Notes under the pieces: generated by a model
The model's input: only the letters and a program-made list of their open reading frames with translations
The model's database searches: none
Told to the model about the DNA's origin: nothing
Part shown: positions 1-64,000 of the stretch, in pieces
Numbering within the stretch: position 1 is the first letter of the stretch
How the letters are laid out: each line of letters starts with the position of its first letter
Position numbers and translations under genes: made by a program
NCBI GenBank assembly: GCA_048940765.1
Contig: JBHLOG010000002.1
Location: 20,254 to 84,253 of the forward strand
Reading direction: 5' to 3'
DNA length: 64,000 nucleotides
Source of the DNA: Promethearchaeota archaeon
GTDB lineage: Archaea; Asgardarchaeota; Lokiarchaeia; Sigyniarchaeales; SOKP01

Positions 1-645
1 GATTCAACTGGCAGGAAATTTAATATTAAATTTATTAGAGGAAGAATTTCAGAAGTAGTTGAAGATAAAAAACATAATATAATTGTGAGGGGTGAAGATA
101 CTCTTTTACAGAGATTGATTGAAATTAAGGCAGACTTACTTGTTTTAGCAGTTGGATTAGAACCAAGGCAGGATTCTAATGAAATAACCAGGTTATTTCA
201 CGTACAAAAATCAGAAGATGGATTTTTAATGGAGGCTCATCCCAAACTTCGCCCGGTAGAAACATTAACCGATGGAATTTTCATTGCCGGAGCAGTTCAA
301 GGTCCAAAGGATATTCCTGATGCCATTGCTCAAGCAAAAGCAGCAGCACTTCAAGCTGCATTATTAATGGCTCAACGAAAAGTAGAAATAGATCCTATTT
401 TCTCAATAGTACTCAGTCACAAATGTGCCGGTTGTAAAAGCTGTTTAAGTATTTGCCCCTTTAATGCAATAACCTTTAATGAGTTTAAAAAAACGGCAGA
501 AATAAATAAAGTTTTATGCAAAGGTTGTGGCACATGTGTAGCAGCTTGTCCCTCCTCTGCTATTATCCAAAATCAATTTGGAGATGCTCAATTATTTCCA
601 ATGATCCATAATACTATCCAAGAATTAGATAAAGTAGAGGGGTGA
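1..645 (+). CDS. hdrA: Heterodisulfide reductase subunit A (HdrA), C-terminal part; the 5' end lies upstream of the window
   Basis: Frame 1 is open from base 1 (DSTGRKFNIKFIRGRISEV...) into ORF 85-645. It has a flavoprotein C-terminal segment (GIFIAGAVQGPKDIPDAIAQA) and two CxxCxxCxxxCP ferredoxin motifs. mvhD follows directly. Confidence 0.8.
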   Translation, partial: DSTGRKFNIKFIRGRISEVVEDKKHNIIVRGEDTLLQRLIEIKADLLVLAVGLEPRQDSNEITRLFHVQKSEDGFLMEAHPKLRPVETLTDGIFIAGAVQGPKDIPDAIAQAKAAALQAALLMAQRKVEIDPIFSIVLSHKCAGCKSCLSICPFNAITFNEFKKTAEINKVLCKGCGTCVAACPSSAIIQNQFGDAQLFPMIHNTIQELDKVEG

Positions 646-1118
646 TATCTATTTCTATAATAACTGAACAGTTCAATCCATCAATTTTAGGAATTTTTTG
701 TCATTGGTGTTCATACGCAGGTGCTGATCAAGCTGGAACATCTCGTATACAAAGAAATGCTAACCTTAGAATTATGAGAGTAATGTGTGGAGGAAGAATC
801 GACCCCGAATTTATACTTACTGCATTGAAAGATGGAATTGATGGGATTTTAATATCACATTGTCATCCAGGAGATTGTCATTATGTTGAAGGAAATTATA
901 AAACTATCAGAAGATTACCTTTACTCCACTTGTATTTAAAACAATTTGGAATTAATCCTAAAAGAGTAAAATATGTCTTTATTTCTGCTTCTGAAGGTGC
1001 TAAATTAACTGAAATTGTTAATGAATTTGTTATAGAATTAAAAAATTTAGGGCCAAGCCCTTTAAAGAATAACTTTAAAAAAATACATAAAAGAATTAAA
1101 AAAAATATAAAAATGTGA
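642..1118 (+). CDS. mvhD: Methyl-viologen-reducing hydrogenase delta subunit (MvhD/FlpD domain)
   Basis: FCHWCSYAGADQAGTSR...RVMCGGRIDPEFILTALKDGIDGILISHCHPGDCHY is the MvhD signature. The GTG start overlaps the hdrA TGA (GTGA). Confidence 0.85.
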   Translation: MISISIITEQFNPSILGIFCHWCSYAGADQAGTSRIQRNANLRIMRVMCGGRIDPEFILTALKDGIDGILISHCHPGDCHYVEGNYKTIRRLPLLHLYLKQFGINPKRVKYVFISASEGAKLTEIVNEFVIELKNLGPSPLKNNFKKIHKRIKKNIKM

Positions 1119-1705
1119 AAAAAATGAAAAGCATGATGTTTGAACCTTTACCTGATACTGATTTTTCCATTCATTTAATGGAGGATTTGGAATCAGATGC
1201 ATCAGGAAAAAGTGTCGAAAATTTAGTCAGCCAAATTAGAGATTTGCATGTTAATTTTGCCACAATAGATTTAGGTAATTCTACCCTAAGAGAATTTGAA
1301 AATACGCCTTTAGCAATGTATTTGAAAAAATTAGGGATTCCGTATTTTACAATCGAATTACCCTATTATGTAAAAGATCATTTTACAAAGCAAATCAACG
1401 AAATAAAAGAAAAATACTATGAATTAAAAGCGACATATGACATTTTAGAGGAAAAACAGAGATTAACCGCTCAAGAGCTAAATGGTTTAATCAACTATTA
1501 TTCAAATGAACTTAAAGAAATAAACAATTATATAAACATGGAAATACGAACTAAATCAATCTTCAAAAAATTATTAAGCATTATAAGAGGAAAAGATAAT
1601 ATAAATTTAACATTTTTACATTTTGGAGAGAGAGACTTTTTTATGGGAATATTCAGTCAAACTAAAAGAGTTAATTATAAAAGCCAATTTTTAATTAAAA
1701 AGTGA
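1115..1705 (+). CDS. Hypothetical protein (196 aa) embedded in the hdrA-mvhD operon
   Basis: The ORF overlaps the mvhD stop by 4 nt and ends 7 nt before the polyferredoxin gene. No motif recognised. Confidence 0.5.
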   Translation: MKKMKSMMFEPLPDTDFSIHLMEDLESDASGKSVENLVSQIRDLHVNFATIDLGNSTLREFENTPLAMYLKKLGIPYFTIELPYYVKDHFTKQINEIKEKYYELKATYDILEEKQRLTAQELNGLINYYSNELKEINNYINMEIRTKSIFKKLLSIIRGKDNINLTFLHFGERDFFMGIFSQTKRVNYKSQFLIKK

Positions 1706-1712
1706 TTAGAAT

Positions 1713-2387
1713 TTGTATCCTAGGATTAATAAAATTATAAATAAAGATTTCAATGAGACTGTTTTAAATTTTTTTACTGAAAATTACACGTTTAAGATCG
1801 ATACTGAACGATGTATAGGATGTGGATTATGTATTAAAGCTTGCCCAAACAATGCTTTTTCTCATCCTAATTTAGAAGGTAAGATTAGAGTTAAAACTGA
1901 CGATTTAATACCGGATACCCCAGATCCCCTTATATGTTCATATTGTGGAACTTGTGCATATCTTTGTCCTACATCAGCGATATCGCTAAAATATAATGAT
2001 AAATCAATAAATTTTAGTAATTTAGGTATTATAACCAAGAATGTAGTCCCAAAATTAGAGTATAACCTTGTTAAATGTAAAAAACCACAAATTAAAGCAA
2101 AGATGTATTTAGATGGGAAAATTGATGTAGATTGGGATAATTGCATTTCATGTATGTCATGTGTTGATGTATGTCCTTCAAACGCTTTTTTTAAATTAGA
2201 AAATCAGTTGATTAATGATTCAAAAAATAAGAAAGTATCATTCGATCAAAATAAATGTATTAGCTGTGGGACTTGCGTAAGAGCTTGCTCAAAGAAAGCT
2301 ATTAAATTAACAATAAATAAGGTAAATTATTCAGGTACATATAAAAAAATTTTTTGGGAATCTTTACTAAATCGAATCAATTCATAG
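1713..2387 (+). CDS. Polyferredoxin-like protein, four [4Fe-4S] binding motifs
   Basis: Four motifs are present: CIGCGLCIKACP, CSYCGTCAYLCP, CISCMSCVDVCP and CISCGTCVRACS. The position after hdrA-mvhD resembles MvhB-type polyferredoxins. Confidence 0.75.
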   Translation: MYPRINKIINKDFNETVLNFFTENYTFKIDTERCIGCGLCIKACPNNAFSHPNLEGKIRVKTDDLIPDTPDPLICSYCGTCAYLCPTSAISLKYNDKSINFSNLGIITKNVVPKLEYNLVKCKKPQIKAKMYLDGKIDVDWDNCISCMSCVDVCPSNAFFKLENQLINDSKNKKVSFDQNKCISCGTCVRACSKKAIKLTINKVNYSGTYKKIFWESLLNRINS

Positions 2388-2740
2388 TGTTAATTTTAAA
2401 CTTTGATTTTAATATCTATTTTTACTCTTTTTAATTAATAACTTATATTTTATAAAGAATTAAACTATTTTTTTAATGTAAAATATCGGAATTGATCATA
2501 AAAGACTTAAGAATGTTGGGAATTGGTCATATCTCCAAAAATAATTATCATAAAACATAATTTGCAACTAGTTTAATTTTCAAATTTAAACTTTTGCCAA
2601 TAATGTTGTGGCAAATTGAAACTGGAGTCGATTGTGTTGTTTATATTAACGCAAAACAGATAAATTTATATATAATATATTCGATCTTAATTTTAGGTAA
2701 TAAATTTAAATGTAATTTGAAAATAAAAGGTTGAAAATGT

Positions 2741-2941
2741 ATGGTTGAAGTAACATTAGTAGAAGTTAAACATGAACAAGAGGAAAAAATATCAGTACCT
2801 GAATTCGATATTGAAGGAAAAGAAAATATTGATCAATATTTCAAACTACTCTTGGCAGGAACACCCCATTTAAAATTTTCCATAACAGAAAAAAACGGGA
2901 AAGAAGTTTATTCTAATCTGCTGAATGTTGAAATGCGATAA
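2741..2941 (+). CDS. Small hypothetical protein (66 aa)
   Basis: ORF only; isolated, no motif. Confidence 0.3.
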   Translation: MVEVTLVEVKHEQEEKISVPEFDIEGKENIDQYFKLLLAGTPHLKFSITEKNGKEVYSNLLNVEMR

Positions 2942-3114
2942 AATATTAATAAGGTTGAATTTACATTTATACCAAATCAGATTATGTTCAGTTTTTGGCA
3001 TTAAATGATATTTTCAAATATATTTTTTCTTATTAGGGGAGAGGAGATCAAAGAATATTCAAAGTGATCTTGATAAAGTAAAAATAATCTAAAATAAATC
3101 TTAATTTTTTTAAA

Positions 3115-5100
3115 ATGGAGTTAACACCAATAAAAATTTATGAAAATTTCATAAATGGAAAAGTAAGTAAAAATGAAACTCTAGATTTGTTAATTACTCT
3201 AATTGAAAATTTCGATGATGATCTAATTAGAAAAGAGAGTATTGATACTTTAAATAAAATCGATTTTAATCACTCAAAAATTTTTAAAACTCTAGAACAG
3301 ATATTAATCTCTGAACCGAATCAAGACTTACGGGCTTCTGCAGCTCAAGTAATAAAAAAAAAATTCATCAAAAGAGCTTTAAATCCATTTATTTGGGCTC
3401 TTCAGCATGAATCTTCGTATCAATGTCTAATTACAATAATTGAATCTTTGGATGAAATAAGAGATTTTAAAGTTATCTCAATATTATTGGATGAAATTAA
3501 AAAACTGTCTAATGAAGAAGCCTTTAATGAGATTATTCCCTCAACTACTAAAAATTTAGATGTGCAACCTTTTTATGAGAATTTGGTAGAAATACTCATT
3601 AATTTAATAAGCATTAAAAGATTAAGAAGTAAATTTGACAAAATTAAATATAAAATTGAAAACGGATCTGTAACTGAACTAGATTTTTCAAATGTAGATA
3701 AAAAAATCATTAATTGGCATGATAGGGAATTTTTTCAAGATTGTTCAGATATAATTGGAATAAAAAATTTAAAGTCTTTAAAGAAAATAGAATTTTTTAG
3801 ACTGGAATGGCTTTTGAAGAATGAATTCACTTTCAAAAGTGCAATTACTTTAATAGAAGTTCTGGAAAAGTTAAATAATAATACTGCTAAGAATGTTCTG
3901 GTAACTCAAATATATAAAATACCTGATAAAAATTTTTGTTCATCAATTAATGATCCATTAAAATTTCATCAGAGTATTGAAGGATTTTCAATTTCCAAAT
4001 TATCGGATATTCTAAGAAATTATTTAACTTTAGCATTTTTAAAAAAGAGATATCCTTCTATTGAATATAATATAGAGAAAGGAGAAATTATTTCAATTTG
4101 TATTGAGAATATAGCATTAACAACAGTGCCAGGCTTCATTAAATATTTTCAATCACTTCAATCATTAACATTAAAAGGATGTAGATTATGTGATCTTCCT
4201 GAATCAATAGGATCATTTGATCATTTAAGAAATTTAGATTTAAGAAACAACAATCTTAAAACGATCCCTAAGACAATTTCTTCTCTTAAATCTCTAAAAT
4301 TCTTAAATTTAAGTAATAACAAATTATATAAACTACCTTCTTCAATAGGAAATCTCTCTACTCTCCAAATTCTAAATTTAGAGACGAATAATCTAACCTC
4401 TTTTCCGAGATCGATTGGACATCTTACATCATTGAAACAACTCAATGCTAGTAAGAATAATTTTCAGAAAATTCCTTCATCAATAGGAGCTCTAAAATAT
4501 CTTAATTCATTAAATTTAAATTATAACAAATTAAAAAATCTGCCACATTCGATTGGATTACTCTATTCCCTTGAAAATCTTAATATAGATAATAATAATT
4601 TAGAAAAAATTCCAAACTCAATAAGTTCTATTTCATCGCTCAAAACTCTTAGTTTAGAAGATAATAAGCTTAAAAAGCTTCCAGAATTCATAGGTTTGCT
4701 TAAATCACTAGAAATTCTGAGGTTGGGTTGGAATAAAATAGAACAACTTCCTAATTCTATTGGTTCTTTAATTAAGATTAAATATTTACGTTTAACTAAT
4801 AATCAAATACAGGAATTTCCCGATTCAATATGCTCACTATCTTTTCTTGAATTCTTAGATGTTTCTCATAATAAATTAGAAGTTCTACCAGAAAAATTTG
4901 GTCAAATAACATCTCTTAGAATCCTTAATTTAAGTGATAATGAATTGAAAAAGATTCCCAACACAATTGGTTCGTTAAACTCTCTTGAAAAGTTAAATCT
5001 TATTGGAAATCAAATCTTTTATATTCCAAAATCAATAAAATTATTATCCTCTCTTGAAGAAATAAAGTTAGATGGAAATAAATTACTGTGTATACCTTAA
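3115..5100 (+). CDS. HEAT-repeat / leucine-rich-repeat (LRR) protein
   Basis: The N-terminus has HEAT/PBS-lyase-like repeats (DLIRKESIDTLNKI, DLRASAAQVI). The C-terminal half has about 14 tandem 23-aa LRRs (LxxLxxLxLxxNxLxxLPxSIGx). The last repeat continues in another frame (see findings). Confidence 0.85.
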   Translation: MELTPIKIYENFINGKVSKNETLDLLITLIENFDDDLIRKESIDTLNKIDFNHSKIFKTLEQILISEPNQDLRASAAQVIKKKFIKRALNPFIWALQHESSYQCLITIIESLDEIRDFKVISILLDEIKKLSNEEAFNEIIPSTTKNLDVQPFYENLVEILINLISIKRLRSKFDKIKYKIENGSVTELDFSNVDKKIINWHDREFFQDCSDIIGIKNLKSLKKIEFFRLEWLLKNEFTFKSAITLIEVLEKLNNNTAKNVLVTQIYKIPDKNFCSSINDPLKFHQSIEGFSISKLSDILRNYLTLAFLKKRYPSIEYNIEKGEIISICIENIALTTVPGFIKYFQSLQSLTLKGCRLCDLPESIGSFDHLRNLDLRNNNLKTIPKTISSLKSLKFLNLSNNKLYKLPSSIGNLSTLQILNLETNNLTSFPRSIGHLTSLKQLNASKNNFQKIPSSIGALKYLNSLNLNYNKLKNLPHSIGLLYSLENLNIDNNNLEKIPNSISSISSLKTLSLEDNKLKKLPEFIGLLKSLEILRLGWNKIEQLPNSIGSLIKIKYLRLTNNQIQEFPDSICSLSFLEFLDVSHNKLEVLPEKFGQITSLRILNLSDNELKKIPNTIGSLNSLEKLNLIGNQIFYIPKSIKLLSSLEEIKLDGNKLLCIP

Positions 5101-5291
5101 TCAATTAGAGAGACTCATATCACTTAAAAAACTCAGTTTAATTAATAACAATTTTATATAAGAATCATTTAAAATTCTCAACTTTAAACAAAAAATATCA
5201 TAAAAGTTTACGATCAAAACTTTTTAATATTTTTATTATCTTTAATGTTCTGAATAAAATAATTTTATGTTTATCTTTATCCTCTACAAAT

Positions 5292-5687
5292 ATGTATATA
5301 TTCAAGGAATTCTATAACGGATTAGATGAAAAGATCATTTATGGTTCTAAATGTTCTAAATGTAAAAAAGTGTACTTTCCTCCTAAAAGTAGATGTCAAA
5401 ATTGTTTAGAAGATACTGATGAACTCATAGAATTACCAGAGACTGGCGTTTTAAAAAATTATATTAAAACACAGAACTCTAAAAAAGGAAAAAACAAAAA
5501 GAGAAATCAGGAATTGTATGGATTAGTTCAAGTTGATAAATCTGATACTCCAATTATAATGCCTATACTAAATACAACAGTAGAAAATGTAAAAATAGAC
5601 ATGAAAGTTAAAGTTGTATGGGCCAAGGGTAAAATTACTGATTCTCCTCATATTATTGGATTTGAACCAATAAATAAAATATTGTAA
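5292..5687 (+). CDS. Zn-ribbon/OB-fold protein (DUF35-like)
   Basis: An N-terminal CSKCKKVYFPPKSRCQNC rubredoxin-like ribbon is followed by a beta-rich domain. The size is typical of DUF35 proteins. Confidence 0.55.
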   Translation: MYIFKEFYNGLDEKIIYGSKCSKCKKVYFPPKSRCQNCLEDTDELIELPETGVLKNYIKTQNSKKGKNKKRNQELYGLVQVDKSDTPIIMPILNTTVENVKIDMKVKVVWAKGKITDSPHIIGFEPINKIL

Positions 5688-5698
5688 ATACATTTTTT

Positions 5699-6664
5699 TT
5701 AGTGAATACCGCTAAAAAAAATTATTAAACTAAATATTAATAATCCAATAAAAAAGTAGAAAGGATGACCTTTTTCTTCATAAGGTATAACTTCCCTTAC
5801 GATGATATACAGAATCACCCCAGAAATAAAGGATAATAATATATAAATAAATTCTTTTGAAACTGGAAGAAAAATTTCAGATAAGATTCCAATTAATATA
5901 CCCATTAAAGTAGCTGAAGCTAAAAAAATCCTTTTACCGTTATTTTCATGCCATTCAAAGAATTGAATTGAATTTTTGAGTTTAATGTATCTATTTGATA
6001 CAGTAGAAATTGAAGCCTTAAAAAAAGCAAAAAAGAAAAATAAAAGAGCGCTTAACGAGTCGATAACAAGTAAATCAAAAAGTATGATGCCTATTAATAA
6101 ATGATAAAAAAAATTGGTAATCGAATTGAAATTATTTATCCCAATATTAATTTGAGATTCTATATTATACTCTATTTTACTAATTTGAGATTTTAGATTA
6201 CTTTCTTCGTCAATACAATTACATAATCTTTTTACCAAATTTTTAATCATAAAATCTTCCTGCATATTATCATTTAAACTTGATTTAATATACTTTTCTG
6301 TTTCTTTTTCTTTAACTTCTAAAACTTTTTCCATATGACGAAATTCCTTAATTTTTAGATGCTGCTTTGCCTGAATTCTCTTAAAAATTGCTTTCTCCGT
6401 AATATGGATAAAAGAAAATCCTATAAGAATGAATAAGAAATCAATGAATTTGAACTGAGAATTCTGTAAAGCTGTTGTTATTTTAGGTAAGAGAAAGAGG
6501 AAAAAGTAAGATACAGAAACTCCCGCTACAAATGAGGTATAAACTTCTCGTGATTTCCCACTTTTAAAATATGAAGAATAAGTTTCATGATAGTAATCAA
6601 TTATTAAAAATAAAATTCCAAAAACGATTCCATAAATAATTTCAATTTGAAGATTAAAAAACAT
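5699..6664 (-). CDS. Multi-pass membrane protein with a central coiled-coil insert (possibly a ZIP-like metal permease, uncertain)
   Basis: About 7-8 hydrophobic helices with a charged helical insert (res ~95-165). The His/Glu motifs are only weakly ZIP-like. Confidence 0.55.
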   Translation of the reverse strand: MFFNLQIEIIYGIVFGILFLIIDYYHETYSSYFKSGKSREVYTSFVAGVSVSYFFLFLLPKITTALQNSQFKFIDFLFILIGFSFIHITEKAIFKRIQAKQHLKIKEFRHMEKVLEVKEKETEKYIKSSLNDNMQEDFMIKNLVKRLCNCIDEESNLKSQISKIEYNIESQINIGINNFNSITNFFYHLLIGIILFDLLVIDSLSALLFFFFAFFKASISTVSNRYIKLKNSIQFFEWHENNGKRIFLASATLMGILIGILSEIFLPVSKEFIYILLSFISGVILYIIVREVIPYEEKGHPFYFFIGLLIFSLIIFFSGIH

Positions 6665-6727
6665 TTCTCAATTTCATCTTAGTAATAACTTGTGCATAGC
6701 TATTTATTTTTCGTTAGCTCATTTTAT

Positions 6728-8068
6728 TTAATAGAATTCGCAATCAACCAAAAGTTGAGAAATATCCATAACTTTTATTGGAGAATGATCTTCATTTGCT
6801 ACTTGAAATAAATTGTTCTTACAGAAGACACAAGAACTAACTAACACTTCAGCACTAGTTTCTATCGCTTCTTTTAATCTATCTTCTCTTATTCGTATCA
6901 TACAAGCTCGAGTTTCAGCTAATCTGTCCCTACCCACTTCAACTGCAATATCACCATAAAGTGCCTTCACTCCTCCCCCAGCACCACAACACCAAGCCAT
7001 ATTTCGATTATGCTTCATCTCAAAGAGTTTTATTCCTTCAATCATTCTAATTAGTTCACGTGGTTCTTCATAAACTCCGCAATATCTACCTAAGTGACAT
7101 GGATCATGGTAAGTAATGAGTAGAGGGTCTTCTTTTGAGCGTTTTGTATATCTAATTTTAAGATTTTTTTCTTTTACAGTTTTTAGAACAAATTGGGTAA
7201 GATGATAAAGATCAAATTCAAGTTTATGATCTATTAATCTTGAATATTCGAGATTAAAAGTAGAAAAGCATCCAGAACATGAAAATACAACTTCTTTTAC
7301 TCCACTTTTTTTAACCATTTCATAATTATGTTTTACAAGTTTTAAGGCTTCATCCTCTAATCCTGTTCTAAATAAAACTGATCCGCAACATCTTTCTTCG
7401 GGAAAAAGAACAAATTCAATCCCTAATTTTTCTAAAACTTTGCTTGTTGCCGTGACTAACTCTTTATTTCTATAAGAGGAAGTACAACCAACAAAATAAC
7501 CAACTTTATAAGGTGTTTTTTTTATTGCAATATCAGAAGTATCTTTAGCACGTGAATATGCTTTAGCACCTTCTTCACATGACTGACGCCAATTAAATCT
7601 ATCAAGATGTTTTTCAAGAAAAGGATTATTATTTTCTAATATTGAGTTTTTAAGGATTTTTAACTTTTCTGGTACGGCTCCCTTTTTAATAACTTGTTTA
7701 CGGAAATTTTGAAAAACTTCTAGAGTGTCAACACCAACAGGACAAACCTCGTGACAATTTCCACATAACATACAGCGAAAAACGGAAGGAATGATTTCAT
7801 CTTTATCGAATTTAATATCTTTTCGATCCAAAGCTTTAATAATTCTATTACGACCACCGGCATAATCTGTCTCACTCCAAGACACATTATATACCTTACA
7901 AACATGGCGACAATATCCACAATGGGTACAACGCTCATAAGAATATTTTTCCTTCAGTGTTGAAGAAGCTTCAATAAGATTTTCTCTAGAAGGAGAAATC
8001 AACCCTGCAACAGGGGGACCAGAAGTTATTACATCCTTTAATTCCGACGACTCTTCACTATCATTCAT
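6728..8068 (-). CDS. Fe-S oxidoreductase, GlcF/HdrD-like (2x[4Fe-4S] + two CCG domains)
   Basis: CTHCGYCRHVC and CMLCGNCHEVCP cluster motifs, plus two cysteine-rich CCG-type regions (ERCCGS; YHDPCHLGR...WCCGAGGG). Confidence 0.8.
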   Translation of the reverse strand: MNDSEESSELKDVITSGPPVAGLISPSRENLIEASSTLKEKYSYERCTHCGYCRHVCKVYNVSWSETDYAGGRNRIIKALDRKDIKFDKDEIIPSVFRCMLCGNCHEVCPVGVDTLEVFQNFRKQVIKKGAVPEKLKILKNSILENNNPFLEKHLDRFNWRQSCEEGAKAYSRAKDTSDIAIKKTPYKVGYFVGCTSSYRNKELVTATSKVLEKLGIEFVLFPEERCCGSVLFRTGLEDEALKLVKHNYEMVKKSGVKEVVFSCSGCFSTFNLEYSRLIDHKLEFDLYHLTQFVLKTVKEKNLKIRYTKRSKEDPLLITYHDPCHLGRYCGVYEEPRELIRMIEGIKLFEMKHNRNMAWCCGAGGGVKALYGDIAVEVGRDRLAETRACMIRIREDRLKEAIETSAEVLVSSCVFCKNNLFQVANEDHSPIKVMDISQLLVDCEFY

Positions 8069-8191
8069 GTAATTATATCTCTTATCATTTATTGTTTTTC
8101 AATTGGGAATACTCTTAATTTTTATTAAATTTTATTATTATATTTTATTCTAATTTTCATTGAATTGATTTTTGAATTATTAATTTATTTT

Positions 8192-9571
8192 TTAAAATAA
8201 TTTATACAAGAATTTCGCTGTATTGAATAATAAAGATATCCTCCAGAATTTCATCTTAGCTTCAATTATTCTATATGAATTAAATAAGTGCTTGGGATCC
8301 AATTTATTTTTTAATAGTTTTTTCCTATTTACTTCATCACGTTTATATTTATGTAAATAGAAAGTATTAACAATTCCTATAGTGTAGAGCCTATCTCCTT
8401 GACTAAATACTCGCACTGATAAATCATGTAAAAATGCCTTTACTGCAAAGAATTCCCGAGTTTTATTAATGTCAGTTAAACCGAAAATTTTAACACGAGT
8501 CCATCCTTTCTCTCCTGAAATTGCATATGAAGCAGTTCGAAATTTGTATTTTTTCCTCTTTTTTACATAATGTTCAATAAAAGGCTCTAATCTCTCATCA
8601 GATATCCAGTACTCTTGAAATATTAAATTTCGTGTTGATAATCCAATAGATACCTCAGCATCGCTAATATCTCGCCATTTTTCCTTTAAATAGGAGTTTT
8701 CGATATCAAATGCATTCATTTTTGAAGCTATATTTTTAACCATTGATATGCTTTTTGATGTTTCTTCAGGATCATCATAAAATACTGCCCAGACTAACCA
8801 TTCCTGTTTTGGAAAATTGACATGTGAATATTTTTCAAAATTTCTTTCTGAAATTGAAAGGAAGAATGGCTTATTTGGAACTTCATCTTTAACTTTTGAA
8901 TAAAAGCTAAAAGCTTGGGTGAGAGAATTAAAACCATAACCAATTATTTCTAATGAAGTTTTGAGTGTGGTTACTGATAGTTCAACATTTGCAATAGCAC
9001 CATATATTCCATAAGTACCAACAATATCGTCAAGAGAGATTTCATCGTGAGACTCTCTTGAAATATTGACAATCGTACCGTCGGGTCGAACTAAATCTAG
9101 AGAAATAATTGAATCTTTCATCGAACCATATTTCAAAACACCAATCCCTGCTTTTCCAGGAGTAGCAATAAAACCACTTACACAAGAAGTTTTAAAGCTA
9201 GTTGGAAACACTTTCGGTTCAAGCCCTTGATCTGCAAGTGCTTCTATTAAATTCAACCAAGAAATTCCACTTCCAACCTTAACAGTCATTTTTTCCTTAT
9301 TTATTTCAAGAATTTTATTTATCCTGCGTACATCTATAATAACCCCTCCTTTTGAAGGTGTAGCTGAGGAAAAACAAGAAGTACCAGCAGCTCTAATTGT
9401 AACTGGAATACCTAATTCTCTACATTTTTTTATCGTCAAAGAAAGTTCTTGAGTATTTGCTGGACGAACAATATAACTTGCAAGATATTTTTTCTTAAAT
9501 TTATAATGATAGGATGGTAGTGATGTTAGATCAGCTGAAGCAGATTCGAGTTCATATGGATTAATACTCAC
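8192..9571 (-). CDS. FAD-linked oxidase (GlcD / D-lactate dehydrogenase-like)
   Basis: A PCMH-type FAD-binding N-domain (VRPANTQELSLTIKKCRELGIPVTIRAAGTS...GGVIIDVRRINKILEI). It is adjacent to the GlcF-like gene on the same strand. Confidence 0.8.
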   Translation of the reverse strand: MSINPYELESASADLTSLPSYHYKFKKKYLASYIVRPANTQELSLTIKKCRELGIPVTIRAAGTSCFSSATPSKGGVIIDVRRINKILEINKEKMTVKVGSGISWLNLIEALADQGLEPKVFPTSFKTSCVSGFIATPGKAGIGVLKYGSMKDSIISLDLVRPDGTIVNISRESHDEISLDDIVGTYGIYGAIANVELSVTTLKTSLEIIGYGFNSLTQAFSFYSKVKDEVPNKPFFLSISERNFEKYSHVNFPKQEWLVWAVFYDDPEETSKSISMVKNIASKMNAFDIENSYLKEKWRDISDAEVSIGLSTRNLIFQEYWISDERLEPFIEHYVKKRKKYKFRTASYAISGEKGWTRVKIFGLTDINKTREFFAVKAFLHDLSVRVFSQGDRLYTIGIVNTFYLHKYKRDEVNRKKLLKNKLDPKHLFNSYRIIEAKMKFWRISLLFNTAKFLYKLF

Positions 9572-9696
9572 ATGGTAAGGGGAAATAAATTCTTTAATAG
9601 TATCTAAGAATTTTTTTTTATTTCCTTTTTTAGATTCTCGTTGAATTTTTAATTCTTGATTAGTGGTGGTAGTTGTAATTTTTTATTACCTCCTTT

Positions 9697-10563
9697 TTAT
9701 GTAAATAAAAATCCTGATAAGAAAGCACCCCACCAACAAATTAACGTGATATATCCCGTAACTTTAGCTGGTTTACGCTCTGCAGCAATTCCAAACAACA
9801 TACTTAATAATCCTGTAAGTAAACCTAGACCTCCTAAAATTATATGAGTCCAATGAAAATCTAAAGAAAATGAAACCCAGATAGCAGGATTCTTCCATAT
9901 TAAAGTTAAAACATTTACAAGTGTTAATATCCAAGAAGATCCTGCTAAAATTCCATGAGTTTTAACAAATTTACTTTCATTTATTAATACTAATATTGTC
10001 CCGAGAGTTAGGAAAAGTAACGCTGGTAAGCCAAGAAACATTCCAAAATGATCAAAAATGTTAAAAGGAGCACGTGGAACTATAACACCTCCAACATTAA
10101 CATTAATCCTTTGGTAAGCAAAATTTATTTGACCACTTGCGTCATTCCCTGCAATTATGAAAATTAAGTTATAACTTTCCTCTGCTGGGGCTGTAATATT
10201 AAATTCTACAGTGATTGAATTACTTGATGGATCGAGATCATAAATAGAAGTTTCATTAATTCTTTCAGTAGTTGGTAATATTTCGAAAATATCATAAGAA
10301 GGCTCAAAATTTTGTTCTACCAGTCTTCCTGGAATTACTTGAATGAATACATTTGTACCAGTAGCAGTAACATTAAAAACTAGACTTGTTGAGGGATCTG
10401 TTAGAACATCTCCGGTAATTGTAGACTCAATTGTATATCCTGCTGAATCATGACATAAATCATGAGACATTCCATAGCCAGGTCTACCTGTTGCGTACAT
10501 AATTACCAACATCGGCAAAATAGATATAATTATTAAAAAAACTATAAGGGTTCTCTTATTCAT
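9697..10563 (-). CDS. Membrane protein: signal anchor, HxxCH motif, beta-rich exodomain, C-terminal 4-TM His-bearing domain
   Basis: An N-terminal TM is followed by GYGMSHDLCHDSAG (10450-10464 encodes HDLCH). Many NxT/S sequons. Four C-terminal helices have His at the helix ends (FDHF, KTHG, DFHWTH). It is a paralogue of ORF 16471-17148 in the N-terminal part. Confidence 0.7.
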   Translation of the reverse strand: MNKRTLIVFLIIISILPMLVIMYATGRPGYGMSHDLCHDSAGYTIESTITGDVLTDPSTSLVFNVTATGTNVFIQVIPGRLVEQNFEPSYDIFEILPTTERINETSIYDLDPSSNSITVEFNITAPAEESYNLIFIIAGNDASGQINFAYQRINVNVGGVIVPRAPFNIFDHFGMFLGLPALLFLTLGTILVLINESKFVKTHGILAGSSWILTLVNVLTLIWKNPAIWVSFSLDFHWTHIILGGLGLLTGLLSMLFGIAAERKPAKVTGYITLICWWGAFLSGFLFT

Positions 10564-10861
10564 TGTTCTTATTCGATTTTATTTTAAATACAGTTGCTTA
10601 TTTCTATATTTATAAAATATTATAAATTTTCTTCATATATTTTAAAAATAAGATTTTCTTTAAAATATTAAAGCAAAATTTACACCAATTTTCCAAAAAT
10701 AATTAATTGTTTATTATTGTTATAATTAAATTCCTAAATTTCAAATTAATAAACCTTAAACAAGACTGAAAGCCTTATAAACATTAATTGTTTTTATCAA
10801 TCTTCTCAATTTAATTTTGTTTAGATTGTGATTAGTTAAAAGGAGTTCGATTTCATATATC

Positions 10862-10876
10862 GTTTCAAATTGAAAC
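10862..10876. promoter_or_regulatory. Perfect 7-1-7 palindrome GTTTCAA-A-TTGAAAC (candidate operator)
   Basis: Read directly. It lies in the intergenic region upstream of the 9697-10563 gene. Related sites occur at 17197, 18610, 18884 and 19737. Confidence 0.3.
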
Positions 10877-11051
10877 TATTTAATATAATTAAGTTAGAAA
10901 TTGAAATTTTAGGTAATAGAACGGTTTAAAGTAGCCAGTTTTGACAAATCTTCTATATAATATGAGACTTAGAGACTTAAGGTCGATTGATGAAACCTTA
11001 TCCTTTTACTTTTAATAAAATTACAATTTATTTAACAAAATGGGTTTTTAA

Positions 11052-11647
11052 ATGAGGTCAAATAGAAAAATTAAATCTTTATTAATTACATTAATAATAT
11101 TATCATCTATTATGGGATTCGCTTTCGCAAGAACCTCATCCCAAATGCTAGAGACTTAAAAATTTATAAGATTTTTGCATTTGATCCTGTTGGTAATATA
11201 AATTCCTTTCAAGACAATATTACAGTTATAGACACAAACAGTCTAACTTTTTTTAATTTAACGAAATCTGATGAATCTATTATAATAGGGCAATCTATAG
11301 ATATTCAAGTGGAAATTACAGAATTCTCTGATATCAGTAATGTTTTCATAGAATTGGAGAGTACAAACCATTCGATGGTTCATACTATCGGATATACGTA
11401 GGAACATAAAAATTGGATTCTAAAAATTACAGGCGAATTATCCTTTACAATACACGCAAAGGATAACAATAATGTTTGGAATTTAATAGCGGGGACAATT
11501 TTAGTTACAGAGTAATCACCAGATTTAACCAGAATACCGATGTTTAAAATGACTGAAATTTTAGTAATAACTGGATTGATTGGATTAATAACTGCTGGAA
11601 TATTATTGATAATAACAACAACAAAAATCAAAGGATTTTTTGCTTAA
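11052..11647 (+). pseudogene. Decayed gene for a signal-peptide / C-terminally anchored surface protein
   Basis: ATG 11052 gives MRSNRKIKSLLITLIILSSIMGFAFA...ET then TAA. The reading continues in another frame (IYKIFAFDPVGNINSF...) through in-frame TAG (11399) and TAA (11513) to a TM anchor (ILVITGLIGLITAGILLII) and stop at 11647. Confidence 0.55.
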
Positions 11648-11740
11648 TTAATTTTTTCTTATTTTTACTTAATTTAATTTATTGAATCTTTAAATTATCA
11701 AAAAAAATTTTATTTAAAATTTTGAATTTTTTTATTTTAT

Positions 11741-13459
11741 GTGGTTATTATGAAGTTTGAGGAAATAACGCGAAAAAAAATATTTATTATTTATTTAGGA
11801 ATGATTTTTGGATTTTTTGTAGCTCTACCATTAATATTTAACTTAATTGAATACAATTTTAGAGTTCTCCTTATATCAACAATGGGTAATTACATAATCT
11901 TCATTCTTATCATAATTTTGATAGTTGATGCTTTTTATTTGATTTTTAAACGTCAAAATCATTATTTTTTTTCATTTATTAACATGTGGTTAACAATACT
12001 CTTATTTTCACTAATGATATATAGTTTCCTAAATAATATCTATGAAATAGTATATGTTATGAATTACAGCAATTCTACACTTCCACTAATATATAAAATA
12101 GTTGCAATCTGGGCGGGAGAAGAAGGGTCGATTATGACATGGATGGTATTTAATTCTATCATAATAAATTTCTATCGAAATAAGAATCAAAACAAAGATG
12201 ATGTTGTATTTATACGTTCTGTTATTATTTCATTATTTATATCTATAATATTTTTAATTATCTTATTTTCATTAAATCTATTTGAAGTTGATTCACCCCC
12301 CGTTTTTCCTAATGGTCAAGGATTAAACCCATTATTAATATCTCCATTTATGATATGGCACCCGTTCTTTACATTTATTGCTTACGCCATTTTCTTAGTC
12401 CCCTTTACTATTGTAATTGCAGAAACAATTACTCGTAAAAGGAAATTGTTGGGGGAATACCAATTGAATTTTTATAATTTTTCTTTAAAATTTGGATGGC
12501 TAGTTCTCACTTCAGGCATTGGTTTAGGCGCATATTGGGCTAAAATTGCATTAACTCCTTGGGGTAGATATTGGGGTTGGGATCCTGTTGAAACAGTTTC
12601 ACTTATTCCATGGTTTTTAATAACAGCTTTCTTTCACACTATTATCTTCAAAAAGAAAAATCCAATATTAATAAAAATAAATGTGAGTTTGATTTTTGCA
12701 TCAATAGTGTTTTCAACATTGATTACAAGAGGCGGGGGGTTAAATTCTCTTCATGCGTTTACTGGAGGTGCTGAGTTAATTACATGGGTAATAATTTTAG
12801 GTCTTATTTTGGTCTTTCTTTCCCTTTATGTAATCTATATTGTATTAGATTATTCAATGGGAGAGTATCGAAATAAAAAGCTTTTTTTTGATTACTTGAG
12901 TTATTTACTTTTATTTGCTTTAGCTTTGGTGTGTATTTTTGGTCTTTTAATTCCACCATTTACCTTTTTCCTTTCAAATTTTCTCCCAATAAATATTATT
13001 TTAATCGATATAGATTATTTTATCATAACAACCTTAATTTTATCTACAGGTTTAGCTATATCACTTACATTTTGTTCATTATGGGAATATTTCGAGATTA
13101 AGTGGATAGGATTAGTTATACTTATAGGATTTTCAATTCAATCAGTGCTTTCGTTTATACTTGTAATTACCTCTAACATATGGATAAATCCTGTTTTATT
13201 TATTTATTTAATATCATTATTTTCTTCCCTATTCAAATTGGTAAAAAATTTCAATATGAAAAAGGGAGTAAAATACTTTTTCAGGTTGAATTCAAAAACA
13301 ATAATTCATGCAGGGATTTCCTTAATCCTTGCTGGATTTTTAATGAGTTCGAATTATCAAGACTTTTTTTTCATTCCAGGATTCGTACTGCTATTAATAG
13401 GAATAATTCCTTCAATTATTATCACTTTTTTTCCAATGAAAAAAGTAATTGAGGCGTAA
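11741..13459 (+). CDS. ccmF: Cytochrome c maturation protein CcmF (heme lyase component)
   Basis: AIWAGEEGSIMTW, LNPLLISPFMIWHP, the Trp-rich motif WGRYWGWDPVETVSLIPW, and conserved His in AFFHT and NSLHAF. Polytopic membrane protein. Confidence 0.85.
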   Translation: MVIMKFEEITRKKIFIIYLGMIFGFFVALPLIFNLIEYNFRVLLISTMGNYIIFILIIILIVDAFYLIFKRQNHYFFSFINMWLTILLFSLMIYSFLNNIYEIVYVMNYSNSTLPLIYKIVAIWAGEEGSIMTWMVFNSIIINFYRNKNQNKDDVVFIRSVIISLFISIIFLIILFSLNLFEVDSPPVFPNGQGLNPLLISPFMIWHPFFTFIAYAIFLVPFTIVIAETITRKRKLLGEYQLNFYNFSLKFGWLVLTSGIGLGAYWAKIALTPWGRYWGWDPVETVSLIPWFLITAFFHTIIFKKKNPILIKINVSLIFASIVFSTLITRGGGLNSLHAFTGGAELITWVIILGLILVFLSLYVIYIVLDYSMGEYRNKKLFFDYLSYLLLFALALVCIFGLLIPPFTFFLSNFLPINIILIDIDYFIITTLILSTGLAISLTFCSLWEYFEIKWIGLVILIGFSIQSVLSFILVITSNIWINPVLFIYLISLFSSLFKLVKNFNMKKGVKYFFRLNSKTIIHAGISLILAGFLMSSNYQDFFFIPGFVLLLIGIIPSIIITFFPMKKVIEA

Positions 13460-13610
13460 AAATCTATTCAATATCTTATTTTTTAATTTTATTCCATTTT
13501 AAGAATTTATAATTTTTTAACTTAATAAATATATTAAAGCAAAGTTTTGAATAATTAAACACTTATTAATAGTCAATATATAAATAGTTTAAGCTCTCAC
13601 AATTGAGATC

Positions 13611-14324
13611 ATGTTCACATCAAATAACACAATAATAACTTGTAATAATGTCTCAAAACAATTTGGATATTTTTTTGCGTTAAGAAAAATTTCTTTTAAA
13701 ATTAGAGAAAATACGGTTTTTGGAATTGCGGGGGCAAATGGAGCAGGTAAAACAACATTAATTAAGATTTTATCGGGATTGCTCAAACCAACTTTTGGTG
13801 AAATTATACTCAATGGAATGAATTATGAGGATAATTCTGACATTATAAAACAAAATATTGGAATTAATACTGATGAATCTTTTCTATTTCAAGAATTAAC
13901 TATTTTTGAAAATTTAAAATATTATGCTAATTTGCATTTGAATTTCGAGAAAAAGAATCTTGAGACTAAAATTAAGCATTATTGCAATAAATTCAATTTA
14001 ACAGATTGGATCAACGAACCTGTTAGAATTTTATCTCATGGAATGAAACAAAAAGTAGAATTAATTAGAGTCTTAATACATGATCCATCAATTCTATTCT
14101 TGGACGAGCCATTTTCGGGTTTAGATTACAATGCAACCCAAATGTTAATTAATTTTTTTAGAGAAATAAAAAATGATAAAAATATATCGATAATTCTTAC
14201 AACGCATAAAATTGATGTATTCCAGCAACTTTGTGATGAATTAATCATTTTAAAGAAAGGAAGAATCAGTAAAGCCTTTTCACGTGATGAATTAAATAAG
14301 TATGAAATTAAGTCATATTTTTAG
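13611..14324 (+). CDS. ccmA: ABC transporter ATP-binding protein, CcmA-like heme exporter subunit
   Basis: Walker A GANGAGKTT, signature LSHGMKQK, Walker B ILFLDEPFSGLD. Located between ccmF and ccmB. Confidence 0.8.
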   Translation: MFTSNNTIITCNNVSKQFGYFFALRKISFKIRENTVFGIAGANGAGKTTLIKILSGLLKPTFGEIILNGMNYEDNSDIIKQNIGINTDESFLFQELTIFENLKYYANLHLNFEKKNLETKIKHYCNKFNLTDWINEPVRILSHGMKQKVELIRVLIHDPSILFLDEPFSGLDYNATQMLINFFREIKNDKNISIILTTHKIDVFQQLCDELIILKKGRISKAFSRDELNKYEIKSYF

Positions 14325-14333
14325 GGGGTATAT

Positions 14334-15062
14334 TTGTTGAAAAATGAGAAAATAAAATTCAAATCAAAATTAAGATTACTGAAAGTAATATTATCTAAAG
14401 ATATTAAATCAGAACTCCGACAAATTAATGATTTATTTTCAATTTTTCTTTTTGATATAATCTCAATCTTCATATTTTCGTCAGTTTATAATTTCGGAAC
14501 TCAATATCAGAATATGCCGATGGAAATTTTTGTTATTGAAAACTGGCTTATAATTTTTTTTACACTCATTTATATTATGACTAAACTCTTCGTAAAGGAG
14601 AAAGATACTGGAACTTTAGGAGGGCTTATTTCTTCCCCCGCATCAGCAAACTTAATTCTTATTAGTAAAACCATTTTTTGCTTTATCTTATTGAGTTTCG
14701 TTGAAATCATTTTATTTCTTTTCAGTTTTTTTATATCAGTACCATCGATTAGCAATTTTAATGCAAATCAGTTATTGATTTATTTAAGTCTTGGAGTATT
14801 ATTACCAACATTAGATTTATCTATATGCGGGAGCTTTGTTTCTGCTTTTTCGATGTATGTTAAAAATAAATCCTTTATTTTACCAATTTTGTTATTTCCT
14901 TTAATTCTACCAATTATTACTCCTATCATATCGATAAATATAAAAATTTTAGAAGGAGAATTAATATCAAATCTATATTACGAAATACTATTTTTTAGTG
15001 CGCATATAATTCTCATGAGCTCAATTATAGCATTAACTTCGGAAGCTCTTTTGTATGATTAA
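14334..15062 (+). CDS. ccmB: CcmB-like heme exporter permease
   Basis: A ~6-TM, 242-aa protein 9 nt after ccmA. Assigned by size and synteny. Confidence 0.6.
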   Translation: MLKNEKIKFKSKLRLLKVILSKDIKSELRQINDLFSIFLFDIISIFIFSSVYNFGTQYQNMPMEIFVIENWLIIFFTLIYIMTKLFVKEKDTGTLGGLISSPASANLILISKTIFCFILLSFVEIILFLFSFFISVPSISNFNANQLLIYLSLGVLLPTLDLSICGSFVSAFSMYVKNKSFILPILLFPLILPIITPIISINIKILEGELISNLYYEILFFSAHIILMSSIIALTSEALLYD

Positions 15063-15069
15063 ATAAGAT

Positions 15070-15417
15070 CTAACTACATTGTGTAAGAATCTGGTTTGCA
15101 TTTAAAACCAGAGATGAACTAAATACTCCTTTTACAACAACTTGAATTCCATTTTCCATATCAGTTGAAGGAGTTAAACCATTTATATCTATATAAATAC
15201 TATGTCCACTTTCAGTTAAATTAAAATCACTACCAGCAAATCCTTGTACAATACCTATAACTTGAATCTCTTTATTTTCATATTTGGAAGGATTCAAGGC
15301 AACTTGAGAAACTGTGAGATAAGGACGTGCAGTTGATGTAAGCAATGTAATTATAACAATAATTGAGATAATAATTCCTGCGATTGCAATAATTTTTGTT
15401 TTTTTCAAATTCATCAT
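15070..15417 (-). CDS. ccmE: CcmE-like heme chaperone, Cys-type, ending ...LTQCS
   Basis: An N-terminal TM anchor plus an OB-fold-sized domain (IQVIGIVQG...GIQVVVKGVF...LNANQILTQCS). Cys (15076-15078) occupies the position of the heme-binding His of bacterial CcmE. Confidence 0.7.
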   Translation of the reverse strand: MMNLKKTKIIAIAGIIISIIVIITLLTSTARPYLTVSQVALNPSKYENKEIQVIGIVQGFAGSDFNLTESGHSIYIDINGLTPSTDMENGIQVVVKGVFSSSLVLNANQILTQCS

Positions 15418-15421
15418 CTAC

Positions 15422-15574
15422 TTACTTCAAATTTTTCTCCAAATTTTTCATTCTTTTCAATGTTTTTCTTATTCTAAGTTTGGGATATAAAATTAGAATT
15501 ATAATAACTGCCCAAAATAAAATATAACTAATTGTTATTGTTATTAAATCTTGATCAAAATATTGTAATGACAT
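15422..15574 (-). CDS. ccmD: CcmD-like small membrane protein (50 aa), not in the ORF track
   Basis: MSLQYFDQDLITITISYILFWAVIIILILYPKLRIRKTLKRMKNLEKNLK has a single TM plus a basic tail. It starts 5 nt after the ccmC stop and ends 4 nt before the ccmE start, matching the canonical ccmC-D-E order. Confidence 0.5.
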   Translation of the reverse strand: MSLQYFDQDLITITISYILFWAVIIILILYPKLRIRKTLKRMKNLEKNLK

Positions 15575-15579
15575 TTAAA

Positions 15580-16311
15580 TTACTCCTCTATCAACCTTTT
15601 TTGTATAATTTTATCTAGTTTTTCTTTTGCTTTATCTAATTCTCCTAATCTTTGAATAACATAAAAAAATAATATGGTTATTCCAATTAAATTAAATAAC
15701 AACATGACTATTTTCACTGGATCCCAATAAATATTACCAGGCTCTCCAGGAGTTGGATTAATTAGGGGATGCAAGCTTGTAAATATAATTGCCGAGAAAT
15801 AACTTAAGGGAATTGTAGGAAATAAGGCAATACCTAAAATTGAAGATAATTTTGCTCTTTTTTCTTTATCTTCAACCATACTCCTAAAAATTAAATATGC
15901 TAAATAACAAAGAAGTAATATTAAAGTCATAGTCTGTCTACCATCACTCCATTGCCAATAAATATTGTTATAATCTCCAGAAGTAGAATTGTACCATAAA
16001 GATCCAGTAATTAATGTAAATGCAGTAAAAAATACTCCAACTATTATGCTATTGGTGCCCAACCGATTCCATTTTAATTCTCGTTTATTCAGATAGAGAA
16101 TATGAAATAGGAAACTAAGACCGTATGATAAATATGCAAGCCATGCTCCCGAAACATGGTAAAAAAAAATTATATATACTATTCGATTGGGACTTCCCCA
16201 TACAATAAGGTTAAAGGAAGTCAATATTAAAATTAGAAATAAATTAATCACCAAGATTGTCAATGAAATAATTAATAGGAAGTTAGTCCTGAATAATTTT
16301 GGAATATTCAT
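15580..16311 (-). CDS. ccmC: Cytochrome c maturation protein CcmC
   Basis: 243 aa, 6 TM. Conserved His in FFYHVSGAW and TSLHP. The Trp-rich motif is IYWQWSDGRQT. Confidence 0.8.
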   Translation of the reverse strand: MNIPKLFRTNFLLIISLTILVINLFLILILTSFNLIVWGSPNRIVYIIFFYHVSGAWLAYLSYGLSFLFHILYLNKRELKWNRLGTNSIIVGVFFTAFTLITGSLWYNSTSGDYNNIYWQWSDGRQTMTLILLLCYLAYLIFRSMVEDKEKRAKLSSILGIALFPTIPLSYFSAIIFTSLHPLINPTPGEPGNIYWDPVKIVMLLFNLIGITILFFYVIQRLGELDKAKEKLDKIIQKRLIEE

Positions 16312-16470
16312 GATAATATAATAAAATTATAATTCTGATACATTTTAATAAAAATACGAAATTTTCTGTTTATAAGGAGTATTCCTATTTTTCACATTTA
16401 AGACATTTTTTTTAACTTTTAAAATTTAAGATTATAAAAAAAAAATAAAATTAAATTTAGTATTTTGGAT

Positions 16471-17148
16471 TTACAATTCTTTTTTCCTCATTCGCTTTCT
16501 TACTGTTAATATTAAAACAGTTGTTACCGCTACACTGCTACCAATAATGATTGTTAAAATGCCTCCCGAAATAGTATCTGTGCCTGTACCAGTAGTGCCT
16601 GTAACAGTAATCTCGATTAAACTTTCAACATAAGTAATATTATAATAAGATCCATCCGTCTGATTCATTCCTGCTATTGCCACCGCATAAAGATCATATG
16701 TTCCAGCTTTGCTAGGAGCAATAAGGGCAAATTTATTATCATCGTCAGAAGGATCATAAGATCCATAACTATCTACCTGTTCTCGTCTATTTAATGTTTG
16801 GTTAGCAAGAGATGATGTAAATAACCCGTTATCACCTTGATATCCTGGTACGCCTAAAGTGAATCTACCAGCATAAGGAGCTAAATTAGCCTCTGTAAAG
16901 TTAAGGATATCTACTTCCAAGGTAAAATGCTGTAAGGGAGATAAATCTCCAGTCACATTAATAGATAGTACCAAAGTTCCATTTACACTAGCTTTAGTAT
17001 TAGCTGAATTATGACACATACCATGAGTTCCACCTTCTCCATCGTTAATCCATCTATATAGATATTCTTGATATCCCACAGCTGCACCTATAATTCCTAT
17101 AAGTAAGGCTGAAAAAATCAATAGTGAAAGAATTTTAGTTTTTCTCAA
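16471..17148 (-). CDS. Exported, C-terminally anchored protein with an HxxCH motif (candidate non-canonical heme protein)
   Basis: A signal/anchor helix is followed by EGGTHGMCHNSAN (17011-17025 encodes HGMCH). Then comes a beta-rich glycosylatable domain, a TGTGT linker, a TM and a basic tail. It lies upstream of ccmC on the same strand. Confidence 0.7.
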   Translation of the reverse strand: MRKTKILSLLIFSALLIGIIGAAVGYQEYLYRWINDGEGGTHGMCHNSANTKASVNGTLVLSINVTGDLSPLQHFTLEVDILNFTEANLAPYAGRFTLGVPGYQGDNGLFTSSLANQTLNRREQVDSYGSYDPSDDDNKFALIAPSKAGTYDLYAVAIAGMNQTDGSYYNITYVESLIEITVTGTTGTGTDTISGGILTIIIGSSVAVTTVLILTVRKRMRKKEL

Positions 17149-17196
17149 AATATAAACCTTTTATTTTTAGATTATTAATTTTTATTTAAATAAATG

Positions 17197-17210
17197 TTTC
17201 AATTTTAAAA
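17197..17210. promoter_or_regulatory. TTTCAA-TT-TTAAAA, a one-mismatch copy of the TTTCAA/TTGAAA inverted repeat
   Basis: Located 49 nt upstream of the 16471-17148 start codon. Half-sites GTTTCAA (17274-17280) and TTGAAAC (17312-17318) lie nearby. Confidence 0.2.
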
Positions 17211-17467
17211 AAAGGTGACTTGGTTTTTAAGTATTACCTTATCTGGTTAATTTAAACAATGTATTCATGAATTGTTTCAATTTCCCATAATTTTCCAATT
17301 ATTGTCATAATTTGAAACTAAAATTGCAAAATTATTTAATCGAAATTAATAAAATAAGAAGATATAAGATTTGAAAAATTAATTATTTTGGAGTATTAAA
17401 CTATTTTTTTGTGAATTAGAGTATATGTAAGCATAAAGAAATAATAATTCCATTGATAAATTAAGAG

Positions 17468-17713
17468 TTAAATAAGTATTTCATAAAATCTTATTCTTTT
17501 ATCTCTTTTATCACCATATTTTCGAATAAAATTTAGATCATATAACTTTCTTAAAGAATAAACGACTGTCCTCTTCGGTAGAAGTGATCTTCTCATAATG
17601 TTTTCTTGAGTTAATGGTCCATTTCTTTTCAGTAGATATAAAATAAATTTACAAGAGGGAGGTAATGAGATTAATCTTTGTTCTGTTAAAGAATCTTTTA
17701 TTATATTCATCAT
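17468..17713 (-). CDS. Small winged-helix transcriptional regulator (MarR/TrmB-like)
   Basis: FILYLLKRNGPLTQENIMRRSLLPKRTVVYSLRKLYDLNFIRK is an HTH-wing pattern. 81 aa. Confidence 0.55.
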   Translation of the reverse strand: MMNIIKDSLTEQRLISLPPSCKFILYLLKRNGPLTQENIMRRSLLPKRTVVYSLRKLYDLNFIRKYGDKRDKRIRFYEILI

Positions 17714-17930
17714 TAATCCATTCTTCTATTATCATTTAATACCTTTAAAATTCGAAAAATTAAACCTTTATGTTTATTAAATTGAAGACATCGTTTTAAC
17801 TTTTATGAAATGTGAGGATTTTAAACATTAATTCAACTTTCAGTTTCAAGATATAACATTATCCTGAATAAAGTTTCAGAACACAGTTTATTATAATATA
17901 ATTTATATAAGATCAATGTTTTGGTCTATA

Positions 17931-18494
17931 TTAGAAATTACCACATCCATTACATTTCCCATCAAGAAATGCGGCACATGCTTTACATATATTTTCACAT
18001 TTATGTTCTTTGCTTTCACCACTAAAAAGCTTAATTGGAAGAAATTTTGGTACTAATACTTCAGATGCAAATATCGTTGCAGAATGTAGTATTCCTTCTT
18101 TGTTGGTTGGACCACAATAATTGATATATCTACGTAAAACGTCAATATCTTGGCCTATTACTCCAAAGATCAAGTTGTATTGCCCAGCCACATGAGCTAA
18201 TAAAAAAACTCTGGGACATTCCGCATAAGCATCAATAATTTTTTGTACTTCATTATAGCTTCTCATTTCAATTAAAATAAAAGCAATATAATAATTTAAG
18301 CTCTTAGGACTTATATTTCCTTGAACCTTTAGAACTCCTGAGTCCTCTAATTTTGTAATTCTCTTTGCAATACCTGCATGGCTCATTGTTTCTTGATTTG
18401 ACTTTAATACAATTTTACTTAAAGAACTTAAACTTTCACGACCATTTTCAAATAAAGATTTAAGAATCTGCTTGTCAATTCGATCCAAAGTCAT
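17931..18494 (-). CDS. Lrp/AsnC-family regulator with a C-terminal 5-Cys motif
   Basis: N-terminal HTH (LDRIDKQILKSLFENGRESLSSLSK...GIAKRITKLEDSGVL), a RAM-like middle part, and the C-terminus KCENICKACAAFLDGKCNGCGNF. Confidence 0.75.
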   Translation of the reverse strand: MTLDRIDKQILKSLFENGRESLSSLSKIVLKSNQETMSHAGIAKRITKLEDSGVLKVQGNISPKSLNYYIAFILIEMRSYNEVQKIIDAYAECPRVFLLAHVAGQYNLIFGVIGQDIDVLRRYINYCGPTNKEGILHSATIFASEVLVPKFLPIKLFSGESKEHKCENICKACAAFLDGKCNGCGNF

Positions 18495-18609
18495 AATTAT
18501 ATTATTAGAAACGTTAATATAAAAAAGGATTCATTATATTTTGTGAATTCAAATAATTACACTAATCAACTACCTTTTAGTTTCATTTTACAACAATTAT
18601 TTATTCAAA

Positions 18610-18622
18610 GTTTCAATTTGAA
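18610..18622. promoter_or_regulatory. TTTCAA-T-TTGAAA inverted repeat in the divergent Lrp-paralogue intergenic region
   Basis: Read directly. A second one-mismatch copy, TATCAA-T-TTGAAA, sits at 18884-18896, 4 nt before ATG 18900. Confidence 0.3.
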
Positions 18623-18899
18623 AACCACACATATTTATTATATATGATAGATAAACTATTATTTATCAATTTAATTAGAAAAACAATAATAATAACAAGG
18701 CATTATATAAATGAAAAATTAATTATTGGACATCAAATCTAATTAAAGGTTTACTTATAAATATAATATTTCTTAATAGAAAATTGTAAAACGTACATCA
18801 AATTTTGAAATATTGTCGAGCTAACTTTTTATAAACGACAAATTTTAAAAATTGGTAATTAAGATCTAATTAATTAAATTAAGTATCAATTTGAAAATT

Positions 18900-19463
18900 A
18901 TGCTATTAGATAATATTGATAAACAGATTTTATTTGAATTGTTCAAAGAAGGACGTCAAAGTTTAACAAACTTGGAAAAAGTTATATATAAATCAGGTGA
19001 TGAAACAATGAGCCATACAGGTATTGCAAAGAGAATTACGAAATTAGAGGACTCAGAAGTTCTAAAGGTTCAAGCGAATACAAATATCAATACGCTCCAA
19101 TATAAATCTCTATTTCTACTAATCGAGATGAGTAATTATGAGGAAGTACAAAATATAATTAAAGCTTATCAAGATTGCCCACGAATATTTTTATTAGCTC
19201 AGGTAACAGGTCAATATAATTTAATATTAGGAATTATAGGGCAAAATATTGATGTTCTACACAGATATATTAATTACTGTGGACCCACGAATAAAAAGGG
19301 GATACTTCACTCCGCTACTATATTCGTATCTGATTTTATCACCCCTAAGTATTTGCCAATTAATCTTTTCAGCCAAGACAGTAAAGAAGAAAAATGTGGA
19401 AATATATGTAGTGACTGTGCTGCCTATCTTGATGGGAAGTGTAATGGATGTGGTTCTTTTTAA
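18900..19463 (+). CDS. Lrp/AsnC-family regulator with a C-terminal 5-Cys motif (paralogue of 17931-18494)
   Basis: MLLDNIDKQILFELFKEGRQSL... aligns end to end with the divergent paralogue, by eye about two thirds identical. C-terminus KCGNICSDCAAYLDGKCNGCGSF. ATG 18900 is preferred over TTG 18891 by alignment. Confidence 0.75.
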   Translation: MLLDNIDKQILFELFKEGRQSLTNLEKVIYKSGDETMSHTGIAKRITKLEDSEVLKVQANTNINTLQYKSLFLLIEMSNYEEVQNIIKAYQDCPRIFLLAQVTGQYNLILGIIGQNIDVLHRYINYCGPTNKKGILHSATIFVSDFITPKYLPINLFSQDSKEEKCGNICSDCAAYLDGKCNGCGSF

Positions 19464-19736
19464 TCGTATATAATTGTTTTTATATTATTAAAAGTACTTA
19501 ATTTTAAAATTTAGTAAGATCAATCTCTGATTTCATAGAACACTTTAAAAATTTGTAAAAAGAGCGAAAAATATTATTAACTTATTTAATAAAATCTCTA
19601 ATAAATGTGATAGGTTAGCTATTAAATAAGTTTAAATTTTTATGAATTAAGTCCAGATAAAATTTTTGAAAATCTCCAATTATGTAAAGAATTTAATTTA
19701 AAATTGAATTTTTTTTTTCATTTTTACTCCTTTTAT

Positions 19737-19750
19737 TTTCAATTTTGAAA
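19737..19750. promoter_or_regulatory. TTTCAA-TT-TTGAAA inverted repeat next to a TATATATA stretch upstream of mvhG
   Basis: Read directly; 136 nt upstream of the mvhG ATG. Confidence 0.25.
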
Positions 19751-19885
19751 GTTATATATATTCCTTGTTTAGAAAGGAGAAATTTTTTAATAACATACAG
19801 TATAATCTTATACATTAATTCAATTTAAAAAAAAAATTTGACAATTTATTAAAAATAAAAAAAAAATCAGAAAATTGATGAAAAA

Positions 19886-21199
19886 ATGGCAGTAAAAGTA
19901 GCTTTTATGCAATTAAGTGACTGTTGGGGCTGTCATCAATCTCTTTTAAACGCTCATTTAGGTTTGTTGCCAGTTCTACCAGCATTAGAGATTGTATATT
20001 GGCCAGCTGTAGTTGATTTTAAACATGATTCATTGAAACAAAGAGACCCAGGTTCAATTTTAGTTGGTTTCATTGAAGGATCTATCCGTACAAATGAAGA
20101 TTATGATAATGTTAAACTGATGAGAGAAAAATGTGCTTTAGTAATTTCTTTTGGTAGCTGTGCCTGCTATGGAAATGTACATGGATTAGCTAATCAATGG
20201 AATATAGAGGAATTAGTAAAGAGAAAATTCTCTCAAGTTGAAAGCATAGCTGATGAGAGTGGTGGAGAACCGACCCTGCATACTCCTGGTTTTAGAGAGA
20301 AGGTTGTCCCTGTTGATGAAGTAATAAATGTTGATGCATATATATCTGGATGTCCACCAAAGCCAGAGCAAATTATTAGTAGTGTCGCATTTTTATTAGG
20401 ACAAAAACCATTTCCCATGAATGATCTTGCATTTTGTAATGATTGTGCAATAAAAAATGATTGTTTATTGGATCATGGAGTAATGTGTTATGGTTCAATT
20501 ACCAGTATCGGTTGTGATTTAAAGTGTACTAGTGACAAAAAACCTTGTGTAGGTTGTTTTGGTCCAGCGAAAACTGTTGATTCAAGAGCAGAAAAATTAA
20601 ACAACATGTCTAAAAATTTGAGTTCAATTAGTCTGGGTGACAAAAAAAATGTATATGAATTTTTAACATTGTTTTTAAATGTTCCTTTAATGGCCGGATT
20701 TGATTTATCTGGAGATATCTTAAAACAAATTAAAAAACATGGAACTCCGGATACTCCATTAGCTAATCTACCTCCAACAACAGAAGAAATTTCTACAAAC
20801 TTATTAGAATTTTTGAAGGAAAATCCTGATTTTCATGATATTTCAAATGTATGCGATACGTGTCCTCGAATTATTGGTAGTAAGTCAACTATGACAAGAG
20901 TCAAAAGAGATTATGAAGGGCTTCCAAATATGGAAGATTGTCTAATTGAACAAGGATATATCTGTATGGGCCCTGTAACTAAAGCTGGCTGCGGTGCTTT
21001 GTGTATAAAGGTTAATGCTCCATGTACTGGTTGTTTTGGTCAAACAGTATGGGGCGTTAATCAAGCAGAAAGGTTCGCTGATACGGTACTCAAACAATTT
21101 AATGTTAGCTTATCAAAAGAAGAATTACTGTCTCAGGTAAAAGATCCAATTGGTACATTTGAAAAATTTACTTTAGCATCAAGAAAAGGAGGTATATAA
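19886..21199 (+). CDS. mvhG: [NiFe]-hydrogenase small subunit (MvhG-like, group 3)
   Basis: N-terminus KVAFMQLSDCWGCHQS, then FGSCACYG and ISGCPP (proximal cluster ligands). Two C-terminal Cys modules each end in PCxGCFG. Confidence 0.85.
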   Translation: MAVKVAFMQLSDCWGCHQSLLNAHLGLLPVLPALEIVYWPAVVDFKHDSLKQRDPGSILVGFIEGSIRTNEDYDNVKLMREKCALVISFGSCACYGNVHGLANQWNIEELVKRKFSQVESIADESGGEPTLHTPGFREKVVPVDEVINVDAYISGCPPKPEQIISSVAFLLGQKPFPMNDLAFCNDCAIKNDCLLDHGVMCYGSITSIGCDLKCTSDKKPCVGCFGPAKTVDSRAEKLNNMSKNLSSISLGDKKNVYEFLTLFLNVPLMAGFDLSGDILKQIKKHGTPDTPLANLPPTTEEISTNLLEFLKENPDFHDISNVCDTCPRIIGSKSTMTRVKRDYEGLPNMEDCLIEQGYICMGPVTKAGCGALCIKVNAPCTGCFGQTVWGVNQAERFADTVLKQFNVSLSKEELLSQVKDPIGTFEKFTLASRKGGI

Positions 21200-21202
21200 A
21201 AA

Positions 21203-22507
21203 ATGGCGAAAGAAATAGAAGTAGAGCCAGTCACTCGATTAGAGGGACATGGTGGTTTAAGATTAGTTTTAGGCGATGATGGAAAAATACAAGATGTTCA
21301 ATTCAATATCACTTCCACAAGATTTTTTGAGAAGTTTCTTGAAGGACGTTATTGCGAGCATATTCCTAGAATAACTCCGAGAATTTGTGGTATATGTCCA
21401 ATTCCTCATCATTTAACTCCAACTAAAGCGGTGGAAGATGCATGGCAGGTTGAAATTCCTACTCCTGCGTATAAATTACGACAATTATTGCAGAATGCTA
21501 AACAATATTCATCACACGCTTTACATTTCTATGCACTTGCTGCTCCTGACTTTTTATTGGGACCTATGGCTGATCCAGCATTAAGAAATGTGGTACATGT
21601 AATTAATCAAATGCCAGATGTAGGTGCAATGGCATTAAAAATGATGGATTTTGGTCAGAAATTATGTGCTGCAGTAGGAGGGAAATCTGTACATCCTATT
21701 TCTGCTATCGTTGGTGGTATGAAAAAGCCTTTAGATGAAGATGTTCGAGATTTGTTTTTAAAACAAATTGCAGATCAGGTTGAATGGACTAAGAAAACCG
21801 TTGATATTGGTTTAAAAGTAGTTGAAGATTATTGGGATGTTGTGGCTAACGTAGGAGTTGTACCCACTTACTATGCTGGTATGACGAAAAATGGAGTTCA
21901 TGACATTTATGATGGAGATCTTCGCATAGTATCTCCAAATGGGGAGAAGTTCGATTATCCACCTCAAAAATATTTGGACGCTCTAGGTGAACATATCCCC
22001 AAGCATTCTTATGCAACTCACATGTACTATAAGCCAGCTGGATATCCTGAGGGAATATATAGAGCAAATACTTTAGCAATGATTAACTGTGCAGATAAGA
22101 TGGCAACTCCTTTAGCAGATGAAGCGTTGCAGGCTATGAGGGCAAAAGTTGGTAACATATCCCATCACACATTCGCATATCATTGGGCTCGATTAATTGA
22201 ATTAGTAGAATCTATTGAAGTAATCGCAACATTACTTCAAGATGATGATATTGTTAATCCTGATTGTAAGACTTTAGATGTACAGCCTAGAGAAGGAAAT
22301 GGTGTTGGTCTCACAGAAGCTCCAAGAGGAATACTCTTATATAATATATGGTCCGATGCTGAAGGAATTTGTAAAAAGGCAAATCTTTTAGTTGCAACAA
22401 ACCATAACATCGCAGGAATTGAAAAGACATTGAAGCATGTCGCTAAGCAAGTTTTTGAGGACAAGGCGCTTGATGGTTTAAAATTACCAGACCCATGGAT
22501 AAAATAA
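21203..22507 (+). CDS. mvhA: [NiFe(Se)]-hydrogenase large subunit (MvhA/VhuA-like), lacking the C-terminal Ni-binding motif
   Basis: RLEGHGG and RICGICPIPHH (N-terminal RxCGxCxxxH Ni ligands). The ORF ends ...LKLPDPWIK without DPCxxCxxH. Confidence 0.9.
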   Translation: MAKEIEVEPVTRLEGHGGLRLVLGDDGKIQDVQFNITSTRFFEKFLEGRYCEHIPRITPRICGICPIPHHLTPTKAVEDAWQVEIPTPAYKLRQLLQNAKQYSSHALHFYALAAPDFLLGPMADPALRNVVHVINQMPDVGAMALKMMDFGQKLCAAVGGKSVHPISAIVGGMKKPLDEDVRDLFLKQIADQVEWTKKTVDIGLKVVEDYWDVVANVGVVPTYYAGMTKNGVHDIYDGDLRIVSPNGEKFDYPPQKYLDALGEHIPKHSYATHMYYKPAGYPEGIYRANTLAMINCADKMATPLADEALQAMRAKVGNISHHTFAYHWARLIELVESIEVIATLLQDDDIVNPDCKTLDVQPREGNGVGLTEAPRGILLYNIWSDAEGICKKANLLVATNHNIAGIEKTLKHVAKQVFEDKALDGLKLPDPWIK

Positions 22508-22549
22508 ATTAAATATAATGAAAATTAAAGAAAGAAGTGAACAAAAAAG

Positions 22550-22699
22550 ATGAGTGATATACCTGAAGGTGTAGTAAATCTCTTAGAAATGGTAGTTCGC
22601 TGTTTTGACTGTTGACTATCATGCGCTGCTCATATAACAGTTGTTGATGAGCGGGGCAAAGAGATATACTCTCGAGAAATGAACGTAGGTTTAGGATGA
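22550..22699 (+). CDS. vhuU: VhuU-like mini-subunit carrying the C-terminal Ni-binding motif with a predicted selenocysteine (in-frame TGA 22613-22615)
   Basis: Reads MSDIPEGVVNLLEMVVRCFDC-TGA-LSCAAHITVVDERGKEIYSREMNVGLG-TGA. With TGA read as Sec, this restores D-x-[C/U]-x-x-C-x-x-H, which is missing from the upstream large subunit. Confidence 0.7.
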
Positions 22700-22750
22700 A
22701 TGTCCAATAAAAATGATTGAAATTGGACATAACTGCCCCTTGCGTGGGGT
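22700..22750 (+). promoter_or_regulatory. Structured 3' region of the vhuU-like gene (candidate SECIS)
   Basis: A 9-bp perfect stem 22700-22708/22722-22730 has a 13-nt loop AAAAATGATTGAA. A CCCC/GGGG hairpin (22736-22739/22746-22749) follows. It sits in an unusually long ~100-nt intra-operon spacer. Confidence 0.3.
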
Positions 22751-22794
22751 TAAAACCTACAAATAAATAAATCATTCAAAAAATAAGAAAAAAG

Positions 22795-23310
22795 TTGAAA
22801 AAAATGGAAACAAATTTCGAATTTAGAAAACAAGTTATGGATTATCATATTGGGCCTGATGTAATTAAATATTGTTATCAATGCAGTAGATGTGCTGATA
22901 ATTGTCCTGTAACTGCGGTTACAACTGATTTTTATACAACCACAGGATATAATCCTAGAAGTAATATCTTAGCAGCATTATTAGGATATAAAGATTTACT
23001 CCTTGGAGGAGACGAGTTAGGGATTTGGGGGTGTACTGTATGTGATACATGTGATGAAGTATGTCCTCAAAAGATTGAACTTACAGAAATCTTTACTTTT
23101 CTAAAAAATCAAAGTATTGCTTTGGGTAAAGGTCCAGAATTTATTTATTCCCAAGCGAAAGCTATATTTGAAAATGCTAAAGCAATTCCATCACAACCTG
23201 CTATTGAGAGACGGAGAGAACAATTAGGTATACCAGCTATAATAAATCCGGAAATAAATGAAGTACAAACATTATTAAAGAATATTGGAGCTGAGAAGAA
23301 ATTAAAATAA
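22795..23310 (+). CDS. hdrC: Heterodisulfide reductase subunit C (HdrC)
   Basis: CYQCSRCADNCPV and CTVCDTCDEVCPQ, about 170 aa, directly upstream of hdrB. The ATG at 22804 may be the true start. Confidence 0.8.
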   Translation: MKKMETNFEFRKQVMDYHIGPDVIKYCYQCSRCADNCPVTAVTTDFYTTTGYNPRSNILAALLGYKDLLLGGDELGIWGCTVCDTCDEVCPQKIELTEIFTFLKNQSIALGKGPEFIYSQAKAIFENAKAIPSQPAIERRREQLGIPAIINPEINEVQTLLKNIGAEKKLK

Positions 23311-23326
23311 TTCGAGGGTAAAAAAA

Positions 23327-24205
23327 ATGACAGAATATAAAATGTTTGAAGGATGTACTATTGGAAATAGAATCCCGTTTATTGAAGCTGCCTCAAGAAA
23401 AGTTTTCGATAAATTAGGAATAGAAACTTCTCAAGCGCCATTTTCTTGTTGTCCAGATCCAACTGGAATGAAAAGTTTCGATAATGATGCTTGGTTGGTA
23501 ATAGGAGCTCGAAATCTTTGTCTTGCTGAAGCTGAAGGGAAAGATATAGTATCCTTATGTAATGGCTGTGCTAATACTTTAAGAGGAGTTCAACATCAAT
23601 TGAAGCATGATAATTTGAAGAAAGATAAGGTTAATTCAGAGTTAGCAAAAATTGGCAAGGAATTCAAAGGTTCTATTGATATAAAACATTTTGTCGATGT
23701 ATTGAAAAATGAAGTTGGCAAGGATAAGATCAGAGATGCTATCACAAAGCAATTAAGTGGTTTGAGGGTAGCGGTCCATCCTGGTTGCCATTATATGCGA
23801 CCTGCTGAATGGATGGAGTCTGATGATCCGATTCGACCAACTAATTTAAAAGAATTAGTAGCTGCTTCTGGCGCTACAGTCGTAGATTATGAAGAATTAG
23901 CACTGTGTTGTGGTGCAGCAGTAACAAATGCCTATGAGGAGCATGGAATGGCAAACTTAAAGAAAAAAATGGATAATATTAAAAAGACCGGAGCAGATGT
24001 TATTGTTGTAAATTGTCCTGCATGCTTTCAGCAATTTGATACTAGACAAAGAGATCTAGGTAAGATGTTTGATACTGAATACAGTATTCCAGTGTTATAT
24101 TTAACTGAATTATATGCTTTAGCAATGGGATTTAGTCCAGATGAAATAGGATTAAAATTTCATCGTACAAGATTATCTGGTGTATTAGAAAAGCTTGGTT
24201 TATAA
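23327..24205 (+). CDS. hdrB: Heterodisulfide reductase subunit B (HdrB), two CCG domains
   Basis: PFSCCPDPTG...LCNGC and HPGCHY...ALCCGAA...VVNCPACFQQFD are CCG-type cysteine motifs. Confidence 0.85.
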   Translation: MTEYKMFEGCTIGNRIPFIEAASRKVFDKLGIETSQAPFSCCPDPTGMKSFDNDAWLVIGARNLCLAEAEGKDIVSLCNGCANTLRGVQHQLKHDNLKKDKVNSELAKIGKEFKGSIDIKHFVDVLKNEVGKDKIRDAITKQLSGLRVAVHPGCHYMRPAEWMESDDPIRPTNLKELVAASGATVVDYEELALCCGAAVTNAYEEHGMANLKKKMDNIKKTGADVIVVNCPACFQQFDTRQRDLGKMFDTEYSIPVLYLTELYALAMGFSPDEIGLKFHRTRLSGVLEKLGL

Positions 24206-24490
24206 ATAACTGAAAATTTTAAAATATTTTATTTTTTTTATTTTCTTTTCTATTTAACTTTAAAAATTAGTAATAGATATCCATCGGAAAATATGAAAAG
24301 ATTAACTTTTTCATGTTAGAAGGAATTCTCTATTAATTTAATTATATAATAAAATTTTTAGAAATTTTAAATAAATGAATAAATCCATTAACAATATGAG
24401 TTGTAAAAAAAAGGAGGATTAACTAGAATTCTTTTATTTTTTACTAAAAATTTTTATATGATATTCAAAATTCATTCTTATTGAAGGTTT

Positions 24491-24790
24491 ATGAGTGATA
24501 AAGATGATGATTGTGATGAAGATGCTTGGGAGTATTATGATAAAGTAAGGGATGCTCTTTATGGATTATTTGAGATTTTGAATTTAGCTCTAGATCCCGA
24601 TAGTGTCTATTATAAGTGTGGAGTTGATAATTTAGAAGCATTAAAGAATAGCTTGATAGATTTACTTATGAAAGATTATGATACTTTAGATCTACAAGAT
24701 ACTCTTCGAAAAATTGAGTTCAACTTAAAAAAGTCTTTATTTTTCGAATCTTCTCCTAAAAAAAAGGAAAAAAAAAATCATGATGAATAA
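24491..24790 (+). CDS. Hypothetical acidic protein (99 aa)
   Basis: ORF only. Confidence 0.35.
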   Translation: MSDKDDDCDEDAWEYYDKVRDALYGLFEILNLALDPDSVYYKCGVDNLEALKNSLIDLLMKDYDTLDLQDTLRKIEFNLKKSLFFESSPKKKEKKNHDE

Positions 24791-25116
24791 AAGATAATAT
24801 GCATTAAGTTTTCTTTAAAATTAGCTCAAGATTATTTCAAGATAATTTTTAACTAAATTTATTTTAAAGTATTAGTCTTTAGCAGATTTGTTTAAACATC
24901 CATCAAACTAGACAAAATGGAACTATAGAGAACTTTAAACTAACAATACATAATTTTTATTTCTTAAACTTTATTTTTTGGATTGTAAGATTTAAATAAT
25001 AGAGATTTTTCTAATATCTTGGAATTTTATAATTTTGTAAACGTAAAAGATTTCATTGTATTTATCTAAGCGATTACTTAAGATAAGAAAAAAAAGAATG
25101 TAAAGTTTGTATTATC

Positions 25117-25911
25117 ATGCTTAATTTAAAGCGAGACCATCCATGGTTTTTCCAATATCTTGAAAATTATTATCATTTATTTCTGAATATAAGATTTAAT
25201 AATGGAACGAACTTAAGAAGAAGTATTCATTTTTCAGTTGAATTTAGCCTTCAAGGATTCGAAGGACTATTATTTTATATGTATAAACCAGCTTTTAAAA
25301 GAGTGAGATTTGATTTATATAGACATTCATTTGAGCATGCTTATATTATAGACAATTTAAATTTTATTTTGACCAAAGAAGCAATAAATTCATTGGATTT
25401 TGTTATTATTCCTTTTGGGTATTTCAAAGATGAGCATCAGTTTAATCTGGATATTCGAAGTAGTGAGGTAGAATCAAGTTTTGATTTGTATGCATGGGCA
25501 CCCTCAAGTTTATATAAACATATAAAATCTGTTATTCGAATAGACAATCAATATTCAGAATTAATTCCTATAGATGATTATCGGGGTTTTTTCTTCCAAT
25601 TTGATAGTTCATTTAAAGGGAATGAGACGGGAAGACTTTTTGATTTAATAAATCTCTTGGCAGATCTTAACAAAATGGTAGATGAATCGGATAACACACC
25701 TCTCTTTGAAGGAATGGATTTCGAGATAAAGTCATTAGTAACAAAGAGTAATGAATTTTTATTCGAGTTATGTCAGCGATCCGTTCCCTTAGATATTAAA
25801 AATATCCTAAGAGAATTAGAAAGATTAAAATTTAATATTGATAATCTTTCAAAAGAAGAAATTTTTAATTGGTTATCCGACCTCATCGCTTTTTATTCCG
25901 GTAAACCATAA
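25117..25911 (+). CDS. Hypothetical protein (264 aa)
   Basis: ORF only; no motif recognised. Confidence 0.45.
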   Translation: MLNLKRDHPWFFQYLENYYHLFLNIRFNNGTNLRRSIHFSVEFSLQGFEGLLFYMYKPAFKRVRFDLYRHSFEHAYIIDNLNFILTKEAINSLDFVIIPFGYFKDEHQFNLDIRSSEVESSFDLYAWAPSSLYKHIKSVIRIDNQYSELIPIDDYRGFFFQFDSSFKGNETGRLFDLINLLADLNKMVDESDNTPLFEGMDFEIKSLVTKSNEFLFELCQRSVPLDIKNILRELERLKFNIDNLSKEEIFNWLSDLIAFYSGKP

Positions 25912-26143
25912 ATATATAATTTCATAAAGTAAATTCAAGAATAATTCATTTAATTTTTCTTAATATCATAAATATTTATCTAAGCCTTATAAAAATATTA
26001 ATATTTTTAGAAATCAGAAAGAGATTATAAAACTCTTAAACATATATAAAATTAAATAAGAAATATCTTTATATTAATCACATTTAATTTGAATATTGAG
26101 GGAAGAAAAGAATCGAACACATTTTTTGAGAAATTGATAATAG

Positions 26144-29100
26144 ATGGTTGAAAATAAGCAAAAGGAAGCACTGTTAGAAACAGCGAAAATAGAGGAAAAA
26201 AATTATAATTGGAATGAAGCGGGAAAGCTTTATGAACAAATTGCAAATTATTTCTTAGAAAAGGATATAATTAATGAGGCTGCCTTTGCTTTTAAAAAAC
26301 TGGGTTTTGTTAACATAATGGCTTTAGAAACTGTAGATTCAGCATCTGAATTAAATAATAGATGCAACAATGCTAATAATGCCTTTGAAAAAGCAATAAA
26401 ATTATTTAATCAGATTGGTTCTAAAGAAGAAGAATTAGAGTGTATGGGAGAAAAATTGTATGCTCAAGTATTTATCTCAAAATCTATTGAAAATGTAAAG
26501 AATTCACTTGAAGAATCAATTGACTCTTTCCTTAAAGCTAGTGATTTATATTCTCAAAAAGGAGACAATGAAAGTAAAGCAAGAACTCTTAGTAGAGCTT
26601 TATTCTGCATATCTTGGCTCGTACATTATGTATCTGAAGAATCTGAATATGATCTCATGTATCAAAAATACTTAGGGCTAATGGATAAAGCTTTTAACTC
26701 TGCAATAGAAGTTAAAAATATCAGATATTTGAGTGAAATTATATATGGATTAATACCGGCTAATTTCTTTCAGATCTTTTTTAAGAATTTTAAGAAAAAT
26801 GAGGATTTTGAAAACCTCATTATTAATTTAATCAAAAAAGTTAGAGAAATCCTTGATTTATTTAAAGATTTTGAAGATGATAGAGCATATTGCATGATAT
26901 ATTATGCTTATGGGAGTATGTATTGTGCTTATGCTATCCAATTTATTAAGGATGAAATAGAGCAGATAAATTGGTGTAATAAGGGAATCAACCTTCTAGA
27001 AAAAGGATTAGATTACGCAAGAAAAGCTAAAAATAATATAATAATAAATGCAGCAATATTTTTTCTTAACTGGTGGGCTTTTTTTCAGCGAAAAGTAGAT
27101 TACGTTCAAAAAAGAATATATAATGATGTTAATGAAATGTTAAAATTAGGAAAGATTTTTTCCGAATCATATCATCCTTTAGGCTTTTATGCGTATTTTT
27201 TACCAGTTTTTTATTATGCTAATATATCTCAACGAAGCTTCTTTACTATTCGTCAAAGAAAATCCTATGCTAAGCAAGGTATAAAATACGCTAAACAAGC
27301 TTTGGGTTTTATATCTCCAAATTTACCATATTCAGCATGGACTTCCCAAATGTTAACATATTGTTATTCAGGATTAACACATCTTTCCAGTTTAAAAGAT
27401 GAACAAAATAAATATTCTGATAAAATGTTTAATTATGCTCAAAAAGCAGTAGAAATAGGTGAAAAGTATGAAGGTGGAACCATTCGGGCAGCAGGTTATT
27501 CTTCAATGTATAGAGCATACAAAACTCTTGCAGATTTAGCTATTGATGATGAAAATAAGATAAAAATGTTGACTTCAGCTGCTGAAGCTTCTAAAAAATA
27601 TTTAGATTATACACCAGAAACTTATACAGGAGGATTGATTGGACAAATCCGATTAGGATTATTATTAGAAGATATTGGGATAATTTCAGGAAAAATAGAA
27701 TATTTAGAACAAGCAAAAGAAATATTTTATAATTTAATTGATGAGACTATTGGAAGTGGTCGTTATTCTTATGCTGCCGCTACCTATGAGTATATAGCTC
27801 GTATAGAAGATAGATTAGGAAATAATAAGTCTTCTGCTGAATTATACCATAAAGCGCAAAAATTTTACTCTAAATCATTAAAAAATGTCAAATATAAACC
27901 ACTTATGGAAAGGATTAAAGAAAAAATGTCATATGCAGATTCTTGGGCTTTAATAGAAACTGCTAAAACATATCACAAAGAAGAAAACCATATTAATGCT
28001 AAAGATTGTTATGAAAAAGCCTGTCAAATCCTGAGAAATTTATCTAGTTATAATTTTGAGGCTTCCTATTATTATGCTTGGATTTACTTAGAAGAAGCAG
28101 AACATCTAAGTAAACAAGGAGAACATTCAGCTGCGATACAACAATACATAGATAGTAGTAAGTATTATAGTGATGCGTTAAATCTACTAGATGGAGTTTT
28201 GCAGAAATCAAAAGATAAATTAGAAATAGAACGTATTAAAAAATTGATTGATGTTGCGAAAATTAGGATCAATTATTGCAATGCGAGAGTAGATGTTGAG
28301 AACGCGAGAATTTTAGGAAAAAAGGGTGAACATCTCACCGCAGGAGAGAAATTTTCTGTCGCAGCATCACAATTCAAACAAATTTGCGCAAAATTTCAAA
28401 TAGAAAGGGAAAGAAGAGAATTAGAAGCAGTATATTATCTTTGTAAAGCTTGGGAAAATATGGAACTCGCAGAGAATTCTAATGATTTTCAAAGATATTC
28501 AAATGCCTCATCTTTATTTGATAAAGCTAGTAATTTATTTAGTGAAAATAAATTAAAAATGCTTTCTTTAGGTAATTCTGCATTCTGCCAAGCTTTGGAG
28601 CTTGGTTGTAAATTTGATGTAACTACAAATATAGAACTAAAAGCAGAGCTATATCCACAAATTAAAATAATACTGAGAAAAGCAGCTACTTATTATAACA
28701 AAGGTGGATTTGAAAGTGGATCTGAGTGGGCATTAGCCACATCAATATATTTTGATGCAAGTTGGCATTTAATTAGTGCAGACCAAGAAATAGAACTTGA
28801 GCAAAGAAAAAAACTTTTGGAATTAGGATCTGGCTTCCTTAAGTCTGCTGCGGAGCTCTATGCTAAAGCAGGTCATAAAAATAAAGAAAAGGAGCTCTTA
28901 GAAAGATTAGATATGGTATTGAAAGAGAAAACTATTATTGTATCAGCTTTAAATACGATAATACAACCATCTATAACAAAAGCTACTTTAGGGATAATAG
29001 CTCCAGCTTGTCCTATTGAAACTAGCCAATCTCCAAAAATAAGTGAAGTACAGAGTTATACACAAGAATATGATTTAATCGAAGAAAAAAAAGTAATTAG

Positions 29101-29977
29101 AGAGAAATATAATTTAATTTATAAAGATTTATTACAAGAATATCCAGAAAAACAAATTGATAAATTTAGATTAGGAATTGCTCAAATAGGTATTTCTACT
29201 ACTGGAGATATCTTAAATGAGTTTTATGATGAAAATCCTACCGGTTTATTGACTCTTAAAGAAAATAAAGTTGATGCAATTAATTCAAAAATAAAAGAAA
29301 TGGTTGAAAAAGCCCATCAAGAAAACATAGATGTTTTGCTTTTTCCAGAAATGACTGTGGATCTCAAATATAAACAAGTTTTTAAAAATATCGTAAATCT
29401 TGCAAAAAAATATGAAATATATCTTATCCCTGGCTCATATCATGATATTGAAACAAAAAGTAATATGAGTTATGTTATTGGTCCTGAAGGAATTCTCTGG
29501 CAACAAGAAAAGCATATTCCTGCTTTTATTAGTCTACAAGAGAAAAAGTTCAAAGAGGGAATAGAAACAAGTAATATTCCTCGAAAAATAGTCGTTTGTA
29601 ACACTAAATATGGAAGAATGACTATTGCCATTTGCCGTGATTTTCTTGATATGGATTTAAGAGTTGAATTAAAAAACTTCGAACCACCTGTTGATATCAT
29701 TTTAAATCCAGCCTTTACACCAGTCACTGCTGATTTTAAAGCAGTTCATTTTGATGCACGTAGATCAGTTTATGCCTATACATTTTTTGCAAATGTTGCA
29801 GATTATGGTGATTCCCTTATCTATACTCCAGAAAAGGAACGTACAGAAAGGATTATACCCGCAAAGGAGGAGAAAATAATATATAAAGATATTGATCTCT
29901 TTAAACTGCGTTCAGAGAGGAAAAAATGGCAGAAAGTAAAAGAAGCTGAAAAACAATTCATTCAGAGTACGAGATAA
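26144..29977 (+). CDS. Large TPR-like helical-repeat protein fused to a C-terminal carbon-nitrogen hydrolase (nitrilase superfamily) domain
   Basis: About 1000 aa of helical repeats (recurrent A/Y/W-rich 34-aa-like units). The C-terminal ~270 aa carry an E-K-C triad context: LLFPEMT (Glu 29348-29350), EKHIPAF (Lys 29510-29512), IAICRDF (Cys 29633-29635). Confidence 0.8.
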   Translation: MVENKQKEALLETAKIEEKNYNWNEAGKLYEQIANYFLEKDIINEAAFAFKKLGFVNIMALETVDSASELNNRCNNANNAFEKAIKLFNQIGSKEEELECMGEKLYAQVFISKSIENVKNSLEESIDSFLKASDLYSQKGDNESKARTLSRALFCISWLVHYVSEESEYDLMYQKYLGLMDKAFNSAIEVKNIRYLSEIIYGLIPANFFQIFFKNFKKNEDFENLIINLIKKVREILDLFKDFEDDRAYCMIYYAYGSMYCAYAIQFIKDEIEQINWCNKGINLLEKGLDYARKAKNNIIINAAIFFLNWWAFFQRKVDYVQKRIYNDVNEMLKLGKIFSESYHPLGFYAYFLPVFYYANISQRSFFTIRQRKSYAKQGIKYAKQALGFISPNLPYSAWTSQMLTYCYSGLTHLSSLKDEQNKYSDKMFNYAQKAVEIGEKYEGGTIRAAGYSSMYRAYKTLADLAIDDENKIKMLTSAAEASKKYLDYTPETYTGGLIGQIRLGLLLEDIGIISGKIEYLEQAKEIFYNLIDETIGSGRYSYAAATYEYIARIEDRLGNNKSSAELYHKAQKFYSKSLKNVKYKPLMERIKEKMSYADSWALIETAKTYHKEENHINAKDCYEKACQILRNLSSYNFEASYYYAWIYLEEAEHLSKQGEHSAAIQQYIDSSKYYSDALNLLDGVLQKSKDKLEIERIKKLIDVAKIRINYCNARVDVENARILGKKGEHLTAGEKFSVAASQFKQICAKFQIERERRELEAVYYLCKAWENMELAENSNDFQRYSNASSLFDKASNLFSENKLKMLSLGNSAFCQALELGCKFDVTTNIELKAELYPQIKIILRKAATYYNKGGFESGSEWALATSIYFDASWHLISADQEIELEQRKKLLELGSGFLKSAAELYAKAGHKNKEKELLERLDMVLKEKTIIVSALNTIIQPSITKATLGIIAPACPIETSQSPKISEVQSYTQEYDLIEEKKVIREKYNLIYKDLLQEYPEKQIDKFRLGIAQIGISTTGDILNEFYDENPTGLLTLKENKVDAINSKIKEMVEKAHQENIDVLLFPEMTVDLKYKQVFKNIVNLAKKYEIYLIPGSYHDIETKSNMSYVIGPEGILWQQEKHIPAFISLQEKKFKEGIETSNIPRKIVVCNTKYGRMTIAICRDFLDMDLRVELKNFEPPVDIILNPAFTPVTADFKAVHFDARRSVYAYTFFANVADYGDSLIYTPEKERTERIIPAKEEKIIYKDIDLFKLRSERKKWQKVKEAEKQFIQSTR

Positions 29978-30073
29978 AATAAATTTAACATGTTTATTTC
30001 ATAAAAAGAATAATTTTATTTATTTAGATATATTATAAGAATTACCTATTGATAATTTAATTAGAGAATTTTC

Positions 30074-30316
30074 ATGTGTTTGGCAATACCAGGAAAAATT
30101 TTAAAAATTGATGGAAATTCTGCATTAGTAGATTTTGATGGGATCAAACAAAACGTTATTATTGCTTTAATTCAAAATCCTGAGATAGGAAAGTTCGTTA
30201 TTGTTCATGCAGGTTATGCTATAGAAATGATGAATGAAAAAGATGCATTAGAAGCAATAGAACAATGGAAAGAACTCGCTGAAGATCAGGATTTAGATCT
30301 CTCTGATGTAATTTAA
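30074..30316 (+). CDS. hypC: Hydrogenase maturation protein HypC
   Basis: N-terminal MCLAIPGKI signature, 80 aa, OB-fold size. Confidence 0.85.
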   Translation: MCLAIPGKILKIDGNSALVDFDGIKQNVIIALIQNPEIGKFVIVHAGYAIEMMNEKDALEAIEQWKELAEDQDLDLSDVI

Positions 30317-30339
30317 TAATATATAGTAAAGCAATTTTT

Positions 30340-31143
30340 CTATATATCAAATAATTCTTGTTTCAATTTTTTTAATTTAAGATAAAGATTCTTAATAGAT
30401 TTAATTACTTCTGAATTGGAGTTAAAATCAAGAGGCGAAATACCTTCTAAATCAGCTTTTCCTATTTCAGAGTCAAAGGGAAGCGAATGATAAAGTGGAA
30501 CTTCCCAATCTTTTATTCTTTGATTAATTATATCTATTTGTATCTCATCGGTTATCTTATTAGCTATTAAATAAATATTGATTACCCCCAATTTTTTAGA
30601 TAATTCTATAATTTTCTTACAAAGATCCAAAGATTTTTGTGATGGTTCAGTTATAACTAACATTAAATCAATGCCTTTTGCTGTACCGCGACCTAAATGT
30701 TCTATACCTGCTTCAAAATCGACTATAACAACTTCATCTCGTTTTACAAACAAATTATATAAAAGGGTTCTAATCAAAGCATTTTCAGGGCATAAACAGC
30801 CTGTAGCGGGTTCCTCAATTCCCCCTAAAACTAATAATTGTAGACCATCCGGGCCAGAAACCTTGAACTTATCAGGTATATCAGAAACTTCAGGGTTTAT
30901 ATTATAGATTCCAGGACCAGCTCCTTTTACAAACGTTCTTTCTTCAATCATTGATTTCATTTCTTTAATTGGGACAATTTGATTCTTTGTATTTTCATCA
31001 ATCCCTAAAGTATAGCTAAGATTCATTGCTGAGTCATTATCAATTGCTAAAACTTTAAATCCATCTTCTGCAAACATTCTTGCTAAAATACCTGAGACTA
31101 AAGTCTTTCCCACTCCACCTTTCCCTGAAACTGCAATCTTCAT
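30340..31143 (-). CDS. cooC: CooC/AcsF-type P-loop ATPase (Ni-insertion accessory protein family)
   Basis: MKIAVSGKGGVGKT deviant Walker A and the CxC motif (GCLCPENA) typical of CooC. Confidence 0.75.
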   Translation of the reverse strand: MKIAVSGKGGVGKTLVSGILARMFAEDGFKVLAIDNDSAMNLSYTLGIDENTKNQIVPIKEMKSMIEERTFVKGAGPGIYNINPEVSDIPDKFKVSGPDGLQLLVLGGIEEPATGCLCPENALIRTLLYNLFVKRDEVVIVDFEAGIEHLGRGTAKGIDLMLVITEPSQKSLDLCKKIIELSKKLGVINIYLIANKITDEIQIDIINQRIKDWEVPLYHSLPFDSEIGKADLEGISPLDFNSNSEVIKSIKNLYLKLKKLKQELFDI

Positions 31144-31299
31144 TTTATTTTTTTTCCTTATTTTGTAATAATTGTTTTTTAATTAATGTAAATTTTTTAT
31201 TTATAGCTATTAATTTTTTTAGTTAAAAATCAGATTAAGAATAATTATAGGATAATTGAAAGTAATAATTCATAAGATTTATTTAAATATAGTTTTATA

Positions 31300-32040
31300 A
31301 TGCCAATTTTGTATGAGTTATTAAGAGATGATTACTCATTCGAAGAAGCTAAATCTCTTCAAAATAAATTTCAAAAATTAATCAAAACTAGAGGAGAGAG
31401 TAAAATTGACAATTTCAAGTCAATTAAAACTATTGCTGGAGTAGATGTGTCATATTATACTAAGGAGAAAGTCGAATACGGAGTTGCATGTGCCATTCTT
31501 TGGGACATAGATCAAGGTAAAATTGAAATATCCTGTTTTGCTCAAGATAAGATAAATTTCCCATATAAGCCAGGATTTTTAGGATTTCGAGAATGTAAAA
31601 TATTAGCAGCAGCAATTTTAAAACTTCCTAGTCCTCCAGAATTAATATTATGTGATGGACACGGAAAAATTCATCCTAGAAGATTTGGAGAAGCAATTCA
31701 TCTTGGTATCGCTCTAAATATTCCCACAATTGGTGTTGCAAAAAAAATGTTTATTGGATATTCTGATTGGAACAGAATAGAGAAATTTAAAGGTTATAAA
31801 GCACCAGTATGGTCACGAAAGCCAATTAATAAATTTAAAGGATTTTTAAATGAACTTCTTGGATACGCTGTCTGTTTAAAAGATGCTTCTAATCCTGTTT
31901 TCGTAAGTGAAGGGTATAAAGTTGATATTGATACTGCATTAAATATATGTTTGCTCACAACGAAAGAACATAGACAACCCGAACCGCTTTATTTAGCAGA
32001 CTACTATTCTCGAGAAAAAGTAAAAGAAATTGTTCAATAA
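31300..32040 (+). CDS. nfi: Endonuclease V
   Basis: AGVDVSY, PYKPGFLGFRE and CDGHGKIHPRRFGEAIHLGIALNIPTIGVAKK match endonuclease V motifs. Confidence 0.9.
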   Translation: MPILYELLRDDYSFEEAKSLQNKFQKLIKTRGESKIDNFKSIKTIAGVDVSYYTKEKVEYGVACAILWDIDQGKIEISCFAQDKINFPYKPGFLGFRECKILAAAILKLPSPPELILCDGHGKIHPRRFGEAIHLGIALNIPTIGVAKKMFIGYSDWNRIEKFKGYKAPVWSRKPINKFKGFLNELLGYAVCLKDASNPVFVSEGYKVDIDTALNICLLTTKEHRQPEPLYLADYYSREKVKEIVQ

Positions 32041-32048
32041 TTGAAAGT

Positions 32049-32312
32049 TCAAATAGATTTCCCCATTTCTTGCATCTTTTTAGATATTTCCACAATCTCA
32101 TTGAAAATCTTCATATTTTCATCTGGATCTGCAGTTTCCAATAACTTTTCATTTAATTTTTTTATTTTAACTGTTAAATTGACAAATTCTTTAGGTGGTT
32201 CTATTTGATATAGATATTCTCTCTTTCCTTCTTTATTGATTCTAACATATACCCATTTTTCAGCCTTTTGAGACCAATTCCATCTATTCAGTGTGAATAG
32301 TCTTCTAGGCAT
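32049..32312 (-). CDS. Hypothetical protein (87 aa)
   Basis: ORF only. Confidence 0.4.
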   Translation of the reverse strand: MPRRLFTLNRWNWSQKAEKWVYVRINKEGKREYLYQIEPPKEFVNLTVKIKKLNEKLLETADPDENMKIFNEIVEISKKMQEMGKSI

Positions 32313-32409
32313 GATATAATCTCCTTTTATGAATAATTTATAGTTAAATTAAGAGAATTATATTAAATGAATACGTCTAAAAAAAATATTGGTTTATAAA
32401 ACTTAAATA

Positions 32410-33687
32410 TTATTCAGTAATGTCACTTAAAAGTTTTAATACAAGCTCCCTAACATCTACATCTGTATCTCTTGTAAATTTGTTTAATATTACTTTTAGA
32501 TCATCACTTTTGTCTTCAAATTTACTCAATGCCTTAATAATACTATATCTAATCAACCAGTTCTTATCATTTAGTGCTTCAAGAAAGGCATCATAGACTT
32601 TAGTTTCTTTTATTTTACTTAATATTTTGATCGCTGTTATTTTTGTTTCAATATGTTTACTATTTAAGTTTTGAATTAGTAAATCTATGATAGTTTGTTT
32701 TTTATCCTCTTCAAGTAAGTGAAAAATGAGGTCGAAAAGTGAGGATTGATATTTTTTTGGAACATCTTTAATAATACTTATTGCTTGACTTTTTTCTTTT
32801 TTCACTTCCAGCTGTGTTCTTAGGGCATTTAATGAATTATTAAGCTCTTGATTTTCCTTCTGAAATTTTGATAACTCAGACTTTAAATCATCTATTTGGT
32901 TTCTCATTTCAGTAATTTCTAATGCGTCAGCTGGTGAGATTATAGCAGGTTCACTAGATTTTTCCAACTGTTCTTTCAGATTTTCAATTTGTGCTTTATA
33001 ATCTTTTAATTTTGATGATAATATACTATTTTTTTCATTAGCTAATTTTAGTTCTTCTGAATTTGCACCCTCTAAAAATCCTTCTACCTGTGCTTTTAAA
33101 GATTCTATTTCTAAACGAAGTAATCCATTTTGTTCCATTAATTGAAAATTTAGTCTTTTTATATTTGTTAATTCTTCATTTTCTTCATTTAGATGATGTT
33201 TTTCTTCAAGATCTTCAATTCCACTTTCCTTTATTTCTGATTCGTTAATTTGGTTTTTTAATATTTCAATTTCTTTTTTGTATTCTTCATTTTCCTCAGA
33301 TAATTTAAAAATTAGTTTTTGAGCATCAAGTAATTCCTGCTCGGTAATCTTTTGTAAATTTATTTTATTATCTGTTTCTAATCCTGAATGCAATTCTTCA
33401 ATCTTTTCAAGTAAATTTTCTATATCAATATCTTTTTTATTAAGTTCTATTCTTTGTGAAGTAATTATATCTTTAAGGATTTGGATTTCGCTAGGTAATT
33501 CATCTCTTCCTTCGATTTGACTCATTGATCTATTCTTTAAATTTTCAATTAAAATATTTTGTTCTTTAACAGTAAAATTTAATCTATTTATTTCTTCTTT
33601 CAAAGACTGAATTTTTTGTTCTAATTCAGTTGTACTGATTGCTTCTTTTTCAACAGTATCGATTAAATTTTTAAAATCCTTACTCAT
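32410..33687 (-). CDS. Coiled-coil protein with C-terminal HEAT (PBS-lyase type) repeats
   Basis: About 300 aa of heptad-rich E/K/L sequence. The C-terminus reads ETKITAIKILSKI...NWLIRYSIIKALSKF...DVDVRELVLKLL. Confidence 0.6.
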   Translation of the reverse strand: MSKDFKNLIDTVEKEAISTTELEQKIQSLKEEINRLNFTVKEQNILIENLKNRSMSQIEGRDELPSEIQILKDIITSQRIELNKKDIDIENLLEKIEELHSGLETDNKINLQKITEQELLDAQKLIFKLSEENEEYKKEIEILKNQINESEIKESGIEDLEEKHHLNEENEELTNIKRLNFQLMEQNGLLRLEIESLKAQVEGFLEGANSEELKLANEKNSILSSKLKDYKAQIENLKEQLEKSSEPAIISPADALEITEMRNQIDDLKSELSKFQKENQELNNSLNALRTQLEVKKEKSQAISIIKDVPKKYQSSLFDLIFHLLEEDKKQTIIDLLIQNLNSKHIETKITAIKILSKIKETKVYDAFLEALNDKNWLIRYSIIKALSKFEDKSDDLKVILNKFTRDTDVDVRELVLKLLSDITE

Positions 33688-33890
33688 AATTCTATATTAC
33701 CAATCAATTTAATCTAAAAGAAATTATTCATGTTGCTATCATATTAATGTTGATTATATCTATAAATCTTTAGTATTATTCATAAATTACAAATAGGACA
33801 CAATAATTTCTTATACTAATTATAGCTTATTAGAAATTTTTTTAAGTAAAAATAAAGAAAAATTGTAAAATTAATTAGTTATTAGATATT

Positions 33891-34367
33891 TCAGATGATT
33901 TTTATTTCAATGATTTTATCTCCTTGAATTATTGAATTAACCACATTTTGGTCTGAAGGACTTGACACTTCTCCAAAAATAGTATGCTTATTATTCAACC
34001 AAGGTGTCGGTACATGAGTAATGAATATTTGCGATCCATTTGTATTTGCACCCGCGTTAGCCATGGCTAATATTCCTGGTTTGTTAAATTTTCTTCCGCT
34101 TTGAAATTCATCCTTAAATGGATAACTTATTTGTTGGCCTTGATAAGGAAAAGAATTAATACCTTTATCTCTCGGACCGCCGGTTCCTCGACCTAAAGGA
34201 CAACCTACTTGAACCATAAAGTCTGCGATAACACGATGAAATATTATGTTATTATAGAAACCTTGTCTTGCTAAAAATAAAAAGCTTGCAACTGTCATTG
34301 GAGCATCTTTATCAAATAGATTGAGGTTTATATCGCCTTTATTTGTTACTATAATAGCTTTCGTCAT
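33891..34367 (-). CDS. Peptidyl-prolyl cis-trans isomerase, cyclophilin type
   Basis: FHRVIADFMVQVGCP, GILAMANAGANTNGSQIFIT and HTIFGEV. Confidence 0.9.
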   Translation of the reverse strand: MTKAIIVTNKGDINLNLFDKDAPMTVASFLFLARQGFYNNIIFHRVIADFMVQVGCPLGRGTGGPRDKGINSFPYQGQQISYPFKDEFQSGRKFNKPGILAMANAGANTNGSQIFITHVPTPWLNNKHTIFGEVSSPSDQNVVNSIIQGDKIIEIKII

Positions 34368-34516
34368 ACAAGAAGAAAAGTTGAAATCTTTATAATAATT
34401 ATGTTTTTGAAGTTATTTGTTTAAGATTTATTTTTAATGAATGAAAAATTTAAAAGTAAATACAATGATAGAATTTTTATAGAACTTGTAGATAATACCT
34501 TACTTCGAATACAAAA

Positions 34517-36667
34517 ATGGCAAAAAACGATATCTCTTTTTTTTTCAATCCGAAAAGTATTGCTGTAATTGGTGCTAGTCCCACAAAAGGAAAGGTAGGT
34601 AATACCGTTTTAAATAATATTATTAGCTCTGGATATAAGGGTAAAATTTATCCGATAAATCCTAGAGCTGATCAAGCATATGATCTACCTTGCTATAAAA
34701 ATGTTTTAGATGTACCGGAAGATATCGATATAGCTATTTTTGTTATTCCTGGTAAATTAGTAAATGAAGCTGCAGAACAATGTGGGAAAAAAGGTGTAAA
34801 AGGATTAATTATCATTTCTGCAGGATTTAAGGAAATTGGTGGAGAGGGCGTTAAAAGAGAAGAAGACCTTATAGAAATTGGTAAAAAATACAAAATGAGA
34901 ATCTTGGGTCCAAATTGCTTAGGTTTTATAGGTCTAAACTATAATGGTTCATTTGCAGCAGAAACTCCAAAAAAAGGAGAAATTGCTATGATTTCTCAGT
35001 CGGGAGCTATGCTTACGGGGATGATGGATTATTCCATGACCCAAGCCTTTGGATTTTCATGTAATATAAGTTTAGGAAATAAAGCGGATTTAGGCGCTGT
35101 AGATTTTATTGAATATCTTGCTAATGATAATAATACGAAAGTAATTCTATGTTATTTAGAAAGTATTAAAGATGGAAATCGATTTTTAGAAATTTTACCA
35201 AAAGCGACGCGTAAAAAGCCGATAATAATATTAAAATCTGGAGTAAGTGAAGCTGGTGCGAGAGCGGCCTCAAGTCATACTGGAGCATTAGCTGGTGCCG
35301 ATATTGCTTATGATCTAGCATTTGAAAAATGTGGAGTAATTAGAGCTAGAACGATCGAAGATTTATTTGATTATGGTGAGATATTTCTATTTCAGCCTGT
35401 CCCTTTGGAGAATTCATTTGCAATAATAACTAATGCTGGAGGGCCTGGAATTGTTGCTACCGATGCATTTGAGCATGAAAAGTTAAAATTTGCTAATTTT
35501 TCAGAGAAAATTCTTCACGAATTAAGAGAAAAGCTACCATTAGAAGCTGCTATCTTTAATCCAGTGGACATTATTGGAGATGCAACTCCTGATCGATATG
35601 AATTTACAATTAAAACAGTATTTGGTTTAAATTCTGGGCAAAATTTGGATGATGTCACAACTCATGGTGCTTTAATTATCGTCACACCACAAGCCCAAAC
35701 TCAACCCTTTGAAGTAGCAAAAATAGTCTATAATATTTCTAATAATCATTTAAAAGACAAACCTCTAATATGTTCTTTTATTGGAGGAAAAAATATAGCA
35801 GAAGGGAAGCAATATCTAAAACAGAACCGCATTCCATGTTATAATTTTCCCGATCGTGCTGCTCATTCATTAAAAACCTTAATAACAAGACGGCAATTTT
35901 TGAAACGTCCTTCCTTAGATGAGTTAGAAATTCCTTCATTTAAAGTAAATAAAGAAAGAGTAAGGGATATTTTTTATATTGCTAGAAGAGATAATAGAAC
36001 TGTATTATTAAGTTATGAAACAAGTGAAGTATTTGATTGTTATGGTATAAAATCTCCAAAATCACGATTAGCACAAACTCCTAGGCAGGCAATGGAATTA
36101 CAATCTGAAATTGGGAAGTCAGTAATGAAGATTGTCAGCCCACAAATCATACATAAAACTGATGTGGGAGGAATACTTTTAAATATAGCGACTGAGCAAG
36201 ATGCTTTTGAAGCTTACATCCAAATTGTCAATAATGCCAAAAAATTTGGACCGCAAAATGCAAAAATATATGGAGTAGAAGTTCAGGAAATGATCGATTT
36301 TAAAGCTGAGCTAAAAGTTAATGAAATAATTATAGGTATGTCGAGAGATCCTCAATTTGGCCCTTTAATTATGTTTGGAACTGGAGGAATTTATGCAAAT
36401 TTCATTCAAGATGTTGCTTTTGCATTATCATTTAAGTTTTCAAAGGAAGATGCAAAAAAATTAATTGAAAGCACAAAAATTAATAGTCTACTTCAGGGCG
36501 TACGAGGAGAATCAGCATCTGATATTGAATCCATTATTGACATATTATTAAGACTTTCACAGTTAGTTAACGATTTTCCTGATATTGTAGAGTTAGATAT
36601 TAATCCGCTTCTAGCATTTATTAAAGGTTATAGCGCTGTTGATATTAAAATTACAATAAAAAGGTAA
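34517..36667 (+). CDS. ADP-forming acetyl-CoA synthetase (fused alpha/beta, ACD family)
   Basis: CoA-binding N-terminus (FFNPKSIAVIGASPTKGKVGN), a succinyl-CoA-synthetase-like ligase domain (HTGALAG), and a C-terminal ATP-grasp (SPQIIHKTDVGGI). 716 aa. Confidence 0.85.
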   Translation: MAKNDISFFFNPKSIAVIGASPTKGKVGNTVLNNIISSGYKGKIYPINPRADQAYDLPCYKNVLDVPEDIDIAIFVIPGKLVNEAAEQCGKKGVKGLIIISAGFKEIGGEGVKREEDLIEIGKKYKMRILGPNCLGFIGLNYNGSFAAETPKKGEIAMISQSGAMLTGMMDYSMTQAFGFSCNISLGNKADLGAVDFIEYLANDNNTKVILCYLESIKDGNRFLEILPKATRKKPIIILKSGVSEAGARAASSHTGALAGADIAYDLAFEKCGVIRARTIEDLFDYGEIFLFQPVPLENSFAIITNAGGPGIVATDAFEHEKLKFANFSEKILHELREKLPLEAAIFNPVDIIGDATPDRYEFTIKTVFGLNSGQNLDDVTTHGALIIVTPQAQTQPFEVAKIVYNISNNHLKDKPLICSFIGGKNIAEGKQYLKQNRIPCYNFPDRAAHSLKTLITRRQFLKRPSLDELEIPSFKVNKERVRDIFYIARRDNRTVLLSYETSEVFDCYGIKSPKSRLAQTPRQAMELQSEIGKSVMKIVSPQIIHKTDVGGILLNIATEQDAFEAYIQIVNNAKKFGPQNAKIYGVEVQEMIDFKAELKVNEIIIGMSRDPQFGPLIMFGTGGIYANFIQDVAFALSFKFSKEDAKKLIESTKINSLLQGVRGESASDIESIIDILLRLSQLVNDFPDIVELDINPLLAFIKGYSAVDIKITIKR

Positions 36668-36725
36668 AAAATAACTAATAAGAAAATAAAAATTAAATTA
36701 AAAATATAAACAAAAAGGGAAAAGT

Positions 36726-37787
36726 ATGGTAAAACCATTTTATTTATGTTCATTACAAGAACGAGCAGGAAAGAGTTTTCTTTCTATAGGGTTCATACAA
36801 AAGCTAAAAAAAGAAGGAAAAAAATTTGCTTACTTTAAACCTATTGGTGTTCCAAGAAGTGCTTTTACAAATAAAGCAGACCCAGATGTGGGCTTTATTT
36901 TGAATACAGTTTACCGTACAGATCATCCATATGATTTTATCTCTCCTGTATCGATTCCTGATGCATATTATGTTGATCTAGTTGATGCTGGTAAAAAGGA
37001 AGATTTTTTACAAAAAATACAAAAAGCATATGATAAAATTACTAAGGATATTGATTATGTTGTGATTGAAGGAAATCCTAGTATTAGAAAATTCATTAGA
37101 ATAGGACTTGATGATGTTAGTATAGCAGAATTGTTAGGTATAAATGAATTAATATATGTATCAATAGAATCTTCAGATCGTGCTATAGATAACATATTTT
37201 TTACAAAGAATTATTTTGAATTCCGTAAAAAGAGTATTCTGGGCATTCTTTTCAATAAAATTGATTATGAATATATCGAAAGGATCAAAGAACTTACAAA
37301 AGACCACATTACTAGATATAATATTCCTGTTTTAGGAATAGTAGAAAAAAGTATTGAACTATTCTCTCCTAGGGTAAATGAGTTAATGGAACAAATAGGA
37401 GGAGAATTAATTAATGAACCAGCAACAACAGGACTAAATAATCTTGTAGAAACTTACTTAATAGGTGCAATGAATGCCCAATCAGCATTAAAATATCTAA
37501 GACAAGTAAAAAAAGCAGCGTTTATAACAGGGGGCGATAGAACGGATCTTGCTATGGCTGCGTTAGATCAAAATGTTTCTACATTAATATTAACTGGTTT
37601 TATTCAACCAGATATGAGTGTAATTACATTAGCTAATAAAAAGGGGATTCCAATAATATTGAGTCCATCCGATACCTATACTACAATGAGAAATTTAGAA
37701 CGGTTAAAACCGGGAATTCAAGAAGATGAAATGGAAAAAGTTTTAGAATTAATCGAAGAAGAAATCGATTGGGATTTATTGTTATAA
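36726..37787 (+). CDS. BioD-like / DRTGG-domain protein (resembles the N-terminal regulatory part of long Pta)
   Basis: N-terminal AGKSF P-loop-like segment and the FITGGDRTDLAMAAL DRTGG motif. Directly downstream of the ACD gene. Confidence 0.65.
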   Translation: MVKPFYLCSLQERAGKSFLSIGFIQKLKKEGKKFAYFKPIGVPRSAFTNKADPDVGFILNTVYRTDHPYDFISPVSIPDAYYVDLVDAGKKEDFLQKIQKAYDKITKDIDYVVIEGNPSIRKFIRIGLDDVSIAELLGINELIYVSIESSDRAIDNIFFTKNYFEFRKKSILGILFNKIDYEYIERIKELTKDHITRYNIPVLGIVEKSIELFSPRVNELMEQIGGELINEPATTGLNNLVETYLIGAMNAQSALKYLRQVKKAAFITGGDRTDLAMAALDQNVSTLILTGFIQPDMSVITLANKKGIPIILSPSDTYTTMRNLERLKPGIQEDEMEKVLELIEEEIDWDLLL

Positions 37788-37901
37788 CCAAAGTTTTTCA
37801 TTGATTTACATTTTGAAATTTAACTTTTATCTTACAACTATAAGGGATTTTATAGATAATTATTCTATCAAGATAAATTATTAACTAAGTTATCATAAGA
37901 A

Positions 37902-38465
37902 ATGAGCATATTAACAAAACTAAAGTTATATTATAGAAGTCTAAAACCTATTTTATTATCTCATCATCCAAGTTGTGAAACATTTAGCGAACATGTCTTT
38001 AAATTAGGAAAATATAAATTATGCATAGGATGTTTTATAGGACATCCTACTGCAATTCTTGGAGTTATTCTTCTTTATTTTATAAATTTTATTATAAGTT
38101 TAAACCCAACATTACTTTTTTTAAGCGGTGTAATATTAATGGCTTCATTTCTCTTAAGTTCACTAAAACTAACTAGAAAAAGAATCATAAAAATCATTCA
38201 AAAGGTACTTTTCAATCTTGGTGGAGCCTTCATTTTCTGGTGGATTTTTACTTTTCCAAATCCTTTTATTATTAATTTTTTTTTATTTTTTTTCATATTT
38301 GGTATTTTATTATCATTAGTAAATGCATACCACGCATATAGTTTTTATAGAACATGTAAAAAATGTGAATTTTCATTTGATTGGGAGAATTGTCCAGGAT
38401 TTAAAGCACTATTTGAGTATTGTGAAATTAATAATTCACCAAATTTATTTAAAATTCATAAGTAA
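37902..38465 (+). CDS. Membrane protein with Cys motifs (DUF2085-like)
   Basis: HHPSCETFSEHVF...LCIGCFIGHP followed by 4 TM helices and a C-terminal CKKCEF...CPGF. Confidence 0.45.
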   Translation: MSILTKLKLYYRSLKPILLSHHPSCETFSEHVFKLGKYKLCIGCFIGHPTAILGVILLYFINFIISLNPTLLFLSGVILMASFLLSSLKLTRKRIIKIIQKVLFNLGGAFIFWWIFTFPNPFIINFFLFFFIFGILLSLVNAYHAYSFYRTCKKCEFSFDWENCPGFKALFEYCEINNSPNLFKIHK

Positions 38466-38607
38466 AGATAGAGAAGATTTAATTTTTTAAAATATAAATT
38501 TAATTATTCTTTTCTAATCAGCAAAATTATTTAATTTTATAATATTTCTAAAAAAAAAAAACAATTTACTTAGATTATTTATTCAATTCTATTAAAAGTG
38601 AATTAAA

Positions 38608-39792
38608 ATGATTTCAGACAGGATTAAATCAATTTCTTACGCAATTCGTGAAATTGCTGCTGTAGCAAATGAAGTTGAGAAGAGTGGTAAAAAAATATAT
38701 CATTTAAATATAGGGGATCCTGTTATATATGATTTTCACACCCCAAAATACATTTCACAAGCTTTGGCGGATGCATCCTTTAGTGGAAAAAATTTTTATG
38801 TAGATTCCTTAGGTGCTCCAGAATTAAGGGAGGAATTGAGCAAATCTTTAATGCAAAATTATAATCTTAATGTTAGTGCTGATAACATTTTAGTTACATC
38901 CGGAGTTACTGAAGCAATATTTTTTCTACTGGCAGCGCTTATTGAAAATAAAAATGAGATTCTCATCCCAGGACCAAGTTATCCATTATATATAAATTAT
39001 GCAAAATTTTTTGATGGAATACCAGTAGAATATGAATTAGACGAGAATGATGAATGGGAGCCTAACATTGACGATTTGAGGAAAAAAATAACAAATAAAA
39101 CAAAAGCAATTCTAATATGTTCTCCAAACAATCCTACAGGTTTAATGTATAGTGAAAAAAAAATACAACAAATAATAAATATTGCTGGTGAATTCAATCT
39201 TCCCATATTTTCAGATGAAATTTATGATCAAATTGTATATGAAAAACCTTTTACTTGCCCGGCGTGTCTAAGTAAAGATGTTCCAGTCATCGGATTAAAT
39301 GGATTTTCCAAGTCTCATTTAGCAACTGGTTGGAGATTAGGTTATCTTTATTATCACGATCCCGAAAATAAACTAAAAGAATTAAAAGACGGAATTGCTA
39401 AAATGGCACGTGCAAGATTATCAGCGAGTTCAATAGCACAATATGCCGCAATTGAAATATTGAAAAATCCTGGAACACATACCAAAGAAATGGTAAATAA
39501 ATTGAAAGAACGTAGGGATTATTCCTATGAGAGACTAAGGAAAATAGAAGGCATAACATGTGTTAAACCTACTGGTGCTTTTTACTTATTTCCAAAATTT
39601 GATTTCAATGAATTTGATAAATGGAAAAATGATAAAGACCTAACAATAGATCTCCTTAAAACCACTGGGATTTGTGGGGTATATGGTTCAGGATTTGGAG
39701 AATATGGAAATGATCATATAAGGTTTACGTTTTTACCAAATACAGAGATTTTAGAAACAGTATATAATTTACTTGAGGATTTTTTAAGTTAA
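38608..39792 (+). CDS. Class I/II PLP-dependent aminotransferase (Asp/Ala aminotransferase-like)
   Basis: SPNNPTG, the FSKSHLATGWRLGY PLP-lysine context, and C-terminal IRFTF. Confidence 0.85.
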   Translation: MISDRIKSISYAIREIAAVANEVEKSGKKIYHLNIGDPVIYDFHTPKYISQALADASFSGKNFYVDSLGAPELREELSKSLMQNYNLNVSADNILVTSGVTEAIFFLLAALIENKNEILIPGPSYPLYINYAKFFDGIPVEYELDENDEWEPNIDDLRKKITNKTKAILICSPNNPTGLMYSEKKIQQIINIAGEFNLPIFSDEIYDQIVYEKPFTCPACLSKDVPVIGLNGFSKSHLATGWRLGYLYYHDPENKLKELKDGIAKMARARLSASSIAQYAAIEILKNPGTHTKEMVNKLKERRDYSYERLRKIEGITCVKPTGAFYLFPKFDFNEFDKWKNDKDLTIDLLKTTGICGVYGSGFGEYGNDHIRFTFLPNTEILETVYNLLEDFLS

Positions 39793-39848
39793 TACGTTAA
39801 AATCACACCAAAATTAAATATTGGTTTAATCATATATATATTAGTTAA

Positions 39849-40136
39849 ATGGCGTTAGCAAAAGGAAAGGATCGAGTAAAAAAAGAAAGACGTCAAATTT
39901 ATATGGATTTAATATTAGGAATTATCTCAGGAGTAATAGCATTAATCTCTATTATTTTCGCTGCCATACTAGATTTGCTTAAAAATAAATTCATGTTTAT
40001 TGCTGGTTTATCATTTTGGGTTTGTTGGTTGATATATTCTTTTTTTTTGATGGGATTAGGAATTTATGCATGGTATAGTGATAAACATTTTGATGAAAAA
40101 CCACCACGAAAAGATTTGAGACCTCCAATAATATAA
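39849..40136 (+). CDS. Small membrane protein (95 aa)
   Basis: ORF with two hydrophobic helices. Confidence 0.4.
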   Translation: MALAKGKDRVKKERRQIYMDLILGIISGVIALISIIFAAILDLLKNKFMFIAGLSFWVCWLIYSFFLMGLGIYAWYSDKHFDEKPPRKDLRPPII

Positions 40137-40299
40137 TTTCTTTACCTATTAAGTGGATTCATTTCAAATCATTTTTTATAAAATAAGTATTAGTAAAGTA
40201 TTTCTCTCTTGAATGATTTAAATTTCTTAAAGATAAGCTTTATATACAAATTTGTCTTATAATTGTAATACAGAAAATTGTTTATTTATTTTAAAAAAA

Positions 40300-40434
40300 G
40301 GGGTGAATTATAGAGTTATACGTATATACAATGTACTAAAAAAGCAAATGACAACATTATGCTCATGATTAAGTACATTAAATACTAAAAACGGGAAAAC
40401 AATCATTCCTTTTGAAAAAATCTATAATCACCCC
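40300..40434. ncRNA. Candidate structured RNA or miniature inverted-repeat element (nested inverted repeats)
   Basis: GGGGTGAATTATAGA (40300-40314) pairs with TCTATAATCACCCC (40421-40434), 14 bp with one bulge. An inner 8-bp stem is AATGTACT (40330-40337)/AGTACATT (40372-40379). It lies in a 727-nt gene-free gap. Confidence 0.2.
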
Positions 40435-40863
40435 ACCCTCAAAGATAAAATCAAATCGTTTTTATTAATTTTAAAAATATCTTAAGAAATGCTTATTTAA
40501 AGGAAGGGAAAAAGTAATCGCTAATTTGATTATTTATTATTTAAAATTAAGATTCTAAAATTCAATATTGTCGAAACTTTTCACAGGTTTTTCGATTTGA
40601 CGATTTAAAATGATATCTATATATCATATTAAAAAATAAAATAGCTTGACAATTAATTTTTAGGATCTCACAAATTTTCTTACATACAAAATATTTTCAA
40701 TGAAGGTATTAGATTTAATTAATTAATGGGTCTAAGAAACAGAGAAAAATTATAATCAAGATAATTTGTGGGGAATATCATCACAAAAAATTAATAAAAT
40801 AAATGAGCTTAAAAATAAGTCTTAAGTTTAAATATTTAGAGTATAAGAAGAAACTAATAAAAG

Positions 40864-41178
40864 ATGAAAATTAACAAGAATAGCGAAGATTTAGAGTTAG
40901 ATTTATATTTGAAAATAATTAATTGTTTTCAAAATGAGAGTGTTAGTCGAGAGAAGAAAGAAATTTGGAAAAATCAATCGATAATTAAACTCATGAATCT
41001 ACTCGAAAGCACCCAGAATCGACCATTGGTTACAAATGCTCTTATTATATTACTCTCTCTGTTTGAGAACGTCCCCCCTGATACTTATAATAATCGTGGA
41101 ATTAATTCTAGTCATATCTCCGGAAATGATAAAAAATTATTAATGAAAGAACTAATGGATGAATTTTTACCTAATTAA
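40864..41178 (+). CDS. Hypothetical protein (104 aa)
   Basis: ORF only. Confidence 0.35.
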   Translation: MKINKNSEDLELDLYLKIINCFQNESVSREKKEIWKNQSIIKLMNLLESTQNRPLVTNALIILLSLFENVPPDTYNNRGINSSHISGNDKKLLMKELMDEFLPN

Positions 41179-41456
41179 TTAAATATATAAGTACAATTTT
41201 AACATCAATTCGCTTTTAAGTCTTTTGAAAAATAAGGTTATTAAATAAATTTCCCTTTTTATATAAATAAGCAGAAGAGAGAAAAGTTTAAAAACTATTT
41301 TTATATTCTTATGGAAAGCTATTTAAATTCTGATACACTATTCAATAAAATAGTAAATCTGAGTAAGGGGATGACCTTATTATTCTATAACCTCAATTAG
41401 AAGTAGAAAATATCGATGAGTCATTATTTTATAAACATCTCAGTAAATTTAGTTGT

Positions 41457-42764
41457 TTGATGATAGGAATAGGAGGGCTTATTGGAGGAGGTATTTTTAG
41501 TGTAATAGGCGTAATATCAAATTTTACTGGTCCTTATTCATATATATCTTATTTAATCACTGGTATCATTGCTTTATTCACTGTTTATTCATATCAGAAG
41601 TTGACTTCTAAGTGGTGTAATCCTGGTGGTGAATATACCTGTGTTCAAGGTGCTCTGGTTGGAAGTAAATTTCAGAATTTAGGTCTCTTTATTGGAATTT
41701 TATTGATTTTTGGCTATGTTGCCAGTATGGCGCTTTATTCATATACTTTTAGTATTTATTTTCTTTTATTATTCAATATTAGACCTAATTTTCTTTCAAT
41801 TACTCTAATAATTTGTCTTTTGTTTACTTTTTTTATTTTCGTAAATTTAAAAGGAGTAAAAGAATCTTCTAGAGTACAGAATTTATTTGTTTTAATTAAA
41901 GTCATCATTTTAATCATATTCTCTATATTTGGGATTAGATTTGCACTCCAAAATCCTATCCAATTAATAACCAATGTGGGCTTCAATTTAGAATCATTTG
42001 GTAATATCAATTTTGCCGGTATAATATTAGGAAGTTCTTTAATAATTGTATCTTACCAAGGTTTTCAATTAATTACATATGGTGCGTATGAAATGGAAAA
42101 TAAAGAGGCTGGATTAAAAATGATGAAATGATCAATTGCTATTTCTATATTTATTTACTTTTTTGTTGCTTTTACCGCAGTTGCAGTTTTAGGTGTGTCT
42201 GAATTAATTGGTGAACATGTTCATGATGCTGAAGTAGCAATAGCAATAGCTGCCTTAAATTTTTTGGGCAATTATGGAATGGCGATAATTATAATAGGGG
42301 CGTTATTATCCACTGCTAGTGCTTTAAATGCCACATTGTTAGGGTCTTCCCGTTTGACCTATATGATGGCTAAAGACGGTATAATTCCTAATTCCCTTTC
42401 AAAGATTAGTAAAAGCAAAGTCCCTTACATTTCTATTATTATAATAGGAATATTGAGTACTACCCTTACAATTGTAACAGGAGGTGCTTTAGCAATAGCC
42501 GGTGTTGCTGGATTAATTTTTGCCCAGATATTTCTAATAATTAATTTTACTAATTTTAAAGTTCGGAAACAGACAAATAGTAAAGTTATTTATCCATTAA
42601 TCGGAATGATATTTACTTTTTCTTTCTTTTTGATCTTAATTATCTATAATATTATAAATATTAAAAAAGAAATATTCTCTTTGTTATCCTTTTTACTGAT
42701 TGAAGGATATAGCTTATTTTTTGTAATTCACATAAATCATAAAAATAGTTTAAAGAAATTATAG
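41457..42764 (+). pseudogene. APC-family amino acid permease interrupted by a single in-frame TGA (42129-42131)
   Basis: ORFs 41457-42131 and 42195-42764 are in the same frame, and the 63 nt between them are open (SIAISIFIYFFVAFTAVAVLG). N-terminal MIGIGGLIGGGIF is the APC signature. About 12 TM in total if joined. Confidence 0.6.
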
Positions 42765-42765
42765 A

Positions 42766-42799
42766 CTTTTGTAAAAAATTTAGAGAAATTTTACAAAAG
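42766..42799 (+). terminator. Perfect 11-bp hairpin immediately after the permease stop
   Basis: CTTTTGTAAAA (42766-42776), loop AATTTAGAGAAA, TTTTACAAAAG (42789-42799). Confidence 0.25.
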
Positions 42800-42920
42800 C
42801 ACGAAACAATCATTTAAATTTATAAAATTTTATCATAATTATATAAGAATATATTTTGCATTCTTTAATTAACTGGGATATAATTGTAGAAAAAAATAAC
42901 AGTAATTAGATGTATTTTTT

Positions 42921-45900
42921 ATGATCAAGTTAAAAATTTATAAAAAAAAGAAATTTCTCTTTTTAATTACGATTTTAATCTTCATATCGTTAACTACGAT
43001 ATTAATTAATTTAAATCTGAATCAGAATTCAGTTAATAAAATAAAAAAAGAAGTTATTAACCTAGAATCTCATCTTGAAAATCTAAAATCCCATAATTTA
43101 GCTTCAGATAATACATATAGTGGGATTGGAGCACCTTGGAATGTGACACATTGGGCGAATCGAACGGATTACAACTTGCCAATAAGCTTTACGAATAATT
43201 CCTATGATGTAGAGGAGATCCCTTTAGGAATTGGTTGGAATGGCTACAAATTAAATGCTACAATAAAAGATTTATATGATACTCGAAACTGGTGTAATGG
43301 CACATTCAATTATGGGAATAGTGACGCTATTTTAACTCCTGATAATGATACAGAATGGATAGAAAATAACTTTCAAAACTGGTCTTTTGCTGAAAATGAT
43401 GTGATTTCATGGGGCATCAATCCTATGAGTGGAAATTATCTTAATACTACAGATGCCGATACTGATGGTCATGATTGTTTGGAGTTAAGAATTGATGGAG
43501 ATTATGATAATCCAACTAAGGCTTATTACTATGATGGAGGAGATAAATGTTCGTGGAATAGCGCTATTGATATACCTAGAGGTAAATTAATTTATAGTGA
43601 ATTAAAATTTGATGTAAAACCAAACCATTTAATGGAATTTAATGATGTTGCTTTTTCTATTTATTTGAATAATGAAAAAGTCTATTCTAAAGGTGCTTAT
43701 GATTTGAATCAATCTTGTGGAGGAGAATATTGGAAATCTTTGAAAATTCCTATGGGTCTTTGGTCAAATACTTCAAATATATTTACAGATCCTGTGAATA
43801 ACTCAGCAATAAATATTAGTATTGTGTTAGAACAATTGGTATATTGCGGTTATGATGAGGGTTTTATCAATTGTGATTATCAACAATTGTTTATTGATAA
43901 TATAGAATTGATAGTTAAGGCAAAAGTAAAACCATCTCAGATCCAGTTAAAGATGAATTCATTATTTGTGGAGAATATAGATTGGGGTAAAGGAACTGTA
44001 GAGATAGAGGAAAATATGGAGGGAAGTACAGTTTATGCGAACTTTAGTTGTAATGATGTTGGGGAATTAGGAGACTATAAAATCGATTTAAAAACAGATT
44101 TAAATCTATATGCGAGAAAAGATATTCCGGAAACTAATTATGAAACAAATGCAGGTTCACTAGGAACTAGTTTCTATGTTAATAATAATAGTGTAGTAAA
44201 TTGGGAGTTTTACACATACTTTTCTGTTCCAACGGGATATGAAGAAAGTGAAATGAGACTTGATTTTCCCTCAGATATAACTCTAACTTGGGTATCTGAA
44301 CCTCAAGATCCAAGTACTAATAGATTAAGTGAATGTGATACTTCAATACAAGGACTTCTTATAATTCCAGTTAATAATATTTCATTAACTCCAGATGGAT
44401 TTTGGAAATTTCAAGCCACATCTCCAAATTATTGTGAACAAATAAATATTTTTAATAATGTCACAGGGTCATGGATCATTGCTAACCAATTTCTAAGTGG
44501 AGATTACATTAATATAACGGCTAAAATATCTGATCCAGCAATTATTTCAGGATATATTCATCAAACACAGGCTCAACTTCAAATAAGATTTCCTAATAGC
44601 ACAATTTGGACTTCTCAGAATCAAATTAAATCACCTGATGCTAATGGATATGTATATTTTGATTCTCTTTGTATTCCAAGTACACCACCTTACTACGAAG
44701 TAGGAGAATATGAAGCAATTATCACATGGAATAACTCCTATGCTTCTTATGGTTTAAACGAAACAGGAATAATATATGAAAAATTTTTTGTAATTCATAA
44801 TTCGATCCTATTACCTGATCAAGATTTTTATGAAGATATTTTTGAAGAGGATACAATAAATCTAGGAGTATCATTCAATGATTTAGAAAATTTTGATGCT
44901 ATAATAGATGCAGATGTCTATTTAGACGATTTTCTTGGTTCTAAACAATATTTTAGTGAAACAAGCCCTGGTTATTATTTTATTGTGTTTAATACTACGG
45001 GTGGTGTTGCTGGGAATAATAATATAACGATTTATGCTAATTCTTCCTTATATATTAATAATCAAGTCAATATAACCATAGAACTAATTCAAGCAACGAC
45101 TCTTACTGCCGAAGAATACCCAAACATTCAGGTTGTGTGGAATGATAATTTCACTATTCATCTTAATTATACAACAAAATCTTCTGGAATGGGTATTTCA
45201 ACTATTCCTACAAATAATTGGATTGATAATACTTATACAGTAGAATTAAGTCCAGGAGAATATACTATTATATGTAATACTTCTGCATATGAAGTAAATA
45301 AGTTTCATTCACTAATTATTTACGCAGATGCAGAGGGGTATGAATCAAAAAATATAATTATAGGAGTTCTTATAACTAATAGACAGGCAAATATGTCAGT
45401 ATTTATTGATTCATTAAAAATTCAAGAAAATGATCTAATAGAAAAATCATTTAATGATAAATTTTCTATTTCTGTAAGAATTTCTGATACTATAACTGAA
45501 ACCTACTTACCTGATGAAGATTTAACATTAAAATGTAAAGATTATTTAGTAAATATACCATATTCAGGTGATTTCTGGTATAATATTTCACTTGATTGTT
45601 CTCCTTCTAAATTCATTTTAGGAAGGAATCTCATTGATATTAGTCTTAAAAAGGATAACTACAATTTATGTAGTTACTCGTTTCACTTATTTATAAATCA
45701 AATTGAAATCAATATTATACCAATTAATTTTGAAGATTCATTAAATGCTGAGATTGGACAAACTATCAATATACAAATAAAACTTTTGGATCCAATGACT
45801 AATAATTCTATTGAAAATGTTTCTGTAAGTTATTCATGGGACTATGGTTTAGGTACATTGAATGAAACAGATCCTGGACTTTTTCAAACTTTCATCAAGT

Positions 45901-46850
45901 TACCTGAAAATTTAAGGGGGAATTATAAATTTAATCTTATTATAATTCCTGAAAATTCAACTTATAAGACGATGCAATATTCATTTATCGTTGTTATTGG
46001 TGAGCCTATTATTGGTGGATCAGGATTTCCAAATTATTTATTATGGATTATTATAGGGATTTTAATAAGCGTAGCGAGTGTTCTAGGTGCTTTAAGTTTA
46101 AGATCTTACGTTATTCTGCCACGAAGACGTAAAAAGGAAGCGGAATTACTATCAAAAGCTCAGAAATTTAAAGATCTTAATAATATACAAGCTATTGTAA
46201 TAGTTCATAGGTTAAGTGGAATTCCTCTCTTTTCAAAAAGTTATTCAATTTTAGAGAAACACAAAAAGGAATTATTTTCAGGATTTATCCAAGCTATCAC
46301 TACAATTGGAGAAGAATTTACAGAACGAGAGGTTGTTAAATTAGATGAGACGGAATCAGAAAAAACTTATGGTGTTGAAAAAATTATTGAATTAGACTTT
46401 AAACAATTTTATTGTTTAATTGCAGATATAGAAGACATACGTGTTGTGTTTATTCTTAAGGAAAAATCCTCCGAGCGTTTAAAAAGTCAAGTATCACATC
46501 TTTTACTAGCTCTTAATCTAAAATTATCGAAAGAATTAGAAAACTGGGATGGCTCTTTGGATGAATTTGAAATACTAATACCACAAATATTAAATGAATA
46601 TTTTGAACTATATTATAAGGATTCATTCAAATTACCTGATGATTTAAATTTCATTAAATTGAAGAAAGACAAAAGTATAACGAAAATGGAAATGCGTGTA
46701 ATAAATGTTATTCAATCAATGTCAAAAGATAATACAATTCCTAATTTAAATAATATAATTGAATTAGTCCATGAGGAAAATAAAGACTTAATTATAGTAG
46801 CAATTGAATCATTAATTAGAAAAGGACTAATTTTACCCTTAAATAACTAA
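42921..46850 (+). CDS. Giant surface protein with one TM and a cytoplasmic roadblock/longin-like + winged-helix tail
   Basis: N-terminal signal anchor, and a ~1000-aa beta-rich exodomain with very many NxS/T sequons. TM is YLLWIIIGILISVASVLGALSL (~46030-46100). The cytoplasmic tail has IQAIVIVHRLSGIPLFSKSYS...LFSGFIQAITTIGEEF and a C-terminal wHTH-like segment. Confidence 0.8.
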   Translation: MIKLKIYKKKKFLFLITILIFISLTTILINLNLNQNSVNKIKKEVINLESHLENLKSHNLASDNTYSGIGAPWNVTHWANRTDYNLPISFTNNSYDVEEIPLGIGWNGYKLNATIKDLYDTRNWCNGTFNYGNSDAILTPDNDTEWIENNFQNWSFAENDVISWGINPMSGNYLNTTDADTDGHDCLELRIDGDYDNPTKAYYYDGGDKCSWNSAIDIPRGKLIYSELKFDVKPNHLMEFNDVAFSIYLNNEKVYSKGAYDLNQSCGGEYWKSLKIPMGLWSNTSNIFTDPVNNSAINISIVLEQLVYCGYDEGFINCDYQQLFIDNIELIVKAKVKPSQIQLKMNSLFVENIDWGKGTVEIEENMEGSTVYANFSCNDVGELGDYKIDLKTDLNLYARKDIPETNYETNAGSLGTSFYVNNNSVVNWEFYTYFSVPTGYEESEMRLDFPSDITLTWVSEPQDPSTNRLSECDTSIQGLLIIPVNNISLTPDGFWKFQATSPNYCEQINIFNNVTGSWIIANQFLSGDYINITAKISDPAIISGYIHQTQAQLQIRFPNSTIWTSQNQIKSPDANGYVYFDSLCIPSTPPYYEVGEYEAIITWNNSYASYGLNETGIIYEKFFVIHNSILLPDQDFYEDIFEEDTINLGVSFNDLENFDAIIDADVYLDDFLGSKQYFSETSPGYYFIVFNTTGGVAGNNNITIYANSSLYINNQVNITIELIQATTLTAEEYPNIQVVWNDNFTIHLNYTTKSSGMGISTIPTNNWIDNTYTVELSPGEYTIICNTSAYEVNKFHSLIIYADAEGYESKNIIIGVLITNRQANMSVFIDSLKIQENDLIEKSFNDKFSISVRISDTITETYLPDEDLTLKCKDYLVNIPYSGDFWYNISLDCSPSKFILGRNLIDISLKKDNYNLCSYSFHLFINQIEINIIPINFEDSLNAEIGQTINIQIKLLDPMTNNSIENVSVSYSWDYGLGTLNETDPGLFQTFIKLPENLRGNYKFNLIIIPENSTYKTMQYSFIVVIGEPIIGGSGFPNYLLWIIIGILISVASVLGALSLRSYVILPRRRKKEAELLSKAQKFKDLNNIQAIVIVHRLSGIPLFSKSYSILEKHKKELFSGFIQAITTIGEEFTEREVVKLDETESEKTYGVEKIIELDFKQFYCLIADIEDIRVVFILKEKSSERLKSQVSHLLLALNLKLSKELENWDGSLDEFEILIPQILNEYFELYYKDSFKLPDDLNFIKLKKDKSITKMEMRVINVIQSMSKDNTIPNLNNIIELVHEENKDLIIVAIESLIRKGLILPLNN

Positions 46851-46906
46851 ATTTTTACGAAACCCATTATTTTTTTTCTATTTTATCTTTTTTTACTATA
46901 AGAAAT

Positions 46907-47518
46907 ATGAAAAAATTAAGATTTATTTGTACCAGATGTGGAAATTGTTGTACTGATAAAAATACACTTGTGAATCTTACTTATTTAGATATATTAAGAA
47001 TAAAAAATGGATTGAAGTTGGAATTAAATGAAATTCTTGAAATTGTGGGATTTTATATATTTAATAAAGAATTAAATTCTCAAGATCAGGAAAAAATGAT
47101 TATCACTCCAATAATTACTGAAAAAGGTTTAGCATTTATTGCTCTTTTAAAAAATAGCCTAGGAGGCTGTTACTTTTACGATTCTACAAAAAAGACTTGT
47201 TTAATTTATGATCTAAGACCAATGTTTTGTAGAACATTTCCTTTTTCATTTAAACGAATAGATAATAATAAAAATAAAAAAAATAGCAAGTTTCTTATAT
47301 TTTATACAAAAAAAGGAGAAGAATATTGTCCAGGAATACGTGATAAAGCACCTCTTATTGATGAAAAATACTGGACTGAATTGGGAATTAAAACCTTGGA
47401 ATACTTAAAAATAAATCATAAATTCAATACAGATTGGAATAATCAAGTTAAAAAAAAAAACATTAAGCCCACAGCTAAGGAATATCTACTGAAAATCATC
47501 AAAATTAATGAAGTTTAA
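46907..47518 (+). CDS. YkgJ-family cysteine-cluster (zinc/iron-chelating) protein
   Basis: The CTRCGNCCTD motif plus downstream CYFYD...CLIYDLRPMFCRTFPF pattern. Confidence 0.65.
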   Translation: MKKLRFICTRCGNCCTDKNTLVNLTYLDILRIKNGLKLELNEILEIVGFYIFNKELNSQDQEKMIITPIITEKGLAFIALLKNSLGGCYFYDSTKKTCLIYDLRPMFCRTFPFSFKRIDNNKNKKNSKFLIFYTKKGEEYCPGIRDKAPLIDEKYWTELGIKTLEYLKINHKFNTDWNNQVKKKNIKPTAKEYLLKIIKINEV

Positions 47519-47599
47519 TTTTTGTATTAGTTGAAAATCTCATTTACTTAAACTTATATTAGAATTAAAACAAATTGAAATAATGAAATATAATAATTT

Positions 47600-49195
47600 T
47601 TAAGAAATAGCCGGAGGATATTGAGAATTAGCTAATAAAGCCCAAAATAACATCCTTAATTCTAATTTAAATCCCAGTTTATCTTGACGCCAATTGAATT
47701 CCCTATTAAGGCTTTTTGTATCAAAAAAAGGGATTTTATTAAATATGAAATTTACTAAATTACTACATATTTTAGATTCTTGCTCTTTTAAATTTAGTAA
47801 ATCAATGATTAGTAAGGCTCGTGCTGAATCTGAAATAAGGTCATTAACAGAACCATTTGATATTATTAATTTTTTTATTTCATGAATATAATTTGATTTA
47901 AATTGGTTAAAATTTGCTGCGCTTTCTAGCAGTTTTATTGATGTCAAATGGTTATAAATATCAAAAATTGGCTTAAATTCTTGTAAGTTTAAAATATTTA
48001 AATTATAAATGAGATTTTTAATCGAACCTTTATTTATACTAATTTTACGCATTTTTAACATTAATTTTAAACTTAATAATGCATATAAATTCATTTCTAA
48101 TTTTTCTGGAATAAATTGATCTAAATATGATAGGAGATACCTTTCAATTTCAAGTAGATCTATTATATTTGTTTTAATAAATAAATCTAATTCTGAAAAT
48201 ATTGAAAGACCATAGAAAATATTTTTTGGATCCGATATGTTATCTTTTGAAGAACTAAATACTTTTTCATTAATAAAATTCTTCACTATATCTAAAATCT
48301 CATTGTCAGTAAAAGGAAATTCTAGATCCAGCATTTTAATTATAGAAATAAAATAGAATAAATTCTCTAAGTCGAAATAATCTCTATTTACCACTTTTGA
48401 ATTTATCAAGCTAACTTTATCGATTTTAAAGTTATTAACAATCTCTGGACGTATTGCTTCAAAATTTCCGAGAGAATCAAGAAACGTTCCAGAAGATTCT
48501 TCTATAGTTGCTTCTTGCGCTTTTTGATAGGTTGTTTTATCGATTGATGGTATTAATAAATCTTTTTTAGGCGTCTTGAGGCTTTCTATAATATTTTCTT
48601 TCGCTTCTCTTAATTGCTTTAATATATCTGATTCTTGAATTTTTTTAGGTTTAATAGTTAAGTCTGATAGATTAATAAAATTAGTATAACTGTGTTGATT
48701 AAATAACCTTATTATTTCAGGAGATTTAAAATATTCATTTTTTATATTGTTAAGTTTTAAAGTAAAATTTGGAGGCGTTAAATCAAATAGATTTACATTC
48801 TCTAATTTTTTTATTTCAATATCAAGTAAATAGTTTATTATAATATCAAATAGTATTTTATATACATAATTTTGGAAAAAAAAATCAAAATATGATTTAT
48901 AATCAACGAAAACCATACTTTCTTTATCTAATCTTTCTAAAAAATTGTTTTCAATTTTATTTATGATCTCTATTGAAACACCAATTGTATTTAAACCGGT
49001 TTTAATTGCTTTTAAAATTTTTTTTAATGTAATTTTTATGTTTTTTTCATTCTCATCCTCAATTTTCTTATTCAAATCGACTTTTTTATAATTAATAAGA
49101 TCTGTTAGATAAGAATGACTTTTAAGATAATATTTTAAAATATCATCTTTCAGATTTTCAATTAAAACAGTTAAAATATCTGTAATTTCCTTCAT
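47600..49195 (-). CDS. Hypothetical protein (531 aa)
   Basis: Long ORF, helical-repeat-like, no motif recognised. Confidence 0.55.
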   Translation of the reverse strand: MKEITDILTVLIENLKDDILKYYLKSHSYLTDLINYKKVDLNKKIEDENEKNIKITLKKILKAIKTGLNTIGVSIEIINKIENNFLERLDKESMVFVDYKSYFDFFFQNYVYKILFDIIINYLLDIEIKKLENVNLFDLTPPNFTLKLNNIKNEYFKSPEIIRLFNQHSYTNFINLSDLTIKPKKIQESDILKQLREAKENIIESLKTPKKDLLIPSIDKTTYQKAQEATIEESSGTFLDSLGNFEAIRPEIVNNFKIDKVSLINSKVVNRDYFDLENLFYFISIIKMLDLEFPFTDNEILDIVKNFINEKVFSSSKDNISDPKNIFYGLSIFSELDLFIKTNIIDLLEIERYLLSYLDQFIPEKLEMNLYALLSLKLMLKMRKISINKGSIKNLIYNLNILNLQEFKPIFDIYNHLTSIKLLESAANFNQFKSNYIHEIKKLIISNGSVNDLISDSARALLIIDLLNLKEQESKICSNLVNFIFNKIPFFDTKSLNREFNWRQDKLGFKLELRMLFWALLANSQYPPAIS

Positions 49196-49524
49196 ATCTC
49201 AATAAATAAATAGTATCCTATAATAATATTTGAAAGTTATCTATCAATATTAACATTTATTCTGTTTTATAGACTAATGTATACTATATTTCCTTTATTT
49301 TTAACATTTAATTATGTTATTGCATATTTATTTTTTTTTTTGTTGATAATTTTTATTATTTGAATGATATTAATTTCATTAGATTGTCAAAGGAAAATGC
49401 TAGGCTATGCACAAAGTTCTGAAAATTAGTTGATTCCATTAAGGAGATTTGAAAAAATTTATAAAATAATAATTAACGATAAAAACCTTGAAAACTATTA
49501 AGATGAAAAAGAATGTAGGTTATT

Positions 49525-50271
49525 ATGAAATATTCTAGTTTTAATACTTTTGCAAAGGATTATCATTTAAAGCGTAAAAAACCGTGGCGCCCACTTGAAA
49601 TCTTCTTAAATCATTTGAGAAAGAAAGCTTATTCTTTTAATGGTCTAATTTTAGATTTAGGGTGTGCAAATGGTAGGAACTTTAAAATTCTGGGTGATTC
49701 GCCTAAAAAGTTGGTTGGTATTGATATCTCTCTTGAATTACTTAAAATAGCAAAAAATACTCTAAATGAATCTGAACAGTATTCTAAATCTGAAAGGAAT
49801 AATATTCAACTTATTTTAGGAAATATCACTAGCCTCCCTATTAGAGAAAATACATTTCATACTGTTTTTTTAATTGCTACTATACATCATATAATGAAAA
49901 AATCTGAAAGAAAAAAAACTATTCTTCAGATATATACACTCTTAAGAAAAAATGGAAACTTGATAGCAACTGTTTGGCGAAAATGGCAAAAAAAGCTAAG
50001 GAACTATTTTATTTTTGATTGGATTAGAAGATATTTTACTTTTAATTATAAGGAACAACAAAGTAAAATTGGTTTAGAAGAATTTGGAGATAAATTTGTC
50101 CCTTGGACACTTTCAAAAGGCGAAAAGACATTTAATCGCTTTTATCACTTTTTTTCTAAAAAAGAACTGAAAAAACTCTTTAAGATTTTTAAGATTATTG
50201 AATTTAAAATAACAGGGGGTCCTACTAAAAAAGATAATTTTTTTATTTTCGCTCGTAAATCTGAAATTTAA
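49525..50271 (+). CDS. Class I SAM-dependent methyltransferase (Trm9/ALKBH8-MT-like)
   Basis: ILDLGCANGRN (motif I), VGIDIS, FLIATIHHI...RKKTILQIYTLLRKNGNLIATVW. Confidence 0.7.
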   Translation: MKYSSFNTFAKDYHLKRKKPWRPLEIFLNHLRKKAYSFNGLILDLGCANGRNFKILGDSPKKLVGIDISLELLKIAKNTLNESEQYSKSERNNIQLILGNITSLPIRENTFHTVFLIATIHHIMKKSERKKTILQIYTLLRKNGNLIATVWRKWQKKLRNYFIFDWIRRYFTFNYKEQQSKIGLEEFGDKFVPWTLSKGEKTFNRFYHFFSKKELKKLFKIFKIIEFKITGGPTKKDNFFIFARKSEI

Positions 50272-50759
50272 TGACATAAAATTGAATTATAAGAATTCAG
50301 TATAAATGGTTTATAATTTTCATATAGTTCTCCAATAATAGAAGTATGAAAATTAAAAAGCCTTTCTGTGATATCACAATAAAATATACAATGGATTCCT
50401 TTTTCATGATAAAACCTTTTTCTAATCATCTTATTTCGATGCCCAACCCAGAAAGTTATTTCATGACTCATTGACCAATCTCTATTTTTTTCTGTTACAA
50501 CTAAACCAATTGCGTTATAAACATCTATGCTATTCTGCACTTCCTTATAATATAAAAGGTTCATTCGATCTTTTTTTTCCCAAGATATTTCCATTTTAGA
50601 TTCTGGACCCCAGATCTCATCATGTTCGTTCTTAGAATTTAAAATGATAGAACCTTTGTGTTCGTCTCCTTCATATTCTGCTTCAATATACCAAACTGGC
50701 ATTTTATTGATTGTAATTCCACATTCTGGTTTATTATATACGAAGTAATTATATTCCAT
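50268..50759 (-). CDS. Hypothetical protein (163 aa)
   Basis: ORF only; overlaps the methyltransferase stop by 4 nt (convergent). Confidence 0.45.
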   Translation of the reverse strand: MEYNYFVYNKPECGITINKMPVWYIEAEYEGDEHKGSIILNSKNEHDEIWGPESKMEISWEKKDRMNLLYYKEVQNSIDVYNAIGLVVTEKNRDWSMSHEITFWVGHRNKMIRKRFYHEKGIHCIFYCDITERLFNFHTSIIGELYENYKPFILNSYNSILCH

Positions 50760-50905
50760 ATCCTTCCCTATTATATTCTCTTTGATTCAAGAAACAGATT
50801 TATTACTAACATGAATTTGTTATTTATAAAATTTCTCTAATCATAATTTAGACCTTATAATAATTTTTGAATAATTAAAGAGGTGAAAATAATTAAAATG
50901 GATTT

Positions 50906-51505
50906 TTATTTTAACAATTCCTTTCCTTCTTCAATCCATTTTTTCATTCGGTCTAATGATACTCCTTTAATTAAAGTTGAAAGTTCCTCAGGACTTTCTT
51001 TACATAGATCTTCAACAGTATTAACACCAAGCTCAATAAATTTTTTCGCTGTTGCTGCTCCTAATCCTGGTAATTCAGTTAAGGGAATTCCTTCAGCTTT
51101 AACTGGTATTTTCTCCAACTTAACAGGCTTTACTTTTTCTTTCTTTATAACTTTTGGTTTTGGTTTGGTTGGAGTTACCTTGGGTTTTTCTTTGACAACT
51201 TTTTTTGGTTTTCGTTTTACTCTTTCTTCTATTGGTTTAAATGGTGTTCTCTTCTTTTCTTTTTTTATATAGGGTTTCTTTTTTTTCTTTTCAATTTTCG
51301 GTATTTCTAAAGCCTTTAATTGCTTGATATTTTCAGGATGAGAAGATTTCCTAAAATAATCAATTTTAATGTCCATTCTTTTCAAGATTTCAATTGTTTT
51401 GCCAGCTTCTTCGATTTCCTTTAAAGAAAATCCATTACCTCGTCTTAAATAAGCGTTTTTTGCAGGACTCTTTACTATAGCTATTAAAGCAAGTTTTTTT
51501 TCCAT
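50906..51505 (-). CDS. Ribosomal protein L13e-like domain fused to a Lys-rich linker and a helix-hairpin-helix domain
   Basis: YLRRGNGFSLKEIEEAGKTIEILKRMDIKIDYFRKSSHPENIKQLKAL resembles L13e (R.G.GFSL.E...AG....A...GI.VD.RR). The C-terminus LTELPGLGAATAKKFIELGVNTVEDL is an HhH motif. Confidence 0.5.
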   Translation of the reverse strand: MEKKLALIAIVKSPAKNAYLRRGNGFSLKEIEEAGKTIEILKRMDIKIDYFRKSSHPENIKQLKALEIPKIEKKKKKPYIKKEKKRTPFKPIEERVKRKPKKVVKEKPKVTPTKPKPKVIKKEKVKPVKLEKIPVKAEGIPLTELPGLGAATAKKFIELGVNTVEDLCKESPEELSTLIKGVSLDRMKKWIEEGKELLK

Positions 51506-51626
51506 TTTTTTCCGAATCTATTATATTTTTAATTACTTTTAAGAAGCTATGAAAATTTTTATTTTTTTCTATTTAGATTAATTTTAAAAATAATAAACAT
51601 GATAAAGAATTTCTAAAATTAGATTT

Positions 51627-52262
51627 CTACATTTTAATTATTTCTAATTGTTCTAATTTTTTAAGAACATCATCTATTTCACTGCGTTTTTTATTTAAAA
51701 TCCTTGAAATTTTTAATGAAGAATTTTTCTCTGTACATTGCAAAGCGACCTGAAAATCAAAATCAGTAATCATTCCCATAGTAAGTATTTTATCTAATAC
51801 ATTTTTAGCAACTAATAATTTTGGGAAGACTTCAGCAATCCGACCCCCAATTGTAAGATTTTCTATATCCACACTTAATGTTTGAAATCTGCTTTTATCT
51901 GTTGTTGCTCTAAAATTTTTTAAATCAGACTGATGTTTCTTCCAAAAACGATTAGCTATTTTGTGAATTATATCCTCAATTTTATTAACATCATCATCTG
52001 CATCTGAAATTGAGCAGAAAAGGATTCTTGATAATGGGTGATAATGAATAAAAATAGTTGAATCTTCGGATTGTAAAACTCTATCCATCTCATTGACTCT
52101 CCTTCCTTTAGACATTGCTTGCTGAATAACATCAATTGTCGTATTTACGGCATTAAAAAATCCTGTTAAAATATCATCCTGAACCTTCTTTAATTCTCTA
52201 AATGTTGATTCAAAAAGCGATATACCATTATCCCCGTCGATTAAAAAAACTTTATAAATCAA
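51627..52262 (-). CDS. Roadblock/longin-like domain protein with a C-terminal winged helix
   Basis: MIYKVFLIDGDNGISLFESTF...LTGFFNAVNTTIDVI parallels the cytoplasmic tail of ORF 42921-46850. The C-terminus LKISRILNKKRSEIDDVLKKLEQLEIIK is HTH-like. Confidence 0.5.
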   Translation of the reverse strand: MIYKVFLIDGDNGISLFESTFRELKKVQDDILTGFFNAVNTTIDVIQQAMSKGRRVNEMDRVLQSEDSTIFIHYHPLSRILFCSISDADDDVNKIEDIIHKIANRFWKKHQSDLKNFRATTDKSRFQTLSVDIENLTIGGRIAEVFPKLLVAKNVLDKILTMGMITDFDFQVALQCTEKNSSLKISRILNKKRSEIDDVLKKLEQLEIIKM

Positions 52263-52416
52263 ATTTTAAGAAGTTAAGATATTTTTAATTATATTAAATA
52301 CATAAAAATTCACTCTTTTGAATTTACTTCCACACTTAAAAATCGAAATAATTAAAGTTAAAAATGAAAATTTTATGTCTATTATAAAATTAAATTTAAA
52401 ATTTATAGGATTAAAC

Positions 52417-53694
52417 ATGAAACCTAAGAGATCATCTATTTTTTTGTATTTACTCGTTTTGATTTCAATTAATTCAATGGCTATTACTATGCTAATCCCC
52501 TCTAATACTACTATTTCATATCCCTATTTATCTTCTTACAGTGATGGTGTTTCTAATTATAATATTACACAAAGCGTAAAATATCAAGTTGTAATTAACT
52601 TCTCCTTATCTCTTTCGAAGCCTTCATCTCAAATCTATAATTTTAAGGTAGCTAGATTAAATGATCGCCAATCAAATTCCTTGATTACCCCACATTGTCC
52701 CCCATATCAAGAAAGTGAGCTTTTATATAATTCTATTATAGGATGGGACAGTATTGAAACGGGATCTTTAGATAAATTCAATAATACTTATGATATATTT
52801 AATGCCACTCTTTCTGGTCCTGAAAACATAACATTAAATCAAAAATATAATATTACGCTAAATGAAATTAAATTTTCTGATATTCAAGATGAAGATATAG
52901 GCATTTACAATCCCGGTGATGATATACATACATTATTTAATGTAACTGAAGAATATTATGAATGTGACGATCCAACTTTAATTGCACTCTCAAATAGTAT
53001 TGTAGATCCTGCAGATAATCCCGTAGAAAAAGCTAGAGATATTTTTAATTGGATTGTAAATAATATTGATTATCAAGAGCAATATGAAGAAATTGGAGCC
53101 CTTGAAGCATATAATCGAAGGTATGGTGATTGTTCTGATTTTTCAGACTTAATGATAACACTCTTACGAATTCAAAGTATTCCTGCAAGGAAAGTAACAG
53201 GTTTTTTAATTACCGATAAACCATCTCATATTCCTAAACTAGGAAGTAAATATACTTTTGATATTAATTATAATGGTCTAACTCAAACGGTATCATTTAG
53301 CAATAAAATTTTAGGTCATGCATGGGTTGAATATTATGTACCCAATATAGGCTGGATTGCATGTGATCCAACTTGGGGAAAGGGATACTTTAATAAAATA
53401 GATTTTTTTAGATTTAATTTAAATATTGGAGCTTGGTTTTTCTTACCTGGAGCAACACCTCCCAAAGATTATATTTCTGAGTTTCCTATCAATCCATCTC
53501 CAGTATGTAGTGATCATACCGCTTATAATTGGCAATATTCAATTGAAATAACTGTTTTAGAAACAAATCTTATACCGTCAACTCCTTTTCCTATATTTGT
53601 AGTTATTTTTATAGTAATAGGATTAGCAGTAATTTTAATTGTTGTTATTCTTCTGGTTAGAAGAGGTGGTAAAAAGGAAGTGTTTTCTTATTAA
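52417..53694 (+). CDS. Membrane-anchored transglutaminase-like cysteine protease-fold protein
   Basis: Core triad context YGDCSDFSDLMITLLRIQSIPARKVTGF ... GHAWVEYYVP ... ACDPTWG. N-terminal signal anchor (start ATG 52417 preferred over TTG 52318) and a C-terminal TM. Confidence 0.8.
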   Translation: MKPKRSSIFLYLLVLISINSMAITMLIPSNTTISYPYLSSYSDGVSNYNITQSVKYQVVINFSLSLSKPSSQIYNFKVARLNDRQSNSLITPHCPPYQESELLYNSIIGWDSIETGSLDKFNNTYDIFNATLSGPENITLNQKYNITLNEIKFSDIQDEDIGIYNPGDDIHTLFNVTEEYYECDDPTLIALSNSIVDPADNPVEKARDIFNWIVNNIDYQEQYEEIGALEAYNRRYGDCSDFSDLMITLLRIQSIPARKVTGFLITDKPSHIPKLGSKYTFDINYNGLTQTVSFSNKILGHAWVEYYVPNIGWIACDPTWGKGYFNKIDFFRFNLNIGAWFFLPGATPPKDYISEFPINPSPVCSDHTAYNWQYSIEITVLETNLIPSTPFPIFVVIFIVIGLAVILIVVILLVRRGGKKEVFSY

Positions 53695-53720
53695 TATTAT
53701 TTTAATTTTTTTTCTTTATC

Positions 53721-55184
53721 TTAAATATAAGTATGAATCAAATCTACAAGATTTTTAGAAAAATTAGGTAAATTCTCTTCTATTTTTTCAATTTCTAAAC
53801 TTTTCTCTAAAAATAATAACAAGTATAAATTATATTTTTCAACTGTTATTTTCTTAAAGATAACTTTTTTTGATTCATCAGCTATTCCAGAAGAAACGAT
53901 AAAATCTTGTTCTAATAGTTTATATTCTTTAAAATTTTTATAAAGTGATTGAAAGTGAGGTGCGCTAATTTCAAATACTTTTCCAGAAATTTCATTCTTA
54001 GAGAAACTAGATAATATGATTCCATTTTCATTTAGCAACAAAATAGCTTCGGAATTTGTTTTTTTAGCAAATTTTTTTAATTGATTCCTAAATAATTCTC
54101 GATTAGGACTTAATTGAGAAAGACCAAAAGAATATGCAGAAATAAGGCTCCAATGATCAAAGATACTTGTTTGAAAGATTTTTATAAAAAATCTGTCAGA
54201 ATTCTTTTTAATCTCATCTGCAATTATTTCTAAATTTTTAAAAATTTCTTCATTTCCTTTTAAATCAGGATCAAACTTGTTTAAGCTTACGATAATCGGA
54301 GGAAATTCCTCTAATTCTATTAACGAAGTTAAAATCCTTCTAAGTAAATCAAGGGCATCATTTATCCTTTCTACATCTTGAATATCAATAAAGAAAAATA
54401 ATAAATCTATATTATACAAATATACTTTACTTTGTTCAAGAAATCGTTCTCGATATTGCTTTTGTCCGCCTAAATCCCAAATTGATATCAAAGAATTTTG
54501 TTCTTCAAAAATTTTCTCCTCTGATCTCTCAACTCCTTTAGTCGGTAAAGATTTAATGATTTCAGAATATTTTCTTCTTATTCCATGTAAAAAGCTCGTC
54601 TTACCTGCTTTATCGAGTCCAGTAAGAAGAATTTTAATTTGTCTTCTTGTAGAAAAAGGATCTTTTAATTCTTTAGTGAATTCAAATAATTCTTCTTTTA
54701 AGTTATCAATAATTTTCACTTTCTCATTTAGATCTTTAGAATTTTGGATTTCAATAGCTGTTCTATCAATTATTACTCTCAGATATTTCATATTTTGATA
54801 GAAAAAGACTTTATCATCTTCATCAATTAATACCGTAATAGTAGCAGCTAACGCCTTTCCACGAGCCCCAACATCAGGAATGAGAAAAAAATAAGTTAAT
54901 CCATTTAATTTTAAATCGGGGAAAGGTAATATTCCAAAATAATTAACTCCTTCTGTTCCTGTACCATCTTGATATGTTGCATCTCCCATTAATAAACTAA
55001 TTGTTTTCATAGCAATTAAAAGTCCAGCACTCTCATTTAAATCCTTAGGCCAAAAAACTTTAGGGCTTGGTCCGTTTTCATCAAAAATACTTAATACAAC
55101 GACTTTTATAATATCAGTTTTGAGTTCGTTTAATTCTTTTTCAATTGGGTTATCTTTTTCTGGATCAGATTTTAACTTTGGCAA
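53721..55184 (-). CDS. Three-domain small GTPase: longin/uDENN-like N-domain, Arf/Sar-like G domain, roadblock-like C-domain
   Basis: G1 is LLTGLDKAGKTS, G3 is WDLGGQ, G4 is NKFD. The N-domain is VVVLSIFDENGPSPKVFWP...GILPFPD...LTYFFLI. The C-domain is EAILLLNENGIILSSFS. Confidence 0.8.
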   Translation of the reverse strand: MPKLKSDPEKDNPIEKELNELKTDIIKVVVLSIFDENGPSPKVFWPKDLNESAGLLIAMKTISLLMGDATYQDGTGTEGVNYFGILPFPDLKLNGLTYFFLIPDVGARGKALAATITVLIDEDDKVFFYQNMKYLRVIIDRTAIEIQNSKDLNEKVKIIDNLKEELFEFTKELKDPFSTRRQIKILLTGLDKAGKTSFLHGIRRKYSEIIKSLPTKGVERSEEKIFEEQNSLISIWDLGGQKQYRERFLEQSKVYLYNIDLLFFFIDIQDVERINDALDLLRRILTSLIELEEFPPIIVSLNKFDPDLKGNEEIFKNLEIIADEIKKNSDRFFIKIFQTSIFDHWSLISAYSFGLSQLSPNRELFRNQLKKFAKKTNSEAILLLNENGIILSSFSKNEISGKVFEISAPHFQSLYKNFKEYKLLEQDFIVSSGIADESKKVIFKKITVEKYNLYLLLFLEKSLEIEKIEENLPNFSKNLVDLIHTYI

Positions 55185-55344
55185 ATAATCCCCATTAGTT
55201 TAATTAGGAAGCTTTTAATCTATTCAAATTTGATATGAATTTTAAATTTAAGATAGTATAAAATCTTAATATACTTTAATATTTTCAAAATAATTATTAT
55301 TATTAAATGCTTTTTTTACCAAAAAACTGATTGGTTTAATAAAT

Positions 55345-57150
55345 TTAAGAATAAAACTTTAAACTTGATACACTTGAAACCTTACAAATTTGACTTAAAA
55401 ATTCTTTAAGAGTAATATTATATGCTTTTAATTCATCAAAGGAAACATACTCTATTGCCCCATAATGAATATAACGATGAAATTTTCCTTGGATATCTAT
55501 TCTATTGGTAAGATCAATTTCAATATCGTCACGAAAATGAACAGAATTACTATAAATATAGTTTTTATCATTAAAGAGTGATGTAACTTCTTCAGGATAA
55601 TGTTTTAAGTCTAATTTAGTGAACCGTTGTATCGCATTTACGGAAACATTTTCAGTTATTATAAAATTTCTTTTACTTTTTTCACATAATTTAGAACAAA
55701 ATGTATTTATTTCACTCAAAACATTTTTACTTAATTTCACAGCTTCTGAATGCTCATGAAGTTCATAATCCGTCAAAAATTTTATTGCTTCATTTAATCC
55801 AACTAAACTAAGGGATAATGCTTGATTATCCAACTTAAATAAAGACTTGTCGTTGATTTTTCCACCACAAAATGGTAAATGATTCGTAGCTATCCTTTTT
55901 TTTATTATTTCATACTTTTTAACTAAAATCTGTGAACATAAATTTATTTTCGATTTTAATAATTCCAAAAAATTATCTTCATCTCTGCTAATATATGCAT
56001 ATCGAGGTAAGTTCAAACTGATATTTTGAAGAAGACCAAAATTAAGATTCTTTTTTTCTAAATTCTGCCTAAGATATTTGTTTTTATTTGTACTTGAGCA
56101 TAAATTTATAAAATATATTGATTTTATTTTCTGAATTTCATTCCAGAAATTCAAATATTTATTTTCAATTTCATTCATGAATGTATTATCTAATATTAAC
56201 TGAAGTTTGGGAATTAAAATAGAATCATTATTATATTTTTTCTTATAAATATTTATTAGAGCAATAAATAATTTTAAGCAATCATCTTGATAATCACCAT
56301 AAACTTTTTGATTTTTTATATTCGGAGCTATAGCAGGAACCTCTGAAAATGATTTGAAAATAGAATAGTAGGATGATAATAACGTTTGTTCTATTTTTTT
56401 TCCAATTAGAAGGGGTAATTGATTAATTTCATAAATAAATTTCTGGATCTCTTGGATTATCAAATCTTCAGATATATTTTGTACATACGGGGCTAAAAAT
56501 GTTGTAAGAAAATTAAAACCTTGAGGTCCATAAAACTCACTTTGTATCATCCCTAACCATTTAGAGAGATGATTTAAGGCAGTTATAAGATTCTTAGCAG
56601 GTTTTTGTTTGTAATATGAATCAAAATAATCTATAGGTGGAAATCCATTCTCTAAAATCAGTCGAGGATCCCAAAATTGGCTGAACGGTCTTAAATCAAA
56701 ATAATTTAATCCATTAATATGAATATCTCCAGCTAAATGAGCTTTAGATTCTTCATTGGTAAGAATTCTTAAATGAGCATATTCTTCAGATATTTGATCA
56801 GCTGCCCAATGATGGACTTTTTCGGGATTTATCTGTTCATTTAATTTATTACTCAAACCGCTTTCGAGTATTTCTTCGTAATCCATTAAAGGCATTCCAA
56901 TCCGAGTATATAATTTACGTTCATTTTCAAAATGCTGTTCAGAGAGTATTGAACATACTATTTCTCTTATATGGGGACCAGAAAGAAATTTAATACCAGA
57001 ACTAATTATTCGTCTTACTACTAATTCAGTAATATGTTTTGCATTACTTTCACTCATTCCTGTTTCCTTCAAGATGCTTTCATAAATCTTAGAAGGATCA
57101 AAATCAGCAATATTTCCTTCTGTTCTATATACTTTAGGTAATAAATCCAT
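55345..57150 (-). CDS. ATP-cone + class III ribonucleotide reductase (NrdD)-like protein lacking a recognisable glycyl-radical C-terminus
   Basis: N-terminal ATP-cone (VYRTEGNIADFDPSKIYESILKE...ELVVRRI). NrdD-like AHLAGDIHINGLNYFDLRPF and FYGPQGFNFLTTFLAPYV. No RVCGY-type motif or C-terminal Zn ribbon. Confidence 0.65.
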   Translation of the reverse strand: MDLLPKVYRTEGNIADFDPSKIYESILKETGMSESNAKHITELVVRRIISSGIKFLSGPHIREIVCSILSEQHFENERKLYTRIGMPLMDYEEILESGLSNKLNEQINPEKVHHWAADQISEEYAHLRILTNEESKAHLAGDIHINGLNYFDLRPFSQFWDPRLILENGFPPIDYFDSYYKQKPAKNLITALNHLSKWLGMIQSEFYGPQGFNFLTTFLAPYVQNISEDLIIQEIQKFIYEINQLPLLIGKKIEQTLLSSYYSIFKSFSEVPAIAPNIKNQKVYGDYQDDCLKLFIALINIYKKKYNNDSILIPKLQLILDNTFMNEIENKYLNFWNEIQKIKSIYFINLCSSTNKNKYLRQNLEKKNLNFGLLQNISLNLPRYAYISRDEDNFLELLKSKINLCSQILVKKYEIIKKRIATNHLPFCGGKINDKSLFKLDNQALSLSLVGLNEAIKFLTDYELHEHSEAVKLSKNVLSEINTFCSKLCEKSKRNFIITENVSVNAIQRFTKLDLKHYPEEVTSLFNDKNYIYSNSVHFRDDIEIDLTNRIDIQGKFHRYIHYGAIEYVSFDELKAYNITLKEFLSQICKVSSVSSLKFYS

Positions 57151-57444
57151 AATTATCGTGTAGTAGTATTAATACTTAAATTTGTAATATTCACACTTAA
57201 TAATAAAATCTGAGAGACTTAAAAAAAAAATTATTAATACATTAAATTCAATAATTTGTCCTTAAAGAGAAGAATTAAGAACTAGTTTTTATTTTCAAAA
57301 TCAAATTTTTATTTTGTCGTCTATTGTAATTGATCTTAATGAAATTTTACACATTCTAACATAATTCTTTAATTATATAAAATAATCTTTAGAATTCTTC
57401 TAGTCTCTTTGTTTTATTTTAATATCATTTATTTGTATAAAATT

Positions 57445-58239
57445 ATGGAAATACAAACTGAATCATCATTAAAACAATTTTTTAGTGAAATATATCATAT
57501 CCTAAGAGAAACCAACACAAATGTCATTGATATTTGGCTAGAAATCTCAGAAATCCATTTTTTAAAACAATTTAATAATTCTGAATTAAGGAATTTTATT
57601 GAAAATTTCAATTTCATTTCTCTTCAAAAAGGAAATTATCAATACTATATAATTATAAATAAGATCGTGTTTATTGTAGAAACTATTAACATATTACAAC
57701 TTGATATAAGACAAATATCCGAAATTTTGAATTATGATGGATTTGAAGCCCTTATCAAAGAAATTCTTTCAAAAAATAATTATATCACTATTAAAAATTT
57801 TAGATTCTCTGATAATTCAAATTTTAGATATAAAACATTTCAAAAAAGGTATGAAATTGATATTATTGGAATTTATTCTAAATATATATTACTTATTGAT
57901 GCAAAACAATGGAAAAACAAAAACTCCTTTAACTCGATTAATAAAGCAGCAGATTTGCAATATAATAGAGCAATTGCTTTAAAAAAAAATCCAGAAATTT
58001 TTTCGAAATTAATTCAAACATTATTGGGATCAAAGATTAAGTTATATAAACGACTTCCATTCATCTTAATCCCAATTATCGTTACTTTAGAAGATAATGA
58101 TATCAAAATAAATAGCAATCAAATTCCTCTTGTTTCAATTTATGAATTAAATTCTTTTTTACACGAATTGCATAATAATTTGAAATTCTTTAGAACTCTT
58201 CAAGTTAATAAAGTAGTTATCCAAAGAAGCATAATATGA
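57445..58239 (+). CDS. PD-(D/E)xK nuclease-fold protein (Mrr/NERD-like)
   Basis: GFEALIKEILSKNNY...YEIDIIG...ILLIDAKQW fits a D...(D/E)xK core. ATG 57445 is preferred over the upstream alternative start. Confidence 0.5.
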   Translation: MEIQTESSLKQFFSEIYHILRETNTNVIDIWLEISEIHFLKQFNNSELRNFIENFNFISLQKGNYQYYIIINKIVFIVETINILQLDIRQISEILNYDGFEALIKEILSKNNYITIKNFRFSDNSNFRYKTFQKRYEIDIIGIYSKYILLIDAKQWKNKNSFNSINKAADLQYNRAIALKKNPEIFSKLIQTLLGSKIKLYKRLPFILIPIIVTLEDNDIKINSNQIPLVSIYELNSFLHELHNNLKFFRTLQVNKVVIQRSII

Positions 58240-58264
58240 AAAATAATTTGAAGAATAATTATTT

Positions 58265-59284
58265 TTAAGACTTTTTATCCTCTCCTTCAAAATATTCTTT
58301 TAATTGCTTTTTTACTATATTAATAGCAAAAGAAATTATTCCACTCTTAAATTTGGGGTGGGAAAATAAAATTAAAATCATATCCTTAGTACGTGGATCT
58401 TCTTTACCTATAGGAGCAAGATCTAATACTCCCTCTGATCCACGAACAGAAATGGCTTTTAGGTGACCTGCTTCTAATCCTTCTATTATATCTCCTCCAA
58501 TCATTGAAAGGTTCATACCAATTGTTGCAAATAGAGAATTAGAAATCCTTCCTGATATTGCTGATGCCAATATGGTACCATCTGTCTTTATAATAGCTGA
58601 TGCTTCAATATTTAAGTCTAATGTAAGTAAACGCTTTAAAATTTCATTCATACTGGAAGGAGGAATTGCTTCTTTTGGTTCTTTTTTTTGTTCGGCTTTA
58701 ACTTTTGGAATTTCCAATTTCTTTACAGATATCTTTTTTGAAAGAAAACTAAGTACTTCTGTCATATCTTTTTCTAATCTTTCTTGTTTTGATCTTGAAA
58801 CATCACTTTTTTGAGCTTCTGGTGGAATGGATGTTAAAGGAATTTCTTGCTTTTTAGCTACTCCCTCAGATATCGAACTTTTAAGTTCACTTAATGCATC
58901 TTTAATAGCAACATTCGATCTAGGCGGCGGAGAGGGAAAAGCTCTAGATCCTTTATATGGTTGAGGAGTAATTTCTTGAAGAACTTCTAATTTTTTTTTT
59001 TCTTTTTCTTTTTGTCGATCATTAGAAGTTTCTAGATCGGTATCTTCAATCAAAGAATCGGGAATCTCTTGTAATTCAAGATCCATTTTTTCTTTTTGTT
59101 GCTTATCAGGAGATGGTTTAACTGGCTCTTCAATTGAACTTTTTTTTTTCTTCTTTTCTTTACCAATTTTTGAACTTCTTATTCGTGAAGTTTTAGAAGT
59201 TAACGGTAATAAAGCCCCACATTTCCTGCAAATATGAGTCGTGGCTTCATTATTAGTTGCACCACAATTACTGCATATTATCAT
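58265..59284 (-). CDS. Zn-ribbon + Lys/Glu-rich linker + Roadblock/LC7 (MglB-like) domain protein
   Basis: N-terminus CSNCGATNNEATTHICRKCGA. C-terminus LDLNIEASAIIKTDGTILASAISGRISNSLFATIGMNLSMIGGDIIEGLEAGHLKAISVRGSEGVLDLAPIG. Confidence 0.7.
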   Translation of the reverse strand: MIICSNCGATNNEATTHICRKCGALLPLTSKTSRIRSSKIGKEKKKKKSSIEEPVKPSPDKQQKEKMDLELQEIPDSLIEDTDLETSNDRQKEKEKKKLEVLQEITPQPYKGSRAFPSPPPRSNVAIKDALSELKSSISEGVAKKQEIPLTSIPPEAQKSDVSRSKQERLEKDMTEVLSFLSKKISVKKLEIPKVKAEQKKEPKEAIPPSSMNEILKRLLTLDLNIEASAIIKTDGTILASAISGRISNSLFATIGMNLSMIGGDIIEGLEAGHLKAISVRGSEGVLDLAPIGKEDPRTKDMILILFSHPKFKSGIISFAINIVKKQLKEYFEGEDKKS

Positions 59285-59471
59285 AATTTATTTTATATTT
59301 TTGAATCGTAAATCTTTCAACTAATAAATTTAATCGGATAATTTGATTTAAAGACAAATTTTTAGTTCTTTTTGTATACAATATAAATAATAATCTATTT
59401 TTATTAATGTTGGTACTAATAAAAGAAAGGTTTAAAATTTTTAAAACCCAATTAAATTTGCTCAAATTTGC

Positions 59472-60443
59472 TTATTTATAAATAATTTCTCTTAATAAAT
59501 TCGCAAAAGATTCAAGATCTTCCTTATGAAAAACTGGATCATCTTTAACAAGTATTAAATAGTATGGTGTTGCTTCTCTTTTTAACATTATTTGTTTAAA
59601 TATAAAATTTTTCCCGAATTTCTGAATAAGCATCTTATCCTCGTATTTTTCTTCTATTACGCCTGCATATTGCATGTGATCATGAAGTGTGAGAAAATAC
59701 GGACAGGAAGCCGTCAAAAGATGTTTGGTTTCATCATCTTTATAATAAGATCCAATTATTAATGAATTGTCATCAATTACAACAACACCTTCAGAATTTA
59801 CTTTTTTAGCAAACTCTATGATCGTTTTTTCTATCAATTCTGATTTTGGATAAAGACTTAAGAGAATTTCAGACATAGCTGCAATGAGCGAAGAAAAATC
59901 ATAAATGGATGTTTCATAATAATACAAATCTTTATAATCAGTAGCTCTTAATTTGTCTTTTAAATCTATTACAATAGCTTTCATTTCATTTTGAGCACTT
60001 CTTTTTAGAGCGGGATCATATTTATGGAGAAATACATATATTGGTGGTTTAATATCTAATTTTTTGAATTGTTCTATGACATCCTTGAAATAACTTATTG
60101 CCTCAGGAAGTCTCGGTTTGTTTTGAACATCAATAACATAAATTGCTACTTCTGTTCCCTCAAAATATTTACCGGGATTTTTTAGATAGGCTATTCGGTA
60201 AGCTAATTGCCCCCCTAAATCCCATTCTGAGATTTCTTTACCCAGAAAATCGAATATTCTTCTCTGAGCTCCTCTTGTGGGAGATAATATAGCAATTTTA
60301 GAAAATTCCCTTTGAAGTGATAAAATAATGCTTGTTTTACCTGCATCGTCGAGTCCTGTAAAGAGTAGCTTATTAGGAGTTACCTCTACTTCTGGTTCTT
60401 CTTTTTTTAAGTATTGAATAGACTGTTTGAGATCTTTTTCCAA
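59472..60443 (-). CDS. Small GTPase with a C-terminal roadblock-like domain (Rag/Gtr-like architecture)
   Basis: G1 is LFTGLDDAGKTS, G3 is WDLGGQ, G4 is HKYD. The C-terminal ~110 aa (VNSEGVVVIDDNSLIIGSYYKDD...YYLILVKDD) is roadblock-like. Confidence 0.8.
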   Translation of the reverse strand: MEKDLKQSIQYLKKEEPEVEVTPNKLLFTGLDDAGKTSIILSLQREFSKIAILSPTRGAQRRIFDFLGKEISEWDLGGQLAYRIAYLKNPGKYFEGTEVAIYVIDVQNKPRLPEAISYFKDVIEQFKKLDIKPPIYVFLHKYDPALKRSAQNEMKAIVIDLKDKLRATDYKDLYYYETSIYDFSSLIAAMSEILLSLYPKSELIEKTIIEFAKKVNSEGVVVIDDNSLIIGSYYKDDETKHLLTASCPYFLTLHDHMQYAGVIEEKYEDKMLIQKFGKNFIFKQIMLKREATPYYLILVKDDPVFHKEDLESFANLLREIIYK

Positions 60444-60638
60444 ATAAATTTCACCTAAAAATTGATAGAAGTAATTGATATATAAATATATTCTTATTAA
60501 GATAAAAAATTATATCATTCTTTATTTAGCTTTTGCATAACAAACAATTTTGTAAAGATGATTAGAATAAAGCATAAAATTTAAGATTGTTTATCTAAAA
60601 CCCAAAGGATTATTTACCTTTTTGAGATGACAGTGTAT

Positions 60639-61208
60639 TTAGAACTTGTTATTATAAGCCGATTCTTTCTTGTTTTTATTTTTTTTTAGTAGTTCCATTA
60701 TTTTTTCGATTGCTTCTTGTGGAGTTTTGACACCATAAATCTTATCATTTCTTCGATCATCGAGTTTTTGATTAGCAATTTTTGAGGACCAGCCATCAAC
60801 ATTTGTCAATGCAATGATTGGCTTTTCATATATCCAAGCAAAAGAAATCTCCGATAAGGTACCTGCCTTACCTGCTATAGCTAAGCACACATCACCCGCT
60901 AACACAACAACAATATTTCTAGCTTGAGAAAAAGGACATGGAATAACCAAGTCAATATATTTATTTGCAGCTGATTTTTCTACAAATGGAATTATTCCAA
61001 TGGTAAAACCTCCCTTTTCCTTTGCTCCTTTACATACAGCTTCCATAACACCCGAAAGTCCTCCACATGCTATAGCAAAATTATTTTTGGCTATCAATCT
61101 ACCAATTTCAATCGTCTTTTCTTTCGTTTCTTTATCAATCTCACTAGCGCCAATTACGGAAATAACTCCATTGTAAATTTTTTTAAAATCCAAGTCCATA
61201 TTAATCAT
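60639..61208 (-). CDS. TIGR00725/LOG-like Rossmann-fold protein
   Basis: ISVIGAS...ACGGLSGVMEAVCKGAKEKGGFTIGIIP...ARNIVVVLAGDVCLAIAGKAGTLSEI. Confidence 0.65.
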   Translation of the reverse strand: MINMDLDFKKIYNGVISVIGASEIDKETKEKTIEIGRLIAKNNFAIACGGLSGVMEAVCKGAKEKGGFTIGIIPFVEKSAANKYIDLVIPCPFSQARNIVVVLAGDVCLAIAGKAGTLSEISFAWIYEKPIIALTNVDGWSSKIANQKLDDRRNDKIYGVKTPQEAIEKIMELLKKNKNKKESAYNNKF

Positions 61209-61388
61209 CTCTAAAATCTATTCGATTCTAATAGTCTTATTAAATCAAATTTATAAAAAATTCCGAAATTTATTAAATTATAATTATTATTATTGTTTCT
61301 TAATAAAAAATACTTATAAGAAAAAAATAAAAAAAAACCACTAATATTAATCATATTTAATAAGATTGAATTTGAAGTGAACATCTAA

Positions 61389-62030
61389 ATGAATGAATCT
61401 CAGGATAATAAAGAATCAAATAATGATTCAGAACCAATTAAAGAAATAGAAGAAAGGACTGAAAGTGCTTTTAAAGCAAAATTGAAAGATAAACTGAGTA
61501 GTAGTAAAAAAAGTTTAGGTAAATTTGCTACAAAAGTAAAACAAAAAGTAGATGAAAGTAAAGAGAAAGCAAAACTCAAATTAGAAGATAGAAAAGAGAA
61601 AAAAGAACTAGAAAAGGAGGAAAAAGCGACTAAAAAACAGGCTGAGAGAGAAGCTAAAGAGAAAGCTGAAAAAGAAGCCAAAGAAAAGGCTGAAAGAGAA
61701 GCTAAAGAAAGAGAAATGAGAAAATTGGAAGAAAAAAAAGCAAGAGAAAGAGCTGAGAGAGAAGCTAAAGAGAAAGCTGAAAAAGAAGCTAAGGAAAAAG
61801 CTGAGAGAGAAGCTAAAGAGAAAGCTGAAAAAGAAGCTAAGGAAAAAGCTGAGAGAGAAGCTAGAGAAAGAGAAATAAAAGAAGCAGATAAGAAACTAGT
61901 CCAAGTACTTGCAGAGCAAGAAGCTATGGAAAATGAAATAAAAGCAAGAAGAATCATTTGTCCAATGTGCGGAAAATTGAATAGTGGCGGTCGAACAACT
62001 TGTTCAGCTTGTTATTCACCTCTTAATTAA
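61389..62030 (+). CDS. Lys/Glu-repeat (AEREAKEKAEKEAKEK) protein with a C-terminal Zn ribbon
   Basis: A charged single-helix-like repeat region is encoded by tandem DNA repeats. The C-terminus is CPMCGKLNSGGRTTCSACYSP. Confidence 0.65.
   Translation: MNESQDNKESNNDSEPIKEIEERTESAFKAKLKDKLSSSKKSLGKFATKVKQKVDESKEKAKLKLEDRKEKKELEKEEKATKKQAEREAKEKAEKEAKEKAEREAKEREMRKLEEKKARERAEREAKEKAEKEAKEKAEREAKEKAEKEAKEKAEREAREREIKEADKKLVQVLAEQEAMENEIKARRIICPMCGKLNSGGRTTCSACYSPLN
61641..61883 (+). repeat. Tandem/higher-order coding repeat (48-bp unit)
   Basis: Two identical adjacent 48-bp copies at 61752-61799 and 61800-61847, and a diverged copy at 61641-61688. Each block is followed by a related 36-bp unit (61689-61724; 61848-61883). 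Confidence 0.85.
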
Positions 62031-62098
62031 ATTAACGATTTAATTCAAGTTCCTATATTATATTTCATAAATTTATGGAATCTAATTTTAAATTTCTT

Positions 62099-63061
62099 TT
62101 AAAATCTAAGTACATCAAGGGAATTCTTCCCATCATTTATTTTTAAAAGATTTTTTTCTTTTATAATTATCCCTATAATTTGAGCATTTAATCCGTATTT
62201 AGTAAATATATCTAATACTTTTTTACAATTTTTTTCAGGGACTGTTAAAATATAAGATGTAGTCAAATACATTTTTATATAAGTATCTAAAGAATAATCT
62301 TTTTCAATTAATCGAGGAGGAATATTAATTTGATTAATGTTAACATCCGCTCCTACTTCAGAGAATTTGATTAATTGTAATATGGTCCCAAATATCCCTC
62401 CATTAGAGATATCTTTAGAAGAATTAGCTAACTGTAATTTAGCAATCTCATTTATGGATTTTCTTTTATTCAAAACTTCTTCTGAAGTCTTAAAAGTAAC
62501 AGTATCCCAATATAAATTACTTGCTTTTCCGACTTTTCCATCAGAATCTATAGCTAAAATTATATAATCATTAACTTGTGCATTTTTTGCAGAAATATAA
62601 TGTTCTCTTTCAATTTCTCCAATCATAGTGGAACTTAGCTCATAATAATCCCCTCTAGGATTTGTATGTCCTCTCACGATTGGTACATTAAACTTCCTAG
62701 ATCCTTCACATACACCATCTATGATTTGCTTTCCAATTTCCTCTTCTTTATACGATATAATTAAACTTGCTGCTAAAGGGAATCCACCACAGCAATAAAT
62801 GTCATCAACTCCAACTAATATTGCACTAAAACCAGCTCCAAAAGGAAAATTCTCTACAAAACTAGTTTTAATTCTATCTGTAGTAATCAGAATAAAGTTT
62901 TTTTCATTTATTATCGCTGCTGAATCTTCTCCCATATCTGAGAAGATTTTTTGACTTTTAAACGAATTCTTCTCTATGAATTCGATTATTGGACTAATAT
63001 CTTTTTTTTCAATAATATTTTGATTGCTAATAATAGTCTCAGCAATTTTTTTGAGAAACAT
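62099..63061 (-). CDS. PurM/ThiL/HypE-superfamily (AIR synthase-related) protein
   Basis: DMGEDSAAII...ILITTDRI...GVDDIYCCGGFPLA is an N-domain pattern. 320 aa. No N-terminal Cys/Sec loop of SelD was seen. Confidence 0.6.
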   Translation of the reverse strand: MFLKKIAETIISNQNIIEKKDISPIIEFIEKNSFKSQKIFSDMGEDSAAIINEKNFILITTDRIKTSFVENFPFGAGFSAILVGVDDIYCCGGFPLAASLIISYKEEEIGKQIIDGVCEGSRKFNVPIVRGHTNPRGDYYELSSTMIGEIEREHYISAKNAQVNDYIILAIDSDGKVGKASNLYWDTVTFKTSEEVLNKRKSINEIAKLQLANSSKDISNGGIFGTILQLIKFSEVGADVNINQINIPPRLIEKDYSLDTYIKMYLTTSYILTVPEKNCKKVLDIFTKYGLNAQIIGIIIKEKNLLKINDGKNSLDVLRF

Positions 63062-63146
63062 CTAATTTAAATATAAAGCTATTAATAATAAAATTTGCTT
63101 ACATTAATTTAAGAATTAAAAAATTAATCATATTTATTTTAAAATC

Positions 63147-64000
63147 ATGGAAGAATTTATTGAAAATTCAATTGTAAAAGGATATGTGTTAAGCATTTAT
63201 GGAGAAATGGGTCCCCAACCCATTTATATGTTCCCTAATTATGTTAGTGATAAAGAATTTAGTGAGATTAGTAAGGAACGAGAAGAAAGAAAACTTTTAA
63301 CTTTAACTTATAGAGATGTAACACAGATTTCTATCAAAAATTTGAGTTTATTTATTAGTGATAAGATAATCAGTGAAGAGAAAAATCTTGAAAAGATTCA
63401 ATATTTTGCAATATTACCATATCCTGATTTTAAGACAACTTCACTTACTTACTTTCATTTTGCTAGAACAAAATCATCAAATAATCCTATTCCAACAGCT
63501 TTTTCAATTTTAGTTGAGGAAAAAAGCCGAAGTTTTTTATATAATAATATAAATAGATTAAAACCGTTAATTATCGGCTTTTTTAATGAATTTGATAATT
63601 CAATAAAAGAAAGTTTTCCCCCATTTGAAAATATTGAACATTATTTTCATGACCTTTTATTAAAGCTTTTTGAAATAGAAAAAAGTCCTTCAACACCAAT
63701 CACTTCACATAGAAAATTAAAGATACTCTTCTCTGGTCTTGATGATTCGGGTAAAACAAGTTTCCTCCTAAGTGTTGATAAACAATATAGTAAATTGATA
63801 GGATTAAAACCAACAACTGGTGCAAGTATCACATCTATTGAAGCGTTAGGCGCTACAATATTTTTGTGGGATTTAGGTGGTCAACGAAAATTTCGGGAAA
63901 AATATATCAGTAAAGCAGAGATTTATTTATATGAAGCCGACTTAATGTTCTATTTTATTGATATTAAAAATAAAAATAGATTTGAAGAAAGTATAGAATA
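63147..64000 (+). CDS. Longin/uDENN-like N-domain + Arf-like GTPase, 3' end beyond the window (not in the ORF track)
   Basis: ATG 63147 opens a frame that runs to the window end. The N-domain is VKGYVLSIYGEMGPQPIYMFP...YFAILPYPDF...LTYFHF. G1 is ILFSGLDDSGKTS and G3 is WDLGGQ. It is a paralogue of 53721-55184. Confidence 0.75.
   Translation, partial: MEEFIENSIVKGYVLSIYGEMGPQPIYMFPNYVSDKEFSEISKEREERKLLTLTYRDVTQISIKNLSLFISDKIISEEKNLEKIQYFAILPYPDFKTTSLTYFHFARTKSSNNPIPTAFSILVEEKSRSFLYNNINRLKPLIIGFFNEFDNSIKESFPPFENIEHYFHDLLLKLFEIEKSPSTPITSHRKLKILFSGLDDSGKTSFLLSVDKQYSKLIGLKPTTGASITSIEALGATIFLWDLGGQRKFREKYISKAEIYLYEADLMFYFIDIKNKNRFEESIE

Follow-up and report, generated by a model that had tools for sequence, protein, structure and literature searches.

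Several described systems encode an HdrD-like cytoplasmic protein together with a histidine-bearing membrane subunit, among them Tmc, Hmc and DsrMKJOP in sulfate reducers and HdrDE in Methanosarcina. Tmc, Hmc and Dsr also have an extracytoplasmic c-type cytochrome, and the logic common to these systems is transmembrane electron transfer. CbcL of Geobacter sulfurreducens joins a multihaem cytochrome c to a membrane domain of the dihaem cytochrome b kind and passes electrons towards the exterior; it has nine CxxCH sites, a b domain of the HydC/FdnI family and menaquinol as its donor, and it is not known to have cytoplasmic HdrD or FAD partners. Cytochromes c with a single cysteine are found in the mitochondria of the Euglenozoa, whose cytochromes c and c1 carry the motif (A/F)xxCH and in which neither Ccm nor any other of the known maturation machineries has been recognised. 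In GlcDEF glycolate oxidase and in D-lactate dehydrogenase paired with an HdrD-like protein, as in Desulfovibrio DVU3027/3028, a gene for a FAD_binding_4 flavoprotein adjoins an iron-sulfur gene with Fer4 and CCG domains. The archaeal variant of the System I heme attachment machinery, in the description of Allen et al. (2006) as relayed in PMC9012536, consists of CcmABCEF, with a CcmE of the Cys type and without CcmH.

The stretch of DNA analysed here (the window) comprises 64,000 nucleotides from a Promethearchaeota archaeon, and three of its genes (genes 1 to 3, Table 1) are best explained as one operon that encodes a membrane-bound oxidoreductase restricted to the Asgard archaea. With a probability of roughly 0.55, we propose that its membrane protein joins a variant cytochrome c domain to a histidine-bearing membrane module and connects a FAD/Fe-S unit in the cytoplasm with the cell exterior. 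The resemblance to Tmc, Hmc, Dsr and HdrDE lies in the gene content, but the Asgard membrane subunit is not a cytochrome b of the NarI/HdrE/DsrM type by sequence or fold match, the putative cytochrome c part, with its one candidate heme site of the form HxxCH, belongs to the same polypeptide as the membrane subunit, and the FAD_binding_4 flavoprotein is an extra subunit. With CbcL the gene 1 product would share the placing of an extracytoplasmic c-heme domain and a histidine-bearing helical membrane domain in a single polypeptide; no homology between CbcL and gene 1 was detected.

Table 1. Features of the locus, in window coordinates
Feature	Position	Strand	Description
ZIP-like transporter gene	5699-6664
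Gene 3	6728-8068	-	HdrD-like Fe-S protein; 2x[4Fe-4S] motifs and two CCG domains
Gene 2	8192-9679	-	FAD_binding_4 (VAO/PCMH superfamily) flavoprotein, ~495 aa; probable ATT start at 9677-9679
Gene 1-gene 2 gap	9680-9696	-	17 nt; contains GGAGGT at 9688-9693
Gene 1	9697-10563	-	288 aa; predicted signal anchor, H-x2-C-H site, Ig-like exodomain and 4-TM His-bearing bundle
4-TM bundle (predicted)	9700-10056	-	Residues 170-288; TM-only AF2 model pLDDT 89.3, pTM 0.81
H240 codon	9844-9846	-
H237 codon	9853-9855	-
H203 codon	9955-9957	-
H172 codon	10048-10050	-
Extracytoplasmic Ig-like beta-sandwich (predicted)	10093-10434	-	Residues 44-157; conserved FN[IV]T sequons
HDLCH (H34-x2-C37-H38)	10450-10464	-	Putative single-Cys heme c attachment site
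Pseudogene remnant	11052-11650	+	From a ~955-aa repeat-rich HxxCH surface protein; broken frames
ccmF (heme lyase)	11741-13459	+	Divergent from gene 1; Pfam and NCBIfam matches
ccmA	13611-14324	+	ABC_tran Pfam match
ccmB	14334-15062	+	CcmB Pfam match
ccmE	15070-15417	-	Ends QCS
ccmD-like ORF	15422-15574	-	50 aa
ccmC	15580-16311	-	H60, H184 and WxWD kept
Second HxxCH protein	16471-17148	-	225 aa; signal anchor, THGMCH, beta-sandwich, PGF-CTERM-like C-terminal anchor

The three genes, which a preliminary description of this DNA had linked, form a tight, conserved unit. In the 26 full-length loci, drawn from 27 GTDB species-representative genomes, the order 4-TM gene, FAD gene, Fe-S/CCG gene is found on one strand without exception, and ccmF lies upstream of gene 1 in 25, divergently in 24. 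The ccmF gene that gene 1 almost always faces in this way is that of an intact CcmABCDEF cluster. A remote homologue of Thorarchaeota type keeps the same gene order, its genes being separated by 5 and 12 nt; no ccm genes were seen within 8 kb on either side of that operon. Pairs of FAD and CCG genes also occur in Thorarchaeota without the 4-TM membrane gene, and 4-TM-only paralogues are found apart from FAD/CCG genes. A gene for a ZIP-like transporter lies downstream of the three genes in the window, outside the neighbourhood that is conserved in relatives.

The gap of 125 nt originally given between genes 1 and 2 results from reading gene 2 from the GTG at 9571. The frame remains open up to 9682, and the extension that this adds has homology to orthologue N-termini. 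An ATT stands at 9679-9677 in the window and in its closest relative (L012), exactly where other orthologues have ATG, GTG or TTG, and GGAGGT sits 8 nt 5' of it. With this ATT as the probable start, the gap to gene 1 is about 17 nt, compared with 19-26 nt in relatives.

The FAD-linked character proposed for the product of gene 2 (as 8192-9571) is borne out by a FAD_binding_4 domain (PF01565, E = 2.8e-33), and its best PDB relatives are glycolate oxidase, LctD and LDHD. There was no Pfam match to FAD-oxidase_C in gene 2, and the GlcD model TIGR00387 gives it 108.7 bits, where the cut-off is 567.9. The sequence is without GDGN and EHG. In a HMMER alignment to LctD, the His/His/Glu metal and catalytic motifs of the C-terminal substrate domain (H.GDGN.H and GEHG) appear to be replaced by ISGEKGWTR and GDRLYTIG, in a low-confidence part of the alignment. 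Gene 3 had been read as a 2x[4Fe-4S]/CCG protein, in agreement with its Pfam matches (Fer4_8, E = 5e-12; CCG twice, E = 5e-32) and with the two CxxCxxCxxxC(P) motifs readable in its translation. Its NCBIfam matches are TfrB, LdhH, GlpC, TmcB, GlcF and HmcF, all below cut-off; the best equivalog, TfrB, reaches 190.5 bits against 385, and the GlcF model 94.7 bits against 333. Matches in the PDB are 9ojn_A and HdrB. Judged by these motifs and profiles, gene 3 is a member of the HdrD/TmcB/HmcF/GlpC/GlcF class, whose proteins usually dock on membrane cytochromes b, and the presence of TmcB and HmcF among the matches is a further likeness to Tmc and Hmc. The preliminary assignment of genes 2 and 3 to a GlcD/GlcF or D-lactate dehydrogenase pairing can be kept at the superfamily level and in the adjacency of the two genes, but not for a particular enzyme, the scores being far under the equivalog cut-offs; the Asgard pair also differs from those dehydrogenases in being coupled to a cytochrome-like membrane subunit.

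Gene 1, a real open reading frame according to the ORF listing and as first described, belongs to a family of 155 homologues, every one of them from Asgard MAGs and each unannotated, and its profile returned only 118 matches from 1.84 billion representatives. A Pfam search gave no family match. The full AF2 model has a pLDDT of 87.2. At the N-terminus, Lys/Arg are followed by a predicted hydrophobic anchor at residues 3-23 and by the candidate heme motif at residues 34-38, which would place the motif outside the cytoplasm, behind an export signal; the loops predicted to lie inside hold Lys/Arg, and the exodomain holds conserved N-glycosylation sequons. This exodomain, earlier called beta-rich, is modelled as a beta-sandwich with a mean pLDDT of 87, for which Foldseek found Ig-like sandwiches only, and residues F63, N64, F121, N122 and T124 are nearly invariant among homologues. 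The NCBIfam model NF041895, "choice-of-anchor V", matches the region recurrently but weakly (E = 0.006 for the window protein and 1.6e-5 for the CxxCH orthologue P0177), with all scores at 16-25 bits, under the cut-off of 42 bits.

The HxxCH block is present at the position first claimed for it. Among 120 homologues, H-x2-CH occurs in 97 and H-x4-CH in 21, so that H34 is present in 118, and CxxCH in none of these close relatives; C37 and H38 are essentially universal. In a set of 33 diverse homologues, H34, C37 and H38 are invariant, as are the histidines H172, H203, H237 and H240 of the membrane part, and the conservation of these residues is therefore not due to chance. The distant orthologues P0177, P0183, P0193 and P0213 have a canonical CxxCH at the same alignment position, and distant full-length members align CxxCH, Cx4CH or CxCH with the HxxCH of gene 1. 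In P0177 (CNSCH) the arrangement of ccmF, 4-TM, FAD and CCG genes is the same as in the window. Because orthologues have CxxCH at this position and the gene is fixed beside a Ccm system, the HxxCH block is in all probability a heme site, and the N-terminal domain looks like a cytochrome c in which HxxCH has taken the place of CxxCH. As in the Euglenozoa, the first Cys of CxxCH has been lost lineage-wide and the CH dyad retained, but the Asgard genes adjoin an intact CcmABCDEF set and the replacement residue is specifically His. Counting against a heme site here, the Ccm system of E. coli handles single-Cys cytochromes very poorly as substrates (PMC3268396).

The same residues could be read as a non-heme site, in which H34, C37 and H38 together with H172, H237 and H240 bind Cu, Fe, Ni or Zn and the protein is a metal sensor, chaperone or transporter whose adjacent genes are functionally unrelated. 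A cluster of His and Cys on the surface of a membrane is a typical form of metal site, the succession of beta-sandwich and TM bundle is reminiscent of proteins of the CopC-CopD type, and the ZIP-like gene is close by; we nevertheless regard this as highly improbable, given the canonical CxxCH of the orthologues and the universal linkage to ccm genes and redox partners. The ZIP gene, moreover, is not part of the conserved neighbourhood, and gene 1 matched no metal-binding family in Pfam or NCBIfam.

The preliminary description overlooked that gene 1 stands back-to-back with ccmF and that a complete ccmABCDEF set and a second HxxCH protein occupy 11741-17148. Compared with E. coli CcmF, the window protein keeps all four functional histidines (H173, H261, H303 and H491) and WGxxWxWDPVE. 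Cys114 of CcmE aligns with His130 of E. coli, and the protein stops one residue past this Cys, without the Tyr of CxxxY, an ending (QCS) that is kept in three genomes. To judge from these motifs, a heme attachment system of the archaeal System I variant, with CcmA, B, C, E and F, the WWD motifs and the ligand histidines, is encoded beside gene 1. It has the gene set of that variant, the Cys of CcmE in place of His130, the histidines of CcmF and CcmC and no ccmH nearby, but its CcmE is without the Tyr of CxxxY and its apparent clients are HxxCH rather than CxxCH proteins. One of these would be the 225-aa protein, which shows 24% identity to the gene 1 exodomain and belongs to an Asgard-only family (n = 55) with invariant C45 and H46. 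A further HxxCH protein has decayed; the remnant between gene 1 and ccmF keeps the signal peptide, the last repeat and the anchor, the part with the heme site being deleted, and in tblastn the 955-aa protein of L012 matches it with 48% identity over 165 aa. In H-type loci, all 63 signal-anchored CH-motif ORFs near ccm genes (family genes and other clients together) have H-x2-4-CH and none has CxxCH; at CxxCH-type loci the neighbouring CH-motif ORFs carry CxxCH.

In a reading that we regard as quite unlikely, the HxxCH-4TM protein and its FAD/Fe-S partners are accessories of maturation that deliver reductant through the membrane to the Ccm proteins. By holding heme iron or the apoprotein Cys in the reduced state, they might take over the missing functions of CcmG, CcmH or CcdA. 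The divergent pairing with ccmF in 24 of 26 loci would suit such a role, neither ccmG nor ccmH was seen in the ccm cluster of the window, and CCG domains typically carry out thiol/disulfide chemistry, as established for HdrB. The general lack of CcmH in archaeal System I (PMC9012536) also favours it. The gene 1 exodomain, however, is homologous to other HxxCH proteins that look like clients, and thus looks like a client itself and not like a part of the machine; it has a single conserved Cys where thiol relays have a pair, and the Thorarchaeota-type operon stands apart from ccm genes over 8 kb to either side. Other archaea, to our knowledge, mature cytochromes c without any such module.

In the membrane part, AF2 places the four C-terminal helices that had been proposed at residues 178-194, 196-224, 234-259 and 263-287, and the histidines said to mark helix boundaries, in FDHF (H172), KTHG (H203) and DFHWTH (H237 and H240), do lie close to or at the ends of helices. 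Across a larger set of 51 proteins, the count of those that retain the residue is 50 for each of H172, H203 and H240 and 39 (~77%) for H237. From their positions in the predicted helices, H172, H237 and H240 would be at the outer face and H203 alone at the inner face. The suggested likeness to a bis-His b-heme module was not upheld by any significant sequence, profile or fold match to a known membrane cytochrome b. Pfam gave only sub-threshold matches, to DUF420 for 11 of the 33 members searched (E = 0.011 at best) and to b561 for 5 of them (E = 0.11 at best); a PDB profile search with the 4-TM domain found nothing relevant, and a Foldseek search of the PDB with the TM-only model found generic four-helix bundles only (best E = 0.36). 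Given this absence of significant family or fold matches, the domain is not assigned to the NarI/HdrE/DsrM, FdnI/HydC or b561 families. The two-His-per-helix pattern of dihaem cytochromes b is absent, and the predicted positions do not give a bis-His pair near each membrane face. With three histidines outside and one inside, one protomer cannot form two classical bis-His hemes, and since only H203 faces the cytoplasm, any inner heme would depend on a ligand supplied by a partner or within a dimer.

These features leave some room for the 4-TM domain to be heme-free, serving as an anchor, a docking platform or a site for a lipophilic carrier, with the heme c protein confined to the exodomain and the FAD/Fe-S dehydrogenase using another acceptor. 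The lack of similarity to known cytochromes b, histidines at the interfaces that are not paired at equal depth, and the Thorarchaeota FAD and CCG pairs without a 4-TM gene are all consistent with this; we consider it unlikely, as a passive anchor hardly explains why H172, H203 and H240 and many Gly are near-universal across very divergent members, 4-TM-only proteins included, nor does it account for operon coupling that is tight and universal.

In the reading that we prefer, a cytochrome-like domain fused to a redox-active membrane module, the gene 1 product would be exported with its N-terminal domain outside the cell. The Ccm system would attach heme to Cys37, with His38 as axial ligand and His34 in place of the first Cys of CxxCH, and the histidines of the four-helix bundle could hold at least one further redox cofactor, most likely heme b. 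The FAD flavoprotein and the HdrD-like protein would dock on the cytoplasmic side to form a complex in which electrons pass, in one direction or the other, between a substrate in the cytoplasm and the heme outside it. Beyond that heme, they could go on to other surface proteins with HxxCH, the anchored 225-aa protein for example. If so, this Asgard operon may carry electrons across the membrane, and cytochrome-like proteins of the gene 1 type would escape standard cytochrome screens.

The best-supported reading of this locus is a conserved Asgard three-subunit membrane oxidoreductase, encoded by gene 1 (the HxxCH membrane protein), gene 2 (a FAD_binding_4 flavoprotein) and gene 3 (an Fe-S/CCG protein). 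The gene 1 subunit would combine an extracytoplasmic c-type heme domain of variant form, for which the neighbouring Ccm system would provide maturation, with a four-helix membrane module that bears His residues, and would connect a cytoplasmic FAD/Fe-S unit to the cell exterior. We infer that it binds heme, that it has cofactors within the membrane and that the three subunits form a complex; its substrate and the way in which electrons flow are likewise matters of inference. In its logic the trio is similar to Tmc, Hmc, DsrMKJOP and HdrDE, and to the fused cytochrome CbcL of Geobacter, but it stands outside all of these families. The window has a G+C content of ~27% and encodes Asgard signature proteins, for example a RagA/Arf-type GTPase and LRR proteins.

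Features of the trio, the ccm cluster and their surroundings (window positions unless residues are given)
Feature	Position	Strand	Remark
HdrA (fragment), MvhD and polyferredoxin genes	85-2387	+	one flank of the ccm/HxxCH island
ZIP-like gene	5699-6664		downstream of the trio
Gene 3, 2x[4Fe-4S] ferredoxin domain and two CCG domains	6728-8068	-	
Gene 2-gene 3 gap	8069-8191		very AT-rich
Gene 2, FAD_binding_4 protein	8192-9571 as listed	-	Pfam domain match; probable start further upstream
ATT at gene 2 start position	9679-9677	-	
Gene 1	9697-10563	-	product of 288 aa
H34-D-L-C37-H38 motif of gene 1	10450-10464	-	counted from the start codon
Gene 1, hydrophobic N-terminal helix	residues 3-23		AlphaFold2
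Gene 1, poorly defined segment	between the N-terminal helix and the beta-sandwich		AlphaFold2; bears the HxxCH motif
Gene 1, beta-sandwich	residues 44-157		AlphaFold2
Gene 1, four long helices	residues 178-194, 196-224, 234-259, 263-287		AlphaFold2
Remnant of HxxCH surface protein gene	11052-11650	+	frameshift and stop
ccmF	11741-13459	+	adjoins gene 1, divergent
ccmA	13611-14324	+	
ccmB	14334-15062	+	
ccmE	15070-15417	-	ends QCS-stop
ccmD-like ORF	15422-15574	-	50 aa
ccmC	15580-16311	-	
Second HxxCH protein	16471-17148	-	225 aa, THGMCH
AsnC-type paralogue	17931-18494	-	187 aa
AsnC-type paralogue	18891-19463	+	190 aa
MvhG, MvhA, HdrC and HdrB genes	19886-24205	+	other flank of the island
Split amino-acid permease	41457-42131 and 42195-42764	+	N- and C-terminal halves of the Pfam model

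Synteny of the three genes in relatives had been set beforehand as one of the tests that could refute the idea. In a scan of one genome per GTDB species, which gave 27 loci, all from Asgard MAGs, with neighbouring genes identified by local tblastn, all 26 full-length loci have the trio on one strand and in unchanged order, so this test did not refute the idea. The ccmF gene lies upstream and divergent in 24 of these loci; in L017 it is on the same strand as the family gene, the upstream sequence of L027 amounts to 145 bases only, and L036 has no ccmF within 7 kb. The one 4-TM-only locus of the scan is without these neighbours, as are the other 4-TM-only loci. Looking up four homologues led to six loci, among them that of the CxxCH orthologue P0177, all with the 4TM gene, FAD_binding_4 and Fer4/CCG in conserved order and a divergent ccmF upstream, and with 19-26 nt between genes 1 and 2. 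The gene of P0228, a remote Thorarchaeota-type homologue of 395 aa with the motif CDSLAGCH, is likewise followed by a FAD_binding_4 gene and then a CCG gene, with gaps of 5 and 12 nt. Conservation is much higher in the FAD and Fe-S proteins (68-88% identity) than in the membrane protein (43-69%).

The preliminary description rightly placed FAD and Fe-S genes on the same strand after gene 1, but its 125-nt gap is not correct. The gene 2 frame is open up to 9682, the extension is homologous to the N-termini of orthologues, and the GTG at 9571 was ruled out as a start because it codes for the conserved Val of SPYHVS. Where orthologues start with ATG, GTG or TTG, the window and its closest relative, L012, both have ATT, and GGAGGT precedes that of the window by 8 nt. 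From its sequence context this ATT is likely a non-canonical start codon in an Asgard archaeon, and the upstream start reduces the gap between genes 1 and 2 to ~17 nt. In contrast to this tight junction, 111-135 nt of very AT-rich sequence separate genes 2 and 3 in the window and in L001, L003 and L004, and this gap could hold an internal promoter or processing site. A scan for sigma-70 promoters and hairpin terminators, which does not apply to archaea, gave counts at the level of shuffled sequence and thus says nothing on transcription units. A link to the ZIP-like gene was ruled out, as that gene is not conserved in relatives.

The open reading frame of gene 1 is real and its HxxCH motif lies where it had been described. 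An AlphaFold2 model built with 97 homologues as input (mean pLDDT 87.2) predicts the beta-rich exodomain and four C-terminal helices that had been proposed. Searches of Pfam, NCBIfam and PDB sequences with gene 1 gave no significant match, the only weak one being a choice-of-anchor V domain, and Foldseek with the full model returned generic Ig-like sandwiches only. Among 5.8 billion proteins searched there were 155 homologues, every one of them from an Asgard MAG (under the labels Promethearchaeota, Loki-, Thor-, Hermod-, Hod- or Odinarchaeota), annotated as hypothetical and free of Pfam domains. H34, C37, H38, H172, H203, H237 and H240 are invariant across 33 diverse members; the last four are the membrane His residues pointed out in the preliminary description, whose conservation is thereby upheld in the alignment.

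Of 120 family members, 97 have H-x2-CH and 21 have H-x4-CH, and CxxCH occurs in none. When 1.84 billion cluster representatives were searched exhaustively with a profile, only 118 proteins were retrieved. Among these, some of the more distant full-length members have a canonical CxxCH that aligns with the HxxCH of the window (CNSCH in P0177, CGECH in P0183, CSTCH in P0193 and CGGCH in P0213). In others the site reads Cx4CH or CxCH or consists of CH alone; the CH dyad itself is almost universal. In this set H172, H203 and H240 are each kept in 50 of 51 members and H237 in 39 of 51, and several Gly, T214, N217 and W277 are also almost universal. It is very unlikely that gene 1 instead holds a non-heme metal site; a cupredoxin or CopC-like site is disfavoured by the position of the motif and by the CxxCH orthologues. 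In a rough NJ tree all members of the window's clade are H-type and the sister of this clade is P0177, which has CxxCH. Across the whole family the first motif position is labile (C, H or other), and a lineage-wide switch from Cys to His was therefore rejected. Judged from these sequences, such a switch holds when limited to the clade of the window and its neighbouring genes. The two halves of the protein also occur apart, the exodomain at the head of proteins of 200-1235 aa, mostly with CxxCH, and the 4-TM bundle alone, with all four His retained. Stand-alone 4-TM His modules of the P0199 type (L007-L009 and L038) have two to three extra helices in front and no exodomain, are up to 62% identical to the TM domain of the window, and have unrelated genes around them; the module thus serves elsewhere too.

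The 4-TM domain belongs to no Pfam family. Of 33 members, 11 had sub-threshold matches to DUF420 (best E = 0.011) and five to cytochrome b561 (best E = 0.11), and a PDB profile search gave nothing relevant. With a confident TM-only model (pLDDT 89.3, pTM 0.81) Foldseek returned generic four-helix bundles only (best E = 0.36), PsrC among them (TMq 0.55, E = 0.72), and assignment of the domain to the b561, NarI or FdnI cytochromes was rejected on this ground. On the predicted helices H172 is on the outer side just before helix 1, H237 and H240 are the fourth and seventh residues of helix 3, also on the outer side, and H203 is on the inner side as the eighth residue of helix 2. One protomer could thus offer a putative bis-His site near the outer face. 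Close to the inner face it has just one His, so that a heme there would have to draw a ligand from another chain, either a partner subunit or a second protomer; alternatively a different carrier may serve there. Of the bis-His b-heme module first suggested, the conserved His stand, while a match to known membrane cytochromes b and a second inner His are missing. That gene 1 encodes a cytochrome whose transmembrane part holds no heme is unlikely; the near-universal conservation of His and Gly indicates a probable cofactor site, not a passive anchor.

Gene 3 encodes a pair of CxxCxxCxxxC motifs along with two CCG motifs, both complete. All its NCBIfam matches are below cut-off (TfrB 190 bits, LdhH 138, GlpC 120, TmcB 96, GlcF 95, HmcF 73), its PDB matches are 9ojn_A ('iron-sulfur-binding reductase') and HdrB, and its sequence marks it as HdrD-like. 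The usual docking site of such proteins is a membrane cytochrome b, for example in HdrDE, DsrMK, TmcBC and HmcEF. The gene 2 flavoprotein belongs to the VAO/PCMH superfamily, and among solved structures it comes closest to glycolate oxidase, LctD and LDHD (E = 1e-17 to 1e-21). The GlcD/GlcF or D-lactate dehydrogenase pairing proposed earlier therefore stands at the level of superfamily and HdrD-like class and no closer: gene 2 scores 108.7 against a GlcD cut-off of 567.9, has no FAD-oxidase_C match in Pfam, and is without the GDGN and GEHG motifs of glycolate oxidase/LctD/LDHD-type enzymes. At this distance from GlcD-type enzymes, 2-hydroxyacid oxidation is a guess.

Gene 1 lies back-to-back with ccmF in the window. 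When aligned with the E. coli proteins, CcmF retains all four functional His and the WWD motif, CcmC retains H60, H184 and WxWD, and CcmE has Cys in place of His130 and stops one residue later, so that the Tyr of the CxxxY motif is missing. The same QCS-stop is present in two relatives' loci (3617-3955 in L001, 4385-4735 in L003). By its gene content the set is an archaeal variant of System I without CcmH, for which background is available (PMC9012536). A trio that serves as a reductant-supply accessory for Ccm would sit well beside ccmF, but we consider it quite unlikely.

The gene 1 protein may be one of several Ccm clients. The 225-aa protein has the gene 1 exodomain type (24% identity) and belongs to an Asgard-only family of 55; its C-terminus (IPGF/ISGG, TM helix, RKR) looks like a PGF-CTERM (archaeosortase) sorting signal, which, if it acts as one, would imply cell-surface display of HxxCH proteins. 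The same tail, with its hydrophobic helix, is seen in HxxCH paralogues of ~215-225 aa in L001 and L003. All fetched loci were scanned for signal-anchored ORFs whose CH dyad falls 20-60 residues after the start. H-type loci have 63 such ORFs, made up of the family genes, proteins of ~215-230 aa and repeat-rich ones of 800-1513 aa; the motif is H-x2-4-CH in every case and never CxxCH. Neighbours in the C-type loci (L005/6, L010/11), on the other hand, have CxxCH. The motif thus co-varies between the family gene and its neighbours, so that the change spans the whole set of apparent Ccm clients in the clade, which argues that the H-x2-4-CH site stays functional and that the local Ccm system would accept it. 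Such acceptance would be unusual, given that the Ccm system of E. coli handles single-Cys cytochromes very poorly (PMC3268396). Between gene 1 and ccmF the window holds a broken remnant of a repeat-rich HxxCH surface protein of ~955 aa that is intact in L012; what is left comprises the signal peptide and, from the other end, the final repeat and the C-terminal anchor, and the heme-site part and ~750 aa are deleted. The split amino-acid permease is probably a frameshifted or interrupted gene.

The flanks of the ccm/HxxCH island, with their Hdr, Mvh and polyferredoxin genes, recur in the relative L001, which makes the entire region a conserved neighbourhood of energy metabolism. Two divergent paralogues between the ccm cluster and the Mvh/Hdr genes have an N-terminal AsnC-type HTH and a Cys-rich C-terminus (C-x3-C-x2-C ... 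C-x2-C) and may be redox- or metal-sensing regulators; AsnC-like proteins include siroheme decarboxylase subunits.

Models of Asgard metabolism and eukaryogenesis assume exchange of hydrogen, formate or small molecules with partners, and to our knowledge Asgard archaea are routinely reported to be without cytochromes. Lokiarchaeia-type members are usually scored as free of cytochromes c because screens count CxxCH, and HxxCH proteins, which do not have the first Cys, are invisible to such screens (see PMC9723726 for an example of the method). In the literature searched there was no description of the gene 1 family, of HxxCH as a heme site or of Asgard Ccm clients; one candidate (10.1101/2022.01.26.477801) was set aside as it concerns a different lineage. 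We rate the trio as a variant of transmembrane redox complexes and c-type cytochromes, both known kinds. A broader proposal, which is tentative and which we consider possible although the odds are against it, is that Lokiarchaeia-type Asgard archaea have a hidden set of Ccm-matured H-x2-4-C-H hemoproteins that forms a path for extracellular electron transfer, connected to a FAD/Fe-S enzyme in the cytoplasm. Its members would be cell-surface-anchored proteins and the gene 1 membrane subunit, with heme held at H-x2-4-C-H by a single thioether bond or by a His-plus-Cys double link. If so, there would be a natural System I that handles sites without the first cysteine and has an unusually truncated Cys-type CcmE, with a bearing on how Ccm recognises and attaches heme. 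If HxxCH proteins bind heme, many Asgard genomes would code for redox proteins outside the cytoplasm and for a membrane complex through which electrons could cross the membrane, direct electron transfer would become testable as a mode of syntrophy, and these syntrophs, should the broader proposal be true, would have a hydrogen-independent electron route to their partners.

Follow-up and report, generated by a model that had tools for sequence, protein, structure and literature searches.

A conserved Loki-type derivative of System I* encoded with candidate single-cysteine heme proteins in a Promethearchaeota archaeon

The cytochrome c maturation (ccm) genes of this Promethearchaeota archaeon form one conserved island of ~13 kb with what are probably their own substrates. 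On balance, we favor reading the cluster as a functional, lineage-specific derivative of System I*, a dedicated machine that attaches scavenged heme by one thioether bond. The original prediction, made on the window (the whole 64,000 nucleotide stretch of DNA analyzed here), described ccmF, ccmA and ccmB on the plus strand converging on ccmC, a ccmD-like gene and ccmE on the minus strand. All six ORFs were recovered at the predicted coordinates and in this arrangement, the ccmB and ccmE stop codons are separated by 7 nt (15063-15069), and Pfam and TIGR profile matches confirmed a full CcmABC(D)EF set. The genes of the island are as follows.

6728..9571, minus strand: GlcF-like (CCG / 2x[4Fe-4S]) and GlcD-like (FAD) dehydrogenase genes (PF02754, Fer4 families, PF01565)
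9697..10563, minus strand: candidate substrate 2 (HxxCH288), an exodomain with SHDLCH (C37-H38) and a 4-TM module
11052..11647, plus strand: remnant of a third large substrate gene (tblastn with a 955-aa protein of genome G203)
11741..13459, plus strand: ccmF, short Loki type, 572 aa, heme lyase core
13611..14324, plus strand: ccmA, ABC ATPase subunit (PF00005, 111 bits)
14334..15062, plus strand: ccmB, ABC membrane subunit (PF03379 CcmB, 42 bits, above cut-off)
15070..15417, minus strand: ccmE variant, 115 aa (PF03100, 33 bits)
15422..15574, minus strand: ccmD-like gene, 50 aa (PF04995, 22.6 bits, E 1e-4)
15580..16311, minus strand: ccmC, 243 aa (PF01578, 64 bits; TIGR01191, E 3e-19)
16471..17148, minus strand: candidate substrate 1, exported Ig-like protein with a C-terminal anchor and a Cys-His site, 225 aa
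17468..19463, strands mixed or unstated: MarR-type gene and two Lrp/AsnC paralogues with Cys-rich tails (Pfam HTH matches)

CcmF matches PF01578 (87 bits) and TIGR00353 (nrfE/CcmF, E 1e-41), and it aligns to the T. thermophilus CcmF 6zmq (E 7e-25). The TIGR00353 match spans profile positions 2-452 of 578, ending at 452. The catalytic residues named in the original prediction are all in place: H207 of IWHP (P-His1), WGRYWGWDPVE at residues 274-284 (the WWD motif), H299 of AFFHT (TM-His1) and H338 of SLHAF (P-His2). The fourth conserved histidine, TM-His2, was not on that list and is H523 in IIHAG. An alignment of 14 CcmF sequences, short and long, shows all four histidines and the WWD motif to be conserved. 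Alignment with the long-type Asgard CcmF indicates that the ~100-residue periplasmic domain of canonical CcmF is missing here. PF16327 (CcmF_C) had no match in four short-type CcmF and is present in two of the three long-type Asgard CcmF tested.

CcmE combines a membrane anchor with an OB-type domain, and its C-terminus reads ILTQCS-COOH. The codon of Cys114 lies at 15076-15078, and the residue falls in the alignment column of the Cys in CPSKY of long-type Asgard CcmE. This C-terminal Cys is invariant in 95 homologue clusters, 91 of which end one residue past it and the other four two residues past it. The CxxxY motif (a Tyr, rarely a Phe, four residues after the Cys) has been called universal for CcmE in archaea (PMC9084895), but the protein here ends C-S-stop and the Tyr is lost. 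These changes to CcmE and CcmF are fixed only within the Loki-type lineage. CcmD has been reported as uniformly absent from archaea (PMC9084895), whereas in the compared loci a conserved gene of 45-59 aa always lies between ccmC and ccmE. Its product in this genome has one TM helix and a basic tail. Its PF04995 score is just below the cut-off of 25.6 bits, and all 14 of the orthologues match PF04995 CcmD (best E 4e-6). CcmC also carries the residues attributed to it, namely H52 in YHV, WQWSDGRQT at 119-127 within the WWD-like YWQWSDGRQT, and H181 in SLHP; these align with long-type Asgard CcmC. CcmA has a Walker A motif at residue 41, the signature at 141 and a Walker B motif at 161. The position of ccmA is conserved in 23 loci, ccmB is syntenic in relatives (dN/dS 0.12-0.17), and ccmC has a dN/dS of ~0.1.

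CcmG, CcmH and DsbD-like genes are missing from the window, as had been predicted, and a search of the whole genome (4.04 Mb, 95% complete with 5% contamination, about 5% missing) found none elsewhere. CcmH (PF03918) is absent from the genome, with a best E of 0.3, and from all 29 ccm-bearing relatives. The CcmG profile (TIGR00385) matched only two cytoplasmic thioredoxins in the genome, and the DsbD/CcdA profile (PF02683) found none, the best match being without Cys. The lack of thiol-redox components is not in itself unusual. It is already known for archaea, and the original prediction itself took archaeal System I variants lacking CcmH as established: CcmABCEF suffices in M. acetivorans (PMC9084895), and archaeal CcmABCEF without CcmH has been published with CcmG and CcdA called dispensable (PMC9084895, PMC3601427). 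Of the 29 relatives, 4-5 have a Trx-CcdA module within or close to this island, so Loki-type systems do not uniformly go without one, and the link between one cysteine and no thiol reduction is a tendency rather than a rule. The truly unusual points, which the original prediction had missed, are the genome-wide absence of heme synthesis, the loss of the CcmF domain and the CxnCH orthologues described below.

The window was also said to encode no exported CxxCH protein, and this extends to a census of the 4.04-Mb genome, for which ORFs were called by a simple procedure and filtered crudely by hydrophobicity. Forty ORFs contain CxxCH and none is multi-heme. The sole CxxCH ORF with an N-terminal TM helix carries the motif in a cytoplasmic zinc-ribbon tail. 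HemB is missing in 134 of 135 family genomes and HemC is missing in this genome; the absence of both means that heme is not synthesized by this genome, and the cofactor would have to be scavenged. A heme auxotroph with a heme-export-type system would need a heme uptake route. HemB is present in a single family genome, G227, where a complete Ahb heme operon lies 13 kb away from the ccm island.

The HxxCH proteins flagged by the original prediction are the best substrate candidates. When ORFs of >=100 aa were screened genome-wide for a Cys-His no more than 35 residues from an N-terminal anchor, just two genuine exported ORFs emerged, and these flank the ccm cluster. Candidate substrate 1, whose gene adjoins ccmC in 22 loci, has a single Cys, within THGMCH (C45-H46), and both residues are invariant in 25 family members. 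Its AF2 model is a generic Ig-like beta-sandwich (pLDDT 80), unlike any known cytochrome fold. Candidate substrate 2, HxxCH288, also has an invariant Cys-His across its family, and His203 and His240 of its 4-TM module are invariant in the alignment. The motif is generally an N-proximal H-x2-4-C-H in which the single Cys of most substrates directly precedes the His. The spacing of the upstream His varies, and islands of a divergent subtype (G229, G189, G244) lack it, having LGCHP. An intact copy of the third substrate gene lies within the island in at least nine relatives. In the remnant here, only residues 1-30 and 789-926 of the G203 protein were matched by tblastn; the signal peptide, last repeat and anchor are kept, and the heme-motif region and middle repeats are deleted.

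The distribution of HxxCH288 follows that of CcmF. Full-length copies occur in 27 of 28 CcmF-positive family genomes against 3 of 107 CcmF-negative ones, two of the three being contig-end cases. Genome G273 has a family member and no detectable ccmF. In the Asgard family f31, homologues are confined to genera that also have ccmF, and each of the 28 full-length orthologues from f31 carries C-x2-5-C-H at the corresponding position, with canonical CxxCH in 11. Downstream of HxxCH288 on the same strand are the GlcF/GlcD-like genes, which probably encode a dehydrogenase that supplies or accepts electrons. The order GlcF-GlcD-HxxCH288 is kept in 23 loci and likewise in f31 (locus L073). The MarR-type and Lrp/AsnC genes are syntenic in most loci and, jointly with the ccm block, are missing from same-genus genomes that retain the neighboring Mvh operon; they are probably the island regulators. 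EB_dh heme-b-type domains were found in the G227 and G249 islands.

The genes with which this cluster is most readily compared are those of the System I* of Methanosarcina acetivorans and Desulfovibrio (for the Desulfovibrio system and the name System I*, see PMC3601427, which cites Allen et al. 2006). Shared features are CcmA, B, C, E and F, a CcmE with Cys replacing His, the absence of CcmH/CcmI, no requirement for CcmG or CcdA, and the WWD motif and His of CcmF and CcmC. In contrast to System I*, CcmE here ends one residue past the Cys without CxxxY, CcmF is a single polypeptide that lacks the periplasmic domain, the genes sit in a single island with candidate substrates, and the genome is without CxxCH substrates in a heme-auxotrophic host. 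The CcmD-like gene is a further difference from the archaeal System I*. The long-type Asgard ccm loci (families f31, f16 and f32; loci L071 and L073-L077) have the same gene set with the CcmE Cys in the same column, and in L073 a homologue of the 288-aa substrate and GlcD/GlcF adjoin ccmF, as here. Their CcmE, however, ends CPSKY(E) rather than at Cys + 1, their CcmF has 660-810 aa with the periplasmic block rather than 572 aa, and their substrate orthologues have two cysteines (C-x2-5-C-H) rather than one. CcdA is common among long-type Asgards (56/86 genomes) and absent from this genome.

Variant lyases encoded beside variant-motif substrates are known, such as NrfEFG, which serves CXXCK, and a System II lyase dedicated to CX15CH (both PMC3601427), and the ANME CcmF2 is encoded beside MHC-B (PMC9012536). 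All place a CcmF/CcsA-family lyase next to a presumed unusual substrate, as in the island. These lyases supplement a general system and serve two-cysteine or Lys-ligand variants, whereas this genome has no system besides the variant one, and the candidate motif contains a single cysteine. Sites of the form (A/F)XXCH, with one cysteine, do occur in cytochromes c and c1 of euglenozoan mitochondria (PMC8262978). The proposed heme c here would likewise be held by one thioether from a Cys beside the axial His, but the Euglenozoa proteins are eukaryotic, have unrelated folds and depend on a divergent maturation unrelated to Ccm, so the likeness is of chemistry only.

The cluster is not a relic. Neither of the findings that were to refute the original prediction was made. 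CcmG/H and CxxCH cytochromes did not turn up elsewhere in the genome, as described above, and loss-of-function lesions were sought in orthologues and none were found: the Loki-type CcmF is intact, without internal stops, in 27 other species of two genera, synteny of the island, Cys-His proteins included, is conserved in 23 loci, and dN/dS is 0.09-0.44 across the six ccm genes and both candidate substrates, i.e., they are under purifying selection. The relatives in all of these counts are not independent samples. Decay after loss of cytochromes and heme synthesis would fit a genome with neither heme synthesis nor CxxCH cytochromes, the deletion remnant in the island and the patchy occurrence of the island (27/134 family genomes). 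It is largely refuted and highly improbable given six intact genes under selection in 27 species, invariant catalytic residues and a CcmE C-terminal Cys end common to all 95 clusters.

Two other explanations suppose a working system with a different task. An ordinary archaeal System I* could mature conventional CxxCH cytochromes that are unassembled or were missed, with the flanking Cys-His proteins coincidental and not heme proteins. CcmABCEF without CcmH, CcmG or CcdA does mature normal CxxCH cytochromes in archaea (PMC9084895; PMC4429474), and both the completeness and contamination of the genome and the heuristic census leave room for it. We nevertheless consider it unlikely, as there are zero exported CxxCH ORFs in 4.04 Mb, the Cys-His proteins keep synteny with ccm across 23 loci and co-occur with it in two Asgard families, the f31 orthologues have CxnCH at the exact Cys-His site, and the CcmE/CcmF alterations are fixed solely in this lineage. 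Only slightly more probable is heme trafficking without covalent ligation, in which scavenged heme would be brought to the outer face and inserted non-covalently (for example into the di-His 4-TM module or EB_dh/DOMON-type proteins) or else captured or detoxified, and the Cys-His would bind metal or have another role. The lack of heme synthesis in 134/135 family genomes, the loss of the Tyr ligand and tail from CcmE, the invariant TM histidines of the 288-aa protein, which are typical of b-heme sites, and the EB_dh domains of the G227 and G249 islands are in its favor. The ligation enzyme CcmF is nonetheless kept under purifying selection with its WWD motif and four His, the CcmE Cys is invariant, there are orthologues with a classical CxxCH at the Cys-His site, and in most substrates the single Cys directly precedes the His.

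For the favored reading, a dedicated single-thioether machine, we infer the following route from the sequences. Heme would first be loaded by CcmABCD onto CcmE, a membrane-anchored chaperone, at its C-terminal Cys. CcmF, holding an accessory heme between TM-His1 and TM-His2, would take up the CcmE-bound heme in its WWD/P-His site and pass it to exported proteins whose sole conserved cysteine is in the N-proximal H-x2-4-C-H site. The product would have one thioether bond, and the neighboring His would serve as an axial ligand. Covalent heme at these sites has indirect support from the invariant Cys-His, the CxnCH of orthologues and the co-occurrence with ccm. With one cysteine, such a site has no partner for an internal disulfide, so CcmG, CcmH and CcdA would not be needed to reduce thiols. 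That CcmE has lost its xxxY tail and CcmF its periplasmic cap may reflect co-adaptation to one-cysteine substrates. Against this reading, the E. coli Ccm copes poorly with single-cysteine cytochromes and traps a CcmE-heme-cytochrome adduct (PMC3268396). The variable upstream His, the Ig-like model unlike any cytochrome, genome G273, the Trx-CcdA modules of relatives and the uptake route that heme auxotrophy would require also weigh against it. The surface-anchored Ig-like protein and the di-His 4-TM exodomain protein, the latter in an operon with the GlcD/GlcF-type dehydrogenase, may together provide a route for electrons through the membrane.

The usual picture of Loki-type Asgard archaea is one of cytochrome-free fermenters. 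We tentatively suggest that they could instead possess a hidden class of single-cysteine surface and membrane c-type cytochromes, made by a remodeled System I with heme derived from a partner or the environment and wired to a cytoplasmic GlcD/GlcF-type dehydrogenase for outward or inward electrons. As the candidate heme sites have one cysteine, standard CxxCH screens would miss such proteins. To our knowledge, a System I preferring XXXCH would be unprecedented; if the suggestion is true, this would be the first natural System I with a preference for XXXCH sites, and heme dependence and direct electron exchange would belong to Asgard syntrophy.

The ccm genes lie where the original prediction had placed them, and the alignments recovered all of the diagnostic residues it had named for CcmF and CcmC. 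The convergent stops of ccmB and ccmE are separated by 7 bases.

Features of the ccm cluster and its flanks in the window
9697-10563, minus strand, 288 aa candidate substrate (HxxCH288), Cys-His at C37-H38
11741-13459, plus strand, ccmF (Pfam/NCBIfam)
13611-14324, plus strand, ccmA (Pfam/NCBIfam)
14334-15062, plus strand, ccmB (Pfam/NCBIfam)
15070-15417, minus strand, ccmE (Pfam/NCBIfam)
15422-15574, minus strand, ccmD-like ORF of 50 codons (slightly below the Pfam cut-off)
15580-16311, minus strand, ccmC (Pfam/NCBIfam)
16471-17148, minus strand, 225 aa candidate substrate (HxxCH225), Cys-His at C45-H46

All 14 of the ccmD-like orthologues tested match CcmD. CcmF carries H207 (IWHP), the WGRYWGWDPVE motif, H299 (AFFHT), and H338 (SLHAF), as well as a fourth conserved His, H523 (IIHAG). 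CcmC carries H52, YWQWSDGRQT, and H181. Neither CcmC nor CcmE had a significant sequence match in the PDB, so the residue mapping is based on family HMMs and Asgard alignments. All close CcmF homologues (309/309) are Asgard-labeled or unlabeled sediment sequences, and the source labels of the closest CcmE and CcmF homologues are Lokiarchaeota or Promethearchaeota, with a few labels of other Asgard.

The genome that contains the window (4.04 Mb, 280 contigs, 29% G+C, 95% complete, 5% contamination) encodes one CcmF and one CcmC, and a genome search found no second system. The best CcmH match in this genome (E 0.3) is a cytoplasmic AIR-synthase-like protein, the CcmG model matched two cytoplasmic thioredoxins without signal peptides, and the best match to the DsbD/CcdA model is a membrane protein with no Cys (E 0.02). 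All were discarded on inspection. In an ORF census restricted to this genome, CxxCH occurs in 40 ORFs, with a maximum of two copies per ORF, and only one of the 40 has an N-terminal hydrophobic segment. This sole ORF to pass the crude filter for exported CxxCH proteins (contig C208:884-3118, minus strand, outside the window) encodes a 744 aa surface protein of parallel beta-helix repeats with a TM anchor. Its motif lies behind the anchor in a cytoplasmic, multi-Cys zinc-ribbon tail, and it was rejected as a cytochrome. CcmG/CcmH and ordinary CxxCH cytochromes, which according to the original prediction would make this a standard system, were thus not found elsewhere in the 95% complete genome.

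Of the ORFs of 100 aa or longer, the same census found just two whose Cys-His lies no more than 35 residues from an N-terminal anchor, and these are the two genes that flank the cluster. The Cys-His is invariant in both flanking families and often includes the only Cys of the protein. A His lies 2-4 residues ahead of it in both families, although this residue is variable and a divergent island subtype lacks it. The full-length 288 aa family is present in 27 of the 28 CcmF-positive genomes of the window's Loki-type family (in the exception, ccmF is at a contig end) and in 3 of the 107 CcmF-negative genomes, two of which are contig-end cases, one with ccmCEBA next door. In f31, another Asgard family, homologues of the 288 aa protein are confined to the five ccmF-bearing genera. 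Every full-length f31 orthologue (28/28) has two cysteines at the Cys-His site, as CxxCH in 11 and as Cx3CH, Cx4CH, or Cx5CH in the others. By homology, the Cys-His is thus a probable heme c site, in which the first Cys appears to have been replaced by His or lost in the Loki lineage.

Two further features of the flanking proteins were observed. In the C-terminal 40 columns of the 225 aa family alignment, many members end in I-P-G-F/Y with a hydrophobic helix and basic tail, an arrangement similar to the PGF-CTERM archaeosortase signal of archaea. The window copy has T-I-S-G-G, so the anchor type differs within the family. The 288 aa protein contains a 4-TM module with H203 and H240 invariant and H172 near-invariant in the alignment. 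Stand-alone versions of this module (130-250 aa), which may be a small b-type cytochrome, also occur in numerous genomes of the two Asgard families, some of which lack ccm.

At about 570 aa, the Loki-type CcmF is 48-82% identical between species and was found in 27 other species from two genera of the window's family (27/134). The cluster does not appear to be a relic. The loss-of-function lesions in orthologues that would have pointed to one were not seen: CcmF never contains internal stops, gene order is conserved, and each ccm gene and both flanking proteins have dN/dS values of 0.09-0.44 when compared with two relatives. The order common to 23 fetched loci (<>, change of strand) is GlcF - GlcD - HxxCH288 <> CcmF - [large HxxCH protein] - CcmA - CcmB <> CcmE - CcmD - CcmC - HxxCH225 (one or two copies) - MarR - Lrp - Lrp, and a Mvh hydrogenase operon comes next in 11 of them. 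Same-genus genomes without ccm (loci L091-L094 from G191, G185, G179, and G183) keep the Mvh operon and have none of the genes from GlcF through the pair of Cys-tailed Lrp genes. These genes thus behave as a single accessory island, to which the putative Lrp and MarR regulators, absent together with ccm, belong.

In relatives with an intact copy, the large HxxCH gene encodes 800-1500 aa and is situated either upstream of ccmF or in the ccmF-ccmA interval. Window positions 11052-11647 hold a deletion remnant of this repeat-rich surface protein (about 955 aa in G203), here reduced to its signal peptide, final repeat, and anchor. Another relative, G189, has tandem duplicate ccmF genes (contig C1, L070:9047-12627; identity to the window copy, 48% and 44%) within the divergent island subtype, where the substrates read LGCHP without the upstream His. 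A second HxxCH288-GlcF-CcmA-CcmB locus (L085) is found elsewhere on the same closed contig.

The published archaeal System I* lacks CcmH, has its CcmE Cys within a CxxxY motif, and can reportedly do without CcmG and CcdA; CcmD has been stated to be uniformly absent from archaea (PMC3601427, PMC9084895, PMC4429474). The window's system differs in having a conserved CcmD-like gene and a truncated CcmE. CcmE ends in Cys plus one residue (two in four cases) in 95 of 95 homologue clusters, and as (I/V)LTQCS-COOH in 83. This terminal Cys aligns with the Cys of QCPSKY(E) in the ccm clusters of other Asgard families; thus, the heme-ligand Tyr and the tail have been lost. CcmF is also shortened. The family HMM match to the window CcmF ends at position 452 of 578, and Pfam CcmF_C matched two of three long-type and no short-type sequences tested. 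The alignment shows that window-type CcmF is missing about 100 residues, located after the TM-His2 helix and before the final helix, that all long-type Asgard CcmF contain. These residues correspond to the beta-stranded "cap" on the periplasmic side of the active site (discussed in PMC10663686).

CcdA passed the cut-off in 5 of the 29 genomes with ccm in the window's family vs. 56 of 86 f31 genomes, counts that are not independent as the genomes are related. In relatives it occurs in a conserved three-gene module with a 108 aa protein and a membrane-anchored thioredoxin (CPYC). The module is within the ccm island in G227 and G229, and elsewhere in G207 and G187.

Loci in relatives of the window's genome
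L051:10957-12647 (G227), Trx-CcdA module
L087:537-2229 (G229), Trx-CcdA module
L090:8486-10341 and L088:4955-6733, further Trx-CcdA modules
L051:519-1658 and 3286-4533 (G227), exported, C-terminally anchored EB_dh proteins (ethylbenzene-dehydrogenase gamma/DOMON-like)
L066:2233-3417 (G249), EB_dh protein of the same kind, also in the ccm island
L079:2614-12283 (G227, contig C2:45913-55582), Ahb operon

None of the three module proteins has a homologue in the window's genome. The thiol-redox arm is thus optional in this lineage and has been lost here. An association of the module with two-Cys substrates has only one supporting case within the family: of the two exported, heme-binding EB_dh proteins in the G227 island, one carries CATFCH, a Cx3CH site. 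The surroundings of the module in G229, G187, and G207 yielded no two-Cys substrates. Across the families compared, the change of the first Cys coincides with CcmE truncation, CcmF domain loss, and rarer CcdA.

HemB and HemC were not found in the window's genome, and an AhbD search there returned only generic radical-SAM/SPASM proteins far under the cut-off. The Lrp paralogues, considered as AhbA/B siroheme decarboxylases, gave generic HTH matches only. HemB is missing in 134 of 135 genomes of the family. The sole exception, G227, carries the alternative (Ahb) heme operon in full (HemB, HemL, AhbD, AhbA, AhbB-SirC, HemA, HemC, CobA-HemD, AhbC), 13 kb from its ccm island on the same contig. The operon either represents a retained ancestral state or was acquired together with the island. 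This neighborhood argues that the island is tied to heme, and the distribution of HemB that nearly all carriers must scavenge it.

The most economical reading of these gene contents is a single-Cys heme-attachment machine. CcmABCD would load scavenged heme on CcmE Cys114, and CcmF would pass it to the single Cys of H-xn-C-H proteins. Such a substrate could form no disulfide and would need no reductant, and the altered CcmE and CcmF would suit single-Cys chemistry. The products would provide a trans-membrane and surface electron path joined to the GlcD/GlcF-type dehydrogenase. The alpha band of a single-thioether heme lies near 553 nm, compared to about 550 nm for two thioethers and 556 nm for heme b. 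Several points stand against a single-Cys machine. The upstream His is variable and gone in the divergent subtype. The 225 aa substrate model is just a generic Ig-like sandwich; its fold search returned only generic Ig-like and antibody matches, which are uninformative on heme. The E. coli System I performs poorly with single-Cys cytochromes, and a CcmE-heme-cytochrome adduct is trapped (PMC3268396).

In the literature searched, CcmF is not mentioned together with any Loki-type name, and CcmE and Asgard appear together only in passing. The finding also bears on annotation, as NCBI names the window's CcmF "CcsA" and gives the candidate substrates no name. The Desulfovibrio system was tested directly in E. 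coli. For cytochrome c biogenesis, the island would, if the reading is true, be a natural experiment on which System I parts are dispensable with a one-Cys substrate, namely thiol reduction, the cap domain of CcmF, and the Tyr and tail of CcmE. A recent survey of the Asgard archaea assigns heme synthesis and cytochrome c to Heimdallarchaeia and contrasts these with Lokiarchaeia. Around one in five species of the Loki-type family may have heme proteins that are invisible to CxxCH surveys while being unable to make heme. Hidden heme proteins in heme auxotrophs would bear on partner dependence and on syntrophy models of eukaryote origin.

Follow-up and report, generated by a model that had tools for sequence, protein, structure and literature searches.

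A candidate single-cysteine c-type cytochrome encoded next to a variant System I gene cluster in Lokiarchaeia-type Asgard archaea

Could an exported protein with a single cysteine be a c-type cytochrome? The question is raised by a 225-aa protein whose gene adjoins a cytochrome c maturation (ccm) cluster in the window, by which we mean the whole stretch of DNA analysed (64,000 nucleotides). The window is of low GC and of the Lokiarchaeia type of Asgard archaea. The c-type heme motif is CXXCH, with CXnCH, CXXCK and XXXCH as accepted variants. The original prediction for this locus pointed to an HGMCH segment in the 225-aa protein as a possible single-cysteine heme attachment site. The product of this ORF is called the target below, and the paralogue encoded at 9697-10563 is called family 2. 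The coordinates of all features are collected in Table 1.

Table 1. Features of the ccm region in the window (positions are those of the window)
Feature	Position	Strand	Basis or remark
Fe-S/CCG-domain subunit, TfrB/HdrD/GlcF-like	6728..8068	-	NF004898 4.3e-56 and other matches; conserved synteny
FAD-binding GlcD-like dehydrogenase subunit	8192..9571	-	TIGR00387 3e-31; same direction as family 2
Family 2: signal peptide, CH motif, Ig-like domain, 4-helix membrane domain	9697..10563	-	AF2 pLDDT 82
H34-D-L-C37-H38 motif of family 2	10450..10464	-	Translation gives HDLCH
Pseudogene remnant of large CH-domain surface protein	11052..11638	+	Signal peptide fused to last repeat and anchor
ccmF, heme lyase, WGWD motif and conserved His	11741..13459	+	Pfam 1.5e-24; TIGR00353 1e-41
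ccmA, ABC ATPase	13611..14324	+	Pfam ABC_tran 1e-31; synteny conserved
ccmB	14334..15062	+	Pfam CcmB 7.1e-11
ccmE, Cys-type, ends ...TQCS-stop	15070..15417	-	Pfam CcmE 6.6e-8
ccmD-like small ORF, 50 aa	15422..15574	-	Pfam CcmD E=1.1e-4, 22.6 bits, cut-off 25.6
ccmC	15580..16311	-	Pfam Cytochrom_C_asm 2.6e-17; TIGR01191
Target gene	16471..17148	-	225-aa exported Ig-like protein, one Cys; candidate single-cysteine c-type cytochrome
TGTTGTGTD linker, C-terminal transmembrane helix, basic tail RKRMRKKEL	16474..16602	-	Resembles sorting-signal anchor
Ig-like beta-sandwich domain, residues ~50-182	16603..17001	-	Conserved NFTEA and GDN motifs; six N-glycosylation sequons
H42-G-M-C45-H46, proposed heme attachment site	17011..17025	-	Translation gives HGMCH
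N-terminal signal peptide/anchor, residues 1-25	17074..17148	-	MRKTK, hydrophobic core, AVG; then YQEY
MarR-type regulator	17468-17713	-	Pfam; conserved beside cluster
Divergent Lrp/AsnC-like regulator pair, Cys-rich C-termini	17931-18494; 18891-19463	-; +	Pfam

Translation of the target ORF, which has a TTG start, confirmed both the exported protein and the position of its HGMCH motif. A hypothetical protein deposited from a Promethearchaeota MAG is 100% identical to it, and all 55 homologues of the target come from Asgard MAGs or sediment metagenomes. Signal cleavage is predicted after G25 by the -3/-1 rule, and Y26, Q27, E28 and Y29 are invariant in the target-family alignment. The target has exactly one Cys (C45) and six N-x-S/T sequons. 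The beta-rich, N-glycosylatable domain described earlier corresponds to Ig-like strands in the AF2 model (pLDDT 80-90), and the linker, hydrophobic tail and basic end described for the C-terminus are present. Residues 27-47 have a pLDDT below 50. In the AF2 models of both the target and family 2, confidence is low in the motif segment only, as would be expected of a segment that folds around a cofactor.

Searches of Pfam, NCBIfam and PDB sequences with the target alone and with the family profile gave nothing above threshold or significant. Foldseek searches of the PDB with both AF2 models gave no heme protein; the folds returned were all of a generic kind (Ig-like, nanobody or PapD-like), and no match to cytochrome f, DOMON, NEAT or cupredoxin structures stood out. 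Many paralogues have a C-terminal anchor like the PGF/Loki-CTERM sorting tail (PGF, a transmembrane helix and a basic tail). With the Loki-CTERM model NF033507 the PGF paralogues reached up to 17.9 bits (cut-off 19.9) and 3 of 43 members matched weakly, whereas the target has SGG at the position of PGF and did not match. A lipobox reading of C45 was rejected, the Cys lying about 20 residues past the hydrophobic core in a context that is not a lipobox. Thioester or isopeptide adhesin chemistry and a Cys-His catalytic dyad were also rejected, no partner residue being conserved across the superfamily.

The superfamily alignment (43 members, 22-58% identity, 22% mean column identity) has only two invariant columns, C45 and H46, which is more conservation of the motif than chance would give. 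The C-H dyad is found in every N-terminally intact homologue, 54 of 54 in the target family and 119 of 119 in family 2. An upstream His is present in about 90% of superfamily members, 2 to 6 residues from the Cys; the arrangements include HxxCH, HxxxCH and, in 21 of 120 family-2 homologues, Hx4CH. The conservation proposed for H-x-x-C-H is therefore strict for the dyad and common for the His, with a spacing that is not fixed. The longer block G-x-[ST]-H-x-x-C-H-[DN]-S-A, described earlier from the target and family 2, is indeed common to these two window proteins, but across homologues only C-H is invariant and the [DN]-S-A segment is not conserved. A scan of GTDB genomes found 4 species only, because the patterns were strict. 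Cleaved as predicted, many paralogues would begin with [YW]-P. The domain with the C-H dyad (CH domain) is also the N-terminal part of giant surface proteins that have many repeats and reach 1705 aa, and large paralogues resemble adhesins with Big/filamin-like repeats.

Some relatives have a canonical motif at the aligned site, namely P0198 (CNNCH), P0237 (CDTCH), P0250 (CLNCH) and P0252 (CDSCH), and others have CxCH or Cx4CH. A cytochrome b gene of the Ni_hydr_CYTB family (37.2 bits, above cut-off) begins 6 bp after the P0252 gene, and P0252 has a weak DOMON match; related loci encode EB_dh and b561/DUF420/DUF4079-like proteins. Twenty-six of the 43 superfamily members match NCBIfam NF041895 (choice-of-anchor V), with a best E of 5e-10. 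Mutation of P0198 in silico cost 8.4 bits (C1H), 8.0 bits (C1A), 9.2 bits (C2A) and 9.3 bits (H to A) against this model, and these drops indicate that the model probably expects C-x-x-C-H. When the target was treated in the same way, H42C gained 8.6 bits, H42A changed nothing and C45A or H46A abolished the match. The gain with H42C shows that H42 occupies the place of the first Cys in a family of CxxCH domains. The suggestion that HxxCH is CxxCH with His in place of the first Cys is thus supported by both the aligned relatives and the mutation scan. The target scored 13.9 bits, family 2 16.6 bits and the best Asgard relative 39.6 bits, against a curated cut-off of 42. Judged by its score, the target is a remote homologue of the NF041895 family and, being below threshold, not a member of it. 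No conserved Met or His besides H42 was found as a sixth heme ligand in the family and superfamily alignments; a heme, if bound, could be five-coordinate or have a non-standard ligand.

The homology of family 2 to the target extends across the motif and the beta domain (BLASTP E=9e-4; hhalign of the two family alignments, 95% probability, E=2e-8). The two motifs had been placed at the same distance from the signal anchor; the distances are similar but not equal, the Cys lying about 20 residues after the hydrophobic segment in the target and about 14 in family 2. The membrane domain of family 2 has four invariant His residues (H172, H203, H237 and H240) and a WW pair. Only one of these four His faces the cytoplasm, and the domain therefore shows no evident di-heme arrangement of the classical type. 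Homology of this domain to Ni_hydr_CYTB or b561 is not supported, the comparison with b561, Ni_hydr_CYTB and DUF420 having given Pfam E values of at least 0.04 and an hhalign probability of 0.2%. The GlcD-like gene comes after family 2 in nearly all loci.

The position of the target at the head of the ccmC-D-E strand agrees with the Pfam and NCBIfam assignments, and in 12 loci ccmC-D-E is immediately preceded by a gene of the target type (the window, L003, L005, L007, L008, L009, L016, L017, L018, L022, L025 and L041). All loci conserve a ccmD-like ORF of 45-51 aa between ccmC and ccmE. CcmE was correctly called Cys-type: it ends in QCS-stop, with no Tyr after the Cys, in 19 of 19 Asgard loci. 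CcmF has near-invariant H and W residues. Pfam and NCBIfam searches found no CcmH, CcmI or CcmG in the ccm cluster of the window. Absence of CcmG/H had been taken as a point in favour of single-cysteine heme attachment; the genes are missing from the cluster, but their absence is general in archaea (PMC9084895) and so is not specific evidence. The pseudogene upstream of ccmF was matched in tblastn by aa 1-30 and aa 789-953 of a 955-aa protein of locus L007 (48% identity, E=1e-42); its CH domain is deleted and the intact ORF is gone. The regulators listed in Table 1 are kept beside the cluster in L003, L005, L007, L008, L009, L018, L034 and L041. An assignment of the Lrp/AsnC-like pair as AhbA/B (siroheme decarboxylases) was rejected, since the Pfam and NCBIfam matches were to generic Lrp/AsnC only. 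In the window the cluster is bordered by Mvh hydrogenase and Hdr genes, in keeping with a neighbourhood related to redox and heme.

Comparison of loci shows that the CH domain, and not the membrane/dehydrogenase module, co-varies with the ccm genes. ccmF lies upstream of full-length family 2 in 22 of 22 loci with a flank of at least 1.5 kb, and ccmA, B, C and E are near full-length family 2 in 9 of 9 loci with at least 8.5 kb. Membrane-only homologues, which have the FAD and CCG neighbours and no CH domain, have ccm genes in 0 of 5 informative loci. Fisher's exact test of the CH domain against ccm genes gave about 1e-5, for loci that are not phylogenetically independent. The family is tied to ccm genes; a wide occurrence of homologues without any Ccm system, which would have told against the original prediction, was not seen. 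Within 10 kb, ccmF was not found in L005 (L003 has a 113-aa remnant), and no ccm genes were found in two divergent target-family loci, L001 and L010. Each ccm locus encodes 2 to 6 exported ORFs with the CH motif and no exported CxxCH ORF; the three CxxCH motifs in the window are all within cytoplasmic Fe-S proteins.

We propose, with a probability of about 70%, that the target is a mono-heme, single-thioether c-type cytochrome with an Ig-like fold. A variant System I would mature it, and it probably serves outward electron transfer. Its C-H dyad next to a signal peptide would count as an XXXCH-type motif of a c-type cytochrome, and a ccm system is adjacent. The protein would be exported by its N-terminal signal peptide and loaded with heme by the neighbouring machinery, from CcmABC(D) to the Cys-type CcmE and then through CcmF where this is present. 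Heme would be held by one thioether bond at C45, with H46 as the proximal iron ligand and H42 in place of the first Cys of canonical CxxCH. It would sit on an N-glycosylated Ig-like beta sandwich, which the helix resembling a sorting signal would tether to the cell surface. Family 2, with its CH domain and four-His membrane bundle, forms an operon with the cytoplasmic FAD/Fe-S GlcD/HdrD-like dehydrogenase, and together with the target it most likely provides a short path by which electrons from oxidation reactions in the cytoplasm reach the outside of the cell.

The same motif could also be a mononuclear site for Cu, Fe, Ni or Zn, of the form H/C-x(n)-C-H, on an Ig-like or cupredoxin-like surface domain with an indirect link to ccm; the CopC, YcnI and cupredoxin families would be parallels, with roles such as metal trafficking or that of a small redox centre. 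Interchange of His and Cys at the first position and a spacing of 1-6 residues are typical of metal ligands, the beta-sandwich fold is generic and the sixth heme ligand is not conserved. CopC structures gave very weak profile matches (E about 0.6-0.85), but these fall short of significance and involve the C-terminal strands, distant from the motif. A metal site would need more than two invariant residues, and two adjacent ones suit it badly on steric grounds, while they are just the minimal c-heme signature; the related curated model NF041895 requires C-x-x-C-H, and the 22/22 against 0/5 distribution of ccm genes follows the CH domain. We therefore regard a metal site as improbable. Another reading keeps heme without the covalent bond: the target would be a surface heme receptor, hemophore or chaperone, with Ccm acting as heme exporter or chaperone only. 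NEAT proteins of Gram-positive bacteria also combine an Ig-like fold with a C-terminal sorting signal, and some clusters keep ccmABCDE without ccmF. This reading gives no role to the invariant Cys directly before the ligand His, however, and it must also accommodate full CxxCH in relatives, ccmF adjoining family 2 in 22/22 loci and a context of Fe-S/FAD dehydrogenase and hydrogenase genes instead of transport genes; we consider it quite improbable.

If the target were not a substrate of the Ccm system, it might be an accessory factor standing in for the missing apocytochrome handler CcmH/CcmI. Its place at the head of ccmC-D-E in 12 loci would suit such a role, as would the lack of CcmH and CcmI in archaea (PMC9084895). 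But there are 2-6 paralogues per locus, the domain occurs in giant surface proteins (the longest of 1705 aa) and also as a fusion with a membrane redox module, a distribution that points to a functional cofactor domain and not to an assembly factor; an accessory role would also leave these loci without any other plausible Ccm substrate, and we think it very improbable. Finally, the target could be a surface or S-layer-associated glycoprotein with no cofactor, in which the Cys-His pair is structural or makes intermolecular cross-links. The generic Ig-like fold, the many sequons, the sorting-type anchor and the adhesin-like large paralogues would all be natural in such a protein, yet it leaves unexplained the co-variation with ccm, the equivalence to CxxCH and the presence of the domain, joined to a four-His membrane bundle, in a dehydrogenase operon. 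We give it hardly any credence.

The single-thioether cytochrome may be part of a wider picture, which we advance tentatively and think clearly less likely than not: that Lokiarchaeia-type Asgard archaea have a dedicated variant of System I which natively matures single-cysteine (H)XnCH cytochromes and so provides a surface route for electron transfer. The variant may comprise a CcmE ending in Cys-Ser-COOH and a CcmD-like subunit, with a CcmF that is sometimes dispensable, and its products may be surface cytochromes that carry glycans and are connected, by way of the fused membrane paralogue, to a cytoplasmic dehydrogenase. A His-vinyl heme bond is seen in bacterial CcmE. By analogy, the upstream His may replace the missing Cys chemistry, for example through such a His-vinyl bond, or it may resolve the intermediate of CcmE and heme. 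A point against the single-thioether proposal itself is that bacterial System I is reported to be very poor with XXXCH substrates, which become trapped in CcmE-heme-cytochrome complexes (PMC3268396); the Asgard machinery would therefore have to differ.

If the proposal is true, natural prokaryotic XXXCH substrates lie beside a modified System I, which would give a system where the single-Cys step must work and a handle on the actual function of the CcmE C-terminus and CcmF/H. Electron disposal in Lokiarchaeia is usually discussed as H2 and formate. With surface cytochromes linked to a membrane-bound dehydrogenase, direct interspecies electron transfer would become a testable option, with a bearing on models of eukaryogenesis. 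Cytochrome surveys count CXXCH motifs (PMC9723726, for example), and proteins of the target type would score there as non-cytochromes; these archaea may thus have cytochromes that are invisible to standard CxxCH screens. Were the wider picture to hold, syntrophic Lokiarchaeia would have direct electron transfer to partners or minerals, missed by such screens. About 90 clusters at 50% identity, now annotated as 'hypothetical protein', would gain a testable function.

NF041895 is the only library family that is detectably related to the target, with an alignment over the motif and the beta domain in which its conserved C-x-x-C-H is opposite H42-x-x-C45-H46. In both cases the domain is exported, and the C-terminal sorting anchor that comes after it is of alternative kinds. 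About 85% of Asgard members have His in place of the first Cys, and the ccm linkage and the membrane-bundle fusion found here are outside the NF041895 family definition. We know of no experimental characterisation of NF041895.

Single-cysteine (A/F)XXCH motifs occur in the mitochondrial cytochromes c and c1 of Euglenozoa. Like these, the target would have one thioether from the Cys beside the ligand His, with the first-Cys position otherwise filled. The Euglenozoa cytochromes are class I all-alpha proteins of mitochondria without System I, while the target has an Ig-like sandwich and a System I variant next door, and its replacing residue is a conserved His at variable spacing; the resemblance is chemical only.

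Methanosarcina acetivorans has a streamlined archaeal System I (CcmABCEF) that has been characterised (PMC9084895). The cluster in the window is like it in having CcmA, B, C, E and F and a Cys-type CcmE and in lacking CcmH, CcmI and CcmG. The same study reports that CXXXY is the CcmE motif in all archaea and that CcmD is lacking (PMC9084895), whereas in the Asgard loci CcmE ends in C-S-stop (19/19) without CXXXY and a CcmD-like ORF, with a Pfam score below the cut-off, is conserved between ccmC and ccmE. The ccm-linked novel family of PMC10849945 is a ccmD-like gene from another lineage, and no description of the target family was found in the literature on Asgard ccm/cytochrome c, HXXCH heme and choice-of-anchor proteins. 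The Asgard loci also differ from the M. acetivorans system in that some clusters are without ccmF and the presumed substrates are single-Cys.

Cytochrome f has CxxCH, a beta-sandwich body and a C-terminal membrane anchor, and the mature protein starts with [YW]-P. The target resembles it in architecture only (signal peptide, heme motif near the mature N-terminus, beta sandwich and C-terminal anchor), and no similarity was found by sequence or Foldseek. Many paralogues would share the [YW]-P start of cytochrome f; an analogous heme ligation by their N-terminal amine is pure speculation. Family 2, for its part, is like CYBDOM (cytochrome b561-DOMON) and HdrE/Ni_hydr_CYTB proteins in joining a proposed outward beta-sandwich heme domain to a small helical membrane bundle with conserved His and in being partnered with a cytoplasmic Fe-S/CCG subunit; the analogy does not extend to sequence, as the absence of significant matches for its membrane domain shows.

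We consider it probable (about 0.7) that heme is covalently attached at the predicted site of the target, which lies in an AT-rich window (GC about 27%) and matches a 'hypothetical protein' from a Promethearchaeota (Asgard) MAG at 100% identity. Translation of 17011-17025 (minus strand) reproduced its HGMCH motif. C45 is its only cysteine, there are six N-x-S/T sequons, and the C-terminal end consists of TGTTGTGTD, a hydrophobic helix and RKRMRKKEL. As stated in the original prediction, the block G-x-[ST]-H-x-x-C-H-[DN]-S-A is common to the target and its paralogue, family 2. The deposited annotation of the latter gene (P0056, 267 aa) begins at Met22 and hence lacks the signal peptide; the longer ORF is backed by homologues of about 290 aa. 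At 16420-16470, about 30 nt past the target stop codon, the coding strand has about 11 T in a row. This could act as an archaeal terminator, in which case most transcripts of the target might end before ccmC-D-E.

Features of the cluster and putative heme proteins of related loci (window positions unless a locus is named)
Feature	Position	Strand	Remarks
Target	16471-17148	-	ORF, 225 aa, TTG start
Family 2 protein	9697-10563	-	HDLCH at 10450-10464
GlcD-like FAD subunit	8192-9571	-	co-directional with family 2
TfrB/HdrD/GlcF-like Fe-S/CCG subunit	6728-8068	-	co-directional with family 2
ccmF	11741-13459	+	Pfam, NCBIfam
ccmA	13611-14324	+	Pfam, NCBIfam
ccmB	14334-15062	+	Pfam, NCBIfam
ccmE	15070-15417	-	Pfam, NCBIfam
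ccmD-like ORF	15422-15574	-	50 aa; Pfam CcmD 22.6 bits, slightly under cut-off
ccmC	15580-16311	-	Pfam, NCBIfam
Putative extracytoplasmic/membrane heme proteins near CH-domain genes	L005:7204-8358, L017:1-392, L012:1729-2448, L001:14882-15304		

The target has 55 homologues, every one from Asgard MAGs or sediment metagenomes, and family 2 has at least 155. In the target alignment C45 and H46 were invariant and H42 was at least 90% conserved; the same held for C37, H38 and H34 of family 2, where the gap from His to Cys is 2 or 4 residues. Among all retrieved sequences with an intact N-terminus, the C-H pair was present in 54/54 proteins of the target family and 119/119 of family 2. Homology between the two families extends over motif and beta domain alike (hhalign 95%, E=2e-8). 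When 1.84 billion representatives were searched with a profile, 88 superfamily clusters emerged, and nearly all those covering the N-terminus have [FW]-x-G-x-x-H-x(2-6)-C-H behind a signal peptide. C45 and H46 are the sole invariant columns of the superfamily alignment (43 sequences, 22% mean column identity). The predicted conservation thus holds for the C-H pair but not for a fixed H-x-x-C-H, since the spacing of the upstream His varies. A few close relatives (P0176, P0177 and P0244) are exceptions to the otherwise invariant pair, with one or two residues splitting Cys from His (C-A-H, C-G-H, C-G-D-H).

The upstream His is replaced by Cys in eight representatives, all aligned with the target motif: four (P0198, P0237, P0250 and P0252) have canonical CxxCH, three CxCH and one Cx4CH. 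NCBIfam NF041895 ('choice-of-anchor V domain') was matched by 26/43 superfamily members, all below threshold, most strongly by those bearing CxxCH or CxCH. We probed this model by in-silico point mutants. Wild-type P0198 scored 39.6 bits, C1H 31.2, C1A 31.6, C2A 30.4 and H-to-A 30.3; the target scored 13.9 bits, H42C 22.5 and H42A 14.5, and with C45A or H46A the match was gone. From these scores NF041895 appears to have a conserved C-x-x-C-H, with H42 of the target falling exactly on the first Cys; no other result argues as directly for the proposal that HxxCH is CxxCH with the first Cys replaced by His. The CH domain, which carries the Cys-His pair, is a remote branch of this uncharacterised curated family.

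A target-type gene directly precedes ccmC-D-E in the window and in the related loci L003, L005, L007, L008, L009, L016, L017, L018, L022, L025 and L041; in L034 a regulator alone takes its place. No ccm genes were found within 10 kb of the two divergent target homologues of L001 and L010, whose neighbours are a family-2-like gene and genes of the Fer4 and CCG types. Each ccm locus has 2 to 6 exported CH-motif ORFs, including 200-aa anchored and 800-955-aa multi-repeat surface proteins. Canonical CxxCH was not found in any exported ORF of the ccm loci, and the three CxxCH motifs of the window are all in cytoplasmic Fe-S proteins. A metagenome scan for family 2 gave 56 loci. Full-length family 2 had ccmF upstream in 22/22 loci with at least 1.5 kb upstream, and ccmA, B, C and E in 9/9 loci with at least 8.5 kb. 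In 15 loci the membrane domain occurs alone, without the CH/Ig domain, ahead of the same set of FAD-binding and Fer4/CCG genes, and ccm genes were near it in 0/5 loci with adequate flanks (L061, L064, L065, L067 and L071). These five keep the dehydrogenase genes yet lack ccm, so the presence of ccm goes with the CH domain rather than with the dehydrogenase module. Widespread homologues without Ccm had been named beforehand as evidence against the prediction; the family 2 and membrane-only counts run the other way.

The main alternative is a mononuclear metal site instead of heme, which the Cys-His interchange, the variable spacing and the absence of a conserved sixth heme ligand would suit. 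Such a site leaves unexplained why the adjacent C-H pair alone is invariant, why the curated NF041895 relatives have CxxCH, and why ccm co-varies with the domain. At least two of these three points likewise speak against each of the other readings: a protein that binds heme non-covalently, an accessory factor for Ccm, and a surface protein with no cofactor. With the target alignment, AlphaFold2 gave a confident Ig-like sandwich (residues about 50-182) and confidence below 50 for residues 27-47, which include the motif; such predicted disorder is as expected of a cofactor-dependent region. The family 2 model (pLDDT 82) has the same sandwich, then four membrane helices. Because Foldseek against PDB returned generic Ig-like folds alone and profile searches of PDB sequences no significant match, the models neither back nor contradict heme binding.

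Four His of the family 2 membrane domain are invariant (H172, H203, H237 and H240), and it also has a WW pair; it matched no known cytochrome b family significantly. Its membrane-only homologues (L057, L061, L064-L071) retain the conserved His, some with extra N-terminal helices instead of the CH/Ig domain. The order family 2, FAD subunit, Fe-S/CCG subunit is kept in nearly all loci. The EB_dh domain, Ni_hydr_CYTB and small b561/DUF4079/DUF420-like proteins recur beside CH-domain genes; in P0252 there is also a weak DOMON-like stretch, and a bona fide Ni_hydr_CYTB gene follows 6 bp after. Genes for MvhD (FlpD), polyferredoxin, small and large [NiFe]-hydrogenase subunits (Mvh-type), HdrC/HdrB-like proteins and ferredoxin flank the cluster (85-2387 and 19886-24205), an island of energy metabolism typical of Lokiarchaeia. 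The family 2/dehydrogenase operon and these redox neighbours suggest a path in which electrons would pass from the cytoplasmic dehydrogenase through the family 2 membrane cytochrome to surface CH-domain proteins including the target. We propose this outward electron-transfer role only tentatively.

The 1.2-kb 'empty' gap between the family 2 gene and ccmF (10564-11740) holds a decayed gene (11052-11638, plus strand), in which what is left of the signal peptide (11052-11141) runs into the final repeat and anchor (11144-11638). It has lost the CH domain and about 750 aa; in L007, the closest relative, its counterpart is an undamaged gene for a 955-aa CH-domain surface protein. Two paralogous, divergently transcribed Lrp/AsnC-like regulators (17931-18494, minus; 18891-19463, plus; 69% identical) each carry at the C-terminus an unusual tail, C-x3-C-x2-C-x7-C-x2-C. 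They and a small MarR-type regulator (17468-17713, minus) are kept beside the ccm/CH cluster in many loci and may be its metal- or redox-sensing regulators.

Single-thioether heme c chemistry is known from Euglenozoa, and the domain is a distant NF041895 branch. In our literature search, neither the CH family nor a heme motif of the HxxCH type nor substrates of the Asgard ccm genes turned up. Asgard cytochrome surveys tally CXXCH alone (PMC9723726). Archaea are described as using CcmABCEF, with CcmE universally CXXXY and CcmD absent (PMC9084895). In contrast, CcmE here ends in [TI/V]QCS-stop in 19/19 Asgard loci (the window and 18 others), its heme-binding Cys being the penultimate residue with no Tyr after it, and a CcmD-like ORF between ccmC and ccmE is conserved in all related loci. 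CcmF, where present, has the WGWD motif and conserved His residues. In L003 it is a 113-aa C-terminal remnant (L003:13667-14008). L005 and L006 have intact CH-domain genes and ccmABCDE, but ccmF was not found within 10 kb of these ccm genes; CcmF may not be needed there, or its gene may lie at another site. E. coli Ccm handles single-Cys cytochromes very poorly, and they pile up as CcmE-heme-cytochrome complexes (PMC3268396), so if the CH proteins are real substrates the Asgard system must resolve this step differently, for which the truncated CcmE and the conserved His ahead of the Cys would be the obvious candidates.

Follow-up and report, generated by a model that had tools for sequence, protein, structure and literature searches.

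The operon vhuG-vhuA-vhuU-hdrC-hdrB of a Lokiarchaeial archaeon very probably codes for a group 3c [NiFeSe] hydrogenase, the large subunit of which is made in two pieces and carries a selenocysteine (Sec) recoded from UGA. The operon lies in a stretch of 64,000 nucleotides from an Asgard (Promethearchaeota/Lokiarchaeia) MAG, which was analysed at full length and is called the window here. This view is carried by the homology of both pieces to hydrogenase large subunits, an invariant in-frame TGA codon, selection on both sides of this codon, and a covarying SECIS element.

All genes of the operon are on the forward strand. The original prediction of an mvhG-mvhA-X-hdrC-hdrB operon stands; profile matches characterise the neighbours as VhuG-like, HdrC and HdrB. 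The vhuG/mvhG-like gene of the hydrogenase small subunit is located at 19886..21199. Its product of 437 aa exceeds the 286-position VhuG profile. It matches Pfam Oxidored_q6 (E 8e-24) and NCBIfam VhuG (NF045875, E 3.7e-71, under the curated cut-off). Next are vhuA (21203..22507) and the 49-codon selenoprotein gene vhuU (22550..22699). The hdrC-like gene at 22804..23310 is identified by the NCBIfam model for CoB-CoM heterodisulfide reductase C (E 3.9e-19); its start is ATG 22804 in the public gene call and TTG 22795 in the mechanical ORF. The hdrB-like gene at 23327..24205 matches NCBIfam TIGR03288 (E 2.1e-87) and Pfam CCG. An HdrA C-terminus and MvhD were found at positions 1-1118 of the window. 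In at least seven related loci the gene order is vhuGA-hdrCB-vhuU.

In the public annotation of the source contig (GCA_048937845.1, JBHLMT010000003.1) the interval between vhuA and hdrC is without any gene. In the mechanical ORF list an antisense ORF (22509-22775) takes the place of the mini-gene, as had been noticed before. This antisense frame is open in just 1 of 68 orthologous loci and is, thus, spurious.

The vhuA ORF codes for a 434-aa homologue of [NiFe]-hydrogenase large subunits, identified by NCBIfam, PDB and related sequences. The protein lacks the C-terminal Ni-binding strand, exactly as predicted and at the predicted coordinates. The N-terminal Ni ligands, Cys62 and Cys65, are present in the motif RICGICPIPHH (21380-21412), the sequence ends with ...LKLPDPWIK, and DPCxxCxxH is absent. 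The best NCBIfam model is VhuA (NF041785, E 1.7e-140). The match extends from position 3 to 417 of the 418 positions of the profile, i.e., the point of truncation is that of methanogen VhuA. The score of 468 bits compares with a curated equivalog cut-off of 800. The top PDB matches are 9sfi_g (418 aa, E 3e-123), 5odc_F (E 1e-109) and 9sw2_F.

The missing strand is encoded by vhuU. The mini-gene was predicted correctly to the base: ATG 22550, 42 nt past vhuA, opens the frame MSDIPEGVVNLLEMVVRCFDC-TGA(22613-22615)-LSCAAHITVVDERGKEIYSREMNVGLG-TGA(22697-22699). The proposed HMM comparison of the 49-codon translation gave VhuU (NF041786, E 1.2e-14) as the best NCBIfam model. With U entered as C the score is 53.8 bits, under the curated cut-off of 70; the mini-protein is still a clear homologue. 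Both models, VhuA and VhuU, appear to be tuned to methanogen sequences, judging from the model names and from the methanogen origin of the best PDB matches. The 49-aa peptide has no Pfam match. It does match 9sfi_M, a chain of 27 aa labelled 'F420 non-reducing hydrogenase subunit' and the partner of 9sfi_g. All sequences that a search of protein databases with VhuU, limited by its word index, brought up were unnamed and from Asgard archaea; methanogen VhuU was not among them.

When joined, VhuA and VhuU can be aligned with the unsplit MvhA (5odc_F) over residues 5-466, i.e., beyond the catalytic His at 462. In this alignment VVNLLEMVVRCFDC[U]LSCAAHI stands opposite the C-terminal Ni-binding strand of MvhA. 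Opposite the TGA, 5odc_F has the C of DPC and 9sfi_M has X (Sec). As residue 22 of VhuU, the TGA (22613..22615) thus takes the place of the first Cys in DPCxxCxxH. VhuU supplies the missing strand with Sec at the position that was foreseen, ...RCFDC-U-LSCAAH. The strand proper, D-C-U-L-S-C-A-A-H (22607..22633), contains Sec22, Cys25 and His28 and is invariant at the protein level while synonymous sites vary. The exchange of Pro for Cys ahead of Sec, DCU and not DPU, was likewise recognised correctly: the sequence is RCFDCU here and RAYDPU in methanogen Vhu, the latter motif taken from PDB 9sfi_M. The assignment to group 3c agrees with these motifs, RICGICPIPHH on VhuA and the C-terminal motif on VhuU as the variant DCUxxCxxH. 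It also agrees with the context, as the closest relatives are Mvh/Vhu large subunits and hdrC and hdrB are within the operon.

His28 is followed by a C-terminal extension (22634..22696). Here the original prediction of 16 residues has to be corrected; the extension has 21 (ITVVDERGKEIYSREMNVGLG). Its counterpart in the alignment with FrhA (3zfs_A) is the C-terminal extension of that protein, which fits an extension that is removed by a protease. Presumably, the VhuU tail is removed by a maturation endopeptidase.

Related loci were collected by a VhuA scan of species-representative genomes. This yielded 80 loci with 83-95% amino-acid identity, nearly all labelled as Asgard archaea and mostly as Promethearchaeota; Loki MAGs are included (Loki_b31, L080). 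The vhuU mini-gene with the same TGA is present in each of the 76 loci which have enough downstream sequence. In the other four the sequence stops at a contig edge. The orthologues comprise 70 distinct nucleotide sequences. All 70 have the TGA at residue 22, and RC[F/Y]DCU-LSCAAH is invariant throughout. Conservation 3' of the TGA had been set beforehand as a test of the Sec reading, which the locus passes. Across the 70 sequences pN/pS is 0.17 after and 0.095 before the TGA. In LSCAAH pN is 0 at a pS of 0.40. Even in the 21-residue tail pN/pS is 0.21 and synonymous changes are abundant.

A lokiSECIS (22685..22760) overlaps the 3' end of the UGA-containing ORF; the window has no other. It was identified by covariation, RNAalifold, a covariance model and a pattern scan. 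The region of the stop codon reads G-AUGA-AUGUCCAAU-AAAAAUGAUUGAA-AUUGGACAU-AAC. The lower helix I has 8 bp (22685-22692 paired with 22753-22760). The AUGA core (22696-22699), with the stop UGA inside, is followed by helix II (22700-22708 paired with 22722-22730), a 9-bp stem of AUGUCCAAU and AUUGGACAU, which is closed by an apical loop of 13 nt, AAAAAUGAUUGAA (22709-22721). Next to helix II is AAC (22731-22733). An extra, GC-rich hairpin (22735-22750) separates helix II from the 3' strand of helix I; it belongs to the set of helices found by covariation and RNAalifold.

In an alignment of 63 distinct sequences 95.8% of cells are paired in this three-helix structure. Compensatory double changes occur in eight pairs, among them six of the nine in the 9-bp stem. 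Not one of 500 shuffles reached the observed level of pairing and covariation, and in slid controls pairing fell to 24-50%. RNAalifold independently predicted the same three helices. Helix I is formed from the Val-Gly-Leu codons, the last ones of vhuU; two of its pairs covary, and GUAGGC...GCCUAC alternates with GUUGGU...ACCAAC.

At gathering thresholds no Rfam family matches anywhere in the window, the SECIS included. A covariance model was therefore built from our own alignment. One match in the window was accepted, at 86.8 bits (E 8e-25). The second-best match (58020-58078, minus strand, 16.6 bits) was rejected as noise because the upstream gene ends with TAA and has no continuing frame. 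A generic lokiSECIS pattern of AUGA, stem and A-rich loop matches only once on both strands of the 64 kb, i.e., at the vhuU stop codon. Together with the 76 of 76 loci that carry the mini-gene, these two results put it well outside the range of chance. The loop starts with AAAAA. It has 13 nt in the window and in about 14 close relatives; in other relatives it is the 11-nt AAAAAUAAUAG (...AUAG). AUGA is located directly 5' and AA directly 3' of the main stem, as in the published lokiSECIS of VhuU. Mariotti (2016; PMC4989117) describes the lokiSECIS by AUGA in front of a 9-bp stem, a loop of 11 nt that opens with five A's, and GA behind the stem ('except AA in VhuU'); in VhuU.1 the AUGA also serves as the UGA stop. 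Huang (2024; PMC11227280) gives an apical loop of 8-20 nt as criterion for type I eSECIS-like elements, which the element here fits, and UGG_CCA lower-stem pairs for the frhA/VhuU SECIS. The Sec reading of the first TGA is, thus, supported by a SECIS with published Loki features right after vhuU.

Is this an isolated case within the window? The window was scanned for two ORFs in one frame with a single TGA in between. No second candidate for a selenoprotein with a SECIS came up; the only other pair, a split permease, has no SECIS. The HdrA C-terminus/MvhD at the start of the window is of the Cys type; in the part visible it has neither a Sec codon nor a SECIS. ARAGORN detected no tRNA in the window, and by ARAGORN and Pfam scans none of tRNA-Sec, EFSec, PSTK, SepSecS and SPS is encoded within these 64 kb. 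For the lineage the Sec machinery is documented by Mariotti (2016; PMC4989117) and Huang (2024; PMC11227280).

Other explanations of the locus can be judged against these data. One may suspect a decaying pseudogene of a large subunit; translation would then end at the TGA, and the DxxxxCxxH read beyond it would be a remnant. Such a view could point to the mechanically called ORF, which stops at 21 codons, and to the public annotation, which has no gene at vhuU. It is refuted by the TGA and the 3' part, which are conserved in 70 distinct sequences at a pN/pS of 0.17 and with many synonymous changes. Further, VhuA retains its length of 434 aa in almost every one of the 80 loci and a covarying SECIS follows vhuU. 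A pseudogene is, thus, exceedingly improbable. The loss of Sec decoding must be considered separately, i.e., an intact-looking relic in a genome which recently lost the capability, so that the locus yields no functional Vhu hydrogenase. The window itself is without Sec machinery, and according to PMC11227280 the Sec trait is missing from roughly 14% of the genomes of Lokiarchaeia/Helarchaeales. Yet vhuU is intact here, with its TGA and a SECIS of three complete helices (86.8 bits). Lineages that abandoned Sec show conversion of TGA to TGY and erosion of the SECIS. We consider a recent loss as quite improbable.

A different proposition is that UGA is read as a standard amino acid, either as Trp (genetic codes 4/25) or as Cys by near-cognate read-through. 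Database calls of orthologues in fact have W at the TGA, e.g., P0001 with ...CFDCWLSCAAH...GLGW.... However, these calls also pass the true stop into the SECIS, which marks them as artefacts of a code-4 gene caller. TGA terminates 7 of the 51 long ORFs in the window, i.e., it is an ordinary stop here, and a reassignment of the genetic code is not the explanation. Trp is unable to ligate Ni. A SECIS with published Loki features is at the expected place. Finally, where Sec has naturally been exchanged for Cys, the codon is TGT or TGC and the SECIS is being lost. Taken together, decoding as a standard amino acid is highly improbable and UGA recoding as Sec is the preferred reading.

On the basis of Sec recoding the following sequence of events may be envisaged. 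The hydrogenase would be cytoplasmic and of the Mvh/Vhu-type, with a large subunit assembled from VhuA (434 aa) and the 49-residue precursor of VhuU. The NiFe centre would be held by Cys62 and Cys65 from VhuA and by Sec22 and Cys25 from VhuU, followed by His28. UGA 22613-15 would be recoded to Sec by the eukaryote-like lokiSECIS, which starts 80 nt further on, between vhuU and hdrC; insertion of Sec itself is probably accomplished by EFSec and tRNA-Sec. The second UGA (22697-99), being inside the SECIS core, would be too close for its own recoding and act as a real stop. A stop UGA within the SECIS core fits the idea of a minimal distance given by Mariotti (2016; PMC4989117). After insertion of Ni an endopeptidase would cut off the 21-residue tail. 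The mature enzyme may associate with HdrABC/MvhD for flavin-based electron bifurcation. In the literature surveyed we found no report of experimental Se incorporation for any Asgard protein.

The surroundings of Sec deserve attention. VhuU of the Loki clade has Cys at -4 and -1 with respect to Sec (CxxCUxxC), i.e., RCFDCU compared to RAYDP-U/C in methanogen Vhu/Mvh, without exception in the 70 Sec-type sequences. In two environmental variants Sec is replaced by Cys, the large subunit still being split, and both retain the Cys at -4 and -1. One of them has a SECIS relic of 60.6 bits with a broken helix I; in the other the SECIS is lost. The codon after UGA is CUA in 70 of 70 sequences, whereas other Leu codons vary freely. 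UGA-CUA is a classic leaky-stop context in eukaryotes. In the text of the literature surveyed no description was found of the CxxCU motif, the invariant CUA, or the three-helix SECIS with its 3' hairpin. One might speculate, with little confidence, that Cys-x-x-Cys-Sec, in which Cys and Sec are neighbours like those of thioredoxin reductase, forms a reversible selenenylsulfide/disulfide that protects or gates the [NiFeSe] site, e.g., against O2, and that UGA-CUA and the three-way-junction SECIS tune recoding.

The locus matters mainly for annotation. The public record of the MAG omits vhuU, and as annotated the hydrogenase looks catalytically dead. Therefore, metabolic reconstructions of Asgard archaea should rescue vhuU. 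This affects Asgard H2 metabolism and syntrophy models of eukaryogenesis. In the big protein collections VhuU orthologues are unnamed, and many are mis-called with the TGA as Trp plus read-through of the stop. A new kind of system is not involved. What the locus contributes is one more clear and well-supported case, with comparative detail on the CxxCU motif, on CUA as the codon after UGA, on the three helices of the SECIS, and on stages in the conversion of Sec to Cys.

The identification of vhuU is a correct rediscovery. The family is already known from published selenoproteins of Lokiarchaeota/Asgard archaea, including the overlap of AUGA and stop. VhuU with this type of SECIS is reported as a Lokiarchaeota selenoprotein by Mariotti (2016; PMC4989117), and according to Huang (2024; PMC11227280) it is present in 68.3% of Sec-utilising Asgard genomes. 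It is also found in Atabeyarchaeia and Freyarchaeia (PMC11291895) and is listed in a 2026 review (PMC13188914). Lokiarchaeota VhuU.1 (PMC4989117), named FrhA/MvhA/VhuU in PMC11227280, is likewise a separate gene of ~50 aa with one Sec. Shared features are AUGA as stop, the 9-bp stem, the AAAAA start of the loop, AA instead of GA after the stem, and the UGG_CCA lower-stem pairs of the published frhA/VhuU SECIS. The apical loop differs with 13 nt here compared to 11 nt in the lokiSECIS as published.

The likeness to the split of the Methanococcus vhuDGAU operon, pointed out in the original prediction, is real; the large subunit is cut at the same loop as in Methanococcales VhuA/VhuU. As in Methanococcales VhuU (M. 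voltae; NF041785/NF041786; 9SFI chains g and M), Sec-x-x-Cys-x-x-His is on VhuU. The differences are evident. The methanogen motif is RAYDP-U-YSCAAH compared to RCFDC-U-LSCAAH here, and the methanogen SECIS is of the archaeal GAA_A-type, whereas here it is of the eukaryote-like AUGA type. VhuA has about 16 more C-terminal residues than Methanococcales VhuA, and the operon has hdrCB where that of Methanococcales has vhuD. With the unsplit MvhA of Methanothermococcus thermolithotrophicus (5ODC) the hydrogenase shares the group 3c context with Hdr and alignable residues 5-466. MvhA, however, is one polypeptide with Cys for Sec, and no recoding signal is needed. Periplasmic [NiFeSe] hydrogenases of sulfate reducers (1CC1, 2WPN) have Sec for the same terminal Ni-ligand Cys. 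Those enzymes are bacterial, unsplit and of a different hydrogenase group, and only the N-terminal region aligns. Their genes carry a bacterial SECIS inside the ORF.

The SECIS element of vhuU (22685-22760), examined in the window and in an alignment of 63 related loci, is more than an AUGA motif with a plain stem and loop; it is a three-helix junction. Its lower helix comprises 8 bp formed by the Val-Gly-Leu codons and a complementary stretch some 60 nt further downstream; covariation is seen at two of these pairs in the 63-locus alignment. A conserved, GC-rich hairpin (22735-22750) follows helix II and precedes the lower helix's 3' strand. The apical loop has 13 nt in the window's subclade, where the other relatives have 11 nt.

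The codon context of selenocysteine is conserved too. CUA directly follows the Sec UGA (22616-22618 in the window) in all 70 distinct sequences, whereas TTA, TTG and CTN are used freely at the other Leu positions of the orthologous vhuU genes. In eukaryotes, stops in the context UGA-CUA are well known to be leaky; therefore, CUA may favour recoding over termination here.

In public protein collections the vhuU orthologues are unnamed (P0001-P0020). The TGA has been called as Trp in 10 of the 12 that were retrieved (...CFDCWLSCAAH...GLGW...), and most of these Trp-called proteins extend past the real stop into the SECIS. The mis-annotation is systematic.

The position of vhuU within the operon varies. 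At no fewer than seven related loci (L010, L057, L058, L065, L067, L072, and L076) the order is vhuG-vhuA-hdrC-hdrB-vhuU, i.e., vhuU and its SECIS follow hdrB at a distance of about 1.5 kb from vhuA. Some MAGs possess both arrangements as paralogues, e.g., DZ1B.199 (loci L010 and L039). Further, there are split U-subunits in which Sec is replaced by Cys, one at loci L082/L083 (protein P0012, CYDCCLSCASH), the other at L084/L085 (P0021, CFDCCLSCAAH). At L082 a SECIS relic is still present (60.6 bits) with a disrupted lower helix; at L084 the SECIS is essentially gone. These loci look like snapshots of a Sec-to-Cys conversion in which the subunits were not re-fused.

Elsewhere in the window, a single in-frame TGA (42129-42131) splits an amino-acid permease gene (41457-42764, +) with Pfam AA_permease_2 matches on both halves. 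No SECIS-like element was detected downstream; a sequencing error, read-through or loss of the gene's function (a pseudogene) could each account for the interruption. At 11741-16311 there is a gene cluster similar to those for cytochrome c maturation; it encodes two Cytochrom_C_asm proteins, an ABC ATPase and a CcmB-like protein, adjoined by a secreted or membrane protein of 225 aa (16471-17148); for a Lokiarchaeial genome this cluster is worth noting. A Gtr1/RagA-family GTPase, a protein that has no Pfam match and whose C-terminal half by eye resembles Roadblock/LC7, and a large LRR protein (in this order, at 53721-55184 (-), 58265-59284 (-) and 3115-5100 (+)) are of the eukaryote-signature type, consistent with an Asgard origin.

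Just upstream of vhuG two divergent paralogues of 187 and 190 aa resemble AsnC/HTH-type regulators (17931-18494, -; 18891-19463, +). Both carry a Cys-rich C-terminal tail (...KCxNICxxCAAxLDGKCNGCGxF); they may sense redox state or metals and control the hydrogenase operon accordingly. The VhuG-like small subunit (19886-21199) has 437 aa versus 286 positions in the VhuG profile, and its match to that profile is divided into three stretches; an extra region of about 150 aa contains a second CxGCFG-type Cys motif. The L010 orthologue has 455 aa.

The window starts inside an HdrA gene, of which it contains the C-terminal half (1-645), overlapped by an MvhD/FlpD gene (642-1118; Pfam FlpD, E 7e-46), and no lokiSECIS follows this pair. 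HdrA-VhuD pairs described for Loki contain Sec, whereas this pair is Cys-type in its visible part. VhuU itself differs from its methanogen counterpart. Residues 18-25 form a Cys-x-x-Cys-Sec-x-x-Cys motif (RCFDCULSC; 22601-22624), invariant across all 70 distinct Sec-type sequences, where methanogen VhuU has RAYDPUYSC; the two additional Cys are kept in both Cys-converted variants.
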